Origin: a virus
Reading direction: 5' to 3' (one strand)
Length of the DNA stretch: 64,000 nt
Virus record (IMG/VR): IMGVR_UViG_3300045125_000140
Location: 89,214 to 153,213 of that record
In this document: positions 1 to 64,000 of the stretch, in pieces
Layout of the letters: every line of letters begins with the position of its first letter
Position numbering within the stretch: the first letter of the stretch is position 1
The notes under the pieces: model-generated
What the model was told of the DNA's origin: nothing
The model's database searches: none
The model's input: only the letters and a program-made list of their open reading frames with translations
Translations under genes and position numbers: made by a program

Positions 1-1
1 A

Positions 2-214
2 TCGTGGCTTCAAAAACACGATGAGTCTGTACGGAACTTTTGGGATATTCCGGATGGTCCGGAACCACCTTGGATGTACGATGAGCGGGCGGAGCGTGTG
101 TTCGCTTCGCATCGAGCAAACCTGTTAAGAAAGGACGCGGCCTACTACGGATATTTTGGTTGGACTGAAGATCCAACAATGCCGTATTACTGGCCGACAG
201 GAGACGATCCATGA
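2..214 (+). CDS. C-terminal fragment (5' truncated) of an MSMEG_6728-like / pyrimidine-dimer DNA glycosylase-family protein
   Basis: Frame 2 reads ...PPWMYDERAERVFASHRANLLRKDAAYYGYFGWTEDPTMPYYWP...*, matching the PPW...SHRxNLLRKD..YY......PYxWP C-terminus of this family; not in the ORF track. Confidence 0.6.
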   Translation, partial: SWLQKHDESVRNFWDIPDGPEPPWMYDERAERVFASHRANLLRKDAAYYGYFGWTEDPTMPYYWPTGDDP

Positions 215-474
215 ACTACGTTATTGCACTTTTGATGACGGCGATCTCTTTTGGGCAAGTTGTTCCAATTAAGTCCGAAAGCCGTCCGAGCGTCCCAACA
301 GATTCCAGACCGTCTGCGTGGATTACAGAGCAGGCCGCGCGGCTTGTCGATCACGCAAACAGCACAAATAAAGCTAAGAACGAATCTCTTCATCTATATT
401 TGACCGAGCCGAGCGGGTCGTATCAGGAAAAAGAGAATACTTTAAGAATAGGTCGGACTCGTTCCGAACTATGA
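211..474 (+). CDS. hypothetical protein with N-terminal signal-like peptide
   Basis: 87 aa; hydrophobic N-terminus MNYVIALLMTAISFG; ATGA coupling to both neighbours. Confidence 0.6.
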   Translation: MNYVIALLMTAISFGQVVPIKSESRPSVPTDSRPSAWITEQAARLVDHANSTNKAKNESLHLYLTEPSGSYQEKENTLRIGRTRSEL

Positions 475-980
475 TCGCTGAAATGGTTCGATACGGTAAT
501 GTTATTAGTGAGATTGAAGCCGGCGTAGCTGCGGACAAAGACAACACGTATGGTTGGACCTCGGTTGGAAGCGGGGTCGCCATAAAGCTGCTTCCGGGCT
601 GGTACAGCAAGAGTCAGACAACTCGAACTGCTTTGCTAAAGAGCTCTCAAATCGACGCCGACATGATGAAGTTCTTCGACGACGCCTGTTTTGGAAAGTT
701 TACGCAGCCTATCTTAGTTAGAGTTGATCGTGCGCGCGTAGACGCATTTAAGATTATTTTGGGATTTACTGATAAGTTTGATGATGCTATCGCTACCTGT
801 GAAATAAGAAGGGACTCGGTAAAAGCGGAAACAGAGCTAGCGGTAATGGCGATACTGAGCGAGAAGGAATCTAACCGGGTGGCCGAGAAGCTGGAAGCAC
901 GAATGTCTGGGCGAGGATTTGATATCCCGTTTAACGTAATCAGCGCCGAAATCATTCCGAGAATCGAAAGTTCAAAGTGA
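471..980 (+). CDS. hypothetical protein
   Basis: 169-aa ORF, ATGA overlap with upstream gene. Confidence 0.6.
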   Translation: MIAEMVRYGNVISEIEAGVAADKDNTYGWTSVGSGVAIKLLPGWYSKSQTTRTALLKSSQIDADMMKFFDDACFGKFTQPILVRVDRARVDAFKIILGFTDKFDDAIATCEIRRDSVKAETELAVMAILSEKESNRVAEKLEARMSGRGFDIPFNVISAEIIPRIESSK

Positions 981-1156
981 TTCTTAGAGCAATCGGAACG
1001 ATTTGCAGAGTTGCCTTATGGGCGATAATCGGACTACTATGTTGGGCGACAGCGTGTCACGTGATCGTCTGACCAAAACGTAGTTGATTTTTTGACAACT
1101 ACTCAATGTATTGAGTAATTTGGAAACCAGGCCAACTTGTAAGTAATTCTTACAGG

Positions 1157-1534
1157 TTGGCCATTTACATTAGAGGCTATATGAATATTGGTTGTTTTGT
1201 TCTTACGCTCTCTTGGTCGCTTACGTCGTTTGTTCCGGTTTATTGGGATCTCGTCGATCAGCACACTAAGTTTATTCACGGACCCCCTGTTTTTAAAGTG
1301 TGCTATGTTGCCGGCTTAGTTGCTGGCATCCTGGGTACTTGCCGAGCATACTTGGCAATACCGTTTGCTGGCGTGTTTATTGCGACGTTGGCCTGGTCGG
1401 GTTTGACCATGCGAGACCAGATTTTCGTAAAAGCCGACGTGCTGTCCTGGTCTGCAATTCTGACCTTGGCAATTTTGATTGTTTGGGAGATTTTTAGGGG
1501 TCAAGATCTCCGGCAGAACAGCCGGCCAACTTGA
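1157..1534 (+). CDS. small multi-pass membrane protein
   Basis: 125 aa with 3-4 hydrophobic segments; start uncertain. Confidence 0.5.
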   Translation: MAIYIRGYMNIGCFVLTLSWSLTSFVPVYWDLVDQHTKFIHGPPVFKVCYVAGLVAGILGTCRAYLAIPFAGVFIATLAWSGLTMRDQIFVKADVLSWSAILTLAILIVWEIFRGQDLRQNSRPT

Positions 1535-1606
1535 CTTCTACGAGACATCCTAGGATAATCAGAAGACCCGTGCGTCGACCTACCGAGTCGGCGAAGAAGC
1601 AAGACA

Positions 1607-1929
1607 ATGAATAAAAAATAGCCAGTAAATGGATCGCCGCTCTTCGGAGCGGTAAGTACCGTCAGGGGCGCGGCATGCTGTATGACGGAGAGTGCTTCTG
1701 CGCCATAGGCGTGCTGCATGAACTTTTTCGGCGAGATCAGAAGATCTCGAAGAAGGAGTTTTGGAGCGACCCCTCTGATTCAGACGCGGCCTGGTTTGTC
1801 TCCCACTGGGCCGGGTGTCGCGCTGATTTTTCGTACGCACCGAACCGTTTTATCTCGGTCGATAACGATCGAGGGGCGGAGTTCGGGGTAATCGCCGATA
1901 CGATCGAAAAGCACTACAAGGAGCTTTAG
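1607..1929 (+). CDS. hypothetical phage protein (frameshifted near the start)
   Basis: ATG at 1607; adding one A to the A-run at 1613-1618 joins MNKK to IASKWIAALRSGKYRQG...CFCAIGVL, a motif common in phage early proteins. Confidence 0.55.
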
Positions 1930-2220
1930 ATGAAGAAGTCCGCGCTTAAGTGCCCAATACCGGCGTGTGACGGAACGCTGGATAACGGTAGAGTGTACCG
2001 GGTTCTTTATTCATCCCCGATATCGGACGGATGGAGAGCTTGTCCAGCCAAGTGCAAGAAATGCAAGATGTGGATGCCGATAGCTATAATGCCCGGCTAT
2101 ATCTCTACGGAGCTTGCTGATCAGGCGTTTAAGACACGACAGCAGGCGGAGCGTGCAATAGTTAAACACTCGAAGATTTGGTTAAAGGGGAAGGGAAATG
2201 ATAAAGCGAGAAAAGGATAG
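1930..2220 (+). CDS. small Cys-rich (zinc-finger-like) protein
   Basis: CPIPAC ... CPAKCKKC pairs in 96 aa. Confidence 0.55.
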   Translation: MKKSALKCPIPACDGTLDNGRVYRVLYSSPISDGWRACPAKCKKCKMWMPIAIMPGYISTELADQAFKTRQQAERAIVKHSKIWLKGKGNDKARKG

Positions 2221-2565
2221 AGCCTACAGAGATAGGCTTAAGAAGCTGTTCTTGGCGAACAAGGATCTTCTTGAGGCGCACAGAAAGAAAAAGCGGAAGC
2301 CGCAAAGCGGCGTTACGACATAAAGAAGAACGATCCGGAGTTTAAAAAGAAGCGCTGCGAAATATCAAAGCGCTACTATGCCAAGAAAAAGACTGACCCT
2401 GAGTTTAAGGAGAAGATGCGGAAGAGGGTTAGAGAGACCTGGAATCGCCTAAGCAAGGAGTGGCGTAAGAACCCGGAGTGGGTTAACAAGAACCGGGCAA
2501 ACCAACGGAAGTACTACCACCTCAGAAAGGGGCGAAAGTGCGAGTTAAAAAATTCAAGCCCGTAA
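2198..2565 (+). CDS. highly basic helical-repeat protein (frameshifted)
   Basis: ATG 2198; one extra A at 2284-2292 gives repeats such as YDIKKNDPEFKKK / YAKKKTDPEFKEK / WRKNPEWVNK. Confidence 0.45.
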
Positions 2566-2996
2566 TTACTGATGTTGCGGAGTGCGGCGGTTGCGGAAAA
2601 CTTCCGATGTTTTTACATCTTGGAAGCACTAACGAGTTTAAACTTCGATGCTTTGATTGTGGGATAACAACAGACTCGGATATCTCTCGAGATGTCTGTG
2701 TCTCGCGTTGGAACACATTAGCTGCATCGAAGAAGTCGGCGTACGTTACAAAAGCGCTCATCGAGATCCAGATCAACGATGACGATCTGATTAGGGCGCT
2801 TGACGGCAAGCGGTGCTTTGAGGACGGGTATAGATTGGCTAAAGGACTCGAGGAGTCTTTGGTCAGTGAAGTCCTAGAGCTGTTCAATCGCAAAATTAAG
2901 GAGGCTTGTAATGACTCCGATGAATCTAGTGAAGCTGTGGGAATTCACCACAAAAACGGCGCCGCGGCGCCTGAGGAACGGGCAGAGCGCGGGTAA
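2538..2996 (+). CDS. protein with Lar-like (restriction alleviation) zinc-ribbon N-terminal domain
   Basis: CGGCG...RCFDCG...CVSRWN pattern resembles the Lar family CxxCG...CxxCG...AWN motif. Confidence 0.45.
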   Translation: MRVKKFKPVITDVAECGGCGKLPMFLHLGSTNEFKLRCFDCGITTDSDISRDVCVSRWNTLAASKKSAYVTKALIEIQINDDDLIRALDGKRCFEDGYRLAKGLEESLVSEVLELFNRKIKEACNDSDESSEAVGIHHKNGAAAPEERAERG

Positions 2997-3296
2997 CCTT
3001 GCGCCGTGCCTACTTCAAAAGGTGACGCTGAGTCTTCGGCGAAATCCAAATAAAGATTGGGAGGCCTTGTTCAGGCGCATAGCGGAAACGCCTAGCCTGA
3101 ACGGGACACCCTTCCGTCGCAAGTATTCAAGGGCGAGTCACGGCAGAAAGAGGGGCTCGCCTGACTTTGAGGACTCGTTTAAAGCTACGCTGCTTTGGGT
3201 CCTTGATCCAAAAACATGGCCGATATTGAGGCCGGCCACTACGACGAGGTACATGGTTTAATGGAGAATAGTTGTGAACGAACCGAACTGGACTGA
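2911..3296 (+). CDS. protein resembling the C-terminal domain of phage replisome-organiser/initiator proteins (frameshifted)
   Basis: WEALFRRIAETPSLNG...FKATLLWVLDPKTW; one extra G at 3218-3219 continues ADIEAGHYD, resembling the W..F..I..S.FL.G...ADFDWL..P.N...EGNY pattern. Confidence 0.4.
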
Positions 3297-3546
3297 TAAG
3301 GTCAAGTCATACGCGGGGAATAGCAACGACGGACCGACAATGTGGCTTCAACACAACGGCAACGTAATTCGCGTTCGTTGCCGTTACAATGAAACCTATG
3401 AGTTGGGGAGCGGGGAGGGGGACGATTCTCGCTACGTGGTACGTCAATACGAAATTCACGATATTGAAAAAGGAACGTACGTCTACCCACTGGAAGAGGA
3501 CTTCCAGGAATTCCTTTCGTCATTTTGGAACAACAAGAATAATTAA
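3274..3546 (+). CDS. hypothetical protein
   Basis: 90-aa ORF, GTG start with upstream GGAG. Confidence 0.55.
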   Translation: MNEPNWTDKVKSYAGNSNDGPTMWLQHNGNVIRVRCRYNETYELGSGEGDDSRYVVRQYEIHDIEKGTYVYPLEEDFQEFLSSFWNNKNN

Positions 3547-3586
3547 TACCTGGGGCATACTATCTTAGGCTACGGCCGGAGATAAT

Positions 3587-4078
3587 ATGCGAAGATTCCT
3601 TATCGGGGGTCTCGTGGTTTTGGCGGCAGTTGTTTGTATAGCGTGGGGTGTTCAATCCCCCGCGATCATCAATCAGCTGCCGCTCAGCCGCATGACCCGT
3701 ATAAAGCTTACAGCGAACTACACAACGTTCGCTGACCCGGAATTCCGGGGCTGGGTTAACAGCTACGCGGTGATCGACATCCCGCCCTTACCGGCGGGTA
3801 TGGCGATTACCGAGATCGTTAAAACCGGCGACACGATGTGCGACACGATCTACATCGAGCTTAACGGCTCGTTCGTTGGTGCGATTCACACCAACAACGT
3901 GTTCATCCTCGGCAACGGGAACACGGGCCGCCACGACGCGTTCAACTTCCAGTTGCACTCGCCGATCTTTATACCGCCGGGGACGGTGGCCAAGTTGTAC
4001 ACCCCGTACCCGCAAGGCGTTACCTTGCTGCCCTCGTTCTACTTCGTAGGATATCCGCTAAACGTCGGCGAATTCTGA
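3587..4078 (+). CDS. secreted or membrane-anchored beta-rich protein (moron-like)
   Basis: N-terminal MRRFLIGGLVVLAAVVCIAWG signal/anchor; GGAG SD; own terminator downstream. Confidence 0.75.
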   Translation: MRRFLIGGLVVLAAVVCIAWGVQSPAIINQLPLSRMTRIKLTANYTTFADPEFRGWVNSYAVIDIPPLPAGMAITEIVKTGDTMCDTIYIELNGSFVGAIHTNNVFILGNGNTGRHDAFNFQLHSPIFIPPGTVAKLYTPYPQGVTLLPSFYFVGYPLNVGEF

Positions 4079-4102
4079 TCTTACGAAAGATTGCGGGAAT
4101 AG

Positions 4103-4130
4103 AAGCGCGGGAAACCGCGCTTTTGTTTTT
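4103..4130 (+). terminator. intrinsic terminator
   Basis: AAGCGCGG-GAAA-CCGCGCTT hairpin followed by TTGTTTTT. Confidence 0.85.
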
Positions 4131-4152
4131 TACAAAATCTGTGTCCAAGAAC

Positions 4153-4181
4153 TTGACACAGCAAAGCACCTATAGTAGGAT
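4153..4181 (+). promoter_or_regulatory. host sigma70-type promoter driving the replication operon
   Basis: TTGACA (4153-4158), 17-nt spacer, TAGGAT (4176-4181), directly after a terminator. Confidence 0.8.
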
Positions 4182-4208
4182 GCCTCCGGCTTTCAGCCGG
4201 AGTTGATC

Positions 4209-4379
4209 ATGAACGAAATCAAGGAAGCGCTTACTCAGGTTAAGAACCAAGTCGAGTGCGCGAGAGAACTTGAAGGAACTGATTTAGAGATCGACTGCCT
4301 ACTTGGCGCTGCGGAAGCCGCGGCAGTTCTCGGAAAGGCTCTTTTAAAACGTGCCACGCAAATCGATAACGCTGTATAA
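4209..4379 (+). CDS. small hypothetical protein (56 aa)
   Basis: GGAG SD, ATG 4209, MNEIKEALTQVKNQVECARELEG...; below the ORF-track cutoff. Confidence 0.55.
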   Translation: MNEIKEALTQVKNQVECARELEGTDLEIDCLLGAAEAAAVLGKALLKRATQIDNAV

Positions 4380-4824
4380 AAAAGACGAGGAGACCTGGAC
4401 GGACGTAATCGAAACAGCGGACTCGCGTTATGCGACCGTTCCGATTCCAATTCTACGAAGCCGGGTCTTGTCGTCGACCGCAAAGCTGGCGATAGCTGAG
4501 CTTATGCGAGTAGCCAGAATCGGTCGGGAAGACGAGCAGACCGATCGAGGTAAAATAAGTTCTACCGAACTTGCTCGAAATCTTGGAATAAAAGTTCGGA
4601 GCTTGCTCCGGATAAAGAAAGAATTGATGGATGTTGAGCTGCTGATCGAATATAAGAAAAGTGGTGAATTCGAGCTTTTTAAGAATCAGCAGCTCACCTA
4701 CTGGCACCTGTATAAGCTGTTCCCGACAAGGATCGATAGCCGTGAAGTCCGAAATAAACTTGTCCGGATGATGGCTCTGGACGCGGAAACGGCGAAGCTT
4801 ATACCGGCATTTTTAAATGCCTAA
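4351..4824 (+). CDS. winged-HTH protein, candidate replication initiator
   Basis: LSSTAKLAIAEL...ISSTELARNLGIKVRSLLRIKKELMDVELL is typical of initiator-type wHTH domains; lies immediately upstream of direct repeats. Confidence 0.5.
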   Translation: MPRKSITLYKKDEETWTDVIETADSRYATVPIPILRSRVLSSTAKLAIAELMRVARIGREDEQTDRGKISSTELARNLGIKVRSLLRIKKELMDVELLIEYKKSGEFELFKNQQLTYWHLYKLFPTRIDSREVRNKLVRMMALDAETAKLIPAFLNA

Positions 4825-4849
4825 AAGGCTAAAAGGAGGATTAAAAATG

Positions 4850-4909
4850 TACACAAAAATGTCCGCAAAATCTACACAAGAATGTCCGCAGAATCTACAC
4901 AAGAATGTC
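4850..4909. repeat. 23-bp tandem direct repeat (about 2.6 copies), iteron-like
   Basis: TACACAAAAATGTCCGCAAAATC / TACACAAGAATGTCCGCAGAATC / TACACAAGAATGTC. Confidence 0.85.
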
Positions 4910-5034
4910 GCCGGGGGAAAGATCAAAATCGGTATAAAAACCCCTATGAATTCCACGGAATCTTGACTTGCCCCCTCGCTGCCTAATAAATAAATAAGTA
5001 AATAAGAGCGGTCGGAGCCCCGACCGCAACGAAT

Positions 5035-5667
5035 ATGGATAAGCCAAAGAAGGAAGAGCTAAAAGCGCTCATCAAAGCCGGAGCCGACAAGCTTGATCGG
5101 TACCGAGCTAAAAAAGGCTACTCCATCGAGGAGCGGCTTGCCTCAGCAAAGCAAACCTCAAAACCGGTAAAGCCGGTCGGCATCGATTGGGCTAATCCGG
5201 CAAAGTGGGGAAAGGACACCTGGCTAAAAGCTTTTGTCCAGCTCTCCTGCGAAAGTGACCCGGAGGTACCTCTCTGGATCGACAACCCCTCCAACGACGG
5301 CTCGTTGACTCGTAACGACGTCTACGAGGCTCACGACCTCGGTTCTAAAAGCCGCAGAGCTCACGCAGGGCGTCGGTTAGTGGAACTAGTCCACTTTGTT
5401 TCCAAATCGATCTCCGGCTTTTCTGAGCCATCTAATGAACAGCTGCTCGACACCATCAAATTTATTCGGGAAGTTTGGTTTCCGAGGTGGGGCGAGTTCT
5501 GCACCAAGTATTTGAAAAAAGAAGCAGCCTTCCGATTCTCTCCTGCGTATCTTATCGCTGCGCAGGAGCCGGTGTCTAAATTCATCAAAGCTACCAGGGC
5601 AAAGATTACCAGCGTTAAACCGAAGAGATCGGCCAACGACTGGTTGAAGGAGACAGAAGATGAGTGA
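5035..5667 (+). CDS. hypothetical replication-region protein
   Basis: 210-aa ORF between the repeats and the loader/helicase genes. Confidence 0.7.
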   Translation: MDKPKKEELKALIKAGADKLDRYRAKKGYSIEERLASAKQTSKPVKPVGIDWANPAKWGKDTWLKAFVQLSCESDPEVPLWIDNPSNDGSLTRNDVYEAHDLGSKSRRAHAGRRLVELVHFVSKSISGFSEPSNEQLLDTIKFIREVWFPRWGEFCTKYLKKEAAFRFSPAYLIAAQEPVSKFIKATRAKITSVKPKRSANDWLKETEDE

Positions 5668-6763
5668 TCCGATTATCAAACGTGCGGTTTTTGACGAAGC
5701 GACCAACACGTGGACAACGGATACCGATAAGGTGTTCCGTGTCGGCGAGGTCCTTACCCTCGACATGTCTGGTCCCGTAGGCTACTCGCTCAACAAGCTC
5801 CGCGACATCTACGAAGAGCTGCTGCTCGAGCGCGGCAAGCTCCAACAAAAACTTGCTAACTCGTTTATGAACTATCGAGTTAGGCACGAGAAACCTCCAG
5901 AAAACTACGACGACCTGAACTCGGAGCTGGCCTACCAGTCGCTCCGCCTTGCGGCGTTAACGGATAATGCTGGAGTTTATAAGAGCTTAGCCGAGCTGGA
6001 CATCTACGTAGAGCTGGGCTATTTTGTAACTCTCTCCATGAAGTTTACGCTCGACGGAGACGGCCTGGTTATTACGGTCTCTCCACCGAGAGAGAACGAA
6101 CTTCAGCACGAAAACATCGTCTCGATGAGTGCGAGCGTTTCCGAGTATGTTTCGGAGGGCGCAAAGTTTGCGGCAACGATTACCAATATCCGGCCGATAA
6201 TTCGTTCGGTATCTTCCGCTAAGGAACTCGAAGCTGCCGGATACTCAGCCTCGTCCGACCAAGTTATCGACGTCGCCAACAAGATTCCGGGACTATACCT
6301 CCCTATCTCGTTGTGGCCAAAGCTGTTCGGAATGTTTGGCTGGGTCTACGCCGATCTGGATATGAGCAAGCTTCCCGAGATTCTTCCTGACGTCTTCAAC
6401 AACATTGTTTTAAAAGACCAGCTTGCCGTTTACGTTTTGGGGTCAGGCTCAATCAACTCGCACCGCGGCGCTTTTATTCACGTGATTCCGGCGGACGCGT
6501 TTGCGTCGGACGACTCGATCGAGTCAAACATAAACAAACTTTCAACCGTAAGCGGGACGCTTGATCTGGACAGCTTTGCGGTGTTTAAGGCTGTTCCTGT
6601 AGACGAGGCTATGATTCCGGTAGCCCTTGTTGTTTCGAAGGATACGACCACGACGTATTCGCAAAGCCAGATCAACGGGATGTTCGACGTCGACAGCGAT
6701 CTGTCCAAATCGGCTTTTGATTTGACCATGTTTACGTCATTGACTAAGCGGATTGTCCTGTGA
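5660..6763 (+). CDS. hypothetical protein
   Basis: 367-aa ORF overlapping both neighbours. Confidence 0.75.
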   Translation: MSDPIIKRAVFDEATNTWTTDTDKVFRVGEVLTLDMSGPVGYSLNKLRDIYEELLLERGKLQQKLANSFMNYRVRHEKPPENYDDLNSELAYQSLRLAALTDNAGVYKSLAELDIYVELGYFVTLSMKFTLDGDGLVITVSPPRENELQHENIVSMSASVSEYVSEGAKFAATITNIRPIIRSVSSAKELEAAGYSASSDQVIDVANKIPGLYLPISLWPKLFGMFGWVYADLDMSKLPEILPDVFNNIVLKDQLAVYVLGSGSINSHRGAFIHVIPADAFASDDSIESNINKLSTVSGTLDLDSFAVFKAVPVDEAMIPVALVVSKDTTTTYSQSQINGMFDVDSDLSKSAFDLTMFTSLTKRIVL

Positions 6764-7356
6764 ATAAATTAACGCCGCATTCTGGTTTACGTGATATGCC
6801 CATCGAAAGGTGGGCATCCAACGACCCATTTTTTGGATTTGACTCCGACCTAGTTTTGCGGATGCAGCGAATGTTCGAATCGCCCAGCGCTGTTGAGCAG
6901 GCCGCGCAAGAGTCCATCTACAAAAAGCTGGTTAAAAATCCTAACTTCGTTCCTATCGAAAACGGGAGAATGTTTCTGCTTAACGGCGGAGACGCTGATT
7001 GCGGTATGGTTCTTTGCGCTTTGCTTTTATTTGCAAAGAACATGTGCGCCGCTCCTGGACGCGTAGATGCCCGATCATTAGCCGAGATGGTATCCATCAA
7101 GGAATCCATCATCTTAAAAATGAACGAGTATCCGGTATCGCAACTTGTGCGTAAGGACCTCGATCTTCTTGTTCTTCAGAATGTGGATTCATTTCTGCAC
7201 GATCGCTTTAAGGACAAGATTTCCTCAGTCATATCCGCGCGGCTTAATAAACCGCTAATTACGATTATCGAGTGCGCGGATATCGACACCACCCTAGAAG
7301 AATTTGGAATGCTTAATTCCGGATTCAACGCGAGATTCGTAACCAGATGGCCCTAG
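6760..7356 (+). CDS. DnaC/IstB-like helicase loader with degenerate Walker motifs
   Basis: MFLLNGGDADCG at the Walker A position, LLVLQNV at Walker B, ISARLNKPLITII in the sensor region; directly upstream of DnaB. Confidence 0.5.
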   Translation: MNKLTPHSGLRDMPIERWASNDPFFGFDSDLVLRMQRMFESPSAVEQAAQESIYKKLVKNPNFVPIENGRMFLLNGGDADCGMVLCALLLFAKNMCAAPGRVDARSLAEMVSIKESIILKMNEYPVSQLVRKDLDLLVLQNVDSFLHDRFKDKISSVISARLNKPLITIIECADIDTTLEEFGMLNSGFNARFVTRWP

Positions 7357-8750
7357 ACGACTACACACCAGTCGAGGACAGCCTCGAATCAAACGCGGTA
7401 CGTGCCATAAACCGCGACATGCGGGAGCGCGAATTTATGACGCGCCTCGTGTGTCACCAACCAAAACACAAGGAAATTGACGACTTAATTCGTAACGGAG
7501 TTAAGTTTGACAGTTTTTCCGAACCAAACGAAAAGATTCTGCGGTGGGTGCTCGACCAGTACTCCACCTCCAGAACCATTCCAACAGCCGATCAGCTTCA
7601 AGCGCATTTTCCTACGTTACAGGATGTTGCGCTGCTCCCGCCGGAATCTCCGGTTCAGGAGAACTGCACGCTTATCGGCCTGCATACAAACGTCGTTGAC
7701 GCGCATTATCTTGTAAGTTTACGGAAGCACGTTGAGACCATCGCGAACGAATGGTCGTCCGACATCTCGATTACCGACCTAAAGAACGTCGTCGAGAAGG
7801 GTCACCGCGAACTCAACAAGATTCTTGCCGTAACTTCTAGTACCGCAAAAACATTAGCTGAATCCGTCGATGACGTTCTAAAAGACTTCAACGATTCAAA
7901 GCTTGGCGTTAATTGGGGAATACAGCTTCCGTTTCCGTTCCTCAACGAGACGCTCCGTGGCTTGCAGCCGGCGCAGCTGATGACCGTCGTTGCACGTCCG
8001 GGTGTGGGCAAGACCTGGTTTCTGTTGATGTGCGCGTGCAGCGCTATTACCGGTAACCCGTGGTTGTTCACGCCGTCCGAGCGTCGCGGAGTGATCCTCA
8101 CCGACGACGATTACAAGAAGTTTTCGGCCGCGCGCCGGCGCGTTGTTTTTGTTTCTATGGAAATGCCCATCGTGGACATCTCCAAACGCGCCATCGCGCT
8201 TCTTACAAAACTGAAGTACCCCGAGATTCGTACGGGCGTATTTTCAGACGCTAACGACGAAACTCGTTTTGTTAAAAAGCTAGACGCGCTCAAAGCGCCC
8301 AGAAGCATCGGCGAGAACCTGCTTCTTGTTACGGCTCAAACACCGGAGCAGGTTGCCGCATACGCCGACCAGTTCAATGCCGATATGGTAATCGTCGACG
8401 GCTTTTACCTTATGGGCGGCAGCGGCGAGAAGCGCTGGGAGCGAGTTCAGGACAATCTCCAGCAGATGCGAAACGACAGCCTTTCTTCCTTACGGCCTTA
8501 TGTGCTTGCTTCGCAGCTTGCGCAAAAGGAGGACAGGATGGCCTTCTCGCAAAGCGTGGAGCAGGACTCGTCGATCATTATTCAGCTACATCAGAATCTG
8601 CAGGATAGAAACCTCGGGCAGATTCGGATGCAAACTAGGAAAGTTCGCGAAGGCGTATCCGATCTTCAATATTACTACAAATGGGACGTAGGTACCATGA
8701 CCTTTACCGAGGAAGGGCAGGTGGTCCAAAATGGGAGAGACGATGTTTAA
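7347..8750 (+). CDS. dnaB: replicative DnaB-like (SF4) helicase
   Basis: ARPGVGKT Walker A, FVSMEM, VIVDGFYLM Walker B, LASQL, SQSVEQDS. Confidence 0.9.
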   Translation: MALDDYTPVEDSLESNAVRAINRDMREREFMTRLVCHQPKHKEIDDLIRNGVKFDSFSEPNEKILRWVLDQYSTSRTIPTADQLQAHFPTLQDVALLPPESPVQENCTLIGLHTNVVDAHYLVSLRKHVETIANEWSSDISITDLKNVVEKGHRELNKILAVTSSTAKTLAESVDDVLKDFNDSKLGVNWGIQLPFPFLNETLRGLQPAQLMTVVARPGVGKTWFLLMCACSAITGNPWLFTPSERRGVILTDDDYKKFSAARRRVVFVSMEMPIVDISKRAIALLTKLKYPEIRTGVFSDANDETRFVKKLDALKAPRSIGENLLLVTAQTPEQVAAYADQFNADMVIVDGFYLMGGSGEKRWERVQDNLQQMRNDSLSSLRPYVLASQLAQKEDRMAFSQSVEQDSSIIIQLHQNLQDRNLGQIRMQTRKVREGVSDLQYYYKWDVGTMTFTEEGQVVQNGRDDV

Positions 8751-8949
8751 TAAACAAACCGTGCGTGATATTTGGAACGCGCTGCTGGAAGCGGTCGTAG
8801 CCACGCTGCTCACGGCCACCATTCTTTGGGCAATCAACGGATTTGATACCTCAACCGACCCACCGTTTGGATTCTTTTTAGTTCTGTTTATTGCCTACTT
8901 TGCGTACCTGTATGCATTTTCAAAACTCCGTATTTTTCGCAAATACTGA
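8731..8949 (+). CDS. small two-TM membrane protein
   Basis: Two hydrophobic segments; alternative start ATG 8743. Confidence 0.6.
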   Translation: MGETMFNKQTVRDIWNALLEAVVATLLTATILWAINGFDTSTDPPFGFFLVLFIAYFAYLYAFSKLRIFRKY

Positions 8950-8987
8950 CCCTAAATAGGGCATAAGAATAATACGGAGACGTGTTT

Positions 8988-9143
8988 ATGTTAAACGGTA
9001 TGTATGAATTTTGGGCGGACTGGCGCCTCTGGGTCTATTCTGACCCGGTGGCGCTCGGCTTTGTCTACATGCTGACGGGGTGTTCCCTGATCGGCGTGTA
9101 CACGCTTGCGGAAGACCTGTACAAGGGTCTCCGCAAGAAATAA
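8988..9143 (+). CDS. small single-TM membrane protein (51 aa)
   Basis: GGAGA SD; MLNGMYEFWADWRLWVYSDPVALGFVYMLTGCSLIGVYTLAEDLYKGLRKK; followed by a terminator. Confidence 0.6.
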   Translation: MLNGMYEFWADWRLWVYSDPVALGFVYMLTGCSLIGVYTLAEDLYKGLRKK

Positions 9144-9148
9144 AAAAT

Positions 9149-9182
9149 AAACAAAGCAGGGAGACATCTCTGCTTTGTTTTT
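9149..9182 (+). terminator. intrinsic (possibly bidirectional) terminator
   Basis: AAACAAAGCAG...CTGCTTTGTTT inverted repeat with a T-tail. Confidence 0.75.
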
Positions 9183-9193
9183 ACTACTAAATT

Positions 9194-9292
9194 ATGACTT
9201 ACTTAATTATTGTTACCATTATCCTTTCACTCATCTTTTGGTACAAGCTTTCGACTCTGTCGGAACAAGAAGACAACAACCCATTGAAGTGA
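9194..9292 (+). CDS. very small membrane peptide (32 aa)
   Basis: MTYLIIVTIILSLIFWYKLSTLSEQEDNNPLK; stop abuts the primase start. Confidence 0.4.
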   Translation: MTYLIIVTIILSLIFWYKLSTLSEQEDNNPLK

Positions 9293-9293
9293 T

Positions 9294-10315
9294 GTGCAAG
9301 AAGCGCAGCTAACCCAATTTCTTATGGAGATTGGGTTGTGGCCGCTAAAACGAAGCGGCACAAACAATTACAGCACGGCCTGCTTTTTTCCCGAAAAACA
9401 TAAGGGAGGCGTTGACCGGCGACCGTCGGCTACCATCTCCTTTAATCAGGGTGAATCGTGGTTCCGTTGCTACGGCTGCGGGACACGAAAACCTATAATC
9501 TCAACAATTCGAGAGGCCGCCGTTAGGGATCTTTCGAAAAGAGATTGGCTAGAAGCCGTCGAGAAGTTCAGGACGGTCGAGGATTCGGACGCGCTTATCA
9601 TGTCCGTTCGTAAGATGCAGATTGCCGAACCGGAGGCGATAGACTGCACGGATGGCCTTAAACTTATGCTTACCCGGTGCAAGGTTTACCCCAAAAGCGT
9701 CGTCGAGTTTCTCGAGTCTAAAAACGTCTCGGTAGAGACGGCCAAGAAATTTTTGTAGCCTTCGCACCCCAGGGATACGTAGATAGATTTGTGGCCCGAG
9801 GATCGGATGGGAAACCTAAGCCGGTCTTATCCGACTCTATTTTTATTCCGACCCTGATTAAAAACAGGGACGGAAAAACTATCTGCGTCGGCGGTCAGGC
9901 TAGACCTCTTGACAAGGGTCTAGGGTCGAAGTACTTTACGATGTATCCGCACAGCATCGGCAGATTTCTGTACGCGCAGCATTTAGCGGATACCACAAGA
10001 AATAAGGCTGCTCTCCTGGTGGAGGGCGCTTTCGACGTAATGCATCTGTGGCAGGAGGGCTATCGAGCTTATGGGCTCTTCGGCCTCAACGCCAGCCACC
10101 ACAGGTGCGTGAAGTTAAAAAAGATGGGCATCTCCGAAGCCGTAGTTTTTCTGGATCCGGATCAATCCGGAATCAGCGCTACGGAAAAGGCGGTGCAGGC
10201 GCTGCGGGATGAAAACATCAACGCGACGTCCATCTCATATAACAAGCAACCAAAAGAATGTACGGCCGAAGAGCTTAATGCGTTAGCGCCGCAAACGCGG
10301 CAGGAGTATCTATGA
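9294..10315 (+). CDS. dnaG: DnaG-type primase (zinc-binding + TOPRIM), split by a 1-nt deletion
   Basis: CFFPEKH...CYGCG zinc finger; LLVEGAFDV and FLDPD TOPRIM motifs; one extra T at 9750-9754 joins the two ORFs (KFFVAFAPQG). Confidence 0.85.
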
Positions 10316-11298
10316 GTCTTAATAATTTCGGTGCGCCAAACTTTAGCAACCTCTCGCCAGCCATGCGCAAAATGATGGCGTCGTCTACGGCGGCGGCTGC
10401 CCGGATCTCTAACTCAGATCCGTGGTCGGCACGTCGCGCACACCGTGGACCGCACTACCCGTTCAGCGCACAGCGCGGCAAAACTACGAATATCCTGTTC
10501 CTGTCCGAGCCGGTGTCCATCAAGGCGCACCAGTACGTGACCGGGTACAAGATCGGCAAGGGCGCGTCCTTTGCCGAAAAGGAGCTCGGTGCTCTCATCA
10601 TGGATGCGGACGGCAACGTCAATCCTAACGAGCCGGCATGCGTGGCTCTCGGAAACCCGATCGACTATTCCGTGTTCGTCATCTCAGAGCTGGTGTCCTA
10701 CACCAACTCTCGTGGCGAGCAGTTCCAAAATCCGGTCCGTCTTCTTATCGTAAAGGACGGTTCGGACCAGAGCCTACAGCTCATCGCGCAGGCGGCTCGC
10801 AAGGAGGCCGGCGGTTCTCTGCTTAACTGCGTCATCGAGGTAACTCGCGGCACAGGTCAGCAGACTCCGTCGATCGGCTCCTCCTTCTCGCTCGTCGGCA
10901 AGATGTCTCGCGAAGAGCTCCTCGCTGATCCTACTTGGGTCAAGATGAACGAGACGCTCGGAAAGATTAACATCGCCGAGTATTTCCGTCCGTTCAGCCG
11001 CGATGAGCAGATCGAGAGCCTTAAGCGGTATCAAGCCGTTGCGGATAAGTACGGCATCCGCTACGACGCCGCGGCTTTTGGAATCGCGCTGGCTGGCGGA
11101 CCTATCTCCGTCAGCTCGTCCGCTGTTCCAAGCAAGGCCGCTTCATCTCTAAGTGCATTTGCTAAGATGGGCGACGCGGTCGAGGACGAGGAGGAGGTAG
11201 CCCCGGCTCCAAAGCCCTCTCCGAAGCAGGCGCCCAAAGCCGTAGAAAAACCGCAAGTTCAGGAAGTACTCGATGACCTTGACGATATCTGGAAGTGA
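10312..11298 (+). CDS. single-stranded DNA-binding protein (T4 gp32-like)
   Basis: Position between primase and polymerase; EVTRGTG motif; low-complexity linker; acidic-aromatic C-terminus VLDDLDDIWK. Confidence 0.65.
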   Translation: MSLNNFGAPNFSNLSPAMRKMMASSTAAAARISNSDPWSARRAHRGPHYPFSAQRGKTTNILFLSEPVSIKAHQYVTGYKIGKGASFAEKELGALIMDADGNVNPNEPACVALGNPIDYSVFVISELVSYTNSRGEQFQNPVRLLIVKDGSDQSLQLIAQAARKEAGGSLLNCVIEVTRGTGQQTPSIGSSFSLVGKMSREELLADPTWVKMNETLGKINIAEYFRPFSRDEQIESLKRYQAVADKYGIRYDAAAFGIALAGGPISVSSSAVPSKAASSLSAFAKMGDAVEDEEEVAPAPKPSPKQAPKAVEKPQVQEVLDDLDDIWK

Positions 11299-13752
11299 TC
11301 TCGATCTCCTTAAAAGGAGATTAGCAAAACTTCGCAGCTTGCGTTCGACCTCGAGTGCCGGCCCCCGGAAGGGGGTCGGCCGTCGGACGCGCTCGATACT
11401 AAGATAACGATTCCCTTCTTGCTGGTTATTGCGTCTGGAAAGCTTTCCAAAGCTCTCGACATAACTCAGCAAGAGGTCCGCGATTTTATTCGGGATATGC
11501 TCTATGACCCGAATATGGAAGTTATCTGCCATAACGCGATGTACGATATTACCGTATTGCACTATCGCGGAATAATAGATGCAAATAAAATAACGTGCAA
11601 ACTTCGCGATACGATGGTTTGCCAGTTCCTGCTCGACGAAGAAGAGTCTAAGCACCTAAAAGAAATGGTTTTGCGGCACCTCCACCACCGGATGGTTACT
11701 TACGAGGAGGCCACAAAGTCGAACGACTCCGCCGTCGAAAAGATTGCCATTCAATCGGCCATCGATAACGTGACGGAAATTCATAACAATTTTCACAAGC
11801 GTCGCCCTTGGCCAGGATACGACAGCACAAATCTCGTAACGCCGGCAAACTTTAAACTTCGCATTAAACAGGCTGTAGACACTAAGTGGCCTTCCGAGGT
11901 CAACGGCGAAAAGGTCAAGTACGACGCTGCGGCTCGCCAGGAAAAGAAAGATTTCCAAACAAAGAATCTAGCTAGACTGGAGCTGCTGTTCGGTCAGGAC
12001 GCTAAAGACGACTACTGGCGTTGGGCAGAAACCACTATCATCAATCCGGGCCGCGCACGGATTGCAGAGCTTGATGTCAAGCTCGACGAGATTATGAAGT
12101 CTTATTCTGAAGACGACGCGCGTCAAACGCTTCGGCTTTGGAATAGGCTTGCAAAAAGAATCGAAAAGCTTGGCCTGACGCAATGGTTGCGGCTTGAGTG
12201 CGAAGTTCGCCGCATAACGGTTGCCATGTCCGTTACCGGTATCCCTACAAATACCGACGTCTACAAGGAGCTGGACAAGATCGCCAAACCTCTCATGGAG
12301 GAGATGTGGGGCGAATTGCAGAACACGGTCAAACAGCTCAACGACGACGGCGAGCCGTTTAATCCGAGATCTCCTAAGCAACTTATTCAGGCCGTGTTCG
12401 GCCTTCTTCGCTGCGATGTTCCCGTATACAAAAAATTGCCCAACGGTCAGCTGCTTCCAAAGCTTACGTCCGAGGGCGAGAAATACGTGCAACGAAACGG
12501 GATAGTCCTGGATCTGCGTAACCCGGCCACGCTCACGGAAGATATTCGAACCAAGTACCTCGCGTGCGATAACGAGGTTCTCGAGCGCATCAGCCATCCA
12601 ATCGGTATGATGATTCTGAATTATCGAACCGTAGATAAGCTTCACTCCACTTATGTGGTTGAGGGCTTAAAGGGTCCGGCAAACGGAAGAATCAAGGGAT
12701 TGTTTGATTCGATCGGCACGGCAACCGGCCGGCTATCTTCCAAAGAACCAAATCTTCAAAATATCCCGTCTCGTAAAAAAGGCGATAACTACGATAAGCG
12801 AGTTCAGTATCTCGGACCGCGACTTCGCGAAGCTATTGCTGCAGAGCCGGGCAAGTCTTTGATCGTTGTTGACCAGTCGCAGATCGAGCTTAGAATTATT
12901 GCCGACTACTGCCAGGAACGGAACATGATTGCCGCGTACACCGAGGGTGTTGAAGTTGGCGGGATCAAGTTCTATACCGGCGACATTCACGCAAAAACTT
13001 CTAAGCAATTAAGCATCGATCGAAAGCTGGCGAAGAACATCAACTTCGGATTCAATTACGGTATGGGTCCGGAGAAGTTTGCTCGGCAAATGCGCCTGTT
13101 CGACAAGCAGGGCACCTACGACGTCGTTCGGGCAACCGACTGGCGTAATGGGTTCTTCCGCACTTATCCGGGAATCTTGGCGTATATCGATACGTTAAAG
13201 AATCACTGGGACGAGGGTACTCGAGAGTTTTCGATGCGTTCGGGCCGGCACCGGCACTTCCCCGAGCAGTTCACCACCGGCGGTAAGATTTTGAACGCCA
13301 AGGTTCAGGGCTCGTCAGCGGACATTATGAAGATCAATATGTTTATGATCGACAAATATGTTCGACCGATTTGCCCATCCTTGGAGCTTATCTTCCAGGT
13401 ACACGACGAACTCGGGTTCCAGTGCAATAGCGGCATCGAGTCAAAGAAGGCGGCGGTACTTATCAAGTACATTATGGAACGCGAATGGTTCCCCATGGCC
13501 GTTCCGATCCTATCTTCGGCTAAGGTCTGCCAGTCCTGGGCAGCAAAGGACGACGACAACATCCCAGAAGTCGGCGTCTTTTACGCACGGGTCGAAGGCG
13601 TAGACATGCTGTTTACCGAGAAGAATTGGTCAGAGTATCTGGCCTACGAAAAACAAAAGAAGGTCGAAGTTAAATGCGCGGTAGCTATGTTGTCTCCGCA
13701 ACACCTCGACTTCTGCAAGAAACACATACCAGAAAGACTTCCCGAATTATGA
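11273..13752 (+). CDS. polA: family A DNA polymerase with 3'-5' exonuclease (start reconstructed across a 1-nt deletion)
   Basis: ExoI AFDLEC (11341), ExoII HNAMYD, ExoIII YSEDDA; motif A DQSQIELR, motif B KNINFGFNYG (Phe at the E. coli 762 position), motif C VHDEL. ATG 11273 plus one A at 11312-11315 gives MTLTISGSDLDLLKKEISKTSQLAFDLEC. Confidence 0.95.
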
Positions 13753-14210
13753 GCAAGCAGGAAACGCCTCCGTGGCAAATAAACATTAGCGATAAAAAGA
13801 ACATGGAACTTGCGCTGTTCAAGATGTTCTTCGCTTCGGCGCTCGATCAGGGTCATGCGATCTCCGATGAGCGTCACGGCATCTCGTACAAAGACGGCGA
13901 ATTTTTTATTTTCGATAAAGCGTCTCAGGAGGTTACGGTTCCTCCGACGTCGTTATTAATGCTCGCTGGTAAGCGTTCTATTCCGGAGTGCCTTGCCGAG
14001 TGGTGGCTTACCGTAAAGTTCAACTCGATCTCAAATGTCGTGTTTCACAAAAGCTACGACCTAACTAGCACCGGAATTACATGGAGCTGGTTTAAAAATC
14101 AAACGCTTGCTCCGATGGTGATCTGCACAAGCGGATCCATGAAGAGGTTTATCGAACGGCAGGAGCATAAGGTTGCTGACTCAAGGAACGATGACTCGAT
14201 CGAAATTTAA
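13749..14210 (+). CDS. hypothetical protein
   Basis: ATGA overlap with the polA stop; 153 aa. Confidence 0.65.
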   Translation: MSKQETPPWQINISDKKNMELALFKMFFASALDQGHAISDERHGISYKDGEFFIFDKASQEVTVPPTSLLMLAGKRSIPECLAEWWLTVKFNSISNVVFHKSYDLTSTGITWSWFKNQTLAPMVICTSGSMKRFIERQEHKVADSRNDDSIEI

Positions 14211-16047
14211 CTTTACCGAGAGCCAGCAAAAGATCGTAGATCATTTCCAGGGGAATGCCGTGGTCTTAGCCGTCGCTGGAGCCGGCAAGACTACGGTCAT
14301 GACCCATCGCGCTGCTAATCTTGTAAATTACGGGATACCGCAGCCGCGAATCTTAATGGTCACGTTCACCAACAAAGCCGCTGAAGCTATGAAAAATAAG
14401 CTGGTCAGCCTCGGCTGTCCGGCTATTGAGGTGCGAACGCTTCACGCGTTCTGCTACCAGCTTCTGCGAGAATTCAGGCCGGCGTATCGAAACGGTGCGA
14501 ACCTACTTACCGAGAAGGAAGATTGGCGCCGATCCGGCTGGGCTAAAGACGCGGCAAAAAGAGCCAAGCTCACCTCGCTAAAAGCCCACGAGGCGCTGGC
14601 TCTAATAGAGTCGTGTAAAACCGCAGGTCTGCACCCGACGTTAGTAGATCGCTGCCCAGCTATACAAAACACGCTAAACGACAAAGCGGTTAATTTGTAC
14701 AGGGTGTGGACGGGCGACCGTCTGCAGGGAGATCGTTTCGACTATAACGACTTAGTTCTTGAAGCGATGCACCTACTACGTACGGATAAAACGGCTCGGG
14801 ACACCGTCCGCGCTCGGCTGAGCTACGTCATGGTAGACGAGTATCAGGACACGGATCCCTCCCAGGAAATGATGCTTGAGTATTTGTGCGGGTGCAAGAA
14901 CTCGACGCTAAAGGACAGTCCTGCCGGTGGTCCGTCGCTTATGGTTATCGGAGACGATGACCAGAGCATCTACGGATTTAGACATGCTAAGCCGGATCTT
15001 ATCCTAAACTTTCCGGACAAGTGGGGCGCCGAGACCTACTTCATGGAGGAGAATTTCAGATCGGGCTCCGCGATCCTTAACGCGGCTAACTCTCTAATTA
15101 AAGAAAATACAGTTAGATACGACAAGAAACTCCTTCCAACAAAATCATCAGAAGGATCTGTCGAGATAATGCAGACGCCGGCCGAGGGCGACTACGTAGC
15201 TAAACGCATAAAGATAATGGAAAAGACCGGTGTGGAGCTACCCGAGATAGCAATTCTTTTCCGAACAAATGCACAGTCTTGCGCAATCGAGTCGGCTCTT
15301 ACCGAAGAAGGGGTTCCGTACATCTGCGACGGAAGCCAGCGAGAGGGCTTCTACGGAATAACCGAAGTCAAAACAATCTTGTCGTACCTTCGAGTAATTT
15401 ACGACGAAGAAGATCTTAACGCATTTCAATTCGCACTTAATCGACCAAACAGATTTATCAAGAAAGAATACATAGCGGACTGCTCGTCCGGATGCTCAAC
15501 TGTCTACGAATTAATAGACAAAATCTCGTTCAAACATTCTGGTGTGTCCGGCAGGTTAACACAGCTCAAAAATATACTTACTAGCCAACCAGTTAAGACT
15601 CTAACTAAGCCGGTTAAATTAATCGACTTTCTTATCCAAGCGCTTGGAATAAAAGAGTGGATAAATACAGTCGCAGAAGATTCGACGAGAACGGTTGACG
15701 AAATGCGAGATTGCGTCGATCAGATGCGCAGAGACGCGGCCAGAAAAGGCACGCTTAAACAATACCTGGATCACGTCGATCGAGTTATCGAGAACGCAAA
15801 GAAACCAAAATCTAAAAACGCCGTCAAGCTGTTGACTTTGCACAGAGCAAAAGGACTAGAGTTTGATGTGGTGTTCTTTACCGGTTTCAGCAATAAATAT
15901 GTCCCACATCCAAAAGGCGACGAGCCGGAAGAGCGTCGTCTAGCGTTTGTTGGATTAACTCGCGCAAAGAAGCAACTCATCCTTACTGCTAAAGAAGACC
16001 TGTCAATTTTTTCAACGTACGTTAAACCCCCAGAGGAGGTTAAGTGA
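14191..16047 (+). CDS. uvrD: UvrD/Rep/PcrA-family SF1 helicase
   Basis: AVAGAGKT, VDEYQD, GDDDQSIYGFR, NFRS, TLHRAKGLEF, EERRLAFVGLTRAK. Confidence 0.95.
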   Translation: MTRSKFNFTESQQKIVDHFQGNAVVLAVAGAGKTTVMTHRAANLVNYGIPQPRILMVTFTNKAAEAMKNKLVSLGCPAIEVRTLHAFCYQLLREFRPAYRNGANLLTEKEDWRRSGWAKDAAKRAKLTSLKAHEALALIESCKTAGLHPTLVDRCPAIQNTLNDKAVNLYRVWTGDRLQGDRFDYNDLVLEAMHLLRTDKTARDTVRARLSYVMVDEYQDTDPSQEMMLEYLCGCKNSTLKDSPAGGPSLMVIGDDDQSIYGFRHAKPDLILNFPDKWGAETYFMEENFRSGSAILNAANSLIKENTVRYDKKLLPTKSSEGSVEIMQTPAEGDYVAKRIKIMEKTGVELPEIAILFRTNAQSCAIESALTEEGVPYICDGSQREGFYGITEVKTILSYLRVIYDEEDLNAFQFALNRPNRFIKKEYIADCSSGCSTVYELIDKISFKHSGVSGRLTQLKNILTSQPVKTLTKPVKLIDFLIQALGIKEWINTVAEDSTRTVDEMRDCVDQMRRDAARKGTLKQYLDHVDRVIENAKKPKSKNAVKLLTLHRAKGLEFDVVFFTGFSNKYVPHPKGDEPEERRLAFVGLTRAKKQLILTAKEDLSIFSTYVKPPEEVK

Positions 16048-17573
16048 TAACACTGCGTGGCGGGGTGCTCGTATCTCATGACGAGACTAGCACCATCGAG
16101 CAGATTCGAAAATATCAGGTTGCCGATCCAGGCAACATCATCGGCGCGAGGAACGCGCAAAAGTTTAGCGTGTACGCGGAGACGCAGGACGGCCTGCTCA
16201 TACCCAGGTATTGCCCGGTCGTCCGGGGACTGGTTCCTAGAAAAGACGAGTTTGTTCACACCGAGTTGGCGGTGATCAATCCGCCCGACTCGATGGTTTC
16301 GTGGGCCGAGAGTCGTCCCTTGCGGAGCGCGCAACTTCCCGGGGCCGCAAACGCTGAAACGACTCTTATACAAAAACGCGGCTGTATTATCCGCGGGGAC
16401 ACAGGTAGCGGAAAAACCGTGGTCGGTTTGAACATGGTCTACCGGCTTCAGCCCGAAAAGGTCCTGATTCTGGTCGATCAGCTCGACATCGCAAAGCAGT
16501 GGGCCGTACGTATTCGAGAGTTTCTTCCTAACGCGAACCTCGAATACATCATGCCCAAGGCGGAGGCGAAGGAGATCGAGGCGGCCGTTCCCCCAGCTAC
16601 TCCGGGCGGCAAGACGGTAATCACGATCGCTACCGCGCAAAGCTTGCACCGTTCGACGGAGTTGACGCACGACAACCCGTTTAAGTGCGAGCTGCTCATC
16701 TGCGACGAGGTTCACGTGTTTGCGGCACCGACGTTCATGTCCGCAATCTTCAAGGTAAACTTCGGCAGGTCGATCGGCCTGACCGCTACGGCCGACCGCA
16801 AGGACGGCCTTCAATGGATCTTCCAGCAGTGCTTGGGCTGGACCATGGTGGAGTTTGCCGGAGAGGTGATGGACCCGATCGTATATAAACTCACGGCCCC
16901 GTCGGGTAACGTCGACACCGAAGATTGGAAGATGGCTTGGTGTCGATACAAGCGGGGCATGACGTGGCACAACAAGTGCAAAAGCTGCGACTTCTACAAG
17001 TTGTATCCGAACGAGTGCGGCGGCAATCTTCCGATGGCGGCACCTAACAGACCTGCTTGGGATCGACTTAACCGAGCGGGCTTGGTAGCCGCGTGGGTTC
17101 AGACTCCGGAATACCTAGAGTGGTTGAAGGCGCTGGTTGACCAGACCATGAGCAAAGGAAGAAACATCTTCTTCTTCGGCGACTCTCGGGTCTTCTTGAT
17201 CACCATGGCCGAGTGGGCCATCGAAAAATACGGTAAAGAAAAAGTAGGAATCTATCTCGGAAAAGCTGGAAATAGTTCCGAGCCGGACTGGGTTGAGGAA
17301 GATCGAGATTCGGCCTTGACGAAGCCGCTAACCTTTTGTACATATGGGGTGGCTCGAAAAGCTATCGACGTAAAAGAAAAGGACACGGCGATCTTTGCAA
17401 CCCCGATCTCCGATGCCCGTCAAGCCGCAGGCCGCGTTAGGCGGACGGCCGCAAACAAAAAACAACCGATCGTAATCGTCCCAGTTCCTGAAACCATTTA
17501 CCCCTTTAGGGCGTCATGGCGAAAAATCGAAAAGCAGTTCAGGGAAACGGGTTGGACAATAAAGTACGCCTAG
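16044..17573 (+). CDS. SF2 DExH helicase (UvsW/XPB-like)
   Basis: GDTGSGKT, CDEVH, GLTAT, QAAGRVRR. Confidence 0.85.
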   Translation: MITLRGGVLVSHDETSTIEQIRKYQVADPGNIIGARNAQKFSVYAETQDGLLIPRYCPVVRGLVPRKDEFVHTELAVINPPDSMVSWAESRPLRSAQLPGAANAETTLIQKRGCIIRGDTGSGKTVVGLNMVYRLQPEKVLILVDQLDIAKQWAVRIREFLPNANLEYIMPKAEAKEIEAAVPPATPGGKTVITIATAQSLHRSTELTHDNPFKCELLICDEVHVFAAPTFMSAIFKVNFGRSIGLTATADRKDGLQWIFQQCLGWTMVEFAGEVMDPIVYKLTAPSGNVDTEDWKMAWCRYKRGMTWHNKCKSCDFYKLYPNECGGNLPMAAPNRPAWDRLNRAGLVAAWVQTPEYLEWLKALVDQTMSKGRNIFFFGDSRVFLITMAEWAIEKYGKEKVGIYLGKAGNSSEPDWVEEDRDSALTKPLTFCTYGVARKAIDVKEKDTAIFATPISDARQAAGRVRRTAANKKQPIVIVPVPETIYPFRASWRKIEKQFRETGWTIKYA

Positions 17574-17605
17574 GGCTCGGAATCTCGCCCCTCGGAGGGG
17601 CAAGA

Positions 17606-18031
17606 ATGTTTCCGGTCCACGCCACCGTCACGGCGATCGCGAGCAAGAAGTTTCGAGGTCCCCGTGGGATGGTGGAGCTAACCAAACCCATTTATAGAAA
17701 AGTAGTCCAGGTAGGTAACCTGGACGTAGATAAGATGAGAGGATCAATGACTACCAAGAAACATCCCGACGAAGGCTTGTGCCTCGTTAACGTCGGAGTT
17801 AGCATGAAACTTCCTGGGGTTGTCCCCATGGACTACGGCATGGTCGAGGTGACCGTTGCCGTTACCTCTATATGCGAGGAGGACAAGTTCAATGACCGTT
17901 ATAAGCAATTGCTTGGCGTGGTTGGAACAGCTGTGCAAAACAGCTTGGACGAAATTGCAACAGCTTGTGGAGGGTCTCCTCCGTTTTCTGCAGCTGAAGT
18001 AAAGAGTGCCGAACAGAGAGCTGGAAACTAA
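17606..18031 (+). CDS. hypothetical protein
   Basis: GGAGG SD 7 nt before ATG 17606, in frame with track ORF 17516-18031. Confidence 0.6.
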   Translation: MFPVHATVTAIASKKFRGPRGMVELTKPIYRKVVQVGNLDVDKMRGSMTTKKHPDEGLCLVNVGVSMKLPGVVPMDYGMVEVTVAVTSICEEDKFNDRYKQLLGVVGTAVQNSLDEIATACGGSPPFSAAEVKSAEQRAGN

Positions 18032-18032
18032 T

Positions 18033-19598
18033 ATGGGCGAGTTCGACGAGACAGAGGTCGAGAAGCGCAAGAAAGAAATCCTTGACGGCAAGGATATCAA
18101 CATCAAGCGCATGTCTCGGCATTCAATGGCCGATGTGGTTGGTCAGTTTTCGGAAACCACCCGGCAAGAGATGACGCCGGCATCGGCTGCAAAAGCTTTC
18201 AGCCAGCCGCGGCTGTTCACATCGCTCGTCGATCTTGATCTGTTTTCCGGTGGAATCATCGGGACACGTACCGAGATTCTCGGCGAGCCGAATACCGGCA
18301 AGTCTTTGCTGGCCTACGCACTCGGCGGTGCGTGCCGTCGCACCTGCCGGCGTTGCTTCACTCCGATCGTCAAATGGATCGACGACTACTCGGTGCTGAA
18401 GCAGAATCCGAAGAAGTGGGAATCCGATCCCAACTCTCCGGACTTCGAATCAAAAACGACGTGCCTGTGCGGAGCGAACGATCCGATGACGGTATTGTTT
18501 ATCGATACCGAGGATCAGTTCGATCCGTACTGGGCCTCCATCTGGGGACTCGATGTCGGAAACTTTGACGACTACGATGCCGTCGACGCGGATAACGCGA
18601 GAAGCGGCGGCAGCGTATGGTCAGGAGTTAAGATCTCCCCGGACGCATCCGTCGTAGTGTGTCGACCGACTTCTTCTAGAACATTGGAGGACGTAATTCT
18701 TCCGATGGTAAAACAAGGCGCGGCCGACGTAGTCATCCTGGACTCGATTGCGTCGTTTGCGATTGAAGAGGATTTAGCGGGGCAAGAGCGTGTAGCTTCG
18801 AGAGCTCGCTTTATGCGTCGGTTCCTCACGCTTCTTCTGGCGGCTCAGATCTCCGCCAACAAGGAGCATGGGGCAAGACCCACGCTTATTGCGACCAACC
18901 ACTACATGCAGGGACCAGTGGCGAACCCCCGTATGAATCCAAACAAACCCACCGGCGGTAAAGCGGTTGGGTATACGATGGATCAGGTGATCGAGCTGTC
19001 GTCGTCCAAGACCAACGTGGCCTTGGGAGACGAAGGTTGGAAAGAAGGCGCCGTCACCCGCGACGTCACCTTTAAAATCACCAAAGCTCGTCAAGGAACG
19101 CGCACCAACCAGACGGGCACGTTCCGGGTTTACCTTGACGACCACAAGCTTAACGACAAGATCAGCTTTACCGCCGGCGATACCGACGATCCGGAAAAGC
19201 TGCTCGAATACGTCAAGTCTTGCGAAGATCCGGATGTGTGGCTTGTCGAACAGACCAAATCAGGCGCCGTAAAGGCGTACTGGCTTCTTGGTCGGCCGTT
19301 CAAAAAGGTCAAGGACATCGTCAAGTTCTTAGAGCGTGACGATATCCGATTTATGCTGCGGTTCATCTTGTTTGCGAGATACTTACCAGTCTCCGGCAAG
19401 ATGCACCTCAGAGCAACATACTTCGGCTACTCCCCATACACAGATGACCCGGCCATTAAAACCATCAAGAAGTACGACGACAAGCTCGGGGAAAATCTCC
19501 GACGTGCTCGGTCAGCTGTGGCCGGAGCACCACCAGCAAAGCCCACCGCCAAAGAAGACGAAGCCAAACAAGCACTCGACTTCCTTAGCGAGGGATAG
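18033..19598 (+). CDS. recA: RecA/UvsX-family recombinase with Cys-rich insertion
   Basis: GEPNTGKS Walker A, LFIDTE, VILDSIAS Walker B, PTGGKAVGY, VTFKITKAR. Confidence 0.85.
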   Translation: MGEFDETEVEKRKKEILDGKDINIKRMSRHSMADVVGQFSETTRQEMTPASAAKAFSQPRLFTSLVDLDLFSGGIIGTRTEILGEPNTGKSLLAYALGGACRRTCRRCFTPIVKWIDDYSVLKQNPKKWESDPNSPDFESKTTCLCGANDPMTVLFIDTEDQFDPYWASIWGLDVGNFDDYDAVDADNARSGGSVWSGVKISPDASVVVCRPTSSRTLEDVILPMVKQGAADVVILDSIASFAIEEDLAGQERVASRARFMRRFLTLLLAAQISANKEHGARPTLIATNHYMQGPVANPRMNPNKPTGGKAVGYTMDQVIELSSSKTNVALGDEGWKEGAVTRDVTFKITKARQGTRTNQTGTFRVYLDDHKLNDKISFTAGDTDDPEKLLEYVKSCEDPDVWLVEQTKSGAVKAYWLLGRPFKKVKDIVKFLERDDIRFMLRFILFARYLPVSGKMHLRATYFGYSPYTDDPAIKTIKKYDDKLGENLRRARSAVAGAPPAKPTAKEDEAKQALDFLSEG

Positions 19599-20103
19599 CG
19601 GAAAACAAAACGAAAAGTTGGCGTCCGAGGTAACAGGTCTGGCGCAGACTCGCGGCTCCGGCTGCGGACTGCTGGAGAAGGGAGACCTCGGCGCCGACTC
19701 TCCTATTCACGTGGAGGCCAAGTCCACCACGACCAAGGTATTACGGGTATATTGGTCGTGGTGGTACAAGGCGATGGCGCAGGCCGCCCCGCGTAATAAA
19801 AAGATCGTGCTCCTGCAGCTGGCTTTTATGCAGCGATTTGTCGGCCCGGACACTTGCCAGGATTTACGCTGGATCGGGATGAGTGACACAGTCTATAAAT
19901 GCTTGTGGCCCGAACTTCCGCCAACCGTATTAGCTGAAAAAGCTACCTGGGCGTTTAGACAAGATAAAATTCCTGGCCTCGATAAAAAGGGCCACTTCAG
20001 GATTCAGCAAGGTACCGGAGCTATATGTATGGTTCCGGAGCATCAGATAAACATGACGATGCTAACCGCTGTTCTTAAAACTTTGGAGTCCTACACTGGT
20101 TGA
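19444..20103 (+). CDS. PD-(D/E)XK nuclease, Hjc-like resolvase candidate (start uncertain)
   Basis: SGKQNEKLA...GSGCG..EKGD......VEAKST pattern. Confidence 0.55.
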   Translation: MTRPLKPSRSTTTSSGKISDVLGQLWPEHHQQSPPPKKTKPNKHSTSLARDSGKQNEKLASEVTGLAQTRGSGCGLLEKGDLGADSPIHVEAKSTTTKVLRVYWSWWYKAMAQAAPRNKKIVLLQLAFMQRFVGPDTCQDLRWIGMSDTVYKCLWPELPPTVLAEKATWAFRQDKIPGLDKKGHFRIQQGTGAICMVPEHQINMTMLTAVLKTLESYTG

Positions 20104-20127
20104 TACCCAAGTACGGAGTCCGACATC

Positions 20128-20418
20128 ATGAACGATCTTTTTGACGAGTTTAGTGCCGACGGTTATTCATCTTTAATGGGGCAGTTTATTCACAAATTAC
20201 TACGGTGTTGCTACCTTGCCCCGGTCGATATCTCGACGTATAATGGTTCGGTTCTTGCAGCCTTCACGGACGGATCGAGCGTACTAATTCCCGAGAAGAG
20301 TTTTCGGGAGCTCGCCGCCCTTCCTGACTCAGCCTTTTCACAGGCGTTGATGGCGTATATCAGATATGAACCTGTTGCAACAAATGGCTCGGTTCTTCAA
20401 AACGGTAACGCCGGTTGA
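20128..20418 (+). CDS. hypothetical protein
   Basis: 96-aa ORF with upstream GGAG. Confidence 0.55.
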   Translation: MNDLFDEFSADGYSSLMGQFIHKLLRCCYLAPVDISTYNGSVLAAFTDGSSVLIPEKSFRELAALPDSAFSQALMAYIRYEPVATNGSVLQNGNAG

Positions 20419-21519
20419 AGCGAGTGATGTTCTAGATTTAAATGACGTAGTCGTACAGATAGCAACCAAGCGACCGATAAGGGCCAGATCCGAAAGATTC
20501 TGGCCCTCTTCTATTAACAACCCTTACGGGTGTGATCGAAAAGAAGCCTTATCAAGAATCGAGAAGATCTATACCGATAAGACTCCTCCGGATATCGGAT
20601 CGCATCGATATGGAGATCTCGGCAACGCGATTCACCACATCATCCAAACCGAGTATCTCGGTCCAAGCGGGATGCTGTTCGGCGGGTGGAAGTGCCCAAA
20701 CTGCCGGCAATCGTTTGGCGGTTTTAGCACGTACCCCAAAATGCTCTGCCGCAATAAAATATCGATAAGCCCGGTATCTGAATTTGCGGGATCAGCGTAC
20801 GCCGCCCAAGAAATAACCTGCGCGTCGGTCCAGATGGAGAAGATCCGAATGGGCGCAGCCGCGTGGGAATACGAGGAGATAAGGGTGTTCGATCCGGCGC
20901 TCAAGATCTCCGGGCGAGTAGACGGGATTATCGTAAACAACGATGCCGAGTGGTTTACCCTCGAACTTAAAACAACCTCCCTCTCGGATTTGAGGGGTTG
21001 CGTGCGGAAAAGATATCTGCTAAAAGATTTCCAGCCGTAGCCGGCACCATTTTAGAAGATGCTCCGATCCTCGTCGAGGCGCGGACGCAGCTTCCAAAAG
21101 CGGCGCACGTAACTCAAGCTTCGATTTACAGCGAGCTTTTGCTACGCGAGGCTCGGGCCGGTAACTTGTCCTTGAATCCTGACGGATATCGAGGAACATT
21201 TATCGCGTACATCAATCGAGACACTCTCGAGATAAAATCGTTCTTGCGGAAAAACTCGGCGGCCGTATTTGAATACGCGGCGAGCACCGTTAAAAACATT
21301 ATCCGAGTTGTGGAGATGGCCGATCGGATTCCATCCTCCGACGAAGCCGTCGAGCTCGAGAGAGTTACAAAAAACAGAGATCTCGTATTTAGACACTTAC
21401 CGAAAACTTGTAGTTCTCGGACGGACAAAAAAGCTACGGCTTGCCCCTGGCAGTTGGTGTGCTTTCCGTATAAGGATACGAGCAAGAATAAAGTTGAATA
21501 CTTGCAGGAGAGCGTATGA
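20366..21519 (+). CDS. Cas4-like PD-(D/E)XK exonuclease (split by a 1-nt deletion)
   Basis: WPSS..GCDRK, GNAIH, ISGRVDG, ELKT, HVTQASIY, C-terminal C..........C.....C; one extra T at 20989-20991 joins the two ORFs. Confidence 0.7.
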
Positions 21520-23108
21520 AGAAATCGAAGAACGTGGTTGCCGGAAGCCCGGCAGCAAAACGCGACGAGGAATTAACCGAGAAGGCGTTATCGCAGCTCG
21601 GTGAAGAGATTCAAAATACCGCCACGGAAGCGCCGTTCGTAATTCCGGAAACGGTCGAAAAGGTTATCGAACGAGCCAAAGAGCTCAACAAGGCACGAGA
21701 CGAAGAGGAGGTCGAGCTGTCGGCTCTTCTCTACAAGCTCGAAGCTGACCGCACGTATAACCAGTACGAGTGCGCAAACTTATCTGAGTTTGCTATTCAA
21801 CACCTGGATATGAGCGGGTCAAAGGCGCGCTCGTTGAGCGCGGCGTGGGGCCACTTCCTTAATCTCGGCCTTAAGCCGGAGATCCTCGGGAGCAAGGGCG
21901 GAGTCAGCTTTGTAAAATTTAAGCTCCTCCTCCCATGCATCACCAGAGACGTCATCAACAAGAATAACGTCTCCGAGTGGCTGCCGCTTATTAAAAAGGA
22001 GGGTGCGACCGCTCTCACCCGCCAAGCCATCGAAAGCAAAGTAAAAACGCTTACCGCAAAAGCGCAGTCGAACGAGGCCGACGATGACAAGCTCGTCCGT
22101 GTTTCTATTATGCTTCGCGGTTCGTTGTCGGAACCGTTCCGTCAACTTATCGAGATGTACAAGGAAGCTACGGGCGTAGCCAGCGATGGTGAGGCCGTTT
22201 TCCACGGAATGAACGCCGCCTCGGCGGCTGTTGTAGACCGTGCCCGCGGCCAAGCTACCGTCGGCGGAATCGTAAATCTTATGGATATGATCGCGCGCCT
22301 CGCGCCGGTCGCTCCCATAATCTTTTCCGATGATCCCGGAATTACGCTTGACACAATCGGCGTACCCGTGATAAATAAGGTTTATTATGTAGCTCAGTCG
22401 GATATTGGCGCCGGGTTCTGCCTTGCTCCCGATATTCAGTCTGCAGCTAAATTCATGAAGGTGGCGGAATCCGCAGTCCGCGTATTCCCGCTGCACGTCT
22501 CGCCGGAACTCAAACCAACCGTTAAGCCGGAGCTCGCAACCGAGACTCCTGCCGATGACTCAACCCAGACCGATTCAGAGGACGATATGACCAACCGTAA
22601 TTACACAGGGCCCAGCAAGGTTACTCTCGACGACGTCAACAAGACGATTGTTTTCACACTCGAGGGCAGCAATGAACAGATGACCGGCGTCGTCGCCTCC
22701 GTTAAGCCGGAGCGCGGTTACGTATACGTCAAGGGTCACCGCGGCCGCCCCAAGGCGGTCAAGTTTGAAAACGTCGTCTCGCTCCGTGAGGAGGCGACGA
22801 TTGACGAGAGCAAGAAGAAGCCGGGTCGCCGCGGCCGTCCTTCCAAGAAGGCCGAGCAGGAGACCCCTGAAACGGCCTCCGCAGGCAACGGAGCAGAGGA
22901 CATTCGTACTACCCTCCGAAACCTGGCCGAAGCCCGCGTAAAGGCTCTCACGGCTCAGGGGCAGGGCGAAACTGCGGCGGAGTTCGCCTCCAACCTCCGC
23001 GCGGTCGTTAGAGACGCTACAGACGCCGCAAAGAACCAAGGACTCAGCCCGGAAGGCGCCGAGCTCCGCGGACTCCGCGCAGGCATTGACTTTGTCTCCA
23101 GGAAGTGA
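21516..23108 (+). CDS. large hypothetical protein; C-terminal part carries RGRP (AT-hook-like) motifs
   Basis: 530-aa ORF; internal GAGGA-ATG at 22587; HRGRPK and PGRRGRPSKK. Confidence 0.75.
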   Translation: MKKSKNVVAGSPAAKRDEELTEKALSQLGEEIQNTATEAPFVIPETVEKVIERAKELNKARDEEEVELSALLYKLEADRTYNQYECANLSEFAIQHLDMSGSKARSLSAAWGHFLNLGLKPEILGSKGGVSFVKFKLLLPCITRDVINKNNVSEWLPLIKKEGATALTRQAIESKVKTLTAKAQSNEADDDKLVRVSIMLRGSLSEPFRQLIEMYKEATGVASDGEAVFHGMNAASAAVVDRARGQATVGGIVNLMDMIARLAPVAPIIFSDDPGITLDTIGVPVINKVYYVAQSDIGAGFCLAPDIQSAAKFMKVAESAVRVFPLHVSPELKPTVKPELATETPADDSTQTDSEDDMTNRNYTGPSKVTLDDVNKTIVFTLEGSNEQMTGVVASVKPERGYVYVKGHRGRPKAVKFENVVSLREEATIDESKKKPGRRGRPSKKAEQETPETASAGNGAEDIRTTLRNLAEARVKALTAQGQGETAAEFASNLRAVVRDATDAAKNQGLSPEGAELRGLRAGIDFVSRK

Positions 23109-23506
23109 TGAGCGACCCGGCGACAACCGATAAGTTCTGGACATTCCTTATCAAAGGGATGTCCTTCGCCGGTAATCAGGCATCGGCCACGGGATGGTTC
23201 GTATTTGTAACCATTACCGTGGCCGAGCCGTCCGACATTACCGCGACGTCACCGAAGCGGATGGATCTGCAGTACCTGACCCCTCCGGATCAGCCTGTGT
23301 CTCTCGACTTGACACAGTTCATTCCGGAGACGGTCACTATGCAGGACATCAGCCCAAAAGCTATAATGGACTATTTAACTCAGCTATTTAGCAGTCCATT
23401 CAAGCAAATTCCAAAAGCTCCCATCGATCTTCCAATGCATCGAATTCCGCCGTCGCAGCGCCGGAAGATGGAAGAGCAGCTACGAGCTCCTAAAAGAGAT
23501 CCATAA
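23105..23506 (+). CDS. hypothetical protein
   Basis: 133-aa ORF overlapping the upstream stop. Confidence 0.6.
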   Translation: MMSDPATTDKFWTFLIKGMSFAGNQASATGWFVFVTITVAEPSDITATSPKRMDLQYLTPPDQPVSLDLTQFIPETVTMQDISPKAIMDYLTQLFSSPFKQIPKAPIDLPMHRIPPSQRRKMEEQLRAPKRDP

Positions 23507-24043
23507 ATGCGTATCATGGGAATCGATGAAGGTAGTCGTAAGGCCGGCATAGCGGTCATAGATATCGATCCGTCGCAGCGGAAATTGGTCTATGCAACTC
23601 AGCTTCGGCTGGATAAGGCTCCGTACAGTAAGATGGAGGCGCCCGAGCGCATCTATCACCTGTACGACCAGATCAAGACGGCTATACGCGCGTATGCTCC
23701 AGACCTCGTAAGTTTGGAGCACATTCGTGTAAATATGGGCGGAAAGAATATGGACGCGATGCTTGTCGTCGCCCGCGCTCAATCCGCCGCCTCCATCGCT
23801 GCCTATGAATGCAAGATCCGTTCGATCGAGATTATGGCTAATCAGGTCCGCAGCTGTTTAGGGGTAAAAGCCAAACGCAGGGATGAGGCGAAGGACGCCA
23901 TGCGCGAAGTGGTCAATAAGATGTTTGCCGAGGACCTAGCGTCGCTCGGATTTATTGACGGCATCGTTAAATCGGCGGAAGACGTCTCGGACGCAATAGC
24001 GCTGGCATTAGCGGGAAACTATTATGGTACGAGAAAATCCTGA
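23507..24043 (+). CDS. ruvC: RuvC-like Holliday junction resolvase
   Basis: IMGIDEG, SLEHI, DVSDAIALAL catalytic acidic residues. Confidence 0.85.
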   Translation: MRIMGIDEGSRKAGIAVIDIDPSQRKLVYATQLRLDKAPYSKMEAPERIYHLYDQIKTAIRAYAPDLVSLEHIRVNMGGKNMDAMLVVARAQSAASIAAYECKIRSIEIMANQVRSCLGVKAKRRDEAKDAMREVVNKMFAEDLASLGFIDGIVKSAEDVSDAIALALAGNYYGTRKS

Positions 24044-24212
24044 AGATTCCTTGGTTAAATACGGAGATACCCACTGTCCAGCATGCGGGTCAGCCGACGT
24101 TAAAATTGAGGAAGTTCGATTTCCTCACAAGACGTTGGTGCAGCTGCTCGGAGAGTGTCTGACTTGCAAACATCTCTGGGTTGAAGATCTTTTGGATGAA
24201 GCGCGGGAGTAA
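24024..24212 (+). CDS. small zinc-ribbon protein
   Basis: CPACG...CLTCKHLW. Confidence 0.55.
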   Translation: MVRENPEDSLVKYGDTHCPACGSADVKIEEVRFPHKTLVQLLGECLTCKHLWVEDLLDEARE

Positions 24213-24228
24213 TATACATAACGGAGTT

Positions 24229-24573
24229 ATGATACCGTACTGGATATCTAAAACCGTATATAATAAACTTACTCGAATAAAGGTAAAGACAGGTCGGTGT
24301 CTGATTGATATATTTAACGTAGCAATCAGACACCGATTTGTGTATTCAAGCGTATATAAAGAGCCGACGTCCGAACCTCGGCCGCTAAGAAAAAAGCTGC
24401 GAGTTTCGAGAGCGACTGCTTTAGAGCTGTCTGAATTAGCCTGGGACGCTGGACTTAGTCGGTCCAGGTACCTAGCAGACACGATTACTCTTTTTTTACG
24501 TTTTATTGATCAATCAGTCTTGTGCGATATTTTAGTTCGTGGTAAAGATATCAGGGATCGAATGTTGGAGTAG
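24229..24573 (+). CDS. tandem ribbon-helix-helix-like regulator
   Basis: GGAG SD before ATG 24229; two strand-helix-helix segments (IPYWISKTVYNKL..., LRVSRATALELSELAWDAGLSRSRYLADTI). Confidence 0.5.
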   Translation: MIPYWISKTVYNKLTRIKVKTGRCLIDIFNVAIRHRFVYSSVYKEPTSEPRPLRKKLRVSRATALELSELAWDAGLSRSRYLADTITLFLRFIDQSVLCDILVRGKDIRDRMLE

Positions 24574-24576
24574 TAT

Positions 24577-25011
24577 GTGAACAAAGATAAATTGTCCGCT
24601 GACGTGGCTAAGAGGATGCGGGAAGTTGAGGATCAGCTCACGGCTGCGCCCGCGCATCTCGACGCCAGAGAACTGCTGCTCAAATTTACTGACGTTCCGG
24701 TATCCGGTGTAGATGCTTGCCCGGATGCGCTCATCTCGCACGCTGTGCAATACTTAGGCACACACTGCAAGATTATCTTTCACATAAAGAACGTCTCCAC
24801 GGCTCTGATGGAATCTCTAGCCGACGAGGGTAAAAAGATCTGCGTGGACGTGCTTAACAAGCTCGCAGCGCCTGTTACCGTCGACGCCGGCAGAAGTCCG
24901 GTGTTCAGAGGTCAGTGGGATTTTGTAGCCTGGGGCATTCCCATCCTGAGATCCTCTGAACTGGAGAAGCACATATTAAAGTGCTTCATTAACAAATTAA
25001 AGGAGGTTTGA
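24577..25011 (+). CDS. hypothetical protein
   Basis: 144-aa ORF with GGAG SD. Confidence 0.65.
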   Translation: MNKDKLSADVAKRMREVEDQLTAAPAHLDARELLLKFTDVPVSGVDACPDALISHAVQYLGTHCKIIFHIKNVSTALMESLADEGKKICVDVLNKLAAPVTVDAGRSPVFRGQWDFVAWGIPILRSSELEKHILKCFINKLKEV

Positions 25012-25860
25012 TTGTCCAATGAAATCAAAGATCTTTTTGATTCGGACGACATTGCCAGGCCGCCATTCAATCCGCTTGAAGAGCGCGCATATCTCGAAAT
25101 AATCCATATAAATTGTCAGGGCGACAATCACATTGAGGATCATAATTGCTCCGCTCGAGACGAATTTATAAAACGGAATATGAAACTGGTGCTCGCCTGC
25201 GCCAGACGCTTTGTGTCCGAGAGTGACCCAAGGCTGCCGGATCTAGTGTCTGAGGGCGTGCTTGGGCTGATGCGCGGGATCGACAAGTTCAATATCGATA
25301 AGGTAGGTACAAACGGAAAACCCTACCGGTTTTCAACCTACGGAATGTGGTGGATTCAGTCTCTTATTAGAGAGGCTCTCGGTATCGGCGATAACCGAGT
25401 CATCCGACATAAGTCGTATCACGAGCAATTTAAGAAGGCTCGAGACGAGATATCCGCGGCTACCGGAATTAAGAACATAAATGACGAAGAAGTTTACATC
25501 TACCTAGAAGAGGTCAAAGGCTGGCCGCACGCCAAGATTGTAAAACTTCGGGCAGATACGGATAGAAGAATTGTTCCGGTAACCTCGATCGAGGATCCTC
25601 CGGACGGAAGCATCGAGCCCATCGATCAGATGCTTTTGAAAGAACGCTCCGAGCTTTTAAACAAAGAACTTAGCAACATGTCGTTCGAGGACGTGTACCT
25701 GCTTATGCAGCATTATCACTCGGGCGATACGTACGACGACATCGCGGAGGCGTTTAATTTAAGCCGCGAAAGAATTCGTCAGCGCGAAAATGCAGCACTT
25801 CGACAGCTATGGTCGCGGCTGTCTTCGGTTATCGGTACTAACCCTGAGCAGCGGACGTAG
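25012..25860 (+). CDS. sigma70-family RNA polymerase sigma factor (regions 2, 3 and 4)
   Basis: NMKLVLACARRF, DLVSEGVLGLMRGIDKF, RFSTYGMWWI; region 4 TYDDIAEAFNLSRERIRQRENAALRQL. Confidence 0.92.
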   Translation: MSNEIKDLFDSDDIARPPFNPLEERAYLEIIHINCQGDNHIEDHNCSARDEFIKRNMKLVLACARRFVSESDPRLPDLVSEGVLGLMRGIDKFNIDKVGTNGKPYRFSTYGMWWIQSLIREALGIGDNRVIRHKSYHEQFKKARDEISAATGIKNINDEEVYIYLEEVKGWPHAKIVKLRADTDRRIVPVTSIEDPPDGSIEPIDQMLLKERSELLNKELSNMSFEDVYLLMQHYHSGDTYDDIAEAFNLSRERIRQRENAALRQLWSRLSSVIGTNPEQRT

Positions 25861-26407
25861 GACCGGAATCGGCAGCCGCGGCGTCGAGTTTCTTTTTATT
25901 ACGAAGCGCGGAAACTGCGGCAGCAAGACCGAGTCCTGTGAGTCCGATCAGCGGCAGGTTCAGCGTAGATCTCTCACTTTGAGGATAGGCGCCTCGAGCG
26001 GCCGCGGCTTGCGCGAACGACTGCCCGGCCTTGCCTTCACCGAATGCCTCGAACAGGCCGGAAAGCTCCGCCTTGGTGTCCTCTGGAAGTTTGCCGAGGT
26101 GGCGGCGCATACCGGCTACCGACTTAAATATCTTCTGAAGTTCGGCCGGCGATTTTCCTTCGAGCCGCGCACGAAGAAGCAGATTCTGCATTAACTGATC
26201 TTCGTCGTGCTTACCGGTGAGCGATTTTACTCGCTCACCCAAACCGAAGATCTTTTCGCGAGCCGCGTCTGCCGTAGCCTCACCCACGTCTTTAGCCGTA
26301 TCGACGGTCGCTCTTACCGGGCTCATGAGAATTGACTTGAGCACAGACTCTTTAGCAGCCTGCTTTATCAACTCGTCCATGAAGCCGAAATAGATGCGAT
26401 TCGCCAT
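25838..26407 (-). CDS. putative virion/head-associated protein with N-terminal FMDELIKQAA tag and C-terminal TM
   Basis: 189 aa; LIGLTGLGLAAAVSAL hydrophobic segment. Confidence 0.65.
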   Translation of the reverse strand: MANRIYFGFMDELIKQAAKESVLKSILMSPVRATVDTAKDVGEATADAAREKIFGLGERVKSLTGKHDEDQLMQNLLLRARLEGKSPAELQKIFKSVAGMRRHLGKLPEDTKAELSGLFEAFGEGKAGQSFAQAAAARGAYPQSERSTLNLPLIGLTGLGLAAAVSALRNKKKLDAAAADSGPTSAAQG

Positions 26408-26421
26408 GATAACAGTATACC

Positions 26422-27135
26422 TCAGACGCCGGTTACGATGGACTGGAACGGGGACAGTCTGTCGAACGTTCCGGTAACTATTTCGGCCAAGAACACGGTA
26501 GACGTTTCTACCGAGAACGAGTGCGATTGGACATACGCATCTTCCATGTACATGGCCGCGTATCCGCGATTCTTGGAGTCACGGAAATAAACCGCCATGC
26601 CGAACGGAACGTTAAATAGTTCCGACATCATGTTCATCCAGAAATCTCGGTTCTGGTTTTCTGCGGTAAGGCCGCCGGATCCCGGCTCGATGATACGGGT
26701 CTGGTCTTGGGAAAACAGCGCCTCGTACTTCGGCGAACGCGGGGTGTTGCCCTCGTTATCCTTAAGCTTGTTGCCCCACTTGCCGGCTGTTTCGATAGGA
26801 GCTAGGGCATAGAGAAGGCGCATGAGTGACGGGCCATAGAACAAGGTGCGCGTCATCTGGAAGTCGCCGCGGAGTCTGTTTGGGATGAAGTAGGCGCGCT
26901 TGGAGCCGACTTCATACAAACGGTTGACTTCGCGCGCCTGGTCAAATCGGAATGAGCCAACCAATCCGATCGGGAAGAGCGGATACTTCGCCGAACCCTG
27001 CTCATTTACACCTTCGGTAAAGGTTAGCTGGGAAGGACCGGCGAGGAGAATGGTGGACTCTGTCGAGATGTATTCACCATTCTCAATCTCTTTCTGAACG
27101 TGCTCGGAGGTAAAATTAAAGTCGGTTCCAGCCAT
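26422..27135 (-). CDS. tail tube protein
   Basis: Follows the sheath; PIGLVGSF.F.Q.R...RLYEVGSKR motif of contractile-tail tubes. Confidence 0.75.
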   Translation of the reverse strand: MAGTDFNFTSEHVQKEIENGEYISTESTILLAGPSQLTFTEGVNEQGSAKYPLFPIGLVGSFRFDQAREVNRLYEVGSKRAYFIPNRLRGDFQMTRTLFYGPSLMRLLYALAPIETAGKWGNKLKDNEGNTPRSPKYEALFSQDQTRIIEPGSGGLTAENQNRDFWMNMMSELFNVPFGMAVYFRDSKNRGYAAMYMEDAYVQSHSFSVETSTVFLAEIVTGTFDRLSPFQSIVTGV

Positions 27136-27142
27136 GATGACC

Positions 27143-30100
27143 TCAGATGTAGATTGTTATATCGGCATGAGCCGCGGTGTAGTATGGGCGTACCTGGTAC
27201 GAAACCAGGAACGTGTCGGCGCGTACCGGATCTTCCGTAACGGATACGAGAACGATCTCGCGCATCTCCTTGTTGGAGATTACGTCCTTGATGACCGCGC
27301 CGGACAATACCGAGAAGAGGTCAAAGAACGAGCGGTCAAGGATCGTCGATCCGATTATGGGAGAAATCTGCTTACGGAGGCGGCGAGCGAGATTATCTAC
27401 CTGAGTCGTTACCGACTCTTCGAGATAATTAAGCTGTGTCACGTCGGTTGTTACAGCGCGGATAGCCTCGACGTTCGAGTTGTCTCCGGCGAGCTGGACC
27501 AACACGAAGTTGCCGCCGTCGAGGATCTTATCCAGGTCGGTATCGGCTGAGCCGCCGCCTTGAACAAGGCGCTGGACGCCGGAGAACGGGCGGCGCGTGA
27601 GCGTCGCCGACGCCGGGATGCTCGACCGCATTGCTGCCAAGATCGAGGCCGGGTACCAACCACCGACTTCGTAGTTTGCCACGGTCCCGCCGCCGTAAAT
27701 GCCTACCGAGGTGTCGTTCGGATTCGTGACGTCCGAGAACGTAACGAGGCAGCGATCGGGGTAGACGTTGCGGAAGCGGCGATTCTTGATCGTTGCGGGA
27801 TACGCAGCGATTGCATCGCGAACCTGCGTTGCCGAGAGCGGCTTCGACTTGATGGTGATCGACGAGAGAACAACACCGCCTGTCAGGGTTATCGGATCCG
27901 TCGAGCGGCGGAGGAGGGTTAACGTCGAATCACCTGAGGTGCTTACGCTAACTACCCGCATGTCCGACACCGAACCAGACACGAAGCCCTTATCAGCGAC
28001 CTGGCCGAAGTACTCGAACGAGACGAGGTCGCCCGGAATTACGCCAAGAGCAGGGAGTCCTTTATCGGTGCTCCACGTGATCGTCGGAGTTGCCGACGCC
28101 GACGTGCAAACAAACTTGGCTGTATCCAGAGCCGCGGCTGCCCAGGTGTATCTGGTGATCTGCGACTCCTGACGATGCGACTGGAAGAGGATCCGTTCGC
28201 GCTTGTTTTCCGGCTGGCTTTCGAGCTCCACGTGAGCTCGGAAAAGGCCAAGATACGTCTCGTTTTGAGTGAGCGGGGCAACCGAGTAGACCTGGCTGGT
28301 CTTGATCAGGTTGATTGCGTTTGTCCAGCCGGAAGAGGTGTCCGCTGAAACCTGCGCGCAGTAAACCGGCACGGTCGTGTTTGACACCGCAGCAGCGGCC
28401 GCAAATCCGAGCGGATTGTGCGGAACTGCCGGGCCGAGAATCGATTCGACCGTATCGGCGTTTACCTCGATGAGTTCTCCGGCGTGATCATTTCTAACCG
28501 ACGCAAAGGACACGAGTACGTCCGCCACCAGAGAGGACACTACCTTACGAACCTGGTAATTCACATCCTCAAGAGCGTCCGCGACTTCGATAGTCGTACG
28601 CAGGCCGTCGTACGCAGTACCGGTGCTCGTTATGATACCGGCCGTATCCTTGACGACCACGGACGTTTCGCCGACTACCTTGGTGACGATGAGTTCGGCC
28701 GGCGTCGGCTTTGCGGTGACTACCGGGAGCGCAAAGCTCGCCGAGTACGTCAAACCAGCCTTCGTATCCGGAACAACCGTAAACAACGTTGTCGAGCTAG
28801 CCGCCGTAATCTTGAACAAGAGTATGCCGGTTTGCGAGAAAACGAGATCGTTTACAGCCAGGGCAGTGCCCGGAGCCGAATCAAGATTCATGGTCCAAAC
28901 GCCGCTGGAGAGCGTGAACTGCGCCTTTGCAATCGATGCCGCAGCCGCAACCCCGTCAATTACGAGAGCGTTAGCTGGCATGCCGCTGGACGGAAGGTAC
29001 GTGGGAACGTCGTTTCCGTAAATGTCCGTGACGACCAATGAGCTGCTCGTTCCGCTCGTAACCTTAAAGGCTACCTTGGCGCGAATCGACATGACGATTA
29101 CTGTGCTTGTTCCAGCTACCGGCGCGGTCTCAAGGGTGAGCTCTGCGCCCGAGTTGTTGACCGAAACGATTGTCGAGAACAGGCGATTAACGAACGCGGT
29201 ACCGCTAAGGACTACGACCTTGTCGCCGGACTTAAACGCGCTGAATGGCGTTCCCGACGCGGCAGTCACGGTTTTGGCAGTGTTGTCTAATACAACGCCT
29301 GTCTCTCTTACCAAACGATCCGAGCAGATAACGAGGTCATCAGCCGCCGGAGACGAGAACGTTCCGGAGATGGTGCGGCTTCCCGCATCACCGACGACGG
29401 TTGCGGCAATTACCGTATTGCGAACTGTTTCAATGCCGTCCTTATAAAGCTCGTACGCGCGTTGAGGCTTGCCGGCAGATCCAGCGATATCCGAATCAGC
29501 GATAGTTGGCGAAACTGCTACGGCCGAGAATCCGGTGCCGGTTCCGGAAGTAAGGAGCATGAACGCCGGATATTTTACGCCCAGGTCGTTTGAAAGATAG
29601 ACGAGATCGCCGACCTTAGCGGTAACCGAGCCGCTAAACGTGATCGTGCGCACGCCGGAAGAGTCTGCGGCGGTGAAGCTTAGCTTGTTGCCGATTATTT
29701 GACGACCATCCCAGCCTTGCACGGTGACGATATCGCCGGCTCTTACGCCTTCGGTAACAAATCCGTCGTAGACTGTCCCGGCGTCGCCCGTGTAAGTAAG
29801 CGTTCTATAAAGACCGGTCGCAGCCGATATAGAGACCTTCGAGTCATCGGGACCACGATCTATCCGGTCAACGGAGAGAGTTGTATCATCGACAACGGAG
29901 GACACCGTAAAAGCTTGGCGGCCGTTTACGCTGATAATATCGTTTGCCGCAACTTGATCTGTGACAAAGTCCGCCGACGGATCAGTGAAGTATCCGGTAA
30001 CGGCATTGTAGTTTCCGGTAGATCCGGTAACCGTATCAAAAATCGCCGTGGTCGTTGGCGACAAATCAAACGTCGGAGGCGTAACTCCGAGGTTGAAGGT

Positions 30101-30391
30101 CGCGTACGAGGTGACGTCGGCAACGCCGTAAGAGGTGCTGAGATAGACCTTGGGACGGATGGTGGAGTCAACTGCGGAGGTGTTGGGCTCAACAACCGCG
30201 CCGCTGATGAGGCCCGGGAACGCGTAATCCGCGTACTCCGCGTTAGTTTGGAAAGTGCCTGCGTAGGCTCTGTAAACTAACTGGCGGTTAAGTCCGACGA
30301 GAACGGCCGGGTTATTGGCCGTAGGGACGGTGGCCTGAGCGGCTCTAAAAACTTGGCGAATTATAAGATCAGGGCGAAGGCTGCTGGCCAT
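27143..30391 (-). CDS. contractile tail sheath protein with large insertion
   Basis: RP...I.Q.F...P.....AVLVG N-terminus; C-terminal sheath domain (YPASILAAMRS, GGNFVLVQ, EESVTTQVD); upstream of the tube. Confidence 0.85.
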   Translation of the reverse strand: MASSLRPDLIIRQVFRAAQATVPTANNPAVLVGLNRQLVYRAYAGTFQTNAEYADYAFPGLISGAVVEPNTSAVDSTIRPKVYLSTSYGVADVTSYATFNLGVTPPTFDLSPTTTAIFDTVTGSTGNYNAVTGYFTDPSADFVTDQVAANDIISVNGRQAFTVSSVVDDTTLSVDRIDRGPDDSKVSISAATGLYRTLTYTGDAGTVYDGFVTEGVRAGDIVTVQGWDGRQIIGNKLSFTAADSSGVRTITFSGSVTAKVGDLVYLSNDLGVKYPAFMLLTSGTGTGFSAVAVSPTIADSDIAGSAGKPQRAYELYKDGIETVRNTVIAATVVGDAGSRTISGTFSSPAADDLVICSDRLVRETGVVLDNTAKTVTAASGTPFSAFKSGDKVVVLSGTAFVNRLFSTIVSVNNSGAELTLETAPVAGTSTVIVMSIRAKVAFKVTSGTSSSLVVTDIYGNDVPTYLPSSGMPANALVIDGVAAAASIAKAQFTLSSGVWTMNLDSAPGTALAVNDLVFSQTGILLFKITAASSTTLFTVVPDTKAGLTYSASFALPVVTAKPTPAELIVTKVVGETSVVVKDTAGIITSTGTAYDGLRTTIEVADALEDVNYQVRKVVSSLVADVLVSFASVRNDHAGELIEVNADTVESILGPAVPHNPLGFAAAAAVSNTTVPVYCAQVSADTSSGWTNAINLIKTSQVYSVAPLTQNETYLGLFRAHVELESQPENKRERILFQSHRQESQITRYTWAAAALDTAKFVCTSASATPTITWSTDKGLPALGVIPGDLVSFEYFGQVADKGFVSGSVSDMRVVSVSTSGDSTLTLLRRSTDPITLTGGVVLSSITIKSKPLSATQVRDAIAAYPATIKNRRFRNVYPDRCLVTFSDVTNPNDTSVGIYGGGTVANYEVGGWYPASILAAMRSSIPASATLTRRPFSGVQRLVQGGGSADTDLDKILDGGNFVLVQLAGDNSNVEAIRAVTTDVTQLNYLEESVTTQVDNLARRLRKQISPIIGSTILDRSFFDLFSVLSGAVIKDVISNKEMREIVLVSVTEDPVRADTFLVSYQVRPYYTAAHADITIYI

Positions 30392-30404
30392 GGTCTACTC
30401 CTCG

Positions 30405-31085
30405 TCAGATTGCGATAGTTAGGGTCTCTATCGAGACCTTGACGTCATTCGCGATCGTCGGATTTATTATTTTGGTTACCCACGTAACTGGTTGCGACAC
30501 CTGCAGAATAACTTTGGTGTTATAGGACACCACTTCGCTATCCGTGGCTTCTGCTGAGGTCGGCTCTACTTGTGGCGCACTAATGTACATAAGTGCGCTC
30601 TTTTCTCTGATGGTGTTCTGGAAGTAAAGAACTACTCCAGAAACAACCATCGCCAGGAGCTCACTCTCCAACTTCTTCGACGAGTGGCAGTTTATCTCCA
30701 CTGAGCTGTCGAATACGTCGGATGAATGACGTGAGCCAGGCCATACCTCTCTAGTGCGCGCAAGACCGACCTGGGTAAATCGGCCGGAGCCACGCTCTAC
30801 AGAAAGTCTTGGTCTGTTGTCTCCTCGGACCAGCTTTTCGCTGCCCGAATCGGACAGAACAATTAAGCTGTCCGGAGACAAGTTTCCGGCTGAGTCGTAC
30901 TTCAACAAAAACTGATTGCGATCTCTGACCGTTCCGGGTTCCGCAAAATTATCAAACAGATTCTCTTCCTGCAGCGCTAGCCGCAGAACCTCGAGAATTA
31001 TGCGCCTCGGGTATAGAAGAAAATTGCCTACAAGCGGATTCTTCGTACCGAAGGGCACTACCCCTAATCGGTCAGTAACGCTCAT
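30405..31085 (-). CDS. putative tail terminator/completion protein
   Basis: Position between neck and sheath; RPRLSVERG...INCHS...ESELLA pattern. Confidence 0.55.
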   Translation of the reverse strand: MSVTDRLGVVPFGTKNPLVGNFLLYPRRIILEVLRLALQEENLFDNFAEPGTVRDRNQFLLKYDSAGNLSPDSLIVLSDSGSEKLVRGDNRPRLSVERGSGRFTQVGLARTREVWPGSRHSSDVFDSSVEINCHSSKKLESELLAMVVSGVVLYFQNTIREKSALMYISAPQVEPTSAEATDSEVVSYNTKVILQVSQPVTWVTKIINPTIANDVKVSIETLTIAI

Positions 31086-31312
31086 CAGTTCACGAAGAAG
31101 GAGTCGATCTCGTGCATTCTCTTGGCGAGGACCGCTTCAAACCCGTTTACAAAGTGCGAGTTATCAACGATCTCGTCCATAGACATGGACGCGAGCTTTT
31201 CAAGAACACCCATCTCTTCCCCACGTGCGTGGGAAAAAGAGGCGGTTTTCGAAATATTCGCGCCGGTGATATCGGCGAGGCGATCAAAGAAACGATCTTC
31301 TGGCTTATCCAT
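31085..31312 (-). CDS. small K-x-A motif protein
   Basis: 75 aa with SKTAS and EKLAS; GAGGAG SD. Confidence 0.65.
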   Translation of the reverse strand: MDKPEDRFFDRLADITGANISKTASFSHARGEEMGVLEKLASMSMDEIVDNSHFVNGFEAVLAKRMHEIDSFFVN

Positions 31313-31375
31313 TACGTGATTCTCCTCTGAATAGAGGGCTCTCTAATAGTTTGAGTATCTGGCTCACAAAATCAA

Positions 31376-31606
31376 TCAATTTCCCACATTATGTATGTAG
31401 CCGGCGTTGCGAGCTCCGCCGGTAATTTTTGAGCGAATTACCCCGAGAAGGGGACGGCCCTGCTTCTTGGCCGCGTTTATCCTGGCGCGCAAGTTAGGTA
31501 GGTACCTAGCCGCCGTCGGATTGTGCGCTTCTCGAACAGCTAAAGACACCGGAGATTTAGCCGCGATTTTAATCAGTTCGTTTATAAATGCGGCTGTTAT
31601 ACCCAT
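31376..31606 (-). CDS. small basic protein with N-terminal FINELIKIAA tag
   Basis: 76 aa; strongly basic after the tag. Confidence 0.6.
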   Translation of the reverse strand: MGITAAFINELIKIAAKSPVSLAVREAHNPTAARYLPNLRARINAAKKQGRPLLGVIRSKITGGARNAGYIHNVGN

Positions 31607-32508
31607 ATCTCAAGCACCTTAACTTCTTCGCCGATGTTCTTGGTTATTATCTTTTCTTTCCGAACGCGCTTTCTGGAAAGAACGGGTTTTATAGTGGCTG
31701 GAATGTCCAACTCCAGCTCAATTTGATCCATATTAAGCATTCTCAAATTAACTTCCTGATAGAGGATGTGATGATCTTTTCTATATGGAGTTATTTGAGT
31801 TACGTTCCACGCGTACGTCGTGTTTACTTCACGAATGATGTCGTTAACACGAAGTGTCGGAAAGTTGGGTAAAAGAGCTGATGTCGACTGTCCGAAGTTT
31901 GCGGCATCGGTAACCGCGGTGGCTAGGGTTGCCGGCCGTATATCCGCGAGTGTTAAAATGGGGCTGTAGTATCCGGAATCCGTAGTAGCCGTCACAAACC
32001 CAGTTCCTTGGCACTTATCGCAGTGGGAGGTTACCACCATTTGCGATATTTCGTCCCAGCACTTCGGGCATCGCTTGGTCACGTCGCCGTACGCATATTG
32101 ATAGATAAGAACCGGGATAGCCCCGTTGTTTCGGAGCATTATGTGAACGTTGTGGATTATCTGCGCGCTATAAGCATCGAGCTCATCTTTTACATGATAC
32201 GGTCCGTACTCGCGCTGATCCGTGCCGTCTTTTGCAATGAGTTTGTAGTACGGAAATGTCCAGCGGCTGGCAGGATGAACCTCAGTATCGACAAAGAACT
32301 TATCGGACATCGTGGCTGTTCCGATAAGCTCATAAGCCGAGTGCTCTATATAAGATCTGATAGATCTCTACTTGAGACGTCAGTCCGGCCTTACCATTGA
32401 CGGTATCGCCGCCATATTGCCACGTAACTATGGCGCTATGGAACATTTGCTGCGAGACGTCGATATTATATAGAGCTGGAAGCATCTGTGTTATTGCTCC
32501 AGATACAT
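31597..32508 (-). CDS. putative head-tail joining protein with N-terminal FN3-like and Cys4 domains (two frameshifts upstream of track ORF 31597-32310)
   Basis: ATG overlaps the upstream TGA at 32508; reconstructed ...SAIVTWQYGG...VEIYRSYIEHSAYELIGTATMSDKFFVD...YYKL; CPKC...CDKC. Confidence 0.5.
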
Positions 32509-33038
32509 CAGCTAATTACGCCGCCAACAACCGACACGATTCCGCCGTGCTCGTAGATTTCTCGCACAAGCAAGTCGGAGTTTGCCACTTGGAAAGCGCC
32601 CATAAGATTCATTTGAATCTTATAGTTATTACGCCGAGCTTCCCATGTGTTTAACATCTCGTTGGCCAGCGTAATAAGAGCGGTGCCCACAGCATTAGGT
32701 TCAAAGCTCACGTTACCAGCCGTATACGGCATGTTGTTTCGTAAGCGTCGAATAGCGCCGTACTTAAGGGCTCTGGCTGCCGCCGCTTCTTCAACCCAGT
32801 GACGAAGCCGAGAGTGGCCGCCAAGAAGCGACGGAAAACTAACGGTTTCGCTTAATACCGGTGGCGCCGAATTAAAGTCATATACGATAGCAACGAGATG
32901 CTTAGCGAGAGCGAGGTCGGAAAACTCTCGACCCTCGATAAGCTCGTTGCTCATGGTGTCGTCGGAGAGCAGTTCTCGGACGTTGTCCACCATAACTTTC
33001 GGAACATCTATCGACGTATTTCCGTCGCGCGTGTCCAT
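32508..33038 (-). CDS. putative head-tail adaptor (neck) protein
   Basis: VDNVRELLSD.....ELIEG.EFSD...; two genes downstream of the MCP. Confidence 0.55.
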   Translation of the reverse strand: MDTRDGNTSIDVPKVMVDNVRELLSDDTMSNELIEGREFSDLALAKHLVAIVYDFNSAPPVLSETVSFPSLLGGHSRLRHWVEEAAAARALKYGAIRRLRNNMPYTAGNVSFEPNAVGTALITLANEMLNTWEARRNNYKIQMNLMGAFQVANSDLLVREIYEHGGIVSVVGGVIS

Positions 33039-33601
33039 CAGGCACCTATAGCTGCGTCGAGGATAAGCTTCGCAACCTTGTTCTTAACGTTAGTCACCTT
33101 GCGAATATAATCGACGGTCCAGGTATCTACCGGAGCCGCTTCGAGCGCCATGATATCGTCGTCGGTTAGCTGAGGGGCAACCTTACGAAGTCTGTCGGCC
33201 AACGGGAGATCGTCGGTTACCTGAGGTTCCGCCGGCGTTACCGCTGCTGTTATATCGACGGGGACGATGTCCACCTCATTTGCGTTCGGCGTGGCCGGTT
33301 CAACAGGAGCTGCAGCCTTAGTAACCCCCATAACCGGGACCGCGTCGACCTCAGTAGCAATGTTGTTATCTACAACAACAGAAGCCGGCGCGGGCGCAGG
33401 CGCCACATCAACCGCAGCATTTACGTCATCCGGTTTTGCAACTGTTTGACCAGTCGCTGTGTTGACGACGTACAGCTTGCCTGGATATTTATCCATAAGT
33501 ACTGCCGCTATCTGCGACGGCACTGCAGTCCATTTATTTTCTGGGCACACGAAACCGCCGGCTTTGGCTAACGGTATTCCAACAGGCATGATCTTAATCA
33601 T
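33038..33601 (-). CDS. hypothetical Pro/Ala/Val-rich protein downstream of the MCP
   Basis: 187 aa, AAGGAG SD. Confidence 0.7.
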   Translation of the reverse strand: MIKIMPVGIPLAKAGGFVCPENKWTAVPSQIAAVLMDKYPGKLYVVNTATGQTVAKPDDVNAAVDVAPAPAPASVVVDNNIATEVDAVPVMGVTKAAAPVEPATPNANEVDIVPVDITAAVTPAEPQVTDDLPLADRLRKVAPQLTDDDIMALEAAPVDTWTVDYIRKVTNVKNKVAKLILDAAIGA

Positions 33602-33628
33602 CGGAGCAGTCTCCTTATGTAGTGTAAT

Positions 33629-33666
33629 AAAAAAACATCACGCCCCGAATTGCTTCAGGGCGTGAT
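33629..33666 (-). terminator. intrinsic terminator after the major capsid gene
   Basis: On the minus strand: ATCACGCCC...GGGCGTGAT stem followed by T7. Confidence 0.8.
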
Positions 33667-33684
33667 ATTAAGCCAGATTATGGA

Positions 33685-34890
33685 TCAGGCTTCGGTAGCG
33701 TCGGATGCAGCAAGATTGCTGAGTGAGCTGCCGATGTTGTTGGTCACGGTGACCGAGCGGTGCGTGGGATCATTCGTAAAGCGAGCCGGCAACTTGATCG
33801 AGGCGCCCTTGAGGAGGATGCAAGCAAGACCCTTGATGTTACCGAAGCCGATGCCCGAATCTTCCCAAGCTTCCATCGTGATGAAGCGACCCTGCTTCGA
33901 GATCCAGAACTTGGTATTCTCGAGGATGAGGTAGCGGCCGAGGAACTCGGGCGACGGGAAGACGAAGATCTGGCCGGGCGAAACGATATCCGGATTGTCA
34001 CGAACGGTCGTCACGAAGGTGTAGCCGGCAACAGTGGTGTACTTGTAGCCGTCCTTCACGATTTCCGACGTAACTTCGAGACCGGCTTCGTTCTGGCTCC
34101 ACGCGATCGTGTCGTTCCAGGTCGACTCGTGCATGAGGAAGCAGCGCGCCTTGAGCTGACGAGACGCATGAACCTTGATTACGTCACGAAGAACGTCGCG
34201 GTTGAACACGTCGCTATTCGCGAGGATGAGGTTCGAGTACTGATGCTGATTAGCGAAGTACGTCGTATTACCGGAGGTTGTGGCAAATCCGCCAGGGCCG
34301 CCGGATGCGGCCAGGTACGACGAGAACTCAGTCTCACTGTAAAACTGGGCGCCGGACGCGACGTTCGCTGAAGCCGAGATCGTGCCGCGATCGATCAAAG
34401 TCTTAGCGCGAGATTCGGTCGCGAGGAAGATGCCAGCCTTCACGTGCTTCATGAAGGTGACGTCGATCTGCTCTTGCATATCCTTTACGGTGTTCTGCTC
34501 GATGATCTTGGTCAAGGGCATCTTGTACGAACGAAGTTCCTGCTCCGACTTCTGGAATCTTTCCGAAGAAATCGTCGAGAGCTTGATCTCGTAGCGCTTG
34601 CCTTGGAGGTAGGTACGGTTCGGTTCGCCGCGCCAGTTCACGCGCATCGCGATCGAATCCGGCTCGATGTCGTCGATGAAGGAGAGGCCTTCATCCGAAA
34701 CGTTACGGGTGAGCTCGGACTCGGTGACGGTCTGCGGGGGAAGAATCTTGCGGGCGAACGAATTTTCACGAAGCTTGTCCTGGATGTACAACCCGGTCGC
34801 TTCGCCGAGCTTTTCCATGGCTTCGCCGCCGCCATTGAGGGCGGCCGCGAACATGGCGTTAAACTCGGAGGTGTTAAGAATGTCAGACAT
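33685..34890 (-). CDS. major capsid protein (HK97 fold)
   Basis: 401 aa; AGGAG SD, own terminator, C-rich codon bias; YIQDKLRENSFARKILPP...; position after protease/scaffold/decoration genes. Confidence 0.8.
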   Translation of the reverse strand: MSDILNTSEFNAMFAAALNGGGEAMEKLGEATGLYIQDKLRENSFARKILPPQTVTESELTRNVSDEGLSFIDDIEPDSIAMRVNWRGEPNRTYLQGKRYEIKLSTISSERFQKSEQELRSYKMPLTKIIEQNTVKDMQEQIDVTFMKHVKAGIFLATESRAKTLIDRGTISASANVASGAQFYSETEFSSYLAASGGPGGFATTSGNTTYFANQHQYSNLILANSDVFNRDVLRDVIKVHASRQLKARCFLMHESTWNDTIAWSQNEAGLEVTSEIVKDGYKYTTVAGYTFVTTVRDNPDIVSPGQIFVFPSPEFLGRYLILENTKFWISKQGRFITMEAWEDSGIGFGNIKGLACILLKGASIKLPARFTNDPTHRSVTVTNNIGSSLSNLAASDATEA

Positions 34891-34928
34891 TTTTCAATGC
34901 TCCTAATTATGTATATTGGCTCGTGATA

Positions 34929-35461
34929 TCAGGCGATGATAACGAGCGGCTTCGTGGCCGATGTGAACAGGAAATACGCAATCCCGTTCTCGACTCGAGT
35001 AACCACGCCGACCGAGTACTTGTAGGTGATTGCACCATTGGCAGTGGTGGCGGTGTCCAGCGTGTGCACCTCGATCTTGCCGCTCGCCGCTAATGCTACC
35101 TGCTTGCCGATATCGGTAGACGCGTCAACCGCGGCTGACCAGTAGGTGGTCGTGTTGGGCACGCCAACTTCAAAGCCTGTTCCGCAGATGCCGGTCAAAC
35201 CACCAGTTTCGATGGTGATGTTCGAGCCGTCGTCACGGAATGGGTCCTTTGCGCCGTGGCGGCATCGCTGCGGCCGGCTGGCGTGAAGTTGAGGTATGCA
35301 ACGCTGGAGGAAGCTCCGGCGAGTGCGGTTTGACCCGAGGAGTTCAAGGTCAACATGCAGCCTTCGAAGGCTGTGGAGAGGTACGGAAGCCGCATGAAGT
35401 TGACGCTCTCAATCTTCGCGTTAAGCCGTACCGTAGTCGAAGTAGACGTACGAATTGCCAT
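34929..35461 (-). CDS. putative capsid decoration protein (split by a 1-nt deletion)
   Basis: One extra A (plus-strand T-run 35248-35250) joins the 88- and 89-aa ORFs into a beta-rich protein of about 177 aa directly upstream of the MCP. Confidence 0.55.
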
Positions 35462-35472
35462 AACAAAGTCCT

Positions 35473-35838
35473 TTATGTTAAAGTAAAGCCGAGTCCATCA
35501 GTTGCGTTTCTCAACCGTTGGACGTATTTTTCTTCCGGCGAATTACCGGAACTTGATGAGACGTCATCAACAGCGGTGCCGAGTTTGGTTACCTCGTTCA
35601 TCCCCGACGTCATGGCGGTTTCGAAGATATCTAAGCGGCTTTTATCCGCCTTAAACTCCGCAACCTTTTCCATCGCAACGGCAGGATCCACGAGACCCTG
35701 CGCGACCAGAGATAGCGTCCTTTGATAAACTTCGTTTTCCTGGATTAGCGCTTCGGCTCTTTTTTCGAGCTCTGCGGTTTTGACCAGTACTTCACGAATT
35801 TCATGCAAAGTTTGAGCAGCAACCTTTACGAAGGCCAC
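35473..35838 (-). CDS. K-x-A-rich coiled-coil protein, scaffold candidate
   Basis: VKVAA, VKTAE, EKRAE, EKVAE in 121 aa. Confidence 0.7.
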   Translation of the reverse strand: MAFVKVAAQTLHEIREVLVKTAELEKRAEALIQENEVYQRTLSLVAQGLVDPAVAMEKVAEFKADKSRLDIFETAMTSGMNEVTKLGTAVDDVSSSSGNSPEEKYVQRLRNATDGLGFTLT

Positions 35839-36084
35839 TCAGCTAATCCCCCTAGCCAATATGTCGCCAGCGGCGAGAAGTTTGGCTATCGCGATTTTTC
35901 CATCACGCGCGGCTGAAGAGATCTCATCTTCCCGCAGGATCTGGTCAATCTCTCCAACGAGATTGTTTGATCTTGCCGAAAGAGGAGCCTCAGCAACCTT
36001 TTCGACGACATCTGAAGCCGGCGACTTAGCCGAGGTTCTCCCGGCTATCTCGTCGCAAAGCTTTTTAATATCGTCGTTAAACAT
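35839..36084 (-). CDS. small K-x-A head protein
   Basis: EKVAE, GKIAI; ATG at 36084. Confidence 0.6.
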   Translation of the reverse strand: MFNDDIKKLCDEIAGRTSAKSPASDVVEKVAEAPLSARSNNLVGEIDQILREDEISSAARDGKIAIAKLLAAGDILARGIS

Positions 36085-36085
36085 T

Positions 36086-36478
36086 TCAGGCGTTCTCAAC
36101 TACGCGAACGACCGCTTGAGCGAGCGCGCGACCGAAGAGTTCCGCCTCTTCATCCGACGCGATCTTCTCGAGGTCTTCGACAGTTACGCCAGCAGCCGCG
36201 GCAACGTGAGCCGCAACTTGACCGAGCTCTTCGGCAACCTTTTCCATTTCCACTTCTTCAGCGGTCTTGGTGAGGCCGAGGTGCTCGAGGGTGAGCGCGT
36301 ACGCAACGTCGATCGCTTCCGAGAGGTCCTCGACGCCGGCTTCCTTGACGAGGTCAAGCGCCGCATCGAACGTTTGGACTACTTCGGGATTGTCTCCGAG
36401 GGTCTGCTCAACGGCCGCAATCTTTTCCAAGACCACAGCTTCGTTACGTTCCGCGATAATATCTGAAAGTGACTTCAT
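36086..36478 (-). CDS. acidic K-x-A-rich head/scaffold protein
   Basis: EKIAA, TKTAE, EKVAE, EKIAS; AGGAG SD. Confidence 0.75.
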   Translation of the reverse strand: MKSLSDIIAERNEAVVLEKIAAVEQTLGDNPEVVQTFDAALDLVKEAGVEDLSEAIDVAYALTLEHLGLTKTAEEVEMEKVAEELGQVAAHVAAAAGVTVEDLEKIASDEEAELFGRALAQAVVRVVENA

Positions 36479-36493
36479 GGTTTCCTGCTCCTA

Positions 36494-36853
36494 TCACGCC
36501 TTCGGCATGGGAATGTTGTGACGAGCGACGCCTTCGATGACGTCTTCGGCGCGAGTATGACCTTCATCCTCGCCACCCTTCTTGGCACCATAGAACTTCT
36601 GGTGCTTCTCCTTCACCGCGCTCCACTTGCTGGGCTCTTTAACGCCCGTGCCGGCAGCGTGCGACGAATTCGGATGAGCGGCTGCGCGCTTCTCAAGAAG
36701 CTCGATAACGCGATCAACAAACGACTCAGCCATGATACGACCGGCGGAATCGAGTTCAGCTGCAAGCTTCTCCATGGGTTCACCGTGGGCAGAAGCGGTC
36801 TTGGCGAGGGGCTCCTCACCACCAATTTCTTTTAAAAGCTTCGCAATGTCCAT
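36494..36853 (-). CDS. K-x-A head protein
   Basis: AKTAS, EKLAA, EKRAA; AAGGA SD before MDIAK. Confidence 0.7.
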   Translation of the reverse strand: MDIAKLLKEIGGEEPLAKTASAHGEPMEKLAAELDSAGRIMAESFVDRVIELLEKRAAAHPNSSHAAGTGVKEPSKWSAVKEKHQKFYGAKKGGEDEGHTRAEDVIEGVARHNIPMPKA

Positions 36854-36866
36854 GCGATTATTCCTT

Positions 36867-38339
36867 TTACACAAAACGAGACCTAGTGACTGCTACCATG
36901 AAGGGCAACCACGCCATGGCCGGATCAGCATTAGAAGCTGTTTTGAATAGCGATGAAGCTATCCACGACGGCTCTAGCGCCACGCGAATTCTGGGCGAGC
37001 AGGCCACCTTGACGATGCTGGGCAACTCACGGTGGATCAAGTCCAGATATCGCTGATACCGGTCATCCCTCAGATGAGGCACTTCCGATAGCGATTCGTT
37101 CGCAGAAGCGAGCGCTATCTTTCTCCTTTCCGCAAAATGCGGATCGGTCAAGGAACGCGCGGGCATATGCGCACGGATTACTGTAATTAGTTTGGCTGGC
37201 GGATTATTTAATGCAAGAGATTCCGGAATATCTTCACCGGTCATATGCATCAGCCGCATCAATTCATCGGGTTTAGCGAGGATTCCGCCGAGAGACATAG
37301 CACTCAGCGTATCTCGTAACCCATGTTTTTTCGCGGCCATATCGAATTGCGGGTCGCTCATGTTGCGAGAACAGCCGCAATCCGCCGAAACCTGGTTGCG
37401 GACAAAGCCCAGCAATTCAGGATTTATAGGCTCCGAACCCAGAGGTTTTCCAGCTTCTTCCGGAGGAACCTCTTTTATCATGCCGCCCATTTTCTTTGTT
37501 CCAGCCGTCTTTAGCAGATAGTTTTCCGGAACTACTCTTTGAGGAGGTAGAATCGACAGGTCGTAGACCTGGCTATTGTATGCGGCCACTTTCTTCAGCG
37601 ACCAGGCACTGCGATCCGCCGGAACTCTAACCTTCGAGATATCGAAGAATTTCGGGAACCAGTTGTACGAGAAGACCTTGCGCCCGTCGGGCATGATCTT
37701 ATTAAGCATGAACTTCAAATGCTCGCAATATTGCCCGCGATTTTTAGCAATATTGAAGCAGATAGAGCACACGTCGAAGGGGAGCTTGGCGCCCATGGAG
37801 AAGGGGACCGGCTCTCCGTTACGAATAGCCGCAACAGTCAAAGGATCACGAGCTTCGTAAATAAATACGATGAGCTCAGTACGGTGCATGTAGTCGTTGT
37901 AGGCCGCCGCAATAACGTCGCCGATCGATTTCAGCGGATCTTTATTTGCGTGCAGCTGATAAACCTTTGCGTCGGTAACAAAGGTTTGAGTGCCGTAGCT
38001 GGCTGTGTTTGGCGGTGTGATACAGAATTCCGGGTGAGCGGAATTCCACTTAGAAATGCAGTCAGATACGTCCGACGGGGGCGCCTGGGACTTGAGTGAC
38101 CATTCCGGGAAGGCGTCGCCGTTCTTATTTGACGACCAGTACTCGTACGCGCCTAGCGCGTTTAGGAGCACGTAAACCCCTTCGGGGCGCGGCTTTAAAC
38201 CCTCCATCGCCTTTACTAGCGATTCGGGCGTATGGCACTCCTGCGCTACCTTCTCGATAACGGATGAGTGGATTAGTGTGCAGTCAGGTCCCCAGGACTG
38301 ACCGTCAATGCTTATCCGTTTTTCGAGTTCGTATTTCAT
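36867..38339 (-). CDS. putative prohead (head maturation) serine protease with zinc finger
   Basis: YQLHANKDP (candidate His), FSMG (candidate Ser), CSICFN...YCEHL; position between terminase-region genes and the MCP. Confidence 0.6.
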   Translation of the reverse strand: MKYELEKRISIDGQSWGPDCTLIHSSVIEKVAQECHTPESLVKAMEGLKPRPEGVYVLLNALGAYEYWSSNKNGDAFPEWSLKSQAPPSDVSDCISKWNSAHPEFCITPPNTASYGTQTFVTDAKVYQLHANKDPLKSIGDVIAAAYNDYMHRTELIVFIYEARDPLTVAAIRNGEPVPFSMGAKLPFDVCSICFNIAKNRGQYCEHLKFMLNKIMPDGRKVFSYNWFPKFFDISKVRVPADRSAWSLKKVAAYNSQVYDLSILPPQRVVPENYLLKTAGTKKMGGMIKEVPPEEAGKPLGSEPINPELLGFVRNQVSADCGCSRNMSDPQFDMAAKKHGLRDTLSAMSLGGILAKPDELMRLMHMTGEDIPESLALNNPPAKLITVIRAHMPARSLTDPHFAERRKIALASANESLSEVPHLRDDRYQRYLDLIHRELPSIVKVACSPRIRVALEPSWIASSLFKTASNADPAMAWLPFMVAVTRSRFV

Positions 38340-39574
38340 AGTCCAGAAGTTCCGGAAGTAAAGTTACGGCCTAAACCGGATCCAGGGTTACGGCTCGTCG
38401 CGCCGCTAAGCAGTGAAGCCAGCTGCGTGCCCATCATACCATATTGGAAAGCCTTGCCCAGTTTGGTGTCCGAGGCGGTTCTTCCGCCACCAGCCGGAAT
38501 GAAGTTAAGCGCTAGCGGCCCAAGCATAGACAACACGTGGAACGCCGGCTTAGTATTTAAGTCGGCGAGAGTCGCCGTAAGTCTATTGAGCGGGGTATTT
38601 TCGCGCTGCCCCATCTGAACTTTAAGGTCGTGAACCTGTTTTGGCGACAAGTTCTCCATGGAGCTTACCGCGATATTGTGCTCCATAGTTCCAGGAGCCG
38701 GGGTGAAGAATTTGCCGGAAGAGTCCTGGAGAACGGGCTGGCCGGTAGACCGGCGGATGAGGATCTCGTTCTGCCCGGACATCGTTTTAATGACATCTCC
38801 GGGATGAATTATATTTCCGGTGAGCTGACTGCCTCGAGCCGGCGCGGCTTCACCAGCATCACCGCGTGCCGTAAGGGCTTCCATAACGCCCTGACGTCCG
38901 ATCATATTTCTTCGGGCTTCTCTCAGGTCGGCTTCGGTAGCGCGATCGACCGCGGCGCGGGACCGAGCTCCGCTGAGTGCTGACTTGGCCGCTGTTAGGC
39001 GGAGTCCAAGACGGCGCAGCGGATTACGCTCTTCGGAGAGAACATCCTGATCGGCATCCTTAAATCCCTTAAGGGCGGACGCGGCAGCGCTGAGCCCGAG
39101 CTTGTCCGTGATCTTTTCTCCGTAAGTCCGCTGTCTTCCGCGATAACCGGATTCAACCGCCATAGCGCGGCGAGCGGCTTCGGAAACTTCCGGCGGAATT
39201 AATGGAACGCCGCCGCGACCGGCAGCGGGCGGAACTAGCGGGATACCGGGGCTCTGACCTAAAAAGGCTCGAGCAAAGTTACCCTTTTTGAGCATGCCGT
39301 TAACTTCGCCGGCCGTTCTCGGCAGGCGATGTTCGCTCTGGCGCTCTTTTTCCCTGTCGTCCATGCGACCCTCGTGATCTGGTTTTGCTAAAATTCCTGG
39401 GCTGCCTTCGCGCTGCCCCATCGCTTCAAGACGCTCCATCGGGGAGTCGGCTGCGCGTCTGATCGCAGCGGTCGATTCACCAGAACCGGCAACAGCGTCT
39501 CGTTGCGGGCCCGGTCTGCCCGTATCATAGTCGATGTAAACCGACGCGCCTTCGTAAGGAAACCGTCCGGGCAT
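38336..39574 (-). CDS. putative internal virion protein (Gly/Ala/Arg-rich)
   Basis: 412 aa within the head cluster; hydrophobic C-terminal segments. Confidence 0.65.
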   Translation of the reverse strand: MPGRFPYEGASVYIDYDTGRPGPQRDAVAGSGESTAAIRRAADSPMERLEAMGQREGSPGILAKPDHEGRMDDREKERQSEHRLPRTAGEVNGMLKKGNFARAFLGQSPGIPLVPPAAGRGGVPLIPPEVSEAARRAMAVESGYRGRQRTYGEKITDKLGLSAAASALKGFKDADQDVLSEERNPLRRLGLRLTAAKSALSGARSRAAVDRATEADLREARRNMIGRQGVMEALTARGDAGEAAPARGSQLTGNIIHPGDVIKTMSGQNEILIRRSTGQPVLQDSSGKFFTPAPGTMEHNIAVSSMENLSPKQVHDLKVQMGQRENTPLNRLTATLADLNTKPAFHVLSMLGPLALNFIPAGGGRTASDTKLGKAFQYGMMGTQLASLLSGATSRNPGSGLGRNFTSGTSGL

Positions 39575-40407
39575 CAGTCTTCGTCTTTAGAAGATTTTGA
39601 TCTGGGGTGCACGCTGCCCACGATCTTGCCAAAATTCATCGCGGACTTACCGGCTTCCGATATTGCGGCATCGTGCTCTTTAGCGGAGGACATGGCATCT
39701 TGAACGTCGATGAGCTCTTTTATGAGCTTCGGCGACAATCCTTCCGGGCCAATCTGGTGAAGCGTCTTTAGGACGTTTCCGGCGAGCGCCGGCTGAGCGG
39801 CGACTTCCGGAGCCATGCTGGCGATTGATTGGAAGTACATCGGAGTTCTGGGATTATCCTTAAGCTCCGGATGCTCCATCATTACCTTGCGGAGCGAGTT
39901 GGTTATCTCTTCTTCGCGCTTAGATTTGCGCATAAGCTTCATAACAAACGGGGCTGCAGAAAGAGCGAGGCCGCCGGCGCCAAGGAGCAGCGACGCTTTT
40001 TGATAATCGGACAGTCCGCCGCCGTCGGACGTATTGATTACGATTTTAGGCTGGTGCATGGCGTACGGGGCCGCCTGCATGGCATGCCCGGCACGAGCCG
40101 CAGTCTTTTTGAATTCGGAATCAAGTTCTTTCATGGCCCGAGTTATAGCGGGCATGACGCGCTCGACGGCGATCTTTTCCATCGGCGAGCCGTACTTACC
40201 GGCTAGCTCAAGAGCGCCAAGAAGCGAGTCAAAGGACTCGTCATCTTCGGCCAGAACCTCCATCGCTTCTTTGATAAGCCCCATGACCTTATCGGCTTCT
40301 CCAAAAGTCATGGCGGTCATAAAGTCCGAGGAGAACTTGCCGATCTCTTCTTCGGCGTGCTTGTCGAGACCGTCAATCAAGGCGGCGTATGTTTTGGAAA
40401 GGTTCAT
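39574..40407 (-). CDS. putative internal virion protein with K-x-A sites and a TM-like segment
   Basis: EKIAV, KKTAA, then ASLLLGAGGLALSAAPFVM. Confidence 0.7.
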   Translation of the reverse strand: MNLSKTYAALIDGLDKHAEEEIGKFSSDFMTAMTFGEADKVMGLIKEAMEVLAEDDESFDSLLGALELAGKYGSPMEKIAVERVMPAITRAMKELDSEFKKTAARAGHAMQAAPYAMHQPKIVINTSDGGGLSDYQKASLLLGAGGLALSAAPFVMKLMRKSKREEEITNSLRKVMMEHPELKDNPRTPMYFQSIASMAPEVAAQPALAGNVLKTLHQIGPEGLSPKLIKELIDVQDAMSSAKEHDAAISEAGKSAMNFGKIVGSVHPRSKSSKDED

Positions 40408-40416
40408 GTTCTTCTC

Positions 40417-41667
40417 TTACTGCTTGTAAACGACGGGTCGGAACGCGTCTCGGACACCCTGTCCAGCACCCTTAGCGGCGCCGAACAATCCGAGAAGAGC
40501 CGCCAAAGTTAAAACACTGCCCGGCTTAGATGCTAGACGAAAAGGCACTGAGGCCACGTCAAGCGCCAGCTCAGCCGGGCGACCCACAAAAGGGATCTTG
40601 CCGACTCCCTTAGATACCGCGCTTATGGCCGAGGTGGCCATGCGGCCTGGAGCTCCGGCAACGTCGTCAATAAGTCGACGGCTTCTATCTGCGCCGGACG
40701 CTACCGACGATATAAGACCGGCCAACTTCTCTACGAACTGATCCTCGTCGTGGCACACGAACGCGATCTTCTCGATATCCTCGGCAATATGCTTTTGCAC
40801 ATCGTCGCATGTTTTGAGCGACTTGATCCCCACGACCACCGCTGGACCGTGCGTGTCCATGAGCTTGAGTCTGTAGGAAAGCTTGTCCTCTTCGGAAATC
40901 TTGTTCTTAAGCGTGTCGAGAGCGATGCACAGCTTATGATTGCCGTTTACGACCTCATAAGGAACCTCGTCGCTCTTCGGAATCGGCTTAACTTTTGCCG
41001 TCTTGAGCATCGGATCCGATTTACGGACGCCGTCAAGAACCGATCCGAAAACAACGTCCCACATGTGGCCTGACGAGCGGTCGTAGTTGCACGCGAACTT
41101 ATGGAGATCGGCTACCGATCCGCCATTAAGGACGTGATTACGTGCGTACGTGGTCAGCCCGGTTAGATCCTGGCGGATACCCTCGCGGACCCCGGCAAGC
41201 TTGGACATCACGTTACGGCGATGCTTGACGAAGTATTCGCCGATCTTAACCATGTTGTTCATGGCGTGCTTAACGCGAAGGTCGGACATGACCGCGCTAT
41301 CGAGCACCTTCTCGGCCAGCTTTACCACCGTCTCCTTGTGCGCGTCGGTATTGATGAACTTGCGCATGGAGGTGGCTACCTGATGGCTAGCCACTTTTAC
41401 GGTTTCGGGCTGGTTGACTCCCAGCTTAGACAAAACGCCGTCGAGCGAGGCAACGTCGAACCGGAAGGTCCGGTCGGACGCCTGCTTCATAAGGCGCTCG
41501 TTTGTTTCGTGATTTGCGAGCTCAACTACTCGCTGAATCTGCATTTGGGAGAGTTCGCGCGCGGAAGCTATCTTGGCGATAGCCTCGTTAAGCGATGTCC
41601 CCTCCTTTATGAACATATTGCTAGCCTGGTTGGCTAGGGACAGGAATTCCATAGAAGGGTCAAGCAT
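40417..41667 (-). CDS. K-x-A-rich putative internal head protein
   Basis: Eight K-[TVILQR]-A sites; C-terminal hydrophobic VLTLAALLGLFGAA. Confidence 0.75.
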   Translation of the reverse strand: MLDPSMEFLSLANQASNMFIKEGTSLNEAIAKIASARELSQMQIQRVVELANHETNERLMKQASDRTFRFDVASLDGVLSKLGVNQPETVKVASHQVATSMRKFINTDAHKETVVKLAEKVLDSAVMSDLRVKHAMNNMVKIGEYFVKHRRNVMSKLAGVREGIRQDLTGLTTYARNHVLNGGSVADLHKFACNYDRSSGHMWDVVFGSVLDGVRKSDPMLKTAKVKPIPKSDEVPYEVVNGNHKLCIALDTLKNKISEEDKLSYRLKLMDTHGPAVVVGIKSLKTCDDVQKHIAEDIEKIAFVCHDEDQFVEKLAGLISSVASGADRSRRLIDDVAGAPGRMATSAISAVSKGVGKIPFVGRPAELALDVASVPFRLASKPGSVLTLAALLGLFGAAKGAGQGVRDAFRPVVYKQ

Positions 41668-41744
41668 TAACCGCTCCAGTTTGACCGGGCCGAGAGAAAG
41701 GACCGTATCACTAAAAGTATAAGGTTAATATTCCCTTATTCCTA

Positions 41745-43625
41745 TCAGTAACCCAGGTCTTCGGGATCAATATCGTGCAGAGCCGAGGCCATGGTCGGAT
41801 TTAACCTGCCGTAGAACAGCTGTCCGGCCATAAACGCGTAGTTGACCGAGTGGAAGGAATCGTCCGGATCGATGTGATCGTACTTAACCGTTCCGTGCGT
41901 TTCGTTATATTCCATATAAATAGACAGGAAATCTTGCTGGAAAGCATCGAACTCCTCCTGCCTAAAGAATTGAATAAACTTGCGCTTGATGGCGTCAATG
42001 CAATCGGACATCGAAGTATTGCGGTCTACGTGATATTTATTGGATTTAGCGTCGTAATGTATCTTGTCCTTTTGCCGCACGTACATAGCCTGTGCGAGAA
42101 CCCGTTCGCTGTTGACCCAGCTCCAACCGTACTCGGCAACTAATCTAGCGTTTTGATGGGCGCCAAATCCCCAGTCGGCCATGAGAAGTCGAACCCCGGC
42201 GGTGCTGCATATCGAGTTAATTACCGCCGGCTGCTTAGCTAAGTTGGCCTCCTGACCTACAAACTTCTTCATATACCGGACTTTAAACACATCGCGCTCG
42301 AAGTGTCCAATTGTGAGAACCGTATAAGACGGATTATCTCCTTCGCCTGTTCCGTGATCCAGCCCGCCAAACATCGGATATCCGTTGCGGGACAGGACTC
42401 CCAACTGTTCCGGGGTAAGCATGCTCTCTCCAGAGATGCAGGCAGCTCGAATGTCGTTACTGGTAAGAACAACCTCGCCTTCGTCGTACGGAAGCCCTAA
42501 ACACTCGTTATTAAACCTTAGTCGAGATATCTGCGGATCGTCGAGCTTTTGACGGATATCGGCGTGCGTTTTGAACGGCACAATAATTTGAGGAATTCTA
42601 AATCCCCAGCACCGGTCTAGAGCCTCGCGGTTAAGCGGCTCCCAATGCCCGTCCTGCTGAGGAAATATCTCCTTACCACACTTTGTACAGATGTAGCAGG
42701 TCAGCCCAATTATCTTCTCGTCGGGGTAGTTCCAATTACTGCAGCTCCTGCACGGAATCATCCACTCAAACTGACTTGATCGATTATATCTCTGCGTAAT
42801 CGTGTTACTGTTTGTTTTAGGCGTGCCGGCATAGCTGCGAACTCTGAGCCCTGTCTCCCAACCATAGTGAGACTGACACTCCTCGATAACCGGAATATTG
42901 TCGCTTAAAATATCTTGAATCTCGTCGATCATTAGGTGGTGCGCGGAAATACCGCGGCACCCGTCCGCGCTTATATAGCAGGATCTGAAGTTATAGAAGC
43001 TTCTATTTAGAAACTCCTTAGAGGTCACTTTCCATAAACCTTTGGATGTCCGGACGTACTTGTCCATCATTACCGGACTGTCCTCGACCATAGGTTTAAA
43101 TCTCTGGCTGGAGAATGTGTTGACCTGTTCGCCTCGAGGAGCGACGTACAGGCTCTTGTACGACGGAAACATCACGCCGAGAACTATAGCCTTAGCGGAT
43201 TGCGTTGTCGATTTCTCTACCTGACGCCCGGTATACCAGATCTGATTGCGGCAACCGATCGGGTATTTTTTGCAGAAATCATACAATGGCCTTAAATAAT
43301 TTCGATTATACGTAACGCCGCGCTCGCTGGCTATGAACTGAAATGGGCGGGTATCTACGTAGATCAGCCGCTCGACCATGTCGGTTATTTTCGCCGATAG
43401 AATCTCAGCGGCTTTGGAAGGCTGATCCATGAGGATCTTTGCCTGCTTTTCCAGGTCAGCCTCTTCTTGAGGATCCGGTTCAGTAAATACAGAATCCGGC
43501 ATTTGAGCCGCAAACCGGGCGCAAGTTACGTCTAAGCTCTCGTAACCCAGATCAGGTGAGGACGTCCGTACCTCAGAATTTCGCGGATCGATGGGCGTCC
43601 GCTTACCCAGTATTCTCCGCTCCAT
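41745..43625 (-). CDS. terL: terminase large subunit (lambda GpA-like)
   Basis: GRQVEKST Walker A, LMIDEIQD Walker B, AGTPKT, CxxC pairs, FNNECLGLPY, GGLDHG nuclease. Confidence 0.9.
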   Translation of the reverse strand: MERRILGKRTPIDPRNSEVRTSSPDLGYESLDVTCARFAAQMPDSVFTEPDPQEEADLEKQAKILMDQPSKAAEILSAKITDMVERLIYVDTRPFQFIASERGVTYNRNYLRPLYDFCKKYPIGCRNQIWYTGRQVEKSTTQSAKAIVLGVMFPSYKSLYVAPRGEQVNTFSSQRFKPMVEDSPVMMDKYVRTSKGLWKVTSKEFLNRSFYNFRSCYISADGCRGISAHHLMIDEIQDILSDNIPVIEECQSHYGWETGLRVRSYAGTPKTNSNTITQRYNRSSQFEWMIPCRSCSNWNYPDEKIIGLTCYICTKCGKEIFPQQDGHWEPLNREALDRCWGFRIPQIIVPFKTHADIRQKLDDPQISRLRFNNECLGLPYDEGEVVLTSNDIRAACISGESMLTPEQLGVLSRNGYPMFGGLDHGTGEGDNPSYTVLTIGHFERDVFKVRYMKKFVGQEANLAKQPAVINSICSTAGVRLLMADWGFGAHQNARLVAEYGWSWVNSERVLAQAMYVRQKDKIHYDAKSNKYHVDRNTSMSDCIDAIKRKFIQFFRQEEFDAFQQDFLSIYMEYNETHGTVKYDHIDPDDSFHSVNYAFMAGQLFYGRLNPTMASALHDIDPEDLGY

Positions 43626-44670
43626 TCTTGTCCTCCTTGAACATGTCCGAATAATCGTACGTAATCGGAGTTATCTCCCTCAGATACTCCGGAATTTCCT
43701 TGTTTGTCGAGCCCGGGTTGAGCTTTCCAAGATGATCGTCGACCTTAATTATCGCGCTAATAAGGCGGGTGGCCTCGATACGCGCGGTCGGGTCGGCGGA
43801 CGACGAGAGGTCTCGAACCTTGCTCTTCAGTGTCCGGCTGAGGTGCTGAAGCTCGGTTACGGTATTCTGCGCCAGGCGCGCCTGCACCATGAACTCTTCC
43901 GTCGACAGCATTGCGCTTTCTGCGTACGCTTGCCGGATCTTCGGACGCAGCCCGGATAGATACCAGCTTAAGTCGGCCGGCGTCATGAAACTCTTGTCGT
44001 GGAACATGTGCTGGTACAGCGCAAGCCCGTTAGTCGAGATCACCTTCGACCCTACGGCATGAGTTATTAAATTGACTTTAGCGTCGTTCGGCGCCGAGTG
44101 CGACCAAACAACCTGATTAATGAAATGCATCAAATCAGGGTCGTGGAAGTAGAAGTCCTCCAGGACAACGGGATCTTGGTAGACGCCGGCAATTCCGACG
44201 ATTGCCAATAGAGTTTCTAAGAGTCCGGATTCGGTTTCGTTCTTGGGCCCTCGCGACTCACCGATCATCTTAAGCATCGGGGGCGGAACAACCGATAGGA
44301 TAAGTTTCCGCATTCCAGAAACGTACTTTGAGGTTAGATTCTTATTCTCGATTCCTCGGCTCGAGAAGTCATCAAGAACTTCCGCATCGGTCGAAGTCAG
44401 GATCTTTAAAAACAGGTGCCGATGATACGGAGATCTGGTAGTTTTAATCGACCAGGGGCAGAGAGCCGCCATCTTGAGGACGGCGTCATCCTCGGGCGAG
44501 ATCACGTATTTTACTTTTCCGTGCTCGCTAAATGCCTCCAGGCTCACCAACTTTAATCGGTCGGTGAGCCTTCTAAGCGTTGTGTCCGTTATCCCGTACT
44601 TTGCCAGCAGTGCGGGGCGTGACAACTCTTCCGGCTTAGCCGGTTGCTCGCTCCTGCGTTTCGACGGCAT
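43603..44670 (-). CDS. candidate terminase small subunit / HTH protein
   Basis: Immediately upstream of terL; N-terminal LLAKYGITDTTLRRL HTH-like segment. Confidence 0.4.
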   Translation of the reverse strand: MPSKRRSEQPAKPEELSRPALLAKYGITDTTLRRLTDRLKLVSLEAFSEHGKVKYVISPEDDAVLKMAALCPWSIKTTRSPYHRHLFLKILTSTDAEVLDDFSSRGIENKNLTSKYVSGMRKLILSVVPPPMLKMIGESRGPKNETESGLLETLLAIVGIAGVYQDPVVLEDFYFHDPDLMHFINQVVWSHSAPNDAKVNLITHAVGSKVISTNGLALYQHMFHDKSFMTPADLSWYLSGLRPKIRQAYAESAMLSTEEFMVQARLAQNTVTELQHLSRTLKSKVRDLSSSADPTARIEATRLISAIIKVDDHLGKLNPGSTNKEIPEYLREITPITYDYSDMFKEDKNGAENTG

Positions 44671-46387
44671 TTTGGAGCTCCCTCAAATCTCGCTCAATTG
44701 AGTCGAGCGCGTACATCGCTGTGCGCAACGGTCGCGAATCGACATCAAGACCCAATCGAGAAGCGAGCAAGAGCTTAGCCACCACGTCCTTGGCTTCTGA
44801 GATCTGCTCGGTCTTATCGATGAACTTGTGGAGGTTTTCGGGCGTAAGGAAGTTCAAACCCAACACCGCGTCAATCGTTGTTCTCGATTGATCGTCCGTA
44901 ACTGCAGCTACCTTAATGTGGTATCCGTTGCCCGCCGGGAACGAGAACGAGCTGCACGGAACTATGTAAGTAGCTTCGCGCAGGAGATTAACCGGCGCAA
45001 CTTTATCCGACGCAATTTTAACTACCGGGGCCTCGGGCGTAGGCCAAGTCGCGGAAAGGTGAAGCTCTCCTCCATCCTGGATAGCTTCGAGAACCGCGCG
45101 CACTTCGTTCTTCGGGAACCGCTCAACAAGGAACTGTGCGGTCTTCTCGATCGAATGACCGTCCTTCGGGAACCCGTCAAGACCGGAGATGCTCACGCGG
45201 CCGTCAAAGCAGGCCATGTGCACATAGTCTCCGTAATGCTGCTGGGTCAATTCCGCGTCGGTCGAATTAAGGGGTTCGACCTTACGGGCCGTCTTCACCC
45301 AGCTCCAATCGAGGGGAAGGGCAAGGTTGGTCCCGTCGCCTACCGGCGCCTTAAGGCTAGCCGATTTGATAAGGTTAACGTGACGGCCGAAGCTGTCGGT
45401 CGTACCCCAACCGAAGTCGGTCGTGTACTTAATCTTGAGAGGCTCGGTGGCCAGGATATGCTCACCCGCAATCTTGACGAACACGCCGGTGTCACCAGAC
45501 TCAGGCATAACATGGGGAATCTCGGTGTCGGCCGAGCACGGTGCTACCGAGATGCCGATATCCTTACGGAAGTGCGTGTAGCTGGCGTGCTTGTCCAGAC
45601 CAACAACGAGGCCGCGGTTATCCTTAACCTGACCCTCGCTATCGAATACGTAGTCCGCGACCATTGCGGGAATTTGACCGAACTGTGTCGCGACGGTAAA
45701 CACACCGGCGGTGGCTTTCTTTTCGAACGGACGAGCGGTACGAACCTTTAGGTGGCCGAGACCCTTGCCTCTCCACGAATTGTCTTTCGCGACTTCCTTG
45801 GGCTGCATAGCCATAAGGCCGCGGAGAACGTCTTGTACAGCCGCGTTCTTAACTAGTGCCGCCTTAAATTCGTACTGATTATCAAACGTCTTTGCGACCG
45901 CCTTCTCAAATACCGACTTATCGAAAACCTGCTCAGCGAGAGACGCGTACGTATACTTGCCGTCAAACGGGGGCTGCGAACGACCGTAGAGAGACTGGTC
46001 GGTCATTTCGCCCTGACCAGGCGTGGTCGGCTTACCGAGCTTCGTGTCCTGAAGGGTGGACTCGAGCGACGTACGAGTGAGGGGATAGAGCTTCCCTTCG
46101 AACTGGAATACGTCAAGAGGGGCCATCTTGAACTTATCGATAATGATCGGGATCAATACCTTATCATCGATGGCGATCGAGCCGATACCCGCGCCCATCT
46201 CGCCGTCTACCTTGGTCATGTAGATAGCGATGTTGTGCTCTTGAATAAACGGGTGCTCGCGGTGCAGCGCTTGCGAGATATCCTGCTGCCACGAATTTGA
46301 ATCGCGGCTAAGGGTAATAGTCGCAATTTTCTCAAGGCCCTTGTACGCGGCCTGCTTTACGAAGAGGTCGGATTTTTCGTATAACAT
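44636..46387 (-). CDS. K-x-A-rich protein, putative prohead core component
   Basis: 583 aa, eight K-[TVILQR]-A sites. Confidence 0.7.
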   Translation of the reverse strand: MLYEKSDLFVKQAAYKGLEKIATITLSRDSNSWQQDISQALHREHPFIQEHNIAIYMTKVDGEMGAGIGSIAIDDKVLIPIIIDKFKMAPLDVFQFEGKLYPLTRTSLESTLQDTKLGKPTTPGQGEMTDQSLYGRSQPPFDGKYTYASLAEQVFDKSVFEKAVAKTFDNQYEFKAALVKNAAVQDVLRGLMAMQPKEVAKDNSWRGKGLGHLKVRTARPFEKKATAGVFTVATQFGQIPAMVADYVFDSEGQVKDNRGLVVGLDKHASYTHFRKDIGISVAPCSADTEIPHVMPESGDTGVFVKIAGEHILATEPLKIKYTTDFGWGTTDSFGRHVNLIKSASLKAPVGDGTNLALPLDWSWVKTARKVEPLNSTDAELTQQHYGDYVHMACFDGRVSISGLDGFPKDGHSIEKTAQFLVERFPKNEVRAVLEAIQDGGELHLSATWPTPEAPVVKIASDKVAPVNLLREATYIVPCSSFSFPAGNGYHIKVAAVTDDQSRTTIDAVLGLNFLTPENLHKFIDKTEQISEAKDVVAKLLLASRLGLDVDSRPLRTAMYALDSIERDLRELQNAVETQERATG

Positions 46388-46466
46388 ACGGTATTGCCCG
46401 AAAAGAGAGTGGGCCCTACCTTAAGTTTATCCGTAATTTTTCTAAAATCCGCCTACGGGGTAAAAC

Positions 46467-46859
46467 TTAACTGGCGAATACCGACGGAAACGATGCCACG
46501 GCAATGTTCACCTCGTGAAAAAAGTCTATATCCAGCGGGTTAGGGTGAACAAAATACTTGTCGCCGGCTTTAACTACCGGAACCCCGTTTACAAATACTT
46601 TGGCCGGAACGGATAATCCTGGGTCAGGAAGAACTGGAACCAGCCCGTCTAGTGTATTAGCCAGCACTCCTGGGCTGGTCGGCCCAGCATATGTAAATCC
46701 CGTGTGGCCGGTAGACGGATCGGCCCAGGTGGTCATCGGAACTCCGTTTATAAATACGGGAGAGACGCCCCGAGTGAAGTGATCGTTAACCGTAAGCCCG
46801 ACAACGCACTCTCCTGCGATTAAAGAGCCGGCGGTGCATATAGGACTAGCTACGGCCAT
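46467..46859 (-). CDS. PAAR-like spike-tip protein
   Basis: SPVFINGVP...GH...KVFVNGVPVVKAGD...HP. Confidence 0.6.
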   Translation of the reverse strand: MAVASPICTAGSLIAGECVVGLTVNDHFTRGVSPVFINGVPMTTWADPSTGHTGFTYAGPTSPGVLANTLDGLVPVLPDPGLSVPAKVFVNGVPVVKAGDKYFVHPNPLDIDFFHEVNIAVASFPSVFAS

Positions 46860-46860
46860 A

Positions 46861-47184
46861 TCACGTTATTTCAAGATAGGTGGCGTAGCAATCCAAGCGG
46901 TTTGCCGCCGATGCCTTCACCTTAAGAACGTCCGACGCCTGCAGCACCAACGACTCGGTAATCACCTGAAGCGTCGTCGATACGGGTACCGTCGCGCCCT
47001 TGATGATGTAGTAGTCCGTCGAGCTGTACGTCACGTACACGTCGATTGTTGCCGTCGCCGCCGTATCAATATTTGATACGTACAAGCTCTTGACGATCGA
47101 CGTGGTCAAAGACGGAACCGTGTATACGTTGGTTGCCGTAGTGGCGCTTAATTTTACGCCGGTTCGCTTAAATGTATTAGCCAT
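46861..47184 (-). CDS. small virion beta-sandwich protein
   Basis: MANTFK...VYTVPS...LVLQASDVLKV pattern common in phage fibre clusters. Confidence 0.6.
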   Translation of the reverse strand: MANTFKRTGVKLSATTATNVYTVPSLTTSIVKSLYVSNIDTAATATIDVYVTYSSTDYYIIKGATVPVSTTLQVITESLVLQASDVLKVKASAANRLDCYATYLEIT

Positions 47185-47480
47185 TAGTTACTCGGAAATT
47201 GGTATCCGGGCGGCACGGTGCCTAGTTCCCAGCCGCCGAGCGCCATACGATCTTCGTACGGCACGTAGGGAAGCCCGAAGAAGCTGCACGCGTCCTCTTC
47301 GGAATCGAACCAGTACCACCCGTCGACGGGCAGTGTATACGAATCCTTCTCTTCGCGGTAGAGCTCAAAATCTTTGTGCTTAACAAAATTTGGGCCGTGC
47401 GCGATGTAGGTTTCGTGTGACTTAAAGAAGCCATCCGGTTTATAGGAATAGCTATCCGGATTGATATCTGTATCAGCCAC
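47184..47480 (-). CDS. putative fibre-associated chaperone
   Basis: 98 aa, ...YTLPVDGWYWFDSEEDA..., directly after the fibre gene. Confidence 0.5.
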   Translation of the reverse strand: MADTDINPDSYSYKPDGFFKSHETYIAHGPNFVKHKDFELYREEKDSYTLPVDGWYWFDSEEDACSFFGLPYVPYEDRMALGGWELGTVPPGYQFPSN

Positions 47481-50104
47481 TTACCGTCCATCCTTTCCCA
47501 GTAGCGATGCTGGTATCGTCCGTCGCGGTCCCCCAGTTACCGGTTACCGTGATGGTTTGAGCACCAACAGCTGTACCTAAATTGGTGTATATCGTGTTTA
47601 ACTCGGCCGCGGCTAACTTGCAATTTTGATAAGAGTGCCCGTATTTCATGCCGGTGGTGTAGCCGCTGCGTATATTTATATTAGTAGCAAAACTAGATAC
47701 AGCCGCGGCCACACTTGTTAAATCTATGATTGGAAGAATCGTTAGCGCAGAGGCGCCTCCAAACACAGAGTTTGCGGAAGTGACGGAACCAAACGAAATA
47801 GATTCAATATAGGTTAGCGCGCTTCCAGAAAACATACTACCCACATCAGTGGCGCTGGGCGCGTTAATTTTAGGTAAAACTCTAAGACCGGTTCCGCTAA
47901 AACAAGAGCTGACATTTGTGGCTCTGGGAAAGTTAAATTGTGGAACAAAACTGGATGATGCCGTATTACCTAACATCCCGCTCACGTTAGTCGCAGACGA
48001 AGTGTCTATTGATGGGATATTTTTAGGCTATAACAGCTACTAAAGGTGCTACCGGTGTTTGTCACTAACGCAGTATTTATGACAGAAACAGATTTTAATG
48101 CGTGGCAATTAAAAAATGTTGCGTTCAGTGTCGTAGCGGATGCGGCATTTATTACAGGCACCTCTTCTAATAGATAACAGTTTGCAAACAAACCTGACAA
48201 ATTTGATGCTTTCGCAGCATCTAAATACTTAATTGATTTAAGAGAATTGCAATTTGAAAACATACTCGCTAATGTCGTACACGCAGCGGTATTTAAATAC
48301 CCCACTGATCTTAATCGGGAGCAGTTGCTAAACATAAAGCTAGCGTCGGTGACACTTCGCAAATCTAAATCAGGCACCTCTTGCAACTGCCTGCAACCAT
48401 TAAACATGTTTGATGTATTTAACAAATTTATAGAATTCATGGGAGGAATTCTAATTAACGATGCGCAGCTTGAGAAGGCACTTCCTCCATAAAGAGCGTT
48501 TGATGTTATTCTGACTGGTGCGTATTGTAGCGAGTAGCAATTACTGAAGGCCGACTGAAACGTAGTAACAGTCTCTGACGTTATTTCGGGCATAGACACT
48601 AATGACCGACAATCTGAGAAGGCGCTTTCGAGATTAGTTATCCCACTTGTCGTAAACGACGGAATAGCTGTAAGAAAATTACAACCAGAAAAACACTGCC
48701 TTAAATCTGTTGGCGTTGAGGGCGGTAGCGATATAATTTTTTCTAATCCGTAGCAGCCGAGCATCATGTTTACCCAGGAAGTCAGTCCTGTATTTGAGCC
48801 AACAAACTCAAATTGCTCTAACATTGCGGGCTTGCTTCCCGTTCCGAATCCTCCAATAACAAGTGTTGTTAAATTTTGACCCGCAACTTTTACATCCAAC
48901 CAGCCAGACATATAATCCGCCAAACCGGATTGATTATGCTTTATATTTAAATCAACTTTAGTTAAGTTTTGACCTGCTTGTGGCGTTATAGTTATTATTA
49001 CTACCTTGTAACCGCGAAACTCACTTTGTCCGCTTATCGCCGCATATTCCGTGGTAGTGTATTGTTTATACGCAGCTGTGTTAGATGTGTAGTTGTTAGA
49101 TGTTCCGTCACCCCAATCTACCGTGTAATTTCCTTGACACGTAAAAGCGACAAAATTTGAGTTATTGTTATATACCGCAAAGGCACCAACAAATTTTTGA
49201 TCCCCGTTGCTAACGGATGGTGAGCTCGGCCAACCACCTATAACTACCGTAGGTGGTTCTGCGTACTTGTTAGTAAATCCACTTAACGTGATACCTGTAA
49301 CCTGATTTGAGGATACTGTCGCTGTTGCTGACGCTCCTTGATTCATACCGTATATAAAAACTGTCGGGGCTGATGTGTATCCTGACCCATTTGCTGTGAT
49401 TGTTACGGTGTCTAAATCGGCTTGTATATAAGCAGTAGCTGCGGCATTCGAACCGCCACCACCTGAAAAACCTATTGCCGGTGCCGACGTATAGCCTGAC
49501 CCATTTCTAATTTTTGCAACAACTATTGCAGGTTTTACGCTTCCAGACGTGCTTATCGTAATTGCGGGTTGACCGATATACCGAGTTCCCGTAGTTCCGA
49601 ATGTTATAGCTGTGATGACTCCGTTAGTTCGAGTAACGCTAGTTATCGTTGCGGTCGTTCCTCCGGATGCGGGAGCTGAAAATGTAATTGTTGGATCTGA
49701 GGTGTAGCCTTCGCCCCCATAGATTATGTCGACGCCGTAAACTTGGTAGTAGCTGGTTACTGCGGTTATGGTGTTACGAAGTTCGCGTAACATAAGCTTC
49801 GGCGCCGCTGCCTCCTCCGCCTGTAAATGTTACCGTAGGATCAGATGTGTAGCTAGAACCAACGTTAGTTACACGGAAAGAAGTCACCGATCCATCTTTA
49901 AGAGACACAGTGGCGGTAGCTCCGGAGCCACCGCCGCTCGATGGCCGAACGTACGTATCCGCATAAGGATATAAACCATCATCTGTGTAGCCGGACACAA
50001 CAGAATACGTGTGATCTCGAGAACTAAACACTCCCTTAGCAACCGACAGCGGAATCTTTCGCCTCTACACCACCAATATACCCGTTATTTCCACGACTCG
50101 GCAT
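47473..50104 (-). CDS. fibre/adhesin with BspA/DUF285-type leucine-rich repeats (frameshifted into 3-4 ORFs)
   Basis: GGxGxGY..P.V...GGGG.GA.A repeats followed by more than 10 FSxCxxLxxxPxxxTxxxT units; ATG at 50104 after AGGAG. Confidence 0.7.
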
Positions 50105-50105
50105 A

Positions 50106-50459
50106 TTACACTCCTAAGAACCAGGCTACCGCTGTTTCGTCGGAACCGGCGCCGCCGGAGGGTGCCGCCCAAAAAACAGGCGGATCATTATTAATGTCGT
50201 AAGTGAGCACGTCGCCATCGTTTGCGGATGATGGATCTACGGTGTAGAGGCCACCAGATCCGTCACCGATGACCATCATTCCTAGTACTGTAAATTCTGA
50301 TAGCGGGACGTACGCGATCTCCTGAACTACGGTAGTGGAGGTCCCTAGGAAAAGTTTCTTGTCGGCGGTGTTGGCGAATATCTCGCCGACAAGAACTCCA
50401 GTTGTCGGAGTGGCGGCGCCCGACGTCGTCGATCTTCTAAGAACTATTCTGTTAGGCAT
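50106..50459 (-). CDS. small virion protein (tail-fibre N-terminal-type motif)
   Basis: MPNRIVLRRS...P....GEIFANTADKKLF. Confidence 0.6.
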   Translation of the reverse strand: MPNRIVLRRSTTSGAATPTTGVLVGEIFANTADKKLFLGTSTTVVQEIAYVPLSEFTVLGMMVIGDGSGGLYTVDPSSANDGDVLTYDINNDPPVFWAAPSGGAGSDETAVAWFLGV

Positions 50460-50484
50460 GTCCTGTGTTCCCCCTCATGATACA

Positions 50485-51885
50485 TCAGTACGTGCCGCCG
50501 TCAATAGTGCTGTTATCGTGAATCAACATGGTGGCGTCATGGTATCTGGATATCGTGATGGATGGAGTATTAGCCCAGTTGACATGATAAATGTCAAAGA
50601 TCCGGTAGTATTTCCGGAGATGGTGAATGCGCACGAGGTGGCTAAGATTGCCGCCGACCGTTAGCGTCCGCCCGCCGTTATTTATCGCCGGTTCCACCGT
50701 ACGTCGAGCCAATCATCGAACCTTGCCACGAACCAGTTCCAATCGTACCTACCGATGTAAGCGAGGAGCTTGTAACACCGCTGCCGAGCGTTGTCGCGGA
50801 GAGCACCGACGTTCCGGCGATCTTGTAGATCTTGGTGGACGCGAGATCCATGTGCTCGCTGCTTGTCCACGAGTCGGTAGCGTCTACCCAGTTAAACGTC
50901 TTGTCGGTGGCGCCTTTAAGCGTGATGCCGCCGCCGTCTGCTGTGACGTCTGTTGGCGTCGCTACGTCCGCCAAGTATTATGTTCTTGTCTTCGACAACA
51001 AGACTGGTGCTATTGATATTGGTTGTTGTACCGTTAACCGTGAGGTTTCCTGAAACAACCAAGCTCTTAACGGTTACGTCACCGTCCCCGTCGACGTAGG
51101 TCTGCAAAACATCTGATGGATCGTAAATTTCAAGCAAGTTCGCCGTCTGGGAAACAGATGCACTGATTTTCAACCCGACAACGTTTGATGTCAGATTTAT
51201 ATCATTTCGATTACTGGTGGTCGGTCCAGTGGTTAGATACTGCGTATGGTCGTCGTCCGCTAAGCCCGTTAAGAGGCCGTGATCGGTTACGCCCGAAGAC
51301 GGCGTCGCCCAGGCCAACGCTCCGGAAGATACCGTAAGAACCTGTCCGTTTGTTCCTATGCCGAGGCGCGAAACCGTGGCGCTTCCAGTTCCGTAAATAA
51401 GGTCGCCGGCCGTAGTTACCGTGGACTTGGGAATCAATCGTGTCTACGTAAGTTTTGGTCGCCGCGTCCTGGGCAGAGGTCGGATCGAGTACACTAGTTA
51501 TTGTTTGAGACGAGGCGTCGAAACCGACGTGCGGTATATCTTACCGGACGCGTTAACCTAGGCGATTGTATCGGTCAACACTCGCAGTTATTGCCAGTTC
51601 CGTAAGATTTAGCTGTCTGAGATGCAGCCGAGTTTTATAGTTAACCCGACTACGTTAGTAGTTCCAGTACACCTGAATAGTGTTCTGAGCGGCAGTATCA
51701 GGTCTGCTGCGTCAACATATCCGATTTCATTTACAGCGTTCGAGCCGCGTTACCGACCCACACCTTATGTCCGCGTTCTTCCACTGGTAGAAACGTTTAC
51801 AGCAAACTCGCCCTGAACCAGCGACGTAGGTATCGAGCACGGTGTGATTTGTCGTGCTATTTTTGATTTTAATTACATTGGCCAT
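50485..51885 (-). CDS. tail-fibre-like protein fragmented by multiple indels
   Basis: Fragments MANVIKIKNS..., DPTSAQDAATKTYVD, LTVNGTTTNINST..VEDKNIIL, ADGGGITLKGATDK, GGTG.NNGG, IDGGTY read in shifting frames. Confidence 0.6.
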
Positions 51886-52667
51886 TAGAAGGTACCCCCG
51901 TCAGTTACTTCTGACTGGTCACGAGATGTCCACGCCGATCCTGAATATGAGAGTAGGTCGGTCGCATTAGGAGACGCTGCATTAACATTGCTGAGGTCGT
52001 TCAGAGATAACACCTCTGACACCCAGCCCGCCGCGATCTTTCCAGAAGCTTGCGCCTTTACGACGGCGTTAGCTGTTGGCGTGGCGGTTATGTTATTTGC
52101 GGTGATATTTCCTGAGGCGTCGAAAGACGCCAAGGTAGTGCCACCGCTGTTTTGAATATTTAAAAGGTTGACCGTTTGCGAGGAGTGCCCTCGTACGGTT
52201 AACGGAATAAAATCGCCGGTTGGTTGAATAGTATTGCGGGTGCTCGTTATCGGCCCAAGTACCACCGAGTCGGTTGACGGGGCCTCGGAGCTAACCACAA
52301 TAGGGCGCCCAAGCTCATCTTTAAAAACAAACCCAGTAGTATCAAAATAATGAATCTGCTGGCCCGGAGCTAAAGTTGCCTTATAAAACTCACGTCGAGT
52401 TGTATTATCTTTTAATTTAAATATAACGGTCGAGGAGGCGGAGTCCTTGTTAATAACCGTCATAGATTTAATCTGCCGGTGCGTATCAACGGCCGGGGCC
52501 GGAATAATCAGAACATTAGTAGTTCCGCTCGTAGTTCCGTTAATCGAGCCTGGCGTAATCGAGGTCGTAGTTATGTCAACAAACGAGGCGGTATACGGCA
52601 ACTCTTCGAAAGTTGCCGAACCGGCTAGGGCTATCTCAATCGACAGCGTTGTTGACGTTAGAATCAT
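51885..52667 (-). CDS. virion structural/fibre protein
   Basis: Thr/Ser-rich, ends with DGGTF. Confidence 0.65.
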   Translation of the reverse strand: MILTSTTLSIEIALAGSATFEELPYTASFVDITTTSITPGSINGTTSGTTNVLIIPAPAVDTHRQIKSMTVINKDSASSTVIFKLKDNTTRREFYKATLAPGQQIHYFDTTGFVFKDELGRPIVVSSEAPSTDSVVLGPITSTRNTIQPTGDFIPLTVRGHSSQTVNLLNIQNSGGTTLASFDASGNITANNITATPTANAVVKAQASGKIAAGWVSEVLSLNDLSNVNAASPNATDLLSYSGSAWTSRDQSEVTDGGTF

Positions 52668-52984
52668 ATTCTAAGGGATATACGCGCCATTACTTGTGGG
52701 TGGGTGAGCCCGCCGCTAGATCCCCCAGAGACCGGAGCAGGCTCCCATTTTCCACTACTATTATTATAAATCAGGGCGTCTCCGTTAGCCGGATTATCCG
52801 CAGAAACGTCCGATAAGCTCGTAAGTCGGTCAATTACCGTCCCCGAATCGACCGTCTCGAGACGTCCATCTTTTCCGATCTGAACCGTAGCATTCGGATA
52901 CGAGCCCGGCAGCGGTGTTAGCTTTACGCCTTGCGCCGTGTTATCGGCAACTGATGTGGGTATATTTGTGTTTCTTGCGCCCAT
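52664..52984 (-). CDS. small fibre-type protein
   Basis: PGSYPNATVQIGKDGR and LSDV....NGDALIYN...KWEP fibre motifs. Confidence 0.6.
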   Translation of the reverse strand: MGARNTNIPTSVADNTAQGVKLTPLPGSYPNATVQIGKDGRLETVDSGTVIDRLTSLSDVSADNPANGDALIYNNSSGKWEPAPVSGGSSGGLTHPQVMARISLRI

Positions 52985-52990
52985 ATAACC

Positions 52991-55174
52991 TCACTGCGGG
53001 ACAACGCCGTAGAGTTCCGGCGGTAGCTGAGAGCCGGTGTACATAACAGTAGGGTCGGCCCACGGTAGTAGATTAGGATCCAAAGCCGTCGTAGACAGCG
53101 ACGGATTATACACGGGTGACGTTACGGTAAGGGGGCCGTTAGCCACTCTGTCTCCGATAGTCTCTATTGCTTGGGCCGCCTGAGCTCCGGTAGCCGCCGC
53201 GGCGTCTACCGCGTTCTTCCCGGCCTCGGCTAGGTTGCCTAGTGCCCCTGTAACCTGCGTCCCGGCGGCCTGAGCGGACCTACCAACCTGTTCGGCTACA
53301 GATCCAGGAATCTCTGCAAATGTGTTAAATGCCTTTTCTAGCCCGGCAGTCAGCCTTCCGGTATCGATGCTGAGATTGGACAAATCAATTACGGGATTTG
53401 GTATGTCGACCTGAACTTTTTCGATTGCGTCCGAGATGTTCTTTATATTGGTGCCTACCTCTTCAATAACGTCCGCGAACGTATTTACCGTACGAGTTCC
53501 GATGTCGATCCCCTGTACTGCCGTGTGCGACACAGCCTGAAATGATTCGTCAATAGCATTATTCAGAACGCTTTTGGCAAATGACCCGGACTTTTCGAGC
53601 GTGACGGTGGGGTCACGAAGTAGAGTAGTGATTCCGGTGGCTACTCCAGGAATGACGCCTCCTGGACCAACAACGACGTCCACGAATCCTTTACCGAGGA
53701 CGCCGGCTGCCTGCACCGCATCGCTGGCTATACCGTGAGCGAAGTCCACGACGGCTTTGAAGTTCTGGAACACCTTGTCCATTACGACGTTGACTTTGTC
53801 CGGATTAAGAGTCACCACGCCGCTGAGCAGGTTTTTAACATCGGTAAGGACCGACGTAACATCTTGGGCTAACGAAGTTAGCGTAAACGTGTTGTGGTGG
53901 ATCATCATAGCCGAGTTCATCATTATAGCGCCGGACGTGAGGTGTGCGCCCCAGGCTCTTTCGATAATCGCATAGTTGGCGGTTATCGAGGTAAGATCGC
54001 TGTCCATAGCGATCTGGCTGGCTTGAACTCCAAAGCTCTTTGCATTTATAGCGGTGTTATTGCTGTCAATAACTACCGATTTAGATTTTAAAACGATGCC
54101 CGTGTCGGTTATATGGATGGCGGATTCAGTTCCAGCCATCAAGGATATCGAGTTACGGTCGACAACGACGGTCTTGTTTTTGACCTTTAGGAGCATTCTA
54201 CCGACGTCGGTATCGAACTCTAATAGACCCCAGTCTCTGAAAATAGTTCGAGATCCGTGGACGGCTAATCCGGGACCTTCCTTAGTGAGATACCCCTCGG
54301 CATGGAATATCTCCAAAGTTCTTTTATTGTTGGCGCGATCTACTCGATCTAATCGGCGTCGAACAGTTTGAGTGTCGTGGTCGTGCTCGGTTACAAGGTA
54401 GTCTCCGAGTACCTCTCGGCGACCGCGTTTAACTTGCGGACGATAGAACAGCTCGGCGGGTCCCTGGGAATACGCTCCGCCAGGACTGGGAATAAACCCT
54501 TCGATTGTTTCGCGGTCTAGTCGGGCTTCCGTTCCGTTGGCTCGCTCTTTACTTTCGTTTAGCGGATCTGCTCTAACCTCTTCACGCAGAACGAGGCGCT
54601 TAGCTATATCACCCGCAAAGGTAGCATTCGTTTTAAACGTCAGCGTGTTCGAGTATCCGGGACCTCTCGTCACAAAACCTTGCGCCGACGTTATGATTTC
54701 GCGATCCTCTGCGTCGAAGTACTGGAAACAGCTGGCTGATGATTTTATTTCGATGCTGCCGAACTCGTAAGCGCGAATAAAATTTACAGGCTTAGAACCG
54801 TCGGCCGGTTTAGGAATTACGGACGCATCTCCGGAACCAGTCGGAACATTATCGGTAAAGTTTCTGAACGACGGCAGATTCGGCTTCGGCTTGTTGGAGA
54901 ACTTCTCTACGATGTTTCCCGTTATCGAGGCGATAGCCTCTTCGGGCGTCATCTGCCGCTGCTCATCGACGGTTTGCTGGGCTGGAGGAATAACTCCAAA
55001 GATAACCCATCGATCTCCGGATCTTCCGCAAACTACGCGCTCTCCAGTGACAAATCGGCGCTCTGCTCCAGTTACTAATTGGACAGCGTATACGGACCCA
55101 AATCCCTCCAACAGCACGCTATATACGTACGTGTCGGCGTTGAATACCGAGATGGTTCCGTTATATAGAATCAT
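52991..55174 (-). CDS. baseplate central spike (gp5/gpV/VgrG-like) with C-terminal helical extension
   Basis: N-terminal OB-fold-like GERVVCG...WVIFGV; short beta-repeat region (IVLKSKSVVIDSNNTAINAKS); PAAR-like gene nearby. Confidence 0.6.
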   Translation of the reverse strand: MILYNGTISVFNADTYVYSVLLEGFGSVYAVQLVTGAERRFVTGERVVCGRSGDRWVIFGVIPPAQQTVDEQRQMTPEEAIASITGNIVEKFSNKPKPNLPSFRNFTDNVPTGSGDASVIPKPADGSKPVNFIRAYEFGSIEIKSSASCFQYFDAEDREIITSAQGFVTRGPGYSNTLTFKTNATFAGDIAKRLVLREEVRADPLNESKERANGTEARLDRETIEGFIPSPGGAYSQGPAELFYRPQVKRGRREVLGDYLVTEHDHDTQTVRRRLDRVDRANNKRTLEIFHAEGYLTKEGPGLAVHGSRTIFRDWGLLEFDTDVGRMLLKVKNKTVVVDRNSISLMAGTESAIHITDTGIVLKSKSVVIDSNNTAINAKSFGVQASQIAMDSDLTSITANYAIIERAWGAHLTSGAIMMNSAMMIHHNTFTLTSLAQDVTSVLTDVKNLLSGVVTLNPDKVNVVMDKVFQNFKAVVDFAHGIASDAVQAAGVLGKGFVDVVVGPGGVIPGVATGITTLLRDPTVTLEKSGSFAKSVLNNAIDESFQAVSHTAVQGIDIGTRTVNTFADVIEEVGTNIKNISDAIEKVQVDIPNPVIDLSNLSIDTGRLTAGLEKAFNTFAEIPGSVAEQVGRSAQAAGTQVTGALGNLAEAGKNAVDAAAATGAQAAQAIETIGDRVANGPLTVTSPVYNPSLSTTALDPNLLPWADPTVMYTGSQLPPELYGVVPQ

Positions 55175-58100
55175 TTAGTCTTCTTTGGAAGTCCCGTGTC
55201 CGTAACACCGGTCATAGCTAACCGAGTGATGACGTGGCCGCTGGTTCCGGCGTCTGCCTTCAAACCAAGCATCGGTGCCTTCTTCATCGTTTCGAACAAA
55301 CGCTCGTGCATCATTCGGCCGATGAAGTCGTCGTTGTGGTGCGGCACCTTCTCGATGCCCAGCATATGAGTGTCGTAAACGATCTTTTTGGTGAGATGCT
55401 TGTTCATCTCTTCGATTGTGTTTACATCCATAATGTCGCCAATATGGATGTGCGCTTTTATGGCGTCACCAGGATCTCGGACTACGGCCTTGTTGGTCAG
55501 CGGCTTTACGACTGTTTCGAAGATCCGGCGCTTAATGTTCACGTCCGAGCTCTTGTAGATATTATCTACCTCGTGAATGATCGCATCCTGGACCTTCCGA
55601 ACATCGTTGGTAGCGTGAAGCAGATCTTGCGGACGGAGTAGGCCGCTCAGCGATATCTGCTCGCCGGCGTTAACCATCTGGTTTAGCTTGACCTTTAACC
55701 CGACTTCCTTGGGGACGTAGTGATTAACTTTGTTAATAACAACGTTCCAACCACCCTGCGTAGCCGGGGTTATTGAGGTGACCTTGCCCGCGACGTTCGC
55801 CAAAACCGACTTACCGGTAACGTTCTCGGGCAGCGAGAATATCTGATGGACGCGCTGATATCCGACGCTGTTGGTGCCTAAGCTGCCTGCCGTATGGAAG
55901 GTGCGGAGCGTAAGCTGCGTAGTCGGCTCACCGATGGTCTGGGCAGCAAGAATGCCGATATGGTATCCGATTGGATAGAATCGACCGTCTTCGCTTGCCC
56001 CGAAGCACATCTGGCAAGTACCGTTCTTCGAGCGGCAATACAGCGGGCTGCGAACTTTGATCGTCTTATGCTTAACCGAGACTTCGCGGATACGCGCGGG
56101 CGTGAGCAGGGTTCCGCGGAGCGGCCCGTTTGCCACGACGCGATCAACTACGTCCTTGCTGTCTATAGGAAGCTCAACGCCCTGATCGGTTCCGCAATCC
56201 TTCTCACGAATAACGTTATCGATATTTGCGTTTACAAGGAGCTTGGTCAGGTAGCCGGTGTCCGCCGTAGACAAGCCTTTATCCATCAAGCCGCGGCGAC
56301 CGCCAGGAAGCGTTGACCAGTAGGACCCGATGTCGAATCCTTCGGCAAACGACTTATTGATAATGATCGGGATCGTCTTGCCGGCGTGGTCCGTAACGGC
56401 GACAGGAGATGCCAACATTCGAGTGACCTGGCTCGCCTTGCCGCCCAGAGCGCCTGAGCCGGACGTCAAGGTTACAAAACGATTAGACGTATCCGAATGC
56501 ACATCCTTAGAGATCTGCTTGAGCGCGTCTCCGGCGGCCTGGCCGAAGCCGGTTTTGGGGATCTGCTTCTGGGCCACACCAAGAGCGTTGTCTCGCTTAG
56601 CAGTATCAAACTTCAGGTCTCGGAGAGATATAGAGAACCCGATCTCCGTAACGTAGTGATTGCCGAGATCCTTAAGAGTATTAACCAGCTTAGGAAGCTC
56701 AGTCGGCGTTTCCTTAGCTACACCGTTGATAAGTTCAGAAAGCACCTTAGACGTCATGGGTCCGGACAGCTTAAACTTCGCTGGGATGATGTGATTGAGC
56801 ATCACCATTCCAGGGCAGATTATCTTTCCGTTTACGGCGAACGCCGTGTTTGCATTGGCCTTCTTATTCTTGTACAGCGATACGATCTCTTCTTCGGAGT
56901 TCGCCTTTGCCGGCGCGCCCTCCGGCTTGCTCATCAAGTAGAGGCCGAGAACCGTCTCGGCCGCCGGAGCGTGCATCATCTTCCCGCTTGACGGCGAGAA
57001 GAGGTTTTTAGAAGGCAGCAACTTCTCCTTGAGTTCATGCTTGGCTTCCTCAGTGACCGGCACGTGAATACCGGTCGTATCTCCGTCAAAGTCCATATTA
57101 TAGCCTTTGACGATAAGAGGATTTACTTGCACGGCTCTCCCGTCTACGAGTCGTGGGTAAAACGCCATAACGTTAAACTTGTGGAGAGACGGAGACCGGT
57201 TCATGACTACCGGTCTTTCGGCCGCTTCCGCAAGCGCTGCCTTTATCGCGATTGGATCCTGCTTCTCGGTCATCTCGCGAGCCTGAACCGGCGTGTACCC
57301 AAGATTAACCAGGCGGCGAACAATGAACGGTTTGTAGATGGACATCGCCATCTCTTTAGGAATTCCCACCTCATCCAGGCCGAGCTTAGGATCAGGAATA
57401 ACCGTTGTTCTGGCCGAGAGGTCTTGTGGGCGAGAGAGGAGTCGGCCCTGGAAGAAGCCGGTCTTATTCTGCACACCCTTGATCTGCTCTAAGAAACCTT
57501 TGAAGTGGCTTTCGCGCGTAATCGGTTCAGTAAGGCCGACCAATCCGCTGACCGACTTGAACAGGTCGCCGCGAAGATCCTGGACTAGCTTAGGATCGAC
57601 TTTCATGCTCTTCATGTCCTTAAGAGCATTCGACACCATGAGAACTTCACGATAACCGTGATTAGCGTCGGCCACGTTCAACGACCCGTCCGGAAGTGGG
57701 TACACGGCTCGGAACTTCGGCGGAATAACCGGCACGTACTTATTCATATAAGCTTCGTGCGGCTTGAGGTTTATAGATTTTAATCCGAGCAGGTACCGGC
57801 GCTTTTTGTTATACGAGTCCAGCTTTTGCGCCGACTTCGTATTAAAGATCATTGCGTTTAGCTTGGACAACTCCGCGTCGACATCGATCTTAGACAGCGC
57901 TTCCTTGATCGCGTCTCCGCCGGTGTGCTTGTGTCCGTCGGTAGGAACTATCTTACCGTCTTGCAAGCCTTTGCGCCCGGCCATAATATCCAGAATAGTC
58001 GCTTCCGGAATACCCAGCACTGCAGCAACTGCTTTCGTCGCAAGCGGATTAACGATCGGCTCCGGCAGTTCGATATGATTCCAGTTGGTTCCGCCTATTC

Positions 58101-61100
58101 CGCCCGTAACTCCTGGATCAAAGAGCCCGCCCTTTTCTGGTTTTAAATCGCTGGCGGTAATAACAGTTGGCTGCTGTATCGCGCCGCTGGACACACGAAG
58201 AATGTCGTGATCCGTTATCGGCAGCGCCTTGATCTTGTCGCCCTCTTTGTGCAGGTGAATGCCCGCACCAAGCATCGTGGCGTTGAACTTCTCGGCAACA
58301 AACGGAACTTTAGGCTTAGGCAGCGGGAGGCCCAGCTGCAAGTTGCGCCAATACTCATCGTTACGATTTGACTTAAGGTGGAACGCGTCGTGAACAAACT
58401 TAGTGGCATCGCCGGCAAGTAGGGCGTACAGCTCGAGTCCGCCGATACGCTGCGCCGACTCTTCGTCGGTCTTAGCAGGCTGCTCATTTATTGTATACTC
58501 GCCGCCGACACCGCGGGCAGCGAACTTCTTTGCGACCTGATGGCGTAGCTTAATAAAGTGCGTATCTCCAACAAGAACGCGCGGATACTTCCGGCCACTG
58601 ATCGGATCGGTGACGGTCTCTTCCCCGTGAGGGTCGAGGCCGGCCTTCTTCAACTCACCTTGAACGTGATCAAGGGTGCTCTTTGATGTGTCGAAGTTCT
58701 TAACCAGGAACGGTTTACCGGTCACCTTGGCGAGCTTGCCCGCAGCCGCCTCATATAGCTGACCTGGATTTACGCGTCCCGGCACGCCCGCGGGATTAAA
58801 TAGAACATCGATGGGCTTGCCGTGCTCGTCTTGAAGCATCTCGTTATCGGGAAGAATCTTTACGATAATTCCCTTACCGCCGTGACGATGGCTGATCTTG
58901 TCGCCGATAACTGCGGCCTCTTCGGTGCTTACAAACACCTTTACAAACTTGCCGGTCTTTACGACTTCCGTAACGACACCGACCGCATCGTGATCGTACA
59001 CCGCCGACGAGTCCGACCAGCCACTGCTAAGCGCCTTGTGTAGGCGGGTAAGGTCGTAATCTGCGTGATATTCGTGCTTACGGATTATCGGAATAAGAAG
59101 ATCGCCGTGGTGAACCTGTGCGCCCTTCTTGATGATTCCGTCGTTGTCGTATTTACCGCGGTCACGGATGTGGGCGGCCTGGTCCGGGAAGTTGGCTAAA
59201 TACGGACCGAGTCCGAGCTTAGCAGACGAATCGACATCGACGCGATACTCGTACTGATGCAGAGACGTAAGCTTTTGGGAAGCGGCGTGACTTATCACGA
59301 ACCCGTCTTCGAAGTTGTACCCCTTGTACGGCATGTACGCGACGCGAAGATTTTTACCGAGCGCGAGTCTGTCGTCCTTGGTAAAGTTATTTGTCGCAAT
59401 TACCTGGCCCTCGGATACCTTATCGCCAACCGCGACGGCTGGCGTATCGTGCATATAGGTATTTCCGTTTAGAGGGTGCTTGTTATTGAGGTAGTGCTGA
59501 ACCTTCTTGCCGTTCGCCGACACCTCGATAACGTCTTCGGTTATCTTAGTTACCTTGCCGGAAACCTTTGATCTGACCTGAAGATTTCGTCCAAATGCCG
59601 CATCGTAAGAAACACCGGGGACAAGTTCAGCGCTGACCAGCGGAGCATCCGGATTCTTCAGATTTATGGCCTGCTCGATGTGGCGGTCGGCATAGCCTAC
59701 GCGGAGGGCATCGTCCGTATGCAAGAACGGAACCATCTGCGAAGTGAGTCCGAATAGCGCAAAACCGGTCGGGATAATGTACTCGACCTGCGTTGCCGGC
59801 ACCTTCTTGATCTCGGCTTGAACTCTAGCCGTGACCGTTGCCGATCGCGGCTTCGGCGGCTTCTTGGTCAGATCATAGTTATCCGGAAACGAGATAATCT
59901 TCTTATCCAGCTCAGTTACGGTCTTCTCTTCTTCGGCCCCGGTCTTGGCATTTATTACCGCAATAACCATCGCCGTGCCGCGCTTCGACACGGTCGGCGA
60001 AAGGTGATTAGTGATACCTACCTTTTGGCCTTCTGGCGTATGCACCGGGTCAAGAACACCGATATGGCTGGGGTGAACTAAACGAATCGAGTCCGCGACA
60101 GCGTGCTGCGAAGTAATGCCGCCTTCGCCCATGGTCGTAACCGTAAGCGGAACGCTAACCATCTCTACCGGATTAGTTTGATCTGCAAACCGCGAGAACT
60201 CGCTGGTGTTGAAGAACATCTTTATCGGCGTGGTGAACGCGAGAGGCGAAAACGCGCCGGTGATCTTACCGACCCGGTCCATCTTTGAGGACAGGCCGTA
60301 TTGAATAGTCTTTAAAGACTTCTCGATCTTTTCCGGAATAAAGTCCTCAAACGAGTGCAGGCTCTTAAACGCCAAGCTCTCGGTATCGTCCGGCTTTTCC
60401 GAACCTTTTGCAATTCTTATGCACTTGGCCGCCGCGTCCAAAAGGGCAGGACCAGTAACCGAGGCGTGAGACTCGTTAAGCGTGATTTTATTTACGGCAG
60501 GATCGAGCGGTTTCGATCCGAGGAACGTCTTTATCTCTTCCTTAGCCCGGTCTAACGACCCTGGGTACTTGTTGTATGGGCGCAACCTTTCATATAGCCG
60601 CTGCACCTCTTTGTCATCATTAACTTTCGCGTTGGACAACTCGAAGATATCCTTACCCATCACCGATATCATCTGCGCATCGGTGACTCCGAGGCATCGA
60701 AGTACGGTCGTGAGCGGAATATGGAATCCGGTACCGATTCTGAACTTAAACTTGCCGCCCTCTTCGCGATCGAACACGACTCGATACGTGCCTGCCGCTG
60801 AGGTATTTACGAAGGTCTCTACGTTATTATCGTGAGTAAACCGAGAATAGAGGCCAGGCCGTAATCGGAGCTGATTGATCACGTTGAGCTCTTTACCGTC
60901 TACGATAAAAGAGCTCTTGTCGGTCATCGTCGGAAGCAGCGCGACAACTACGCGCTTCGTCTCAACCGTCTTCCCCTGCAAATCTTTAAGCGTAAGGTTT
61001 GCGTATAACTTCGACGCTAGCGTACCCTCGTTCATTCGAACGGTTTTGTGCAGCTTCTTATCGTCGTAGGCGTTAGCGACATCGGACCACATCCAACCAT

Positions 61101-61206
61101 CCGCATCGAGAACATACTTTCGGCCCTGAATAGGAAACGCCTTCTTAATGACGTCCATTGTTCTGGACTTCAGCTCGACAAAACGATCTTGCGGGGAGTT
61201 GAACAT
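55171..61206 (-). CDS. rpoBC: multi-subunit-type DNA-directed RNA polymerase, beta and beta' fused in one polypeptide
   Basis: beta: TPEGQKVG, GDKISHRHGGKG, NPAGVPGRVNPGQ, QRIGGLE. beta': PVIPPKFR, NRSPSLH, NMDFDGD, bridge helix GGRRGLMDKGLSTADTGYLT, trigger loop AQTIGEPTTQLTLRTFH. Confidence 0.97.
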   Translation of the reverse strand: MFNSPQDRFVELKSRTMDVIKKAFPIQGRKYVLDADGWMWSDVANAYDDKKLHKTVRMNEGTLASKLYANLTLKDLQGKTVETKRVVVALLPTMTDKSSFIVDGKELNVINQLRLRPGLYSRFTHDNNVETFVNTSAAGTYRVVFDREEGGKFKFRIGTGFHIPLTTVLRCLGVTDAQMISVMGKDIFELSNAKVNDDKEVQRLYERLRPYNKYPGSLDRAKEEIKTFLGSKPLDPAVNKITLNESHASVTGPALLDAAAKCIRIAKGSEKPDDTESLAFKSLHSFEDFIPEKIEKSLKTIQYGLSSKMDRVGKITGAFSPLAFTTPIKMFFNTSEFSRFADQTNPVEMVSVPLTVTTMGEGGITSQHAVADSIRLVHPSHIGVLDPVHTPEGQKVGITNHLSPTVSKRGTAMVIAVINAKTGAEEEKTVTELDKKIISFPDNYDLTKKPPKPRSATVTARVQAEIKKVPATQVEYIIPTGFALFGLTSQMVPFLHTDDALRVGYADRHIEQAINLKNPDAPLVSAELVPGVSYDAAFGRNLQVRSKVSGKVTKITEDVIEVSANGKKVQHYLNNKHPLNGNTYMHDTPAVAVGDKVSEGQVIATNNFTKDDRLALGKNLRVAYMPYKGYNFEDGFVISHAASQKLTSLHQYEYRVDVDSSAKLGLGPYLANFPDQAAHIRDRGKYDNDGIIKKGAQVHHGDLLIPIIRKHEYHADYDLTRLHKALSSGWSDSSAVYDHDAVGVVTEVVKTGKFVKVFVSTEEAAVIGDKISHRHGGKGIIVKILPDNEMLQDEHGKPIDVLFNPAGVPGRVNPGQLYEAAAGKLAKVTGKPFLVKNFDTSKSTLDHVQGELKKAGLDPHGEETVTDPISGRKYPRVLVGDTHFIKLRHQVAKKFAARGVGGEYTINEQPAKTDEESAQRIGGLELYALLAGDATKFVHDAFHLKSNRNDEYWRNLQLGLPLPKPKVPFVAEKFNATMLGAGIHLHKEGDKIKALPITDHDILRVSSGAIQQPTVITASDLKPEKGGLFDPGVTGGIGGTNWNHIELPEPIVNPLATKAVAAVLGIPEATILDIMAGRKGLQDGKIVPTDGHKHTGGDAIKEALSKIDVDAELSKLNAMIFNTKSAQKLDSYNKKRRYLLGLKSINLKPHEAYMNKYVPVIPPKFRAVYPLPDGSLNVADANHGYREVLMVSNALKDMKSMKVDPKLVQDLRGDLFKSVSGLVGLTEPITRESHFKGFLEQIKGVQNKTGFFQGRLLSRPQDLSARTTVIPDPKLGLDEVGIPKEMAMSIYKPFIVRRLVNLGYTPVQAREMTEKQDPIAIKAALAEAAERPVVMNRSPSLHKFNVMAFYPRLVDGRAVQVNPLIVKGYNMDFDGDTTGIHVPVTEEAKHELKEKLLPSKNLFSPSSGKMMHAPAAETVLGLYLMSKPEGAPAKANSEEEIVSLYKNKKANANTAFAVNGKIICPGMVMLNHIIPAKFKLSGPMTSKVLSELINGVAKETPTELPKLVNTLKDLGNHYVTEIGFSISLRDLKFDTAKRDNALGVAQKQIPKTGFGQAAGDALKQISKDVHSDTSNRFVTLTSGSGALGGKASQVTRMLASPVAVTDHAGKTIPIIINKSFAEGFDIGSYWSTLPGGRRGLMDKGLSTADTGYLTKLLVNANIDNVIREKDCGTDQGVELPIDSKDVVDRVVANGPLRGTLLTPARIREVSVKHKTIKVRSPLYCRSKNGTCQMCFGASEDGRFYPIGYHIGILAAQTIGEPTTQLTLRTFHTAGSLGTNSVGYQRVHQIFSLPENVTGKSVLANVAGKVTSITPATQGGWNVVINKVNHYVPKEVGLKVKLNQMVNAGEQISLSGLLRPQDLLHATNDVRKVQDAIIHEVDNIYKSSDVNIKRRIFETVVKPLTNKAVVRDPGDAIKAHIHIGDIMDVNTIEEMNKHLTKKIVYDTHMLGIEKVPHHNDDFIGRMMHERLFETMKKAPMLGLKADAGTSGHVITRLAMTGVTDTGLPKKTK

Positions 61207-61207
61207 A

Positions 61208-61597
61208 TCAGGACATACCCTTCAACTTGGCGCTGTCGTCCTTGCGCAGGGCGGATCCGACCTTGACCAGGGGCAGATCCTCTCCAACTTCATAGTACTC
61301 GATAAAGCAGCGGTAGTCGACGCTGTCCGCGCCACGAACCATGGAGATCTTCTCGCTAACGAACTCATATCGACTAACGTCGTTATGAATCATCTGCCAC
61401 CGCTCCATGTCGGTCGGGATGCTTAGGTCCAGAAGCTCGCAGCGACGCATCTTCGCAAGACCGGCTCGATTATCGATCAATCCAGTTGGAATAGCCTTGA
61501 CGCTCTTGGTCGCGAGCTTTGTGCTCATAGCGTCAAGAACTCTCGTAGCCAACTGGTTGGTCACTCGAGACCGGTCTGCGTTGATGTTGCCGCTCAT
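61208..61597 (-). CDS. hypothetical protein between portal and RNAP
   Basis: 129 aa, coupled to both neighbours. Confidence 0.65.
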   Translation of the reverse strand: MSGNINADRSRVTNQLATRVLDAMSTKLATKSVKAIPTGLIDNRAGLAKMRRCELLDLSIPTDMERWQMIHNDVSRYEFVSEKISMVRGADSVDYRCFIEYYEVGEDLPLVKVGSALRKDDSAKLKGMS

Positions 61598-63501
61598 ATC
61601 GGGCTGTTATCTCTTCGCGGAGCTTGATGCTCGGGAAGGGGACGAAGGAACGGATCTCTACCCTGCTCTCGGATCATGGATAGCTTCTCCGAGATAGCCG
61701 TGGCAAGAAGCGGATTAGTCTTGCGGATATTTGCAAGCTCCATCTTCTTGGCATCAGCATCGCCCGGGTCCTTGATAAACTTATCCGCCATCACTTCGAT
61801 CAAGTGAGGGGATTGTGTATCGGGAGGAACCGGCAGCGTAGCCATCTGCTGAGCCGGCGCTTGCGGCATGGGCGGCTGCGCGGGCGCGGGCGGCTGCGGC
61901 ATACCCGGAGCTGCGGCCGTCTTCTTCATCTCGCGCGGCGGCGGAATCTGCGGACCGGCGGCGGCCGCAGCCTGCTGCTGCGCTTGCTGCTGAAGTTGCT
62001 GGGCTCTGAGCTGATATTCGGTCTGAATAAGCATCGCCTTGCCCTGCGCCTCGGCCTGAACGGACATAGTCTTCGTAACGGCGTTGTCTCGGTCCGAAGC
62101 CTCGTCCTGGCGACGGCGGCGTTCGAGCTCCGGATCGAATCCGAGTTCTTCAAGAACGGTAAGATCGGATACGGTATTTGTCTGACGCAGGCCGAGGGCG
62201 ATCTGGCGCTGCTGCGCGTCGTCCGCCATCTTGAAGTCCTTGTGCCGGATTTTTACCGGAGGCAGCGACAAGAACATCTGCAGCTTCGGAATAAGGAAGT
62301 CTTGCAAGAAGGCGTTTAGCTGATCGATCGTGCTGAGGAAGATGTTTTCGAGAACTCGGAGCGAGATGGACGAACCAGACCAGCTCAGATTTCCGTAAAC
62401 AAACTCTTGCGGAACGTCCAAGCCGCCGGCGATCTGCTGGCGAACCTGGTTCATTTCGTTAAAGACGTTTAGGTTGTTCGCGTCGCCTCGGACGTTCTCC
62501 ACGCTAACCGGGAACGGTACCGTGTAGATCGAGTTCTGGTCGCGGCGCCACCGATGGACGATGTCCATCATCTTTCTCGACCACTCTCCGAGATCCGTAT
62601 TCATGTGCGGCGATACGCCGGATTGAGACGGCTGCGGAATAAGGAGAGTTAGCGGTAGGGCGTGCTCTAGCGCAATAGCCTCCTGCGCTCGCTTATAAGT
62701 CTGGAACAGCCACGCATCCTTAAAGATCGGCAACATTGGAGGCATGCCGAACGCGTCGTCTTCGGACGACACCGAAGGATTCTTGAAGTGGTATACGTTG
62801 CTGGTGTCGAGGAGGAGGTTTTTACGCTCCTTAATTGCCTTAAGGAATTCCAGCGGTGTCCCCTCGACAAACACAGCGTTAGCCTGCTTATTTTCGACGC
62901 GCTGCCGCATCCACTTAGGAATACGGTAGATGTATTCGCTAGCATCCGTGAGCGGATTATAACGAATGTCGATGTACTGCGGGTTCCACCGAACAACCTT
63001 GATACGAGAGCGATTGCGGATGACCTTATCTTCCGCCTTCATATTTCCCTTGCGTCCGCACTTATCGCACTTCGCGCTGAATTGGAAGTCGGAATACGTC
63101 CACTTGCCGCGAATAGCGACTTGTTTATTTTCGCACGCCGGGCAGACCAAGTAGCGCTCGAACGGATACAGAATCGAGCAGAACGCGTTTCCGTAAACAG
63201 AGAAGTCGAGAAGGAGCTTATATTCGAGCTCTCGAATCTTCAGCGTCTTTTCGAGAACCTCTTTCCAGAGATCTTTTGGTTTCTCTTTCGGCGTCTCATA
63301 GATGAGGCCGGTTATTACGTACGAGCACTTCTTGTTGATAATCGGCGCGATTTCCGAGTGGCTCGAATACAAGTAGTGGCACCACCGGAACAACTCTTTG
63401 ACCGTCGGCGGCATGTACGTCGACGAGATGTCGAACCATTGGTGCGGGTAGCCGCCGATAGATCCGCGACGTCCGCCGCGTAATTGCGCAACTGGAGGCA
63501 T
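61594..63501 (-). CDS. portal protein
   Basis: 635 aa; GMPPMLP, QIAGGLDVPQEFVYG portal-like motifs; Cys4 insertion; Q/P-rich tail. Confidence 0.7.
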   Translation of the reverse strand: MPPVAQLRGGRRGSIGGYPHQWFDISSTYMPPTVKELFRWCHYLYSSHSEIAPIINKKCSYVITGLIYETPKEKPKDLWKEVLEKTLKIRELEYKLLLDFSVYGNAFCSILYPFERYLVCPACENKQVAIRGKWTYSDFQFSAKCDKCGRKGNMKAEDKVIRNRSRIKVVRWNPQYIDIRYNPLTDASEYIYRIPKWMRQRVENKQANAVFVEGTPLEFLKAIKERKNLLLDTSNVYHFKNPSVSSEDDAFGMPPMLPIFKDAWLFQTYKRAQEAIALEHALPLTLLIPQPSQSGVSPHMNTDLGEWSRKMMDIVHRWRRDQNSIYTVPFPVSVENVRGDANNLNVFNEMNQVRQQIAGGLDVPQEFVYGNLSWSGSSISLRVLENIFLSTIDQLNAFLQDFLIPKLQMFLSLPPVKIRHKDFKMADDAQQRQIALGLRQTNTVSDLTVLEELGFDPELERRRRQDEASDRDNAVTKTMSVQAEAQGKAMLIQTEYQLRAQQLQQQAQQQAAAAAGPQIPPPREMKKTAAAPGMPQPPAPAQPPMPQAPAQQMATLPVPPDTQSPHLIEVMADKFIKDPGDADAKKMELANIRKTNPLLATAISEKLSMIREQGRDPFLRPLPEHQAPRRDNSPI

Positions 63502-63503
63502 AG

Positions 63504-64000
63504 CTAGTTACTCTCCGCTGCCATGAGGATACGCTGACGAGAATAGTCCTCGACCGCGATCAACTTGGAAGCCTGTACCTCAACGAGGTCGTCGAGTTTG
63601 ATTTTGTTGGGGTTGAAGTTTTCGTCCGCAGCGCGCGCTCTGATCTGATTTCGCACATCAGAGGACGTGTTGGGCTCGGCAAACATCAACTTCTTAGGAT
63701 ACGCAAAGACCCCAGCTTGAGAGAAGCACGCTTGAATATATTTAATTACGTTATCGTCAAACTTGATTGGAAATACGAGCGTATTCGCAATCTCGTACGC
63801 GTAGTTTATTTCTTGCGGAGAGCAGATCTCAAACACCTCGAACGACGGAGTAAAGTTATTTAATCCGACAGTAACTGCTTCGAATCCTCGGATGTCCGTC
63901 GTATATGCCGGCAGATTAGTTAAGAGCGTCTTGGCGGCCTGGATGGACGCCTTTGCGCCGGCGCTGATATTCTTGATTCCGAATTCGTTATAGATAGACG
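63504..64000 (-). CDS. hypothetical protein (5' truncated; frame open to the window edge)
   Basis: The reading frame upstream of the track start 63836 has no stop to position 64000. Confidence 0.65.
   Translation of the reverse strand, partial: SIYNEFGIKNISAGAKASIQAAKTLLTNLPAYTTDIRGFEAVTVGLNNFTPSFEVFEICSPQEINYAYEIANTLVFPIKFDDNVIKYIQACFSQAGVFAYPKKLMFAEPNTSSDVRNQIRARAADENFNPNKIKLDDLVEVQASKLIAVEDYSRQRILMAAESN

Follow-up and report, generated by a model that had tools for sequence, protein, structure and literature searches.

A fused beta-beta' RNA polymerase gene in a freshwater tailed phage and its apparently undescribed family

The window analysed here is a stretch of 64,000 nucleotides, positions 89,214 to 153,213 of the 155,302-bp IMG/VR record IMGVR_UViG_3300045125_000140, and its source is a freshwater tailed phage. 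The features considered are as follows, in window coordinates.

25012..25860, plus strand: sigma70-family factor of 282 aa with regions 2 and 4 (Pfam Sigma70_r2, Sigma70_r4; phrog_351)
52991..55174, minus strand: 727-aa ORF, presumed virion protein, directly downstream of the RNA polymerase (RNAP) gene (ORF listing)
55171..61206, minus strand: fused beta-beta' RNAP gene P0001, 2011 aa (ORF listing and translation, Pfam, PHROG RNAP families)
55171..58239, minus strand: beta' module, residues 990-2011 plus stop, equivalent to E. coli beta' 18-1370 (MAFFT)
57079..57099, minus strand: catalytic Mg-binding motif N1370-M-D-F-D-G-D1376 (bacterial counterpart NADFDGD)
58198..58305, minus strand: fusion junction, residues 968-1003 (alignment, AlphaFold2, independent contigs)
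58240..61206, minus strand: beta module, residues 1-989, equivalent to E. coli beta 34-1341 (MAFFT against E. coli rpoB/rpoC)
60001..60216, minus strand: equivalent of the rifampicin-resistance-determining region, residues 331-402, aligned to E. coli beta 505-575
61208..61597, minus strand: 129-aa ORF between portal and RNAP genes (ORF listing)
61594..63501, minus strand: portal protein gene, upstream of the RNAP gene (matches the portal annotated in Salmonella phage Arash, 26% identity, E 6e-70)

The strand of the RNAP gene, minus, was absent from the original prediction. In the ORF listing and translation, P0001 starts with ATG and encodes 2011 aa on that strand with zero internal stops. It has six Pfam beta/beta' domain matches with E-values from 1.5e-06 to 3e-60, in which the beta domains (Rpb2_3, aa 340-403; Rpb2_6, aa 571-912) precede those of beta' (Rpb1_1, 997-1223; Rpb1_2, 1329-1394; Rpb1_3, 1401-1531; Rpb1_5, 1627-1915). 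The unbroken frame and the Pfam order agree with what had been predicted, namely one 2011-aa ORF with beta and then beta' motifs. Among solved structures, the best sequence matches of the beta' module are bacterial beta' chains (E 2e-99). When mapped with MAFFT, the beta module lacks the E. coli inserts at beta 215-361, 932-1047 and 1126-1194, while the zinc-binding domain (68-99), SI3 (945-1135) and some of the jaw are missing from the beta' module. E. coli beta (1342 aa) and beta' (1407 aa) sum to 2749 aa, which leaves a gap of 738 aa, close to the approximately 740 aa predicted, and the alignment assigns most of this gap to lineage-specific inserts of E. coli (the three in beta and beta' 945-1135). 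The label "streamlined" was too strong, given how rich in inserts the E. coli subunits are; set against the smallest sampled bacterial pair, 1171 + 1173 aa given as stop-to-stop lengths, the phage enzyme falls short by about 330 aa.

The catalytic elements are conserved. Residues D1372, D1374, G1375 and D1376 of the Mg-binding motif are invariant in 37 family members, as are the beta active-site lysines K770 and K778 (E. coli K1065 and K1073); the ED pair E633/D634 aligns with E. coli E813/D814, and D634 is invariant in the same 37 proteins. The bridge helix, the trigger-loop helices and the second zinc site (C...C..C..C) all align with bacterial beta', the trigger loop is present without SI3, and both the flap and the clamp coiled-coil are kept. 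The clamp region for sigma docking (residues 1151-1223) aligns with E. coli beta' 235-307, and AlphaFold2 models its coiled-coil (1180-1223) as helices 1180-1200 and 1205-1223. The model covers residues 560-1460 (pLDDT 86, pTM 0.76); it includes the flap-tip segment 716-726 at low confidence, has the junction hairpin and clamp coiled-coil ordered, and finds its best fold matches in bacterial beta' and cyanobacterial gamma. The N-terminal zinc-binding domain of beta' (E. coli 68-99, with C70, C72, C85 and C88) has no counterpart in 10 of the 10 aligned family members. Moreover, the rifampicin region differs from that of E. coli by Q513>R339, H526>V352, R529>T355 and S531>T357. Since these four positions have an established role in resistance, the divergent pocket would be expected to make phage transcription insensitive to rifampicin.

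The two modules are joined directly. In the alignment, G989 (equivalent to beta 1341) abuts D990 (beta' 18) with zero linker, and AlphaFold2 places the junction in a hairpin of strands 983-988 and 991-996 (pLDDT about 88-92). The junction peptide, predicted at about 58200-58320, was located at nt 58198-58305. We searched for a stop or frameshift there, and independent lake-metagenome assemblies show neither a stop nor an indel: metagenome contigs X3 (55451-58783) and X4 (57217-58810) span the junction with 0 gaps; the contigs from two other freshwater studies span it at 97-98% identity with 0 indels gene-wide. Metatranscriptome contigs likewise cover the fused gene, and gp206 of phage Arash keeps the same junction. 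At the level of sequence, P0001 is confirmed to be a true tailed-phage RNAP with beta and beta' in a single chain.

The gene is flanked by portal, terminase and major head genes; the head protein hits phrog_2522, and for the terminase the hits are PF05876 and phrog_675. At least 34 of 82 related loci have a portal homologue just ahead of the RNAP gene. The last 4 nt of the portal gene are also the first of the 129-aa ORF; this ORF has zero Pfam or PHROG matches, is kept in the closest relatives alone among the related loci, and shows no resemblance to the small ORF that Arash has in this position. On the other side, the 727-aa ORF overlaps the RNAP stop by 4 nt and has no family match in Pfam or PHROG, and its homologues lie downstream of RNAP in 3 close relatives. 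The 282-aa sigma70-family protein is a candidate initiation factor for the phage RNAP, and a second sigma70-family gene (195 aa) is located outside the window at record positions 62286-62873. A shared promoter motif was looked for, and none emerged.

P0001 belongs to a large family. There are 788 word-sharing homologues, more than 100 of them full-length (about 2000 aa) at 34-57% identity, and relatives are encoded by at least 483 IMG/VR contigs and form more than 120 clusters at 50% identity, with phage genomes of about 180-210 kb. In an exhaustive HMMER search, full-length fusions of at least about 2000 aa make up 127 of the 150 best cluster representatives at 50% identity, and full fusion is seen in about 58 of the 80 best loci. 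The nearest cultured relatives are Salmonella phage Arash (gp206 + gp216) and Vibrio phages D69, D148 and D181, at 29-32% identity and with genomes of 181-187 kb. They share the junction, the order of portal, small ORF and RNAP, one RNAP per genome, sigma genes and the lack of alpha, but differ in that beta' is split downstream of the catalytic motif, giving a beta-beta'N protein of 1525-1527 aa and a beta'C protein of 606-609 aa up to about 5 kb downstream. Their RNAPs form their own clade (support 98/96). The Arash and Vibrio records label the beta-beta'N protein merely "beta" or "hypothetical". We found no description of the fused family in the full-text literature or in the RNAP and jumbo-phage papers searched, and the family is apparently undescribed.

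Taken as a whole, the best explanation, which we consider probable, is that the gene encodes the phage's own and sole DNA-dependent RNAP, a two-barrel core of bacterial type with beta and beta' in one polypeptide. The covalent tether would replace the alpha-dimer assembly platform, and the enzyme may therefore fold and work without alpha or omega. The phage sigma70-family proteins would supply promoter recognition by docking on the clamp helices and flap tip, both of which are retained. The RNAP would be a late product, its translation coupled to that of the portal and further virion genes; it would be packaged in the virion and enter with the DNA to start the next infection.

This last part, virion delivery, we regard as plausible at slightly below an even chance. 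The original prediction knew of no biochemical work on these enzymes; one experimental result on the lineage has to be added, in that the Arash homologue gp206 has the highest spectral count in a virion proteome, in which gp216 and a sigma were detected too (PMC10585845). The Arash signal may be carry-over, because the preparation listed 116 proteins with metabolic enzymes among them (PMC10585845). There is a nearly even prospect that the polymerase is instead a non-virion enzyme, with host RNAP transcribing the early genes and the phage enzyme the middle and late ones only; the inclusiveness of that proteome fits this reading, and a 225-kDa protein is a demanding cargo. Against it, the homologue tops the protein ranking in Arash virions, and in many relatives the sole RNAP gene sits inside a translationally coupled portal/virion block, an expression pattern typical of phiKZ-like and N4-like virion RNAP genes (PMC7598289, and in part general knowledge).

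The helper subunits bear on self-sufficiency. Bacterial-type RNAP is normally an alpha2-beta-beta'-omega assembly, and its core normally needs alpha2 to assemble; in engineered E. coli fusions, beta tethered to beta' supports assembly. The original prediction noted no alpha or omega gene in the window, and profile searches extend this absence to the whole 155,302-bp record (81% complete by CheckV), in which alpha (PF01000, PF01193) and omega (PF01192) gave no match while all controls were positive. Alpha (PF01000) also had no match in 5 complete or near-complete relatives. A single beta barrel was found per genome, each relative carries one RNAP, and most have sigma70-family genes. These sigma factors could instead redirect the host RNAP, as those of T4 or SPO1 do. 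The fused core might still assemble with host alpha2 and/or omega, with the phage sigmas acting on the host polymerase and the enzyme not self-sufficient, a combination we judge rather unlikely. Missing alpha and omega genes are compatible with the use of host subunits, and many phage sigmas redirect host RNAP (PMC7824862). However, alpha is absent from six related genomes whose likely hosts are diverse (Salmonella, Vibrio, freshwater bacteria), reliance on host alpha would demand contacts conserved across these hosts, the engineered tethers show that a fused core can assemble, and the multisubunit RNAPs of jumbo phages function without alpha or omega (PMC13282480).

We then consider the origin of the enzyme. 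The trees drew on 26-35 bacteria that span at least 13 phyla, CPR among them, and used homogeneous and C20 mixture models. In the beta + beta' tree, the split between Bacteria and phage has an SH-aLRT of 100, and with an archaeal outgroup under LG+C20 the Bacteria are monophyletic without the phage clade (UFBoot 90 / SH-aLRT 96). A position nested within a bacterial rpoBC clade was checked, and the phage enzyme lies outside all sampled bacterial phyla. The phage RNAP clade thus appears as sister to all sampled Bacteria, with support (90/96) that is not decisive and with possible long-branch effects; its stem is long (1.1-1.5 substitutions per site) and adjoins the long archaeal branch, so the basal position may be long-branch attraction. 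It is improbable that the phage captured a bacterial rpoBC recently, for instance from bacteria in which natural fusions occur, and that fast evolution has drawn this gene to the base by the same effect. Such a capture would agree with the best sequence and fold matches, all bacterial beta' chains at 26-30% identity, with the long stem and the meeting of long branches flagged by the tree tool, with the support of just 90/96 for bacterial monophyly, and with the natural beta-beta' fusions of Wolbachia. But none of the phyla attracts the phage clade under either model, the Wolbachia fusion differs from the phage junction in retaining its zinc-binding domain and full termini, and the wide diversity of the family, down to about 35% identity, argues for age. 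We infer that the family probably represents a separate branch beside the sampled Bacteria and not a recent capture of host rpoBC.

Lastly, there is practically no chance that an error of assembly or gene calling produced the long ORF by merging adjacent rpoB and rpoC of a phage or contaminating bacterium. The window does come from a single metagenomic contig and some database homologues are listed as beta'-only proteins, but the beta'-only entries that were checked proved to be frameshifted assemblies or proteins cut off at contig ends, the flanking genes are phage genes, and degenerate patterns from P0001 matched no encoded relative among 185,579 prokaryote genomes. For practical purposes the artefact is refuted by indel-free independent assemblies across the junction from other studies and by the recurrence of that junction family-wide, across hundreds of assemblies and in cultured phages of two groups.

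Among known systems, cellular RpoB-RpoC fusions, found in Wolbachia and also in Helicobacter, are ordinary enzymes working with alpha and omega. The Wolbachia fusion resembles P0001 in having beta then beta' in one frame and shows that a tethered core is viable, but it keeps a complete beta C-terminus, an equally complete beta' N-terminus and the zinc-binding domain, whereas at the phage junction about 18 beta' residues are trimmed and the zinc-binding domain is deleted. In fact, the traits of such cellular fusions, branching with their own phylum and full termini, are not found in the phage enzyme. The phiKZ/AR9-type RNAPs are also two-barrel phage enzymes without alpha or omega, one set of which is virion-delivered (PMC7598289, PMC7824862, PMC13282480); they differ in having 4-5 polypeptides in two paralogous sets and no sigma70-family gene, whereas this phage has a single chain in a single set, plus two sigma70-family genes. 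In PHROG, P0001 matches phiKZ-type subunits weakly (E 1e-8 to 1e-22). The crAss-like, YonO and P23-45 tape-measure RNAPs carry both barrels in one polypeptide, and some are virion-delivered (PMC10770324), but they have no recognisable similarity to the COG0085/COG0086 beta/beta' profiles, whereas P0001 has strong matches to six Pfam beta/beta' domains and keeps the flap, clamp helices and trigger loop.

A further comparison is with mReC, the multisubunit-RNAP-encoding Caudovirales of Weinheimer and Aylward 2020 (PMC7481178), which also comprises metagenomic tailed phages whose beta and beta' are alignable to cellular homologues and whose RNAP branches apart from cellular lineages, as it does here with the long-branch caveat. 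In all rows of the available part of the mReC list, COG0085 and COG0086 are matched by two proteins, beta at about 1000-1560 aa and beta' at about 900-1390 aa, and not by one fused protein as here; in one size class, beta of about 1000 aa and beta' of about 900-975 aa together reach roughly the length of P0001 (PMC7481178). The original prediction had attributed a report of fused RNAPs to Weinheimer and Aylward, but their text mentions fusion for crAssphage alone and none within mReC (PMC7481178), and the rows available give separate subunits. The markers PF07068 (major capsid, VOG11186) and PF03237 (terminase, VOG01069) had no match in the record; they occur in just 8 and 31 of 97 mReC contigs, respectively (PMC7481178). 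Six metagenome identifiers bearing fused relatives are all missing from the mReC RNAP table (PMC7481178). Membership in mReC is unproven, because mReC, so far as its list is available, encodes the subunits in separate genes and differs in its families of head and terminase proteins.

In its boldest form, the proposal is that the lineage's whole transcription engine is a self-assembling one-chain RNAP plus phage sigma, packed alongside the genome and injected as a holoenzyme, on a branch predating the diversification of extant bacterial RNAP; we hold this to be a doubtful conjunction. If true, the enzyme would rank as the smallest sigma-dependent RNAP of cellular type found in nature, and it would directly test whether such an RNAP can do without alpha, omega and the zinc-binding domain; a one-chain core of about 225 kDa that retains the sigma-docking elements and lacks that domain and all lineage inserts would define a minimal working core. 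Resistance to rifampicin, the promoters used, the make-up of the enzyme and delivery by the virion are testable now, because Arash and the Vibrio phages are cultured; in these relatives the fusion has been masked by annotation as "beta subunit" or "hypothetical protein". A single-chain RNAP would be a simple cryo-EM target and a basis for orthogonal sigma-dependent expression systems, and the fused family may provide a new data point on early RNAP history.

The RNA polymerase (RNAP) gene lies on a linear IMG/VR record of 155,302 bp (81% complete), of which the window covers bases 89214–153213. The original prediction described one 2011-aa ORF with beta motifs followed by beta' motifs, and this is what we found. 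The ORF starts with ATG, and in its product, P0001, Pfam recognizes Rpb2 domains 3 and 6 (residues 340–912) and then Rpb1 domains 1, 2, 3 and 5 (residues 997–1915; best E-value 3e-60). Two PHROG families match P0001 strongly, both of them unannotated, and the jumbo-phage RNAP subunits matched weakly.

55171–61206, minus strand: fused RNAP ORF, ATG start, 2011 codons, a single ORF
58198–58305, minus strand: junction peptide, residues 968–1003, from the ORF translation

Fifteen family members were aligned to E. coli beta and beta' (MG1655) to map the anatomy of the protein. At the junction, G989 (beta 1341) directly abuts D990 (beta' 18), with no linker and with beta' residues 1–17 missing. In this alignment P0001 also lacks the E. 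coli beta segments 1–33, 215–296, 323–361, 932–1047, 1126–1141 and 1159–1194, and, in beta', the zinc-binding domain including its four cysteines (68–99), the trigger-loop insertion (945–1135), part of the jaw and the C-terminal tail. The predicted shortening of about 740 aa relative to E. coli is right as a number (738 aa) and overstates the streamlining, because most of the missing segments are E. coli-like lineage-specific inserts; the smallest bacterial beta and beta' pair sampled has about 2344 aa in all. The aligned beta part keeps both active-site lysines, the ED pair and the flap, and the beta' part keeps NMDFDGD, the bridge helix, both trigger-loop helices, the second zinc site and the clamp coiled-coil. 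The active-site lysines and three aspartates are invariant across 37 diverse family members. Four classic positions of the rifampicin pocket, which are known sites of resistance mutations, are changed in the alignment (Q513R, H526V, R529T and S531T), and from these P0001 is predicted to be insensitive to rifampicin.

An AlphaFold2 model of residues 560–1460, with a 37-sequence alignment as input, has a mean pLDDT of 86 and a pTM of 0.76. Here the junction forms a confident two-stranded hairpin (strands 983–988 and 991–996), the clamp helices are formed at 1180–1223, and the flap tip (716–726) is disordered. Bacterial beta' chains are the closest folds to the model, together with the gamma subunit of cyanobacteria; with the junction segment as a sequence query, no structure that contains a fused chain was found among those solved.

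An assembly artefact as the source of the fusion can be set aside, since a stop or frameshift was looked for at the junction in independent assemblies and none was found. Near-identical DNA turns up in 15 studies of lake and freshwater metagenomes, and the junction is crossed without indel by independent contigs covering 55451–58783 and 57217–58810 at 97–98% identity; these are assembled contigs from two studies, neither of them the likely source. Across the whole RNAP gene, no insertions or deletions were reported in contigs from other studies. The junction is also covered by metatranscriptome contigs. Such contigs from freshwater cover about half of the gene within 55785–61244 at 95–100% identity; their strand is not readable and DNA carry-over is possible.

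A word-indexed search with P0001 returned 788 homologues, more than 100 of which are full-length (about 2000 aa) with identical domain order and 34–57% identity; their contigs reach about 200 kb. An exhaustive HMMER search of 1.84 billion cluster representatives with the beta' half gave 14,025 matches. Among the best 150 of these (all E ≤ 4e-149), 127 are at least 1976 aa long and have a beta' part that starts no earlier than about residue 950, another 16 are incomplete yet have beta sequence upstream, and 7 are beta'-only pieces. At least 483 contigs were confirmed by a pattern scan of IMG/VR; a mixed alignment of phage and bacterial sequences was too divergent for use in such scanning. About 58 of the 80 best IMG/VR loci hold the complete fusion, and about 17 of the 80 hold a split arrangement like that of Salmonella phage Arash. 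Many family members reach 2400–3760 aa (e.g. the homologues P0011–P0013 and P0020–P0023, and the loci L104, L105, L123, L127, L128 and L154) because inteins or homing endonucleases are present (PF14528, PF05204, PF14890). HMMER matches are broken at recurrent sites, namely right after the catalytic DFDGD (P0001 about 1375–1379), near 1426–1436 and near 1769–1772. No close relative was found in 185,579 prokaryote genomes, so that these give no clue to a prophage or host.

Stand-alone beta' proteins within the clade were considered as separate subunits and rejected: they are scattered among fused sequences in the tree, and of the two cases inspected, one comes from a frameshifted assembly and the other is truncated at a contig end. 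At one locus (L293, 2637–8952), beta consists of four short ORFs (279, 211, 281 and 201 aa) preceding a 983-aa beta'. These fragments look like frameshift errors of that assembly, and calls of a separate subunit can thus arise in this way. The homologue P0137 has no beta gene within 2.5 kb upstream, where the contig ends, and a few true secondary splits are therefore possible.

Within INPHARED, four phages match P0001 best: for the Vibrio phages D181, D148 and D69 the identity is 29% across 93% of the protein, and for Arash it is 32% over residues 1–1429. In contrast to the single chain of P0001, one protein of 1525–1527 aa in these four phages combines beta with the N-terminal portion of beta', up to and including the catalytic motif, and the remaining beta' is a separate protein of 606–609 aa encoded up to about 5 kb downstream.

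Arash, L002 5971–10548 and L171 442–2262: beta-beta'N and the rest of beta', from reading of the loci
Vibrio phage D69, L003 4971–9554 and 10193–12022: beta-beta'N and the rest of beta', from reading of the locus

Public annotation conceals the fusion, because records of cultured phages say "beta subunit" or "hypothetical protein"; the Arash paper names the beta-beta'N protein, gp206, merely "beta" (PMC10585845).

Phylogenies gave no nesting of the enzyme within a bacterial rpoBC clade. In a tree of beta and beta' (81 rows, 1952 columns, LG+G4), 21 bacteria were split from 59 phage sequences at 100% SH-aLRT. A beta' tree (68 rows, 1027 columns, LG+C20+F+G4) had five archaea as outgroup and 35 bacteria, which represent at least 14 phyla and include CPR lineages; in it the phage clade (support 100) is the sister group of monophyletic Bacteria (support 94). 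This basal position may be inflated by long-branch attraction, since the stem of the phages and the branch of the archaea are both long and meet, as the tool warned. A third tree, searched carefully with 47 rows after the longest had been taken out, gave bacterial monophyly 90 UFBoot and 96 SH-aLRT. The Arash-type clade received 98/96, and the tree is compatible both with a position beside the full fusions, as their sister, and with one inside them. It is solid that the phage family falls within none of the sampled bacterial phyla.

Two further loci were noted. Rhizobium phage RHph_TM30 (Kleczkowskaviridae) has a separate 1127-aa beta' (L172, 8743–12126), and its locus also holds a gene annotated "prohead core protein". 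In the trees this beta' sits on a very long branch that joins between Bacteria and the fused clade; the phage may represent the published separate-subunit lineage. A Candidatus Paceibacterota genome has a 2284-aa open frame (L279, 163–7014), the first 640 residues of which match E. coli beta 11–774 and the rest beta' from residue 14; it could be an unusual bacterial rpoB–rpoC arrangement or an assembly problem.

Weinheimer and Aylward reported 97 contigs with both subunits encoded (PMC7481178), and the original prediction had taken some of their phage RNAPs to be fused. This was not supported. Their text has fusion for crAssphage alone, and in the part covered of the table of their multisubunit-RNAP-encoding Caudovirales (mReC) every row lists two proteins, with beta of about 1000 or 1365 aa and beta' of about 900 or 1005 aa; for some genomes two sets are listed (PMC7481178). 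In these rows the mReC subunits are separate, whereas P0001 is fused. The mReC head and terminase families were absent from our record, and none of six metagenome identifiers of fused-RNAP contigs occurs in their RNAP table (PMC7481178). The mReC pipeline, needing one beta and one beta' match, probably missed single-protein forms. The fused family may lie within mReC or beside it, as the original prediction proposed, or apart from it. Full-text literature searches and targeted reading of RNAP or jumbo-phage papers found no description of a bacterial-type phage beta-beta' fusion. The feature is real and well conserved; phage bacterial-type RNAPs and natural beta-beta' fusions are already known kinds, and P0001 is a variant new within both.

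The RNAP gene belongs to a block of virion genes on the minus strand, in the order portal, 129-aa ORF, RNAP, 727-aa ORF, with the terminase and major head genes farther along.

51885–63501, minus strand: portal, 129-aa ORF, RNAP, 727-aa, 106-aa and 260-aa ORFs, with 4-nt overlaps or few-base gaps
25012–25860: sigma70-family gene 1, family match
Record 62286–62873, outside the window (L004, 1402–1989): sigma70-family gene 2, 195 aa, regions 2 and 4, family match

The portal directly upstream of the RNAP has 26% identity (E 6e-70) to the annotated Arash portal. Overlaps of 4 nt join the portal to the 129-aa ORF and the RNAP to the 727-aa ORF, and the 129-aa ORF stops one base ahead of the RNAP start codon; the series looks like a single unit whose genes are coupled in translation. 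Of 82 related loci, at least 34 have a portal homologue immediately ahead of the RNAP; the upstream sequence covered was only about 3 kb in most loci. The 129-aa ORF was rejected as a conserved accessory subunit, being without similarity to the ORF at the same position in Arash. In the same window, a 595-aa protein (48006–49793, minus strand) has a DUF285 repeat region, and PHROG families for baseplate, tail-fibre and structural virion proteins match it weakly.

The predicted absence of alpha and omega, made for the window, extends to the whole record, where none was found with positive controls working, and the record holds only one beta barrel. Five relatives that are complete or nearly so were checked: Arash, Vibrio phage D69 and three IMG/VR genomes (202–211 kb, with completeness estimated at 100%). 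They likewise have one beta barrel each and no alpha (0/5); sigma region 2 was matched in four of them, three above the Pfam cut-off. The two sigmas of the record could define temporal classes. A docking prediction of residues 990–1460 with the 282-aa sigma, run without controls, scored 0.00 and is evidence neither way. K-mer enrichment over 106 upstream regions of the record gave no recurrent element, and sigma70-type promoters and terminators in 50000–64000 were at or below shuffled expectation.

P0001 is the only RNAP of its genome, in a lineage without alpha, and its alignment shows a conserved one-chain core, intact in its catalytic elements and with sigma-docking elements kept. The covalent join may take over the role of the alpha platform in uniting beta with beta', because the joined termini form one confident model hairpin and tethered cores are tolerated, both in the natural fusion of Wolbachia and in engineered beta-beta' fusions. 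Promoter specificity would be supplied by phage sigma factors, and loss of the zinc-binding domain would alter contacts with promoter spacer DNA and RNA-exit-channel factors. In the Arash virion proteome, which lists 116 proteins, ribonucleotide reductases among them, gp206 was top in detection (3516 spectra), and the beta'C protein gp216 and a sigma factor were detected too (PMC10585845). This signal, together with a sole RNAP gene whose expression appears late and portal-coupled, suggests delivery of the RNAP in the virion, to which we give slightly under an even chance. The fused RNAP family is abundant in nature and unstudied, and its cultured relatives make testing possible.
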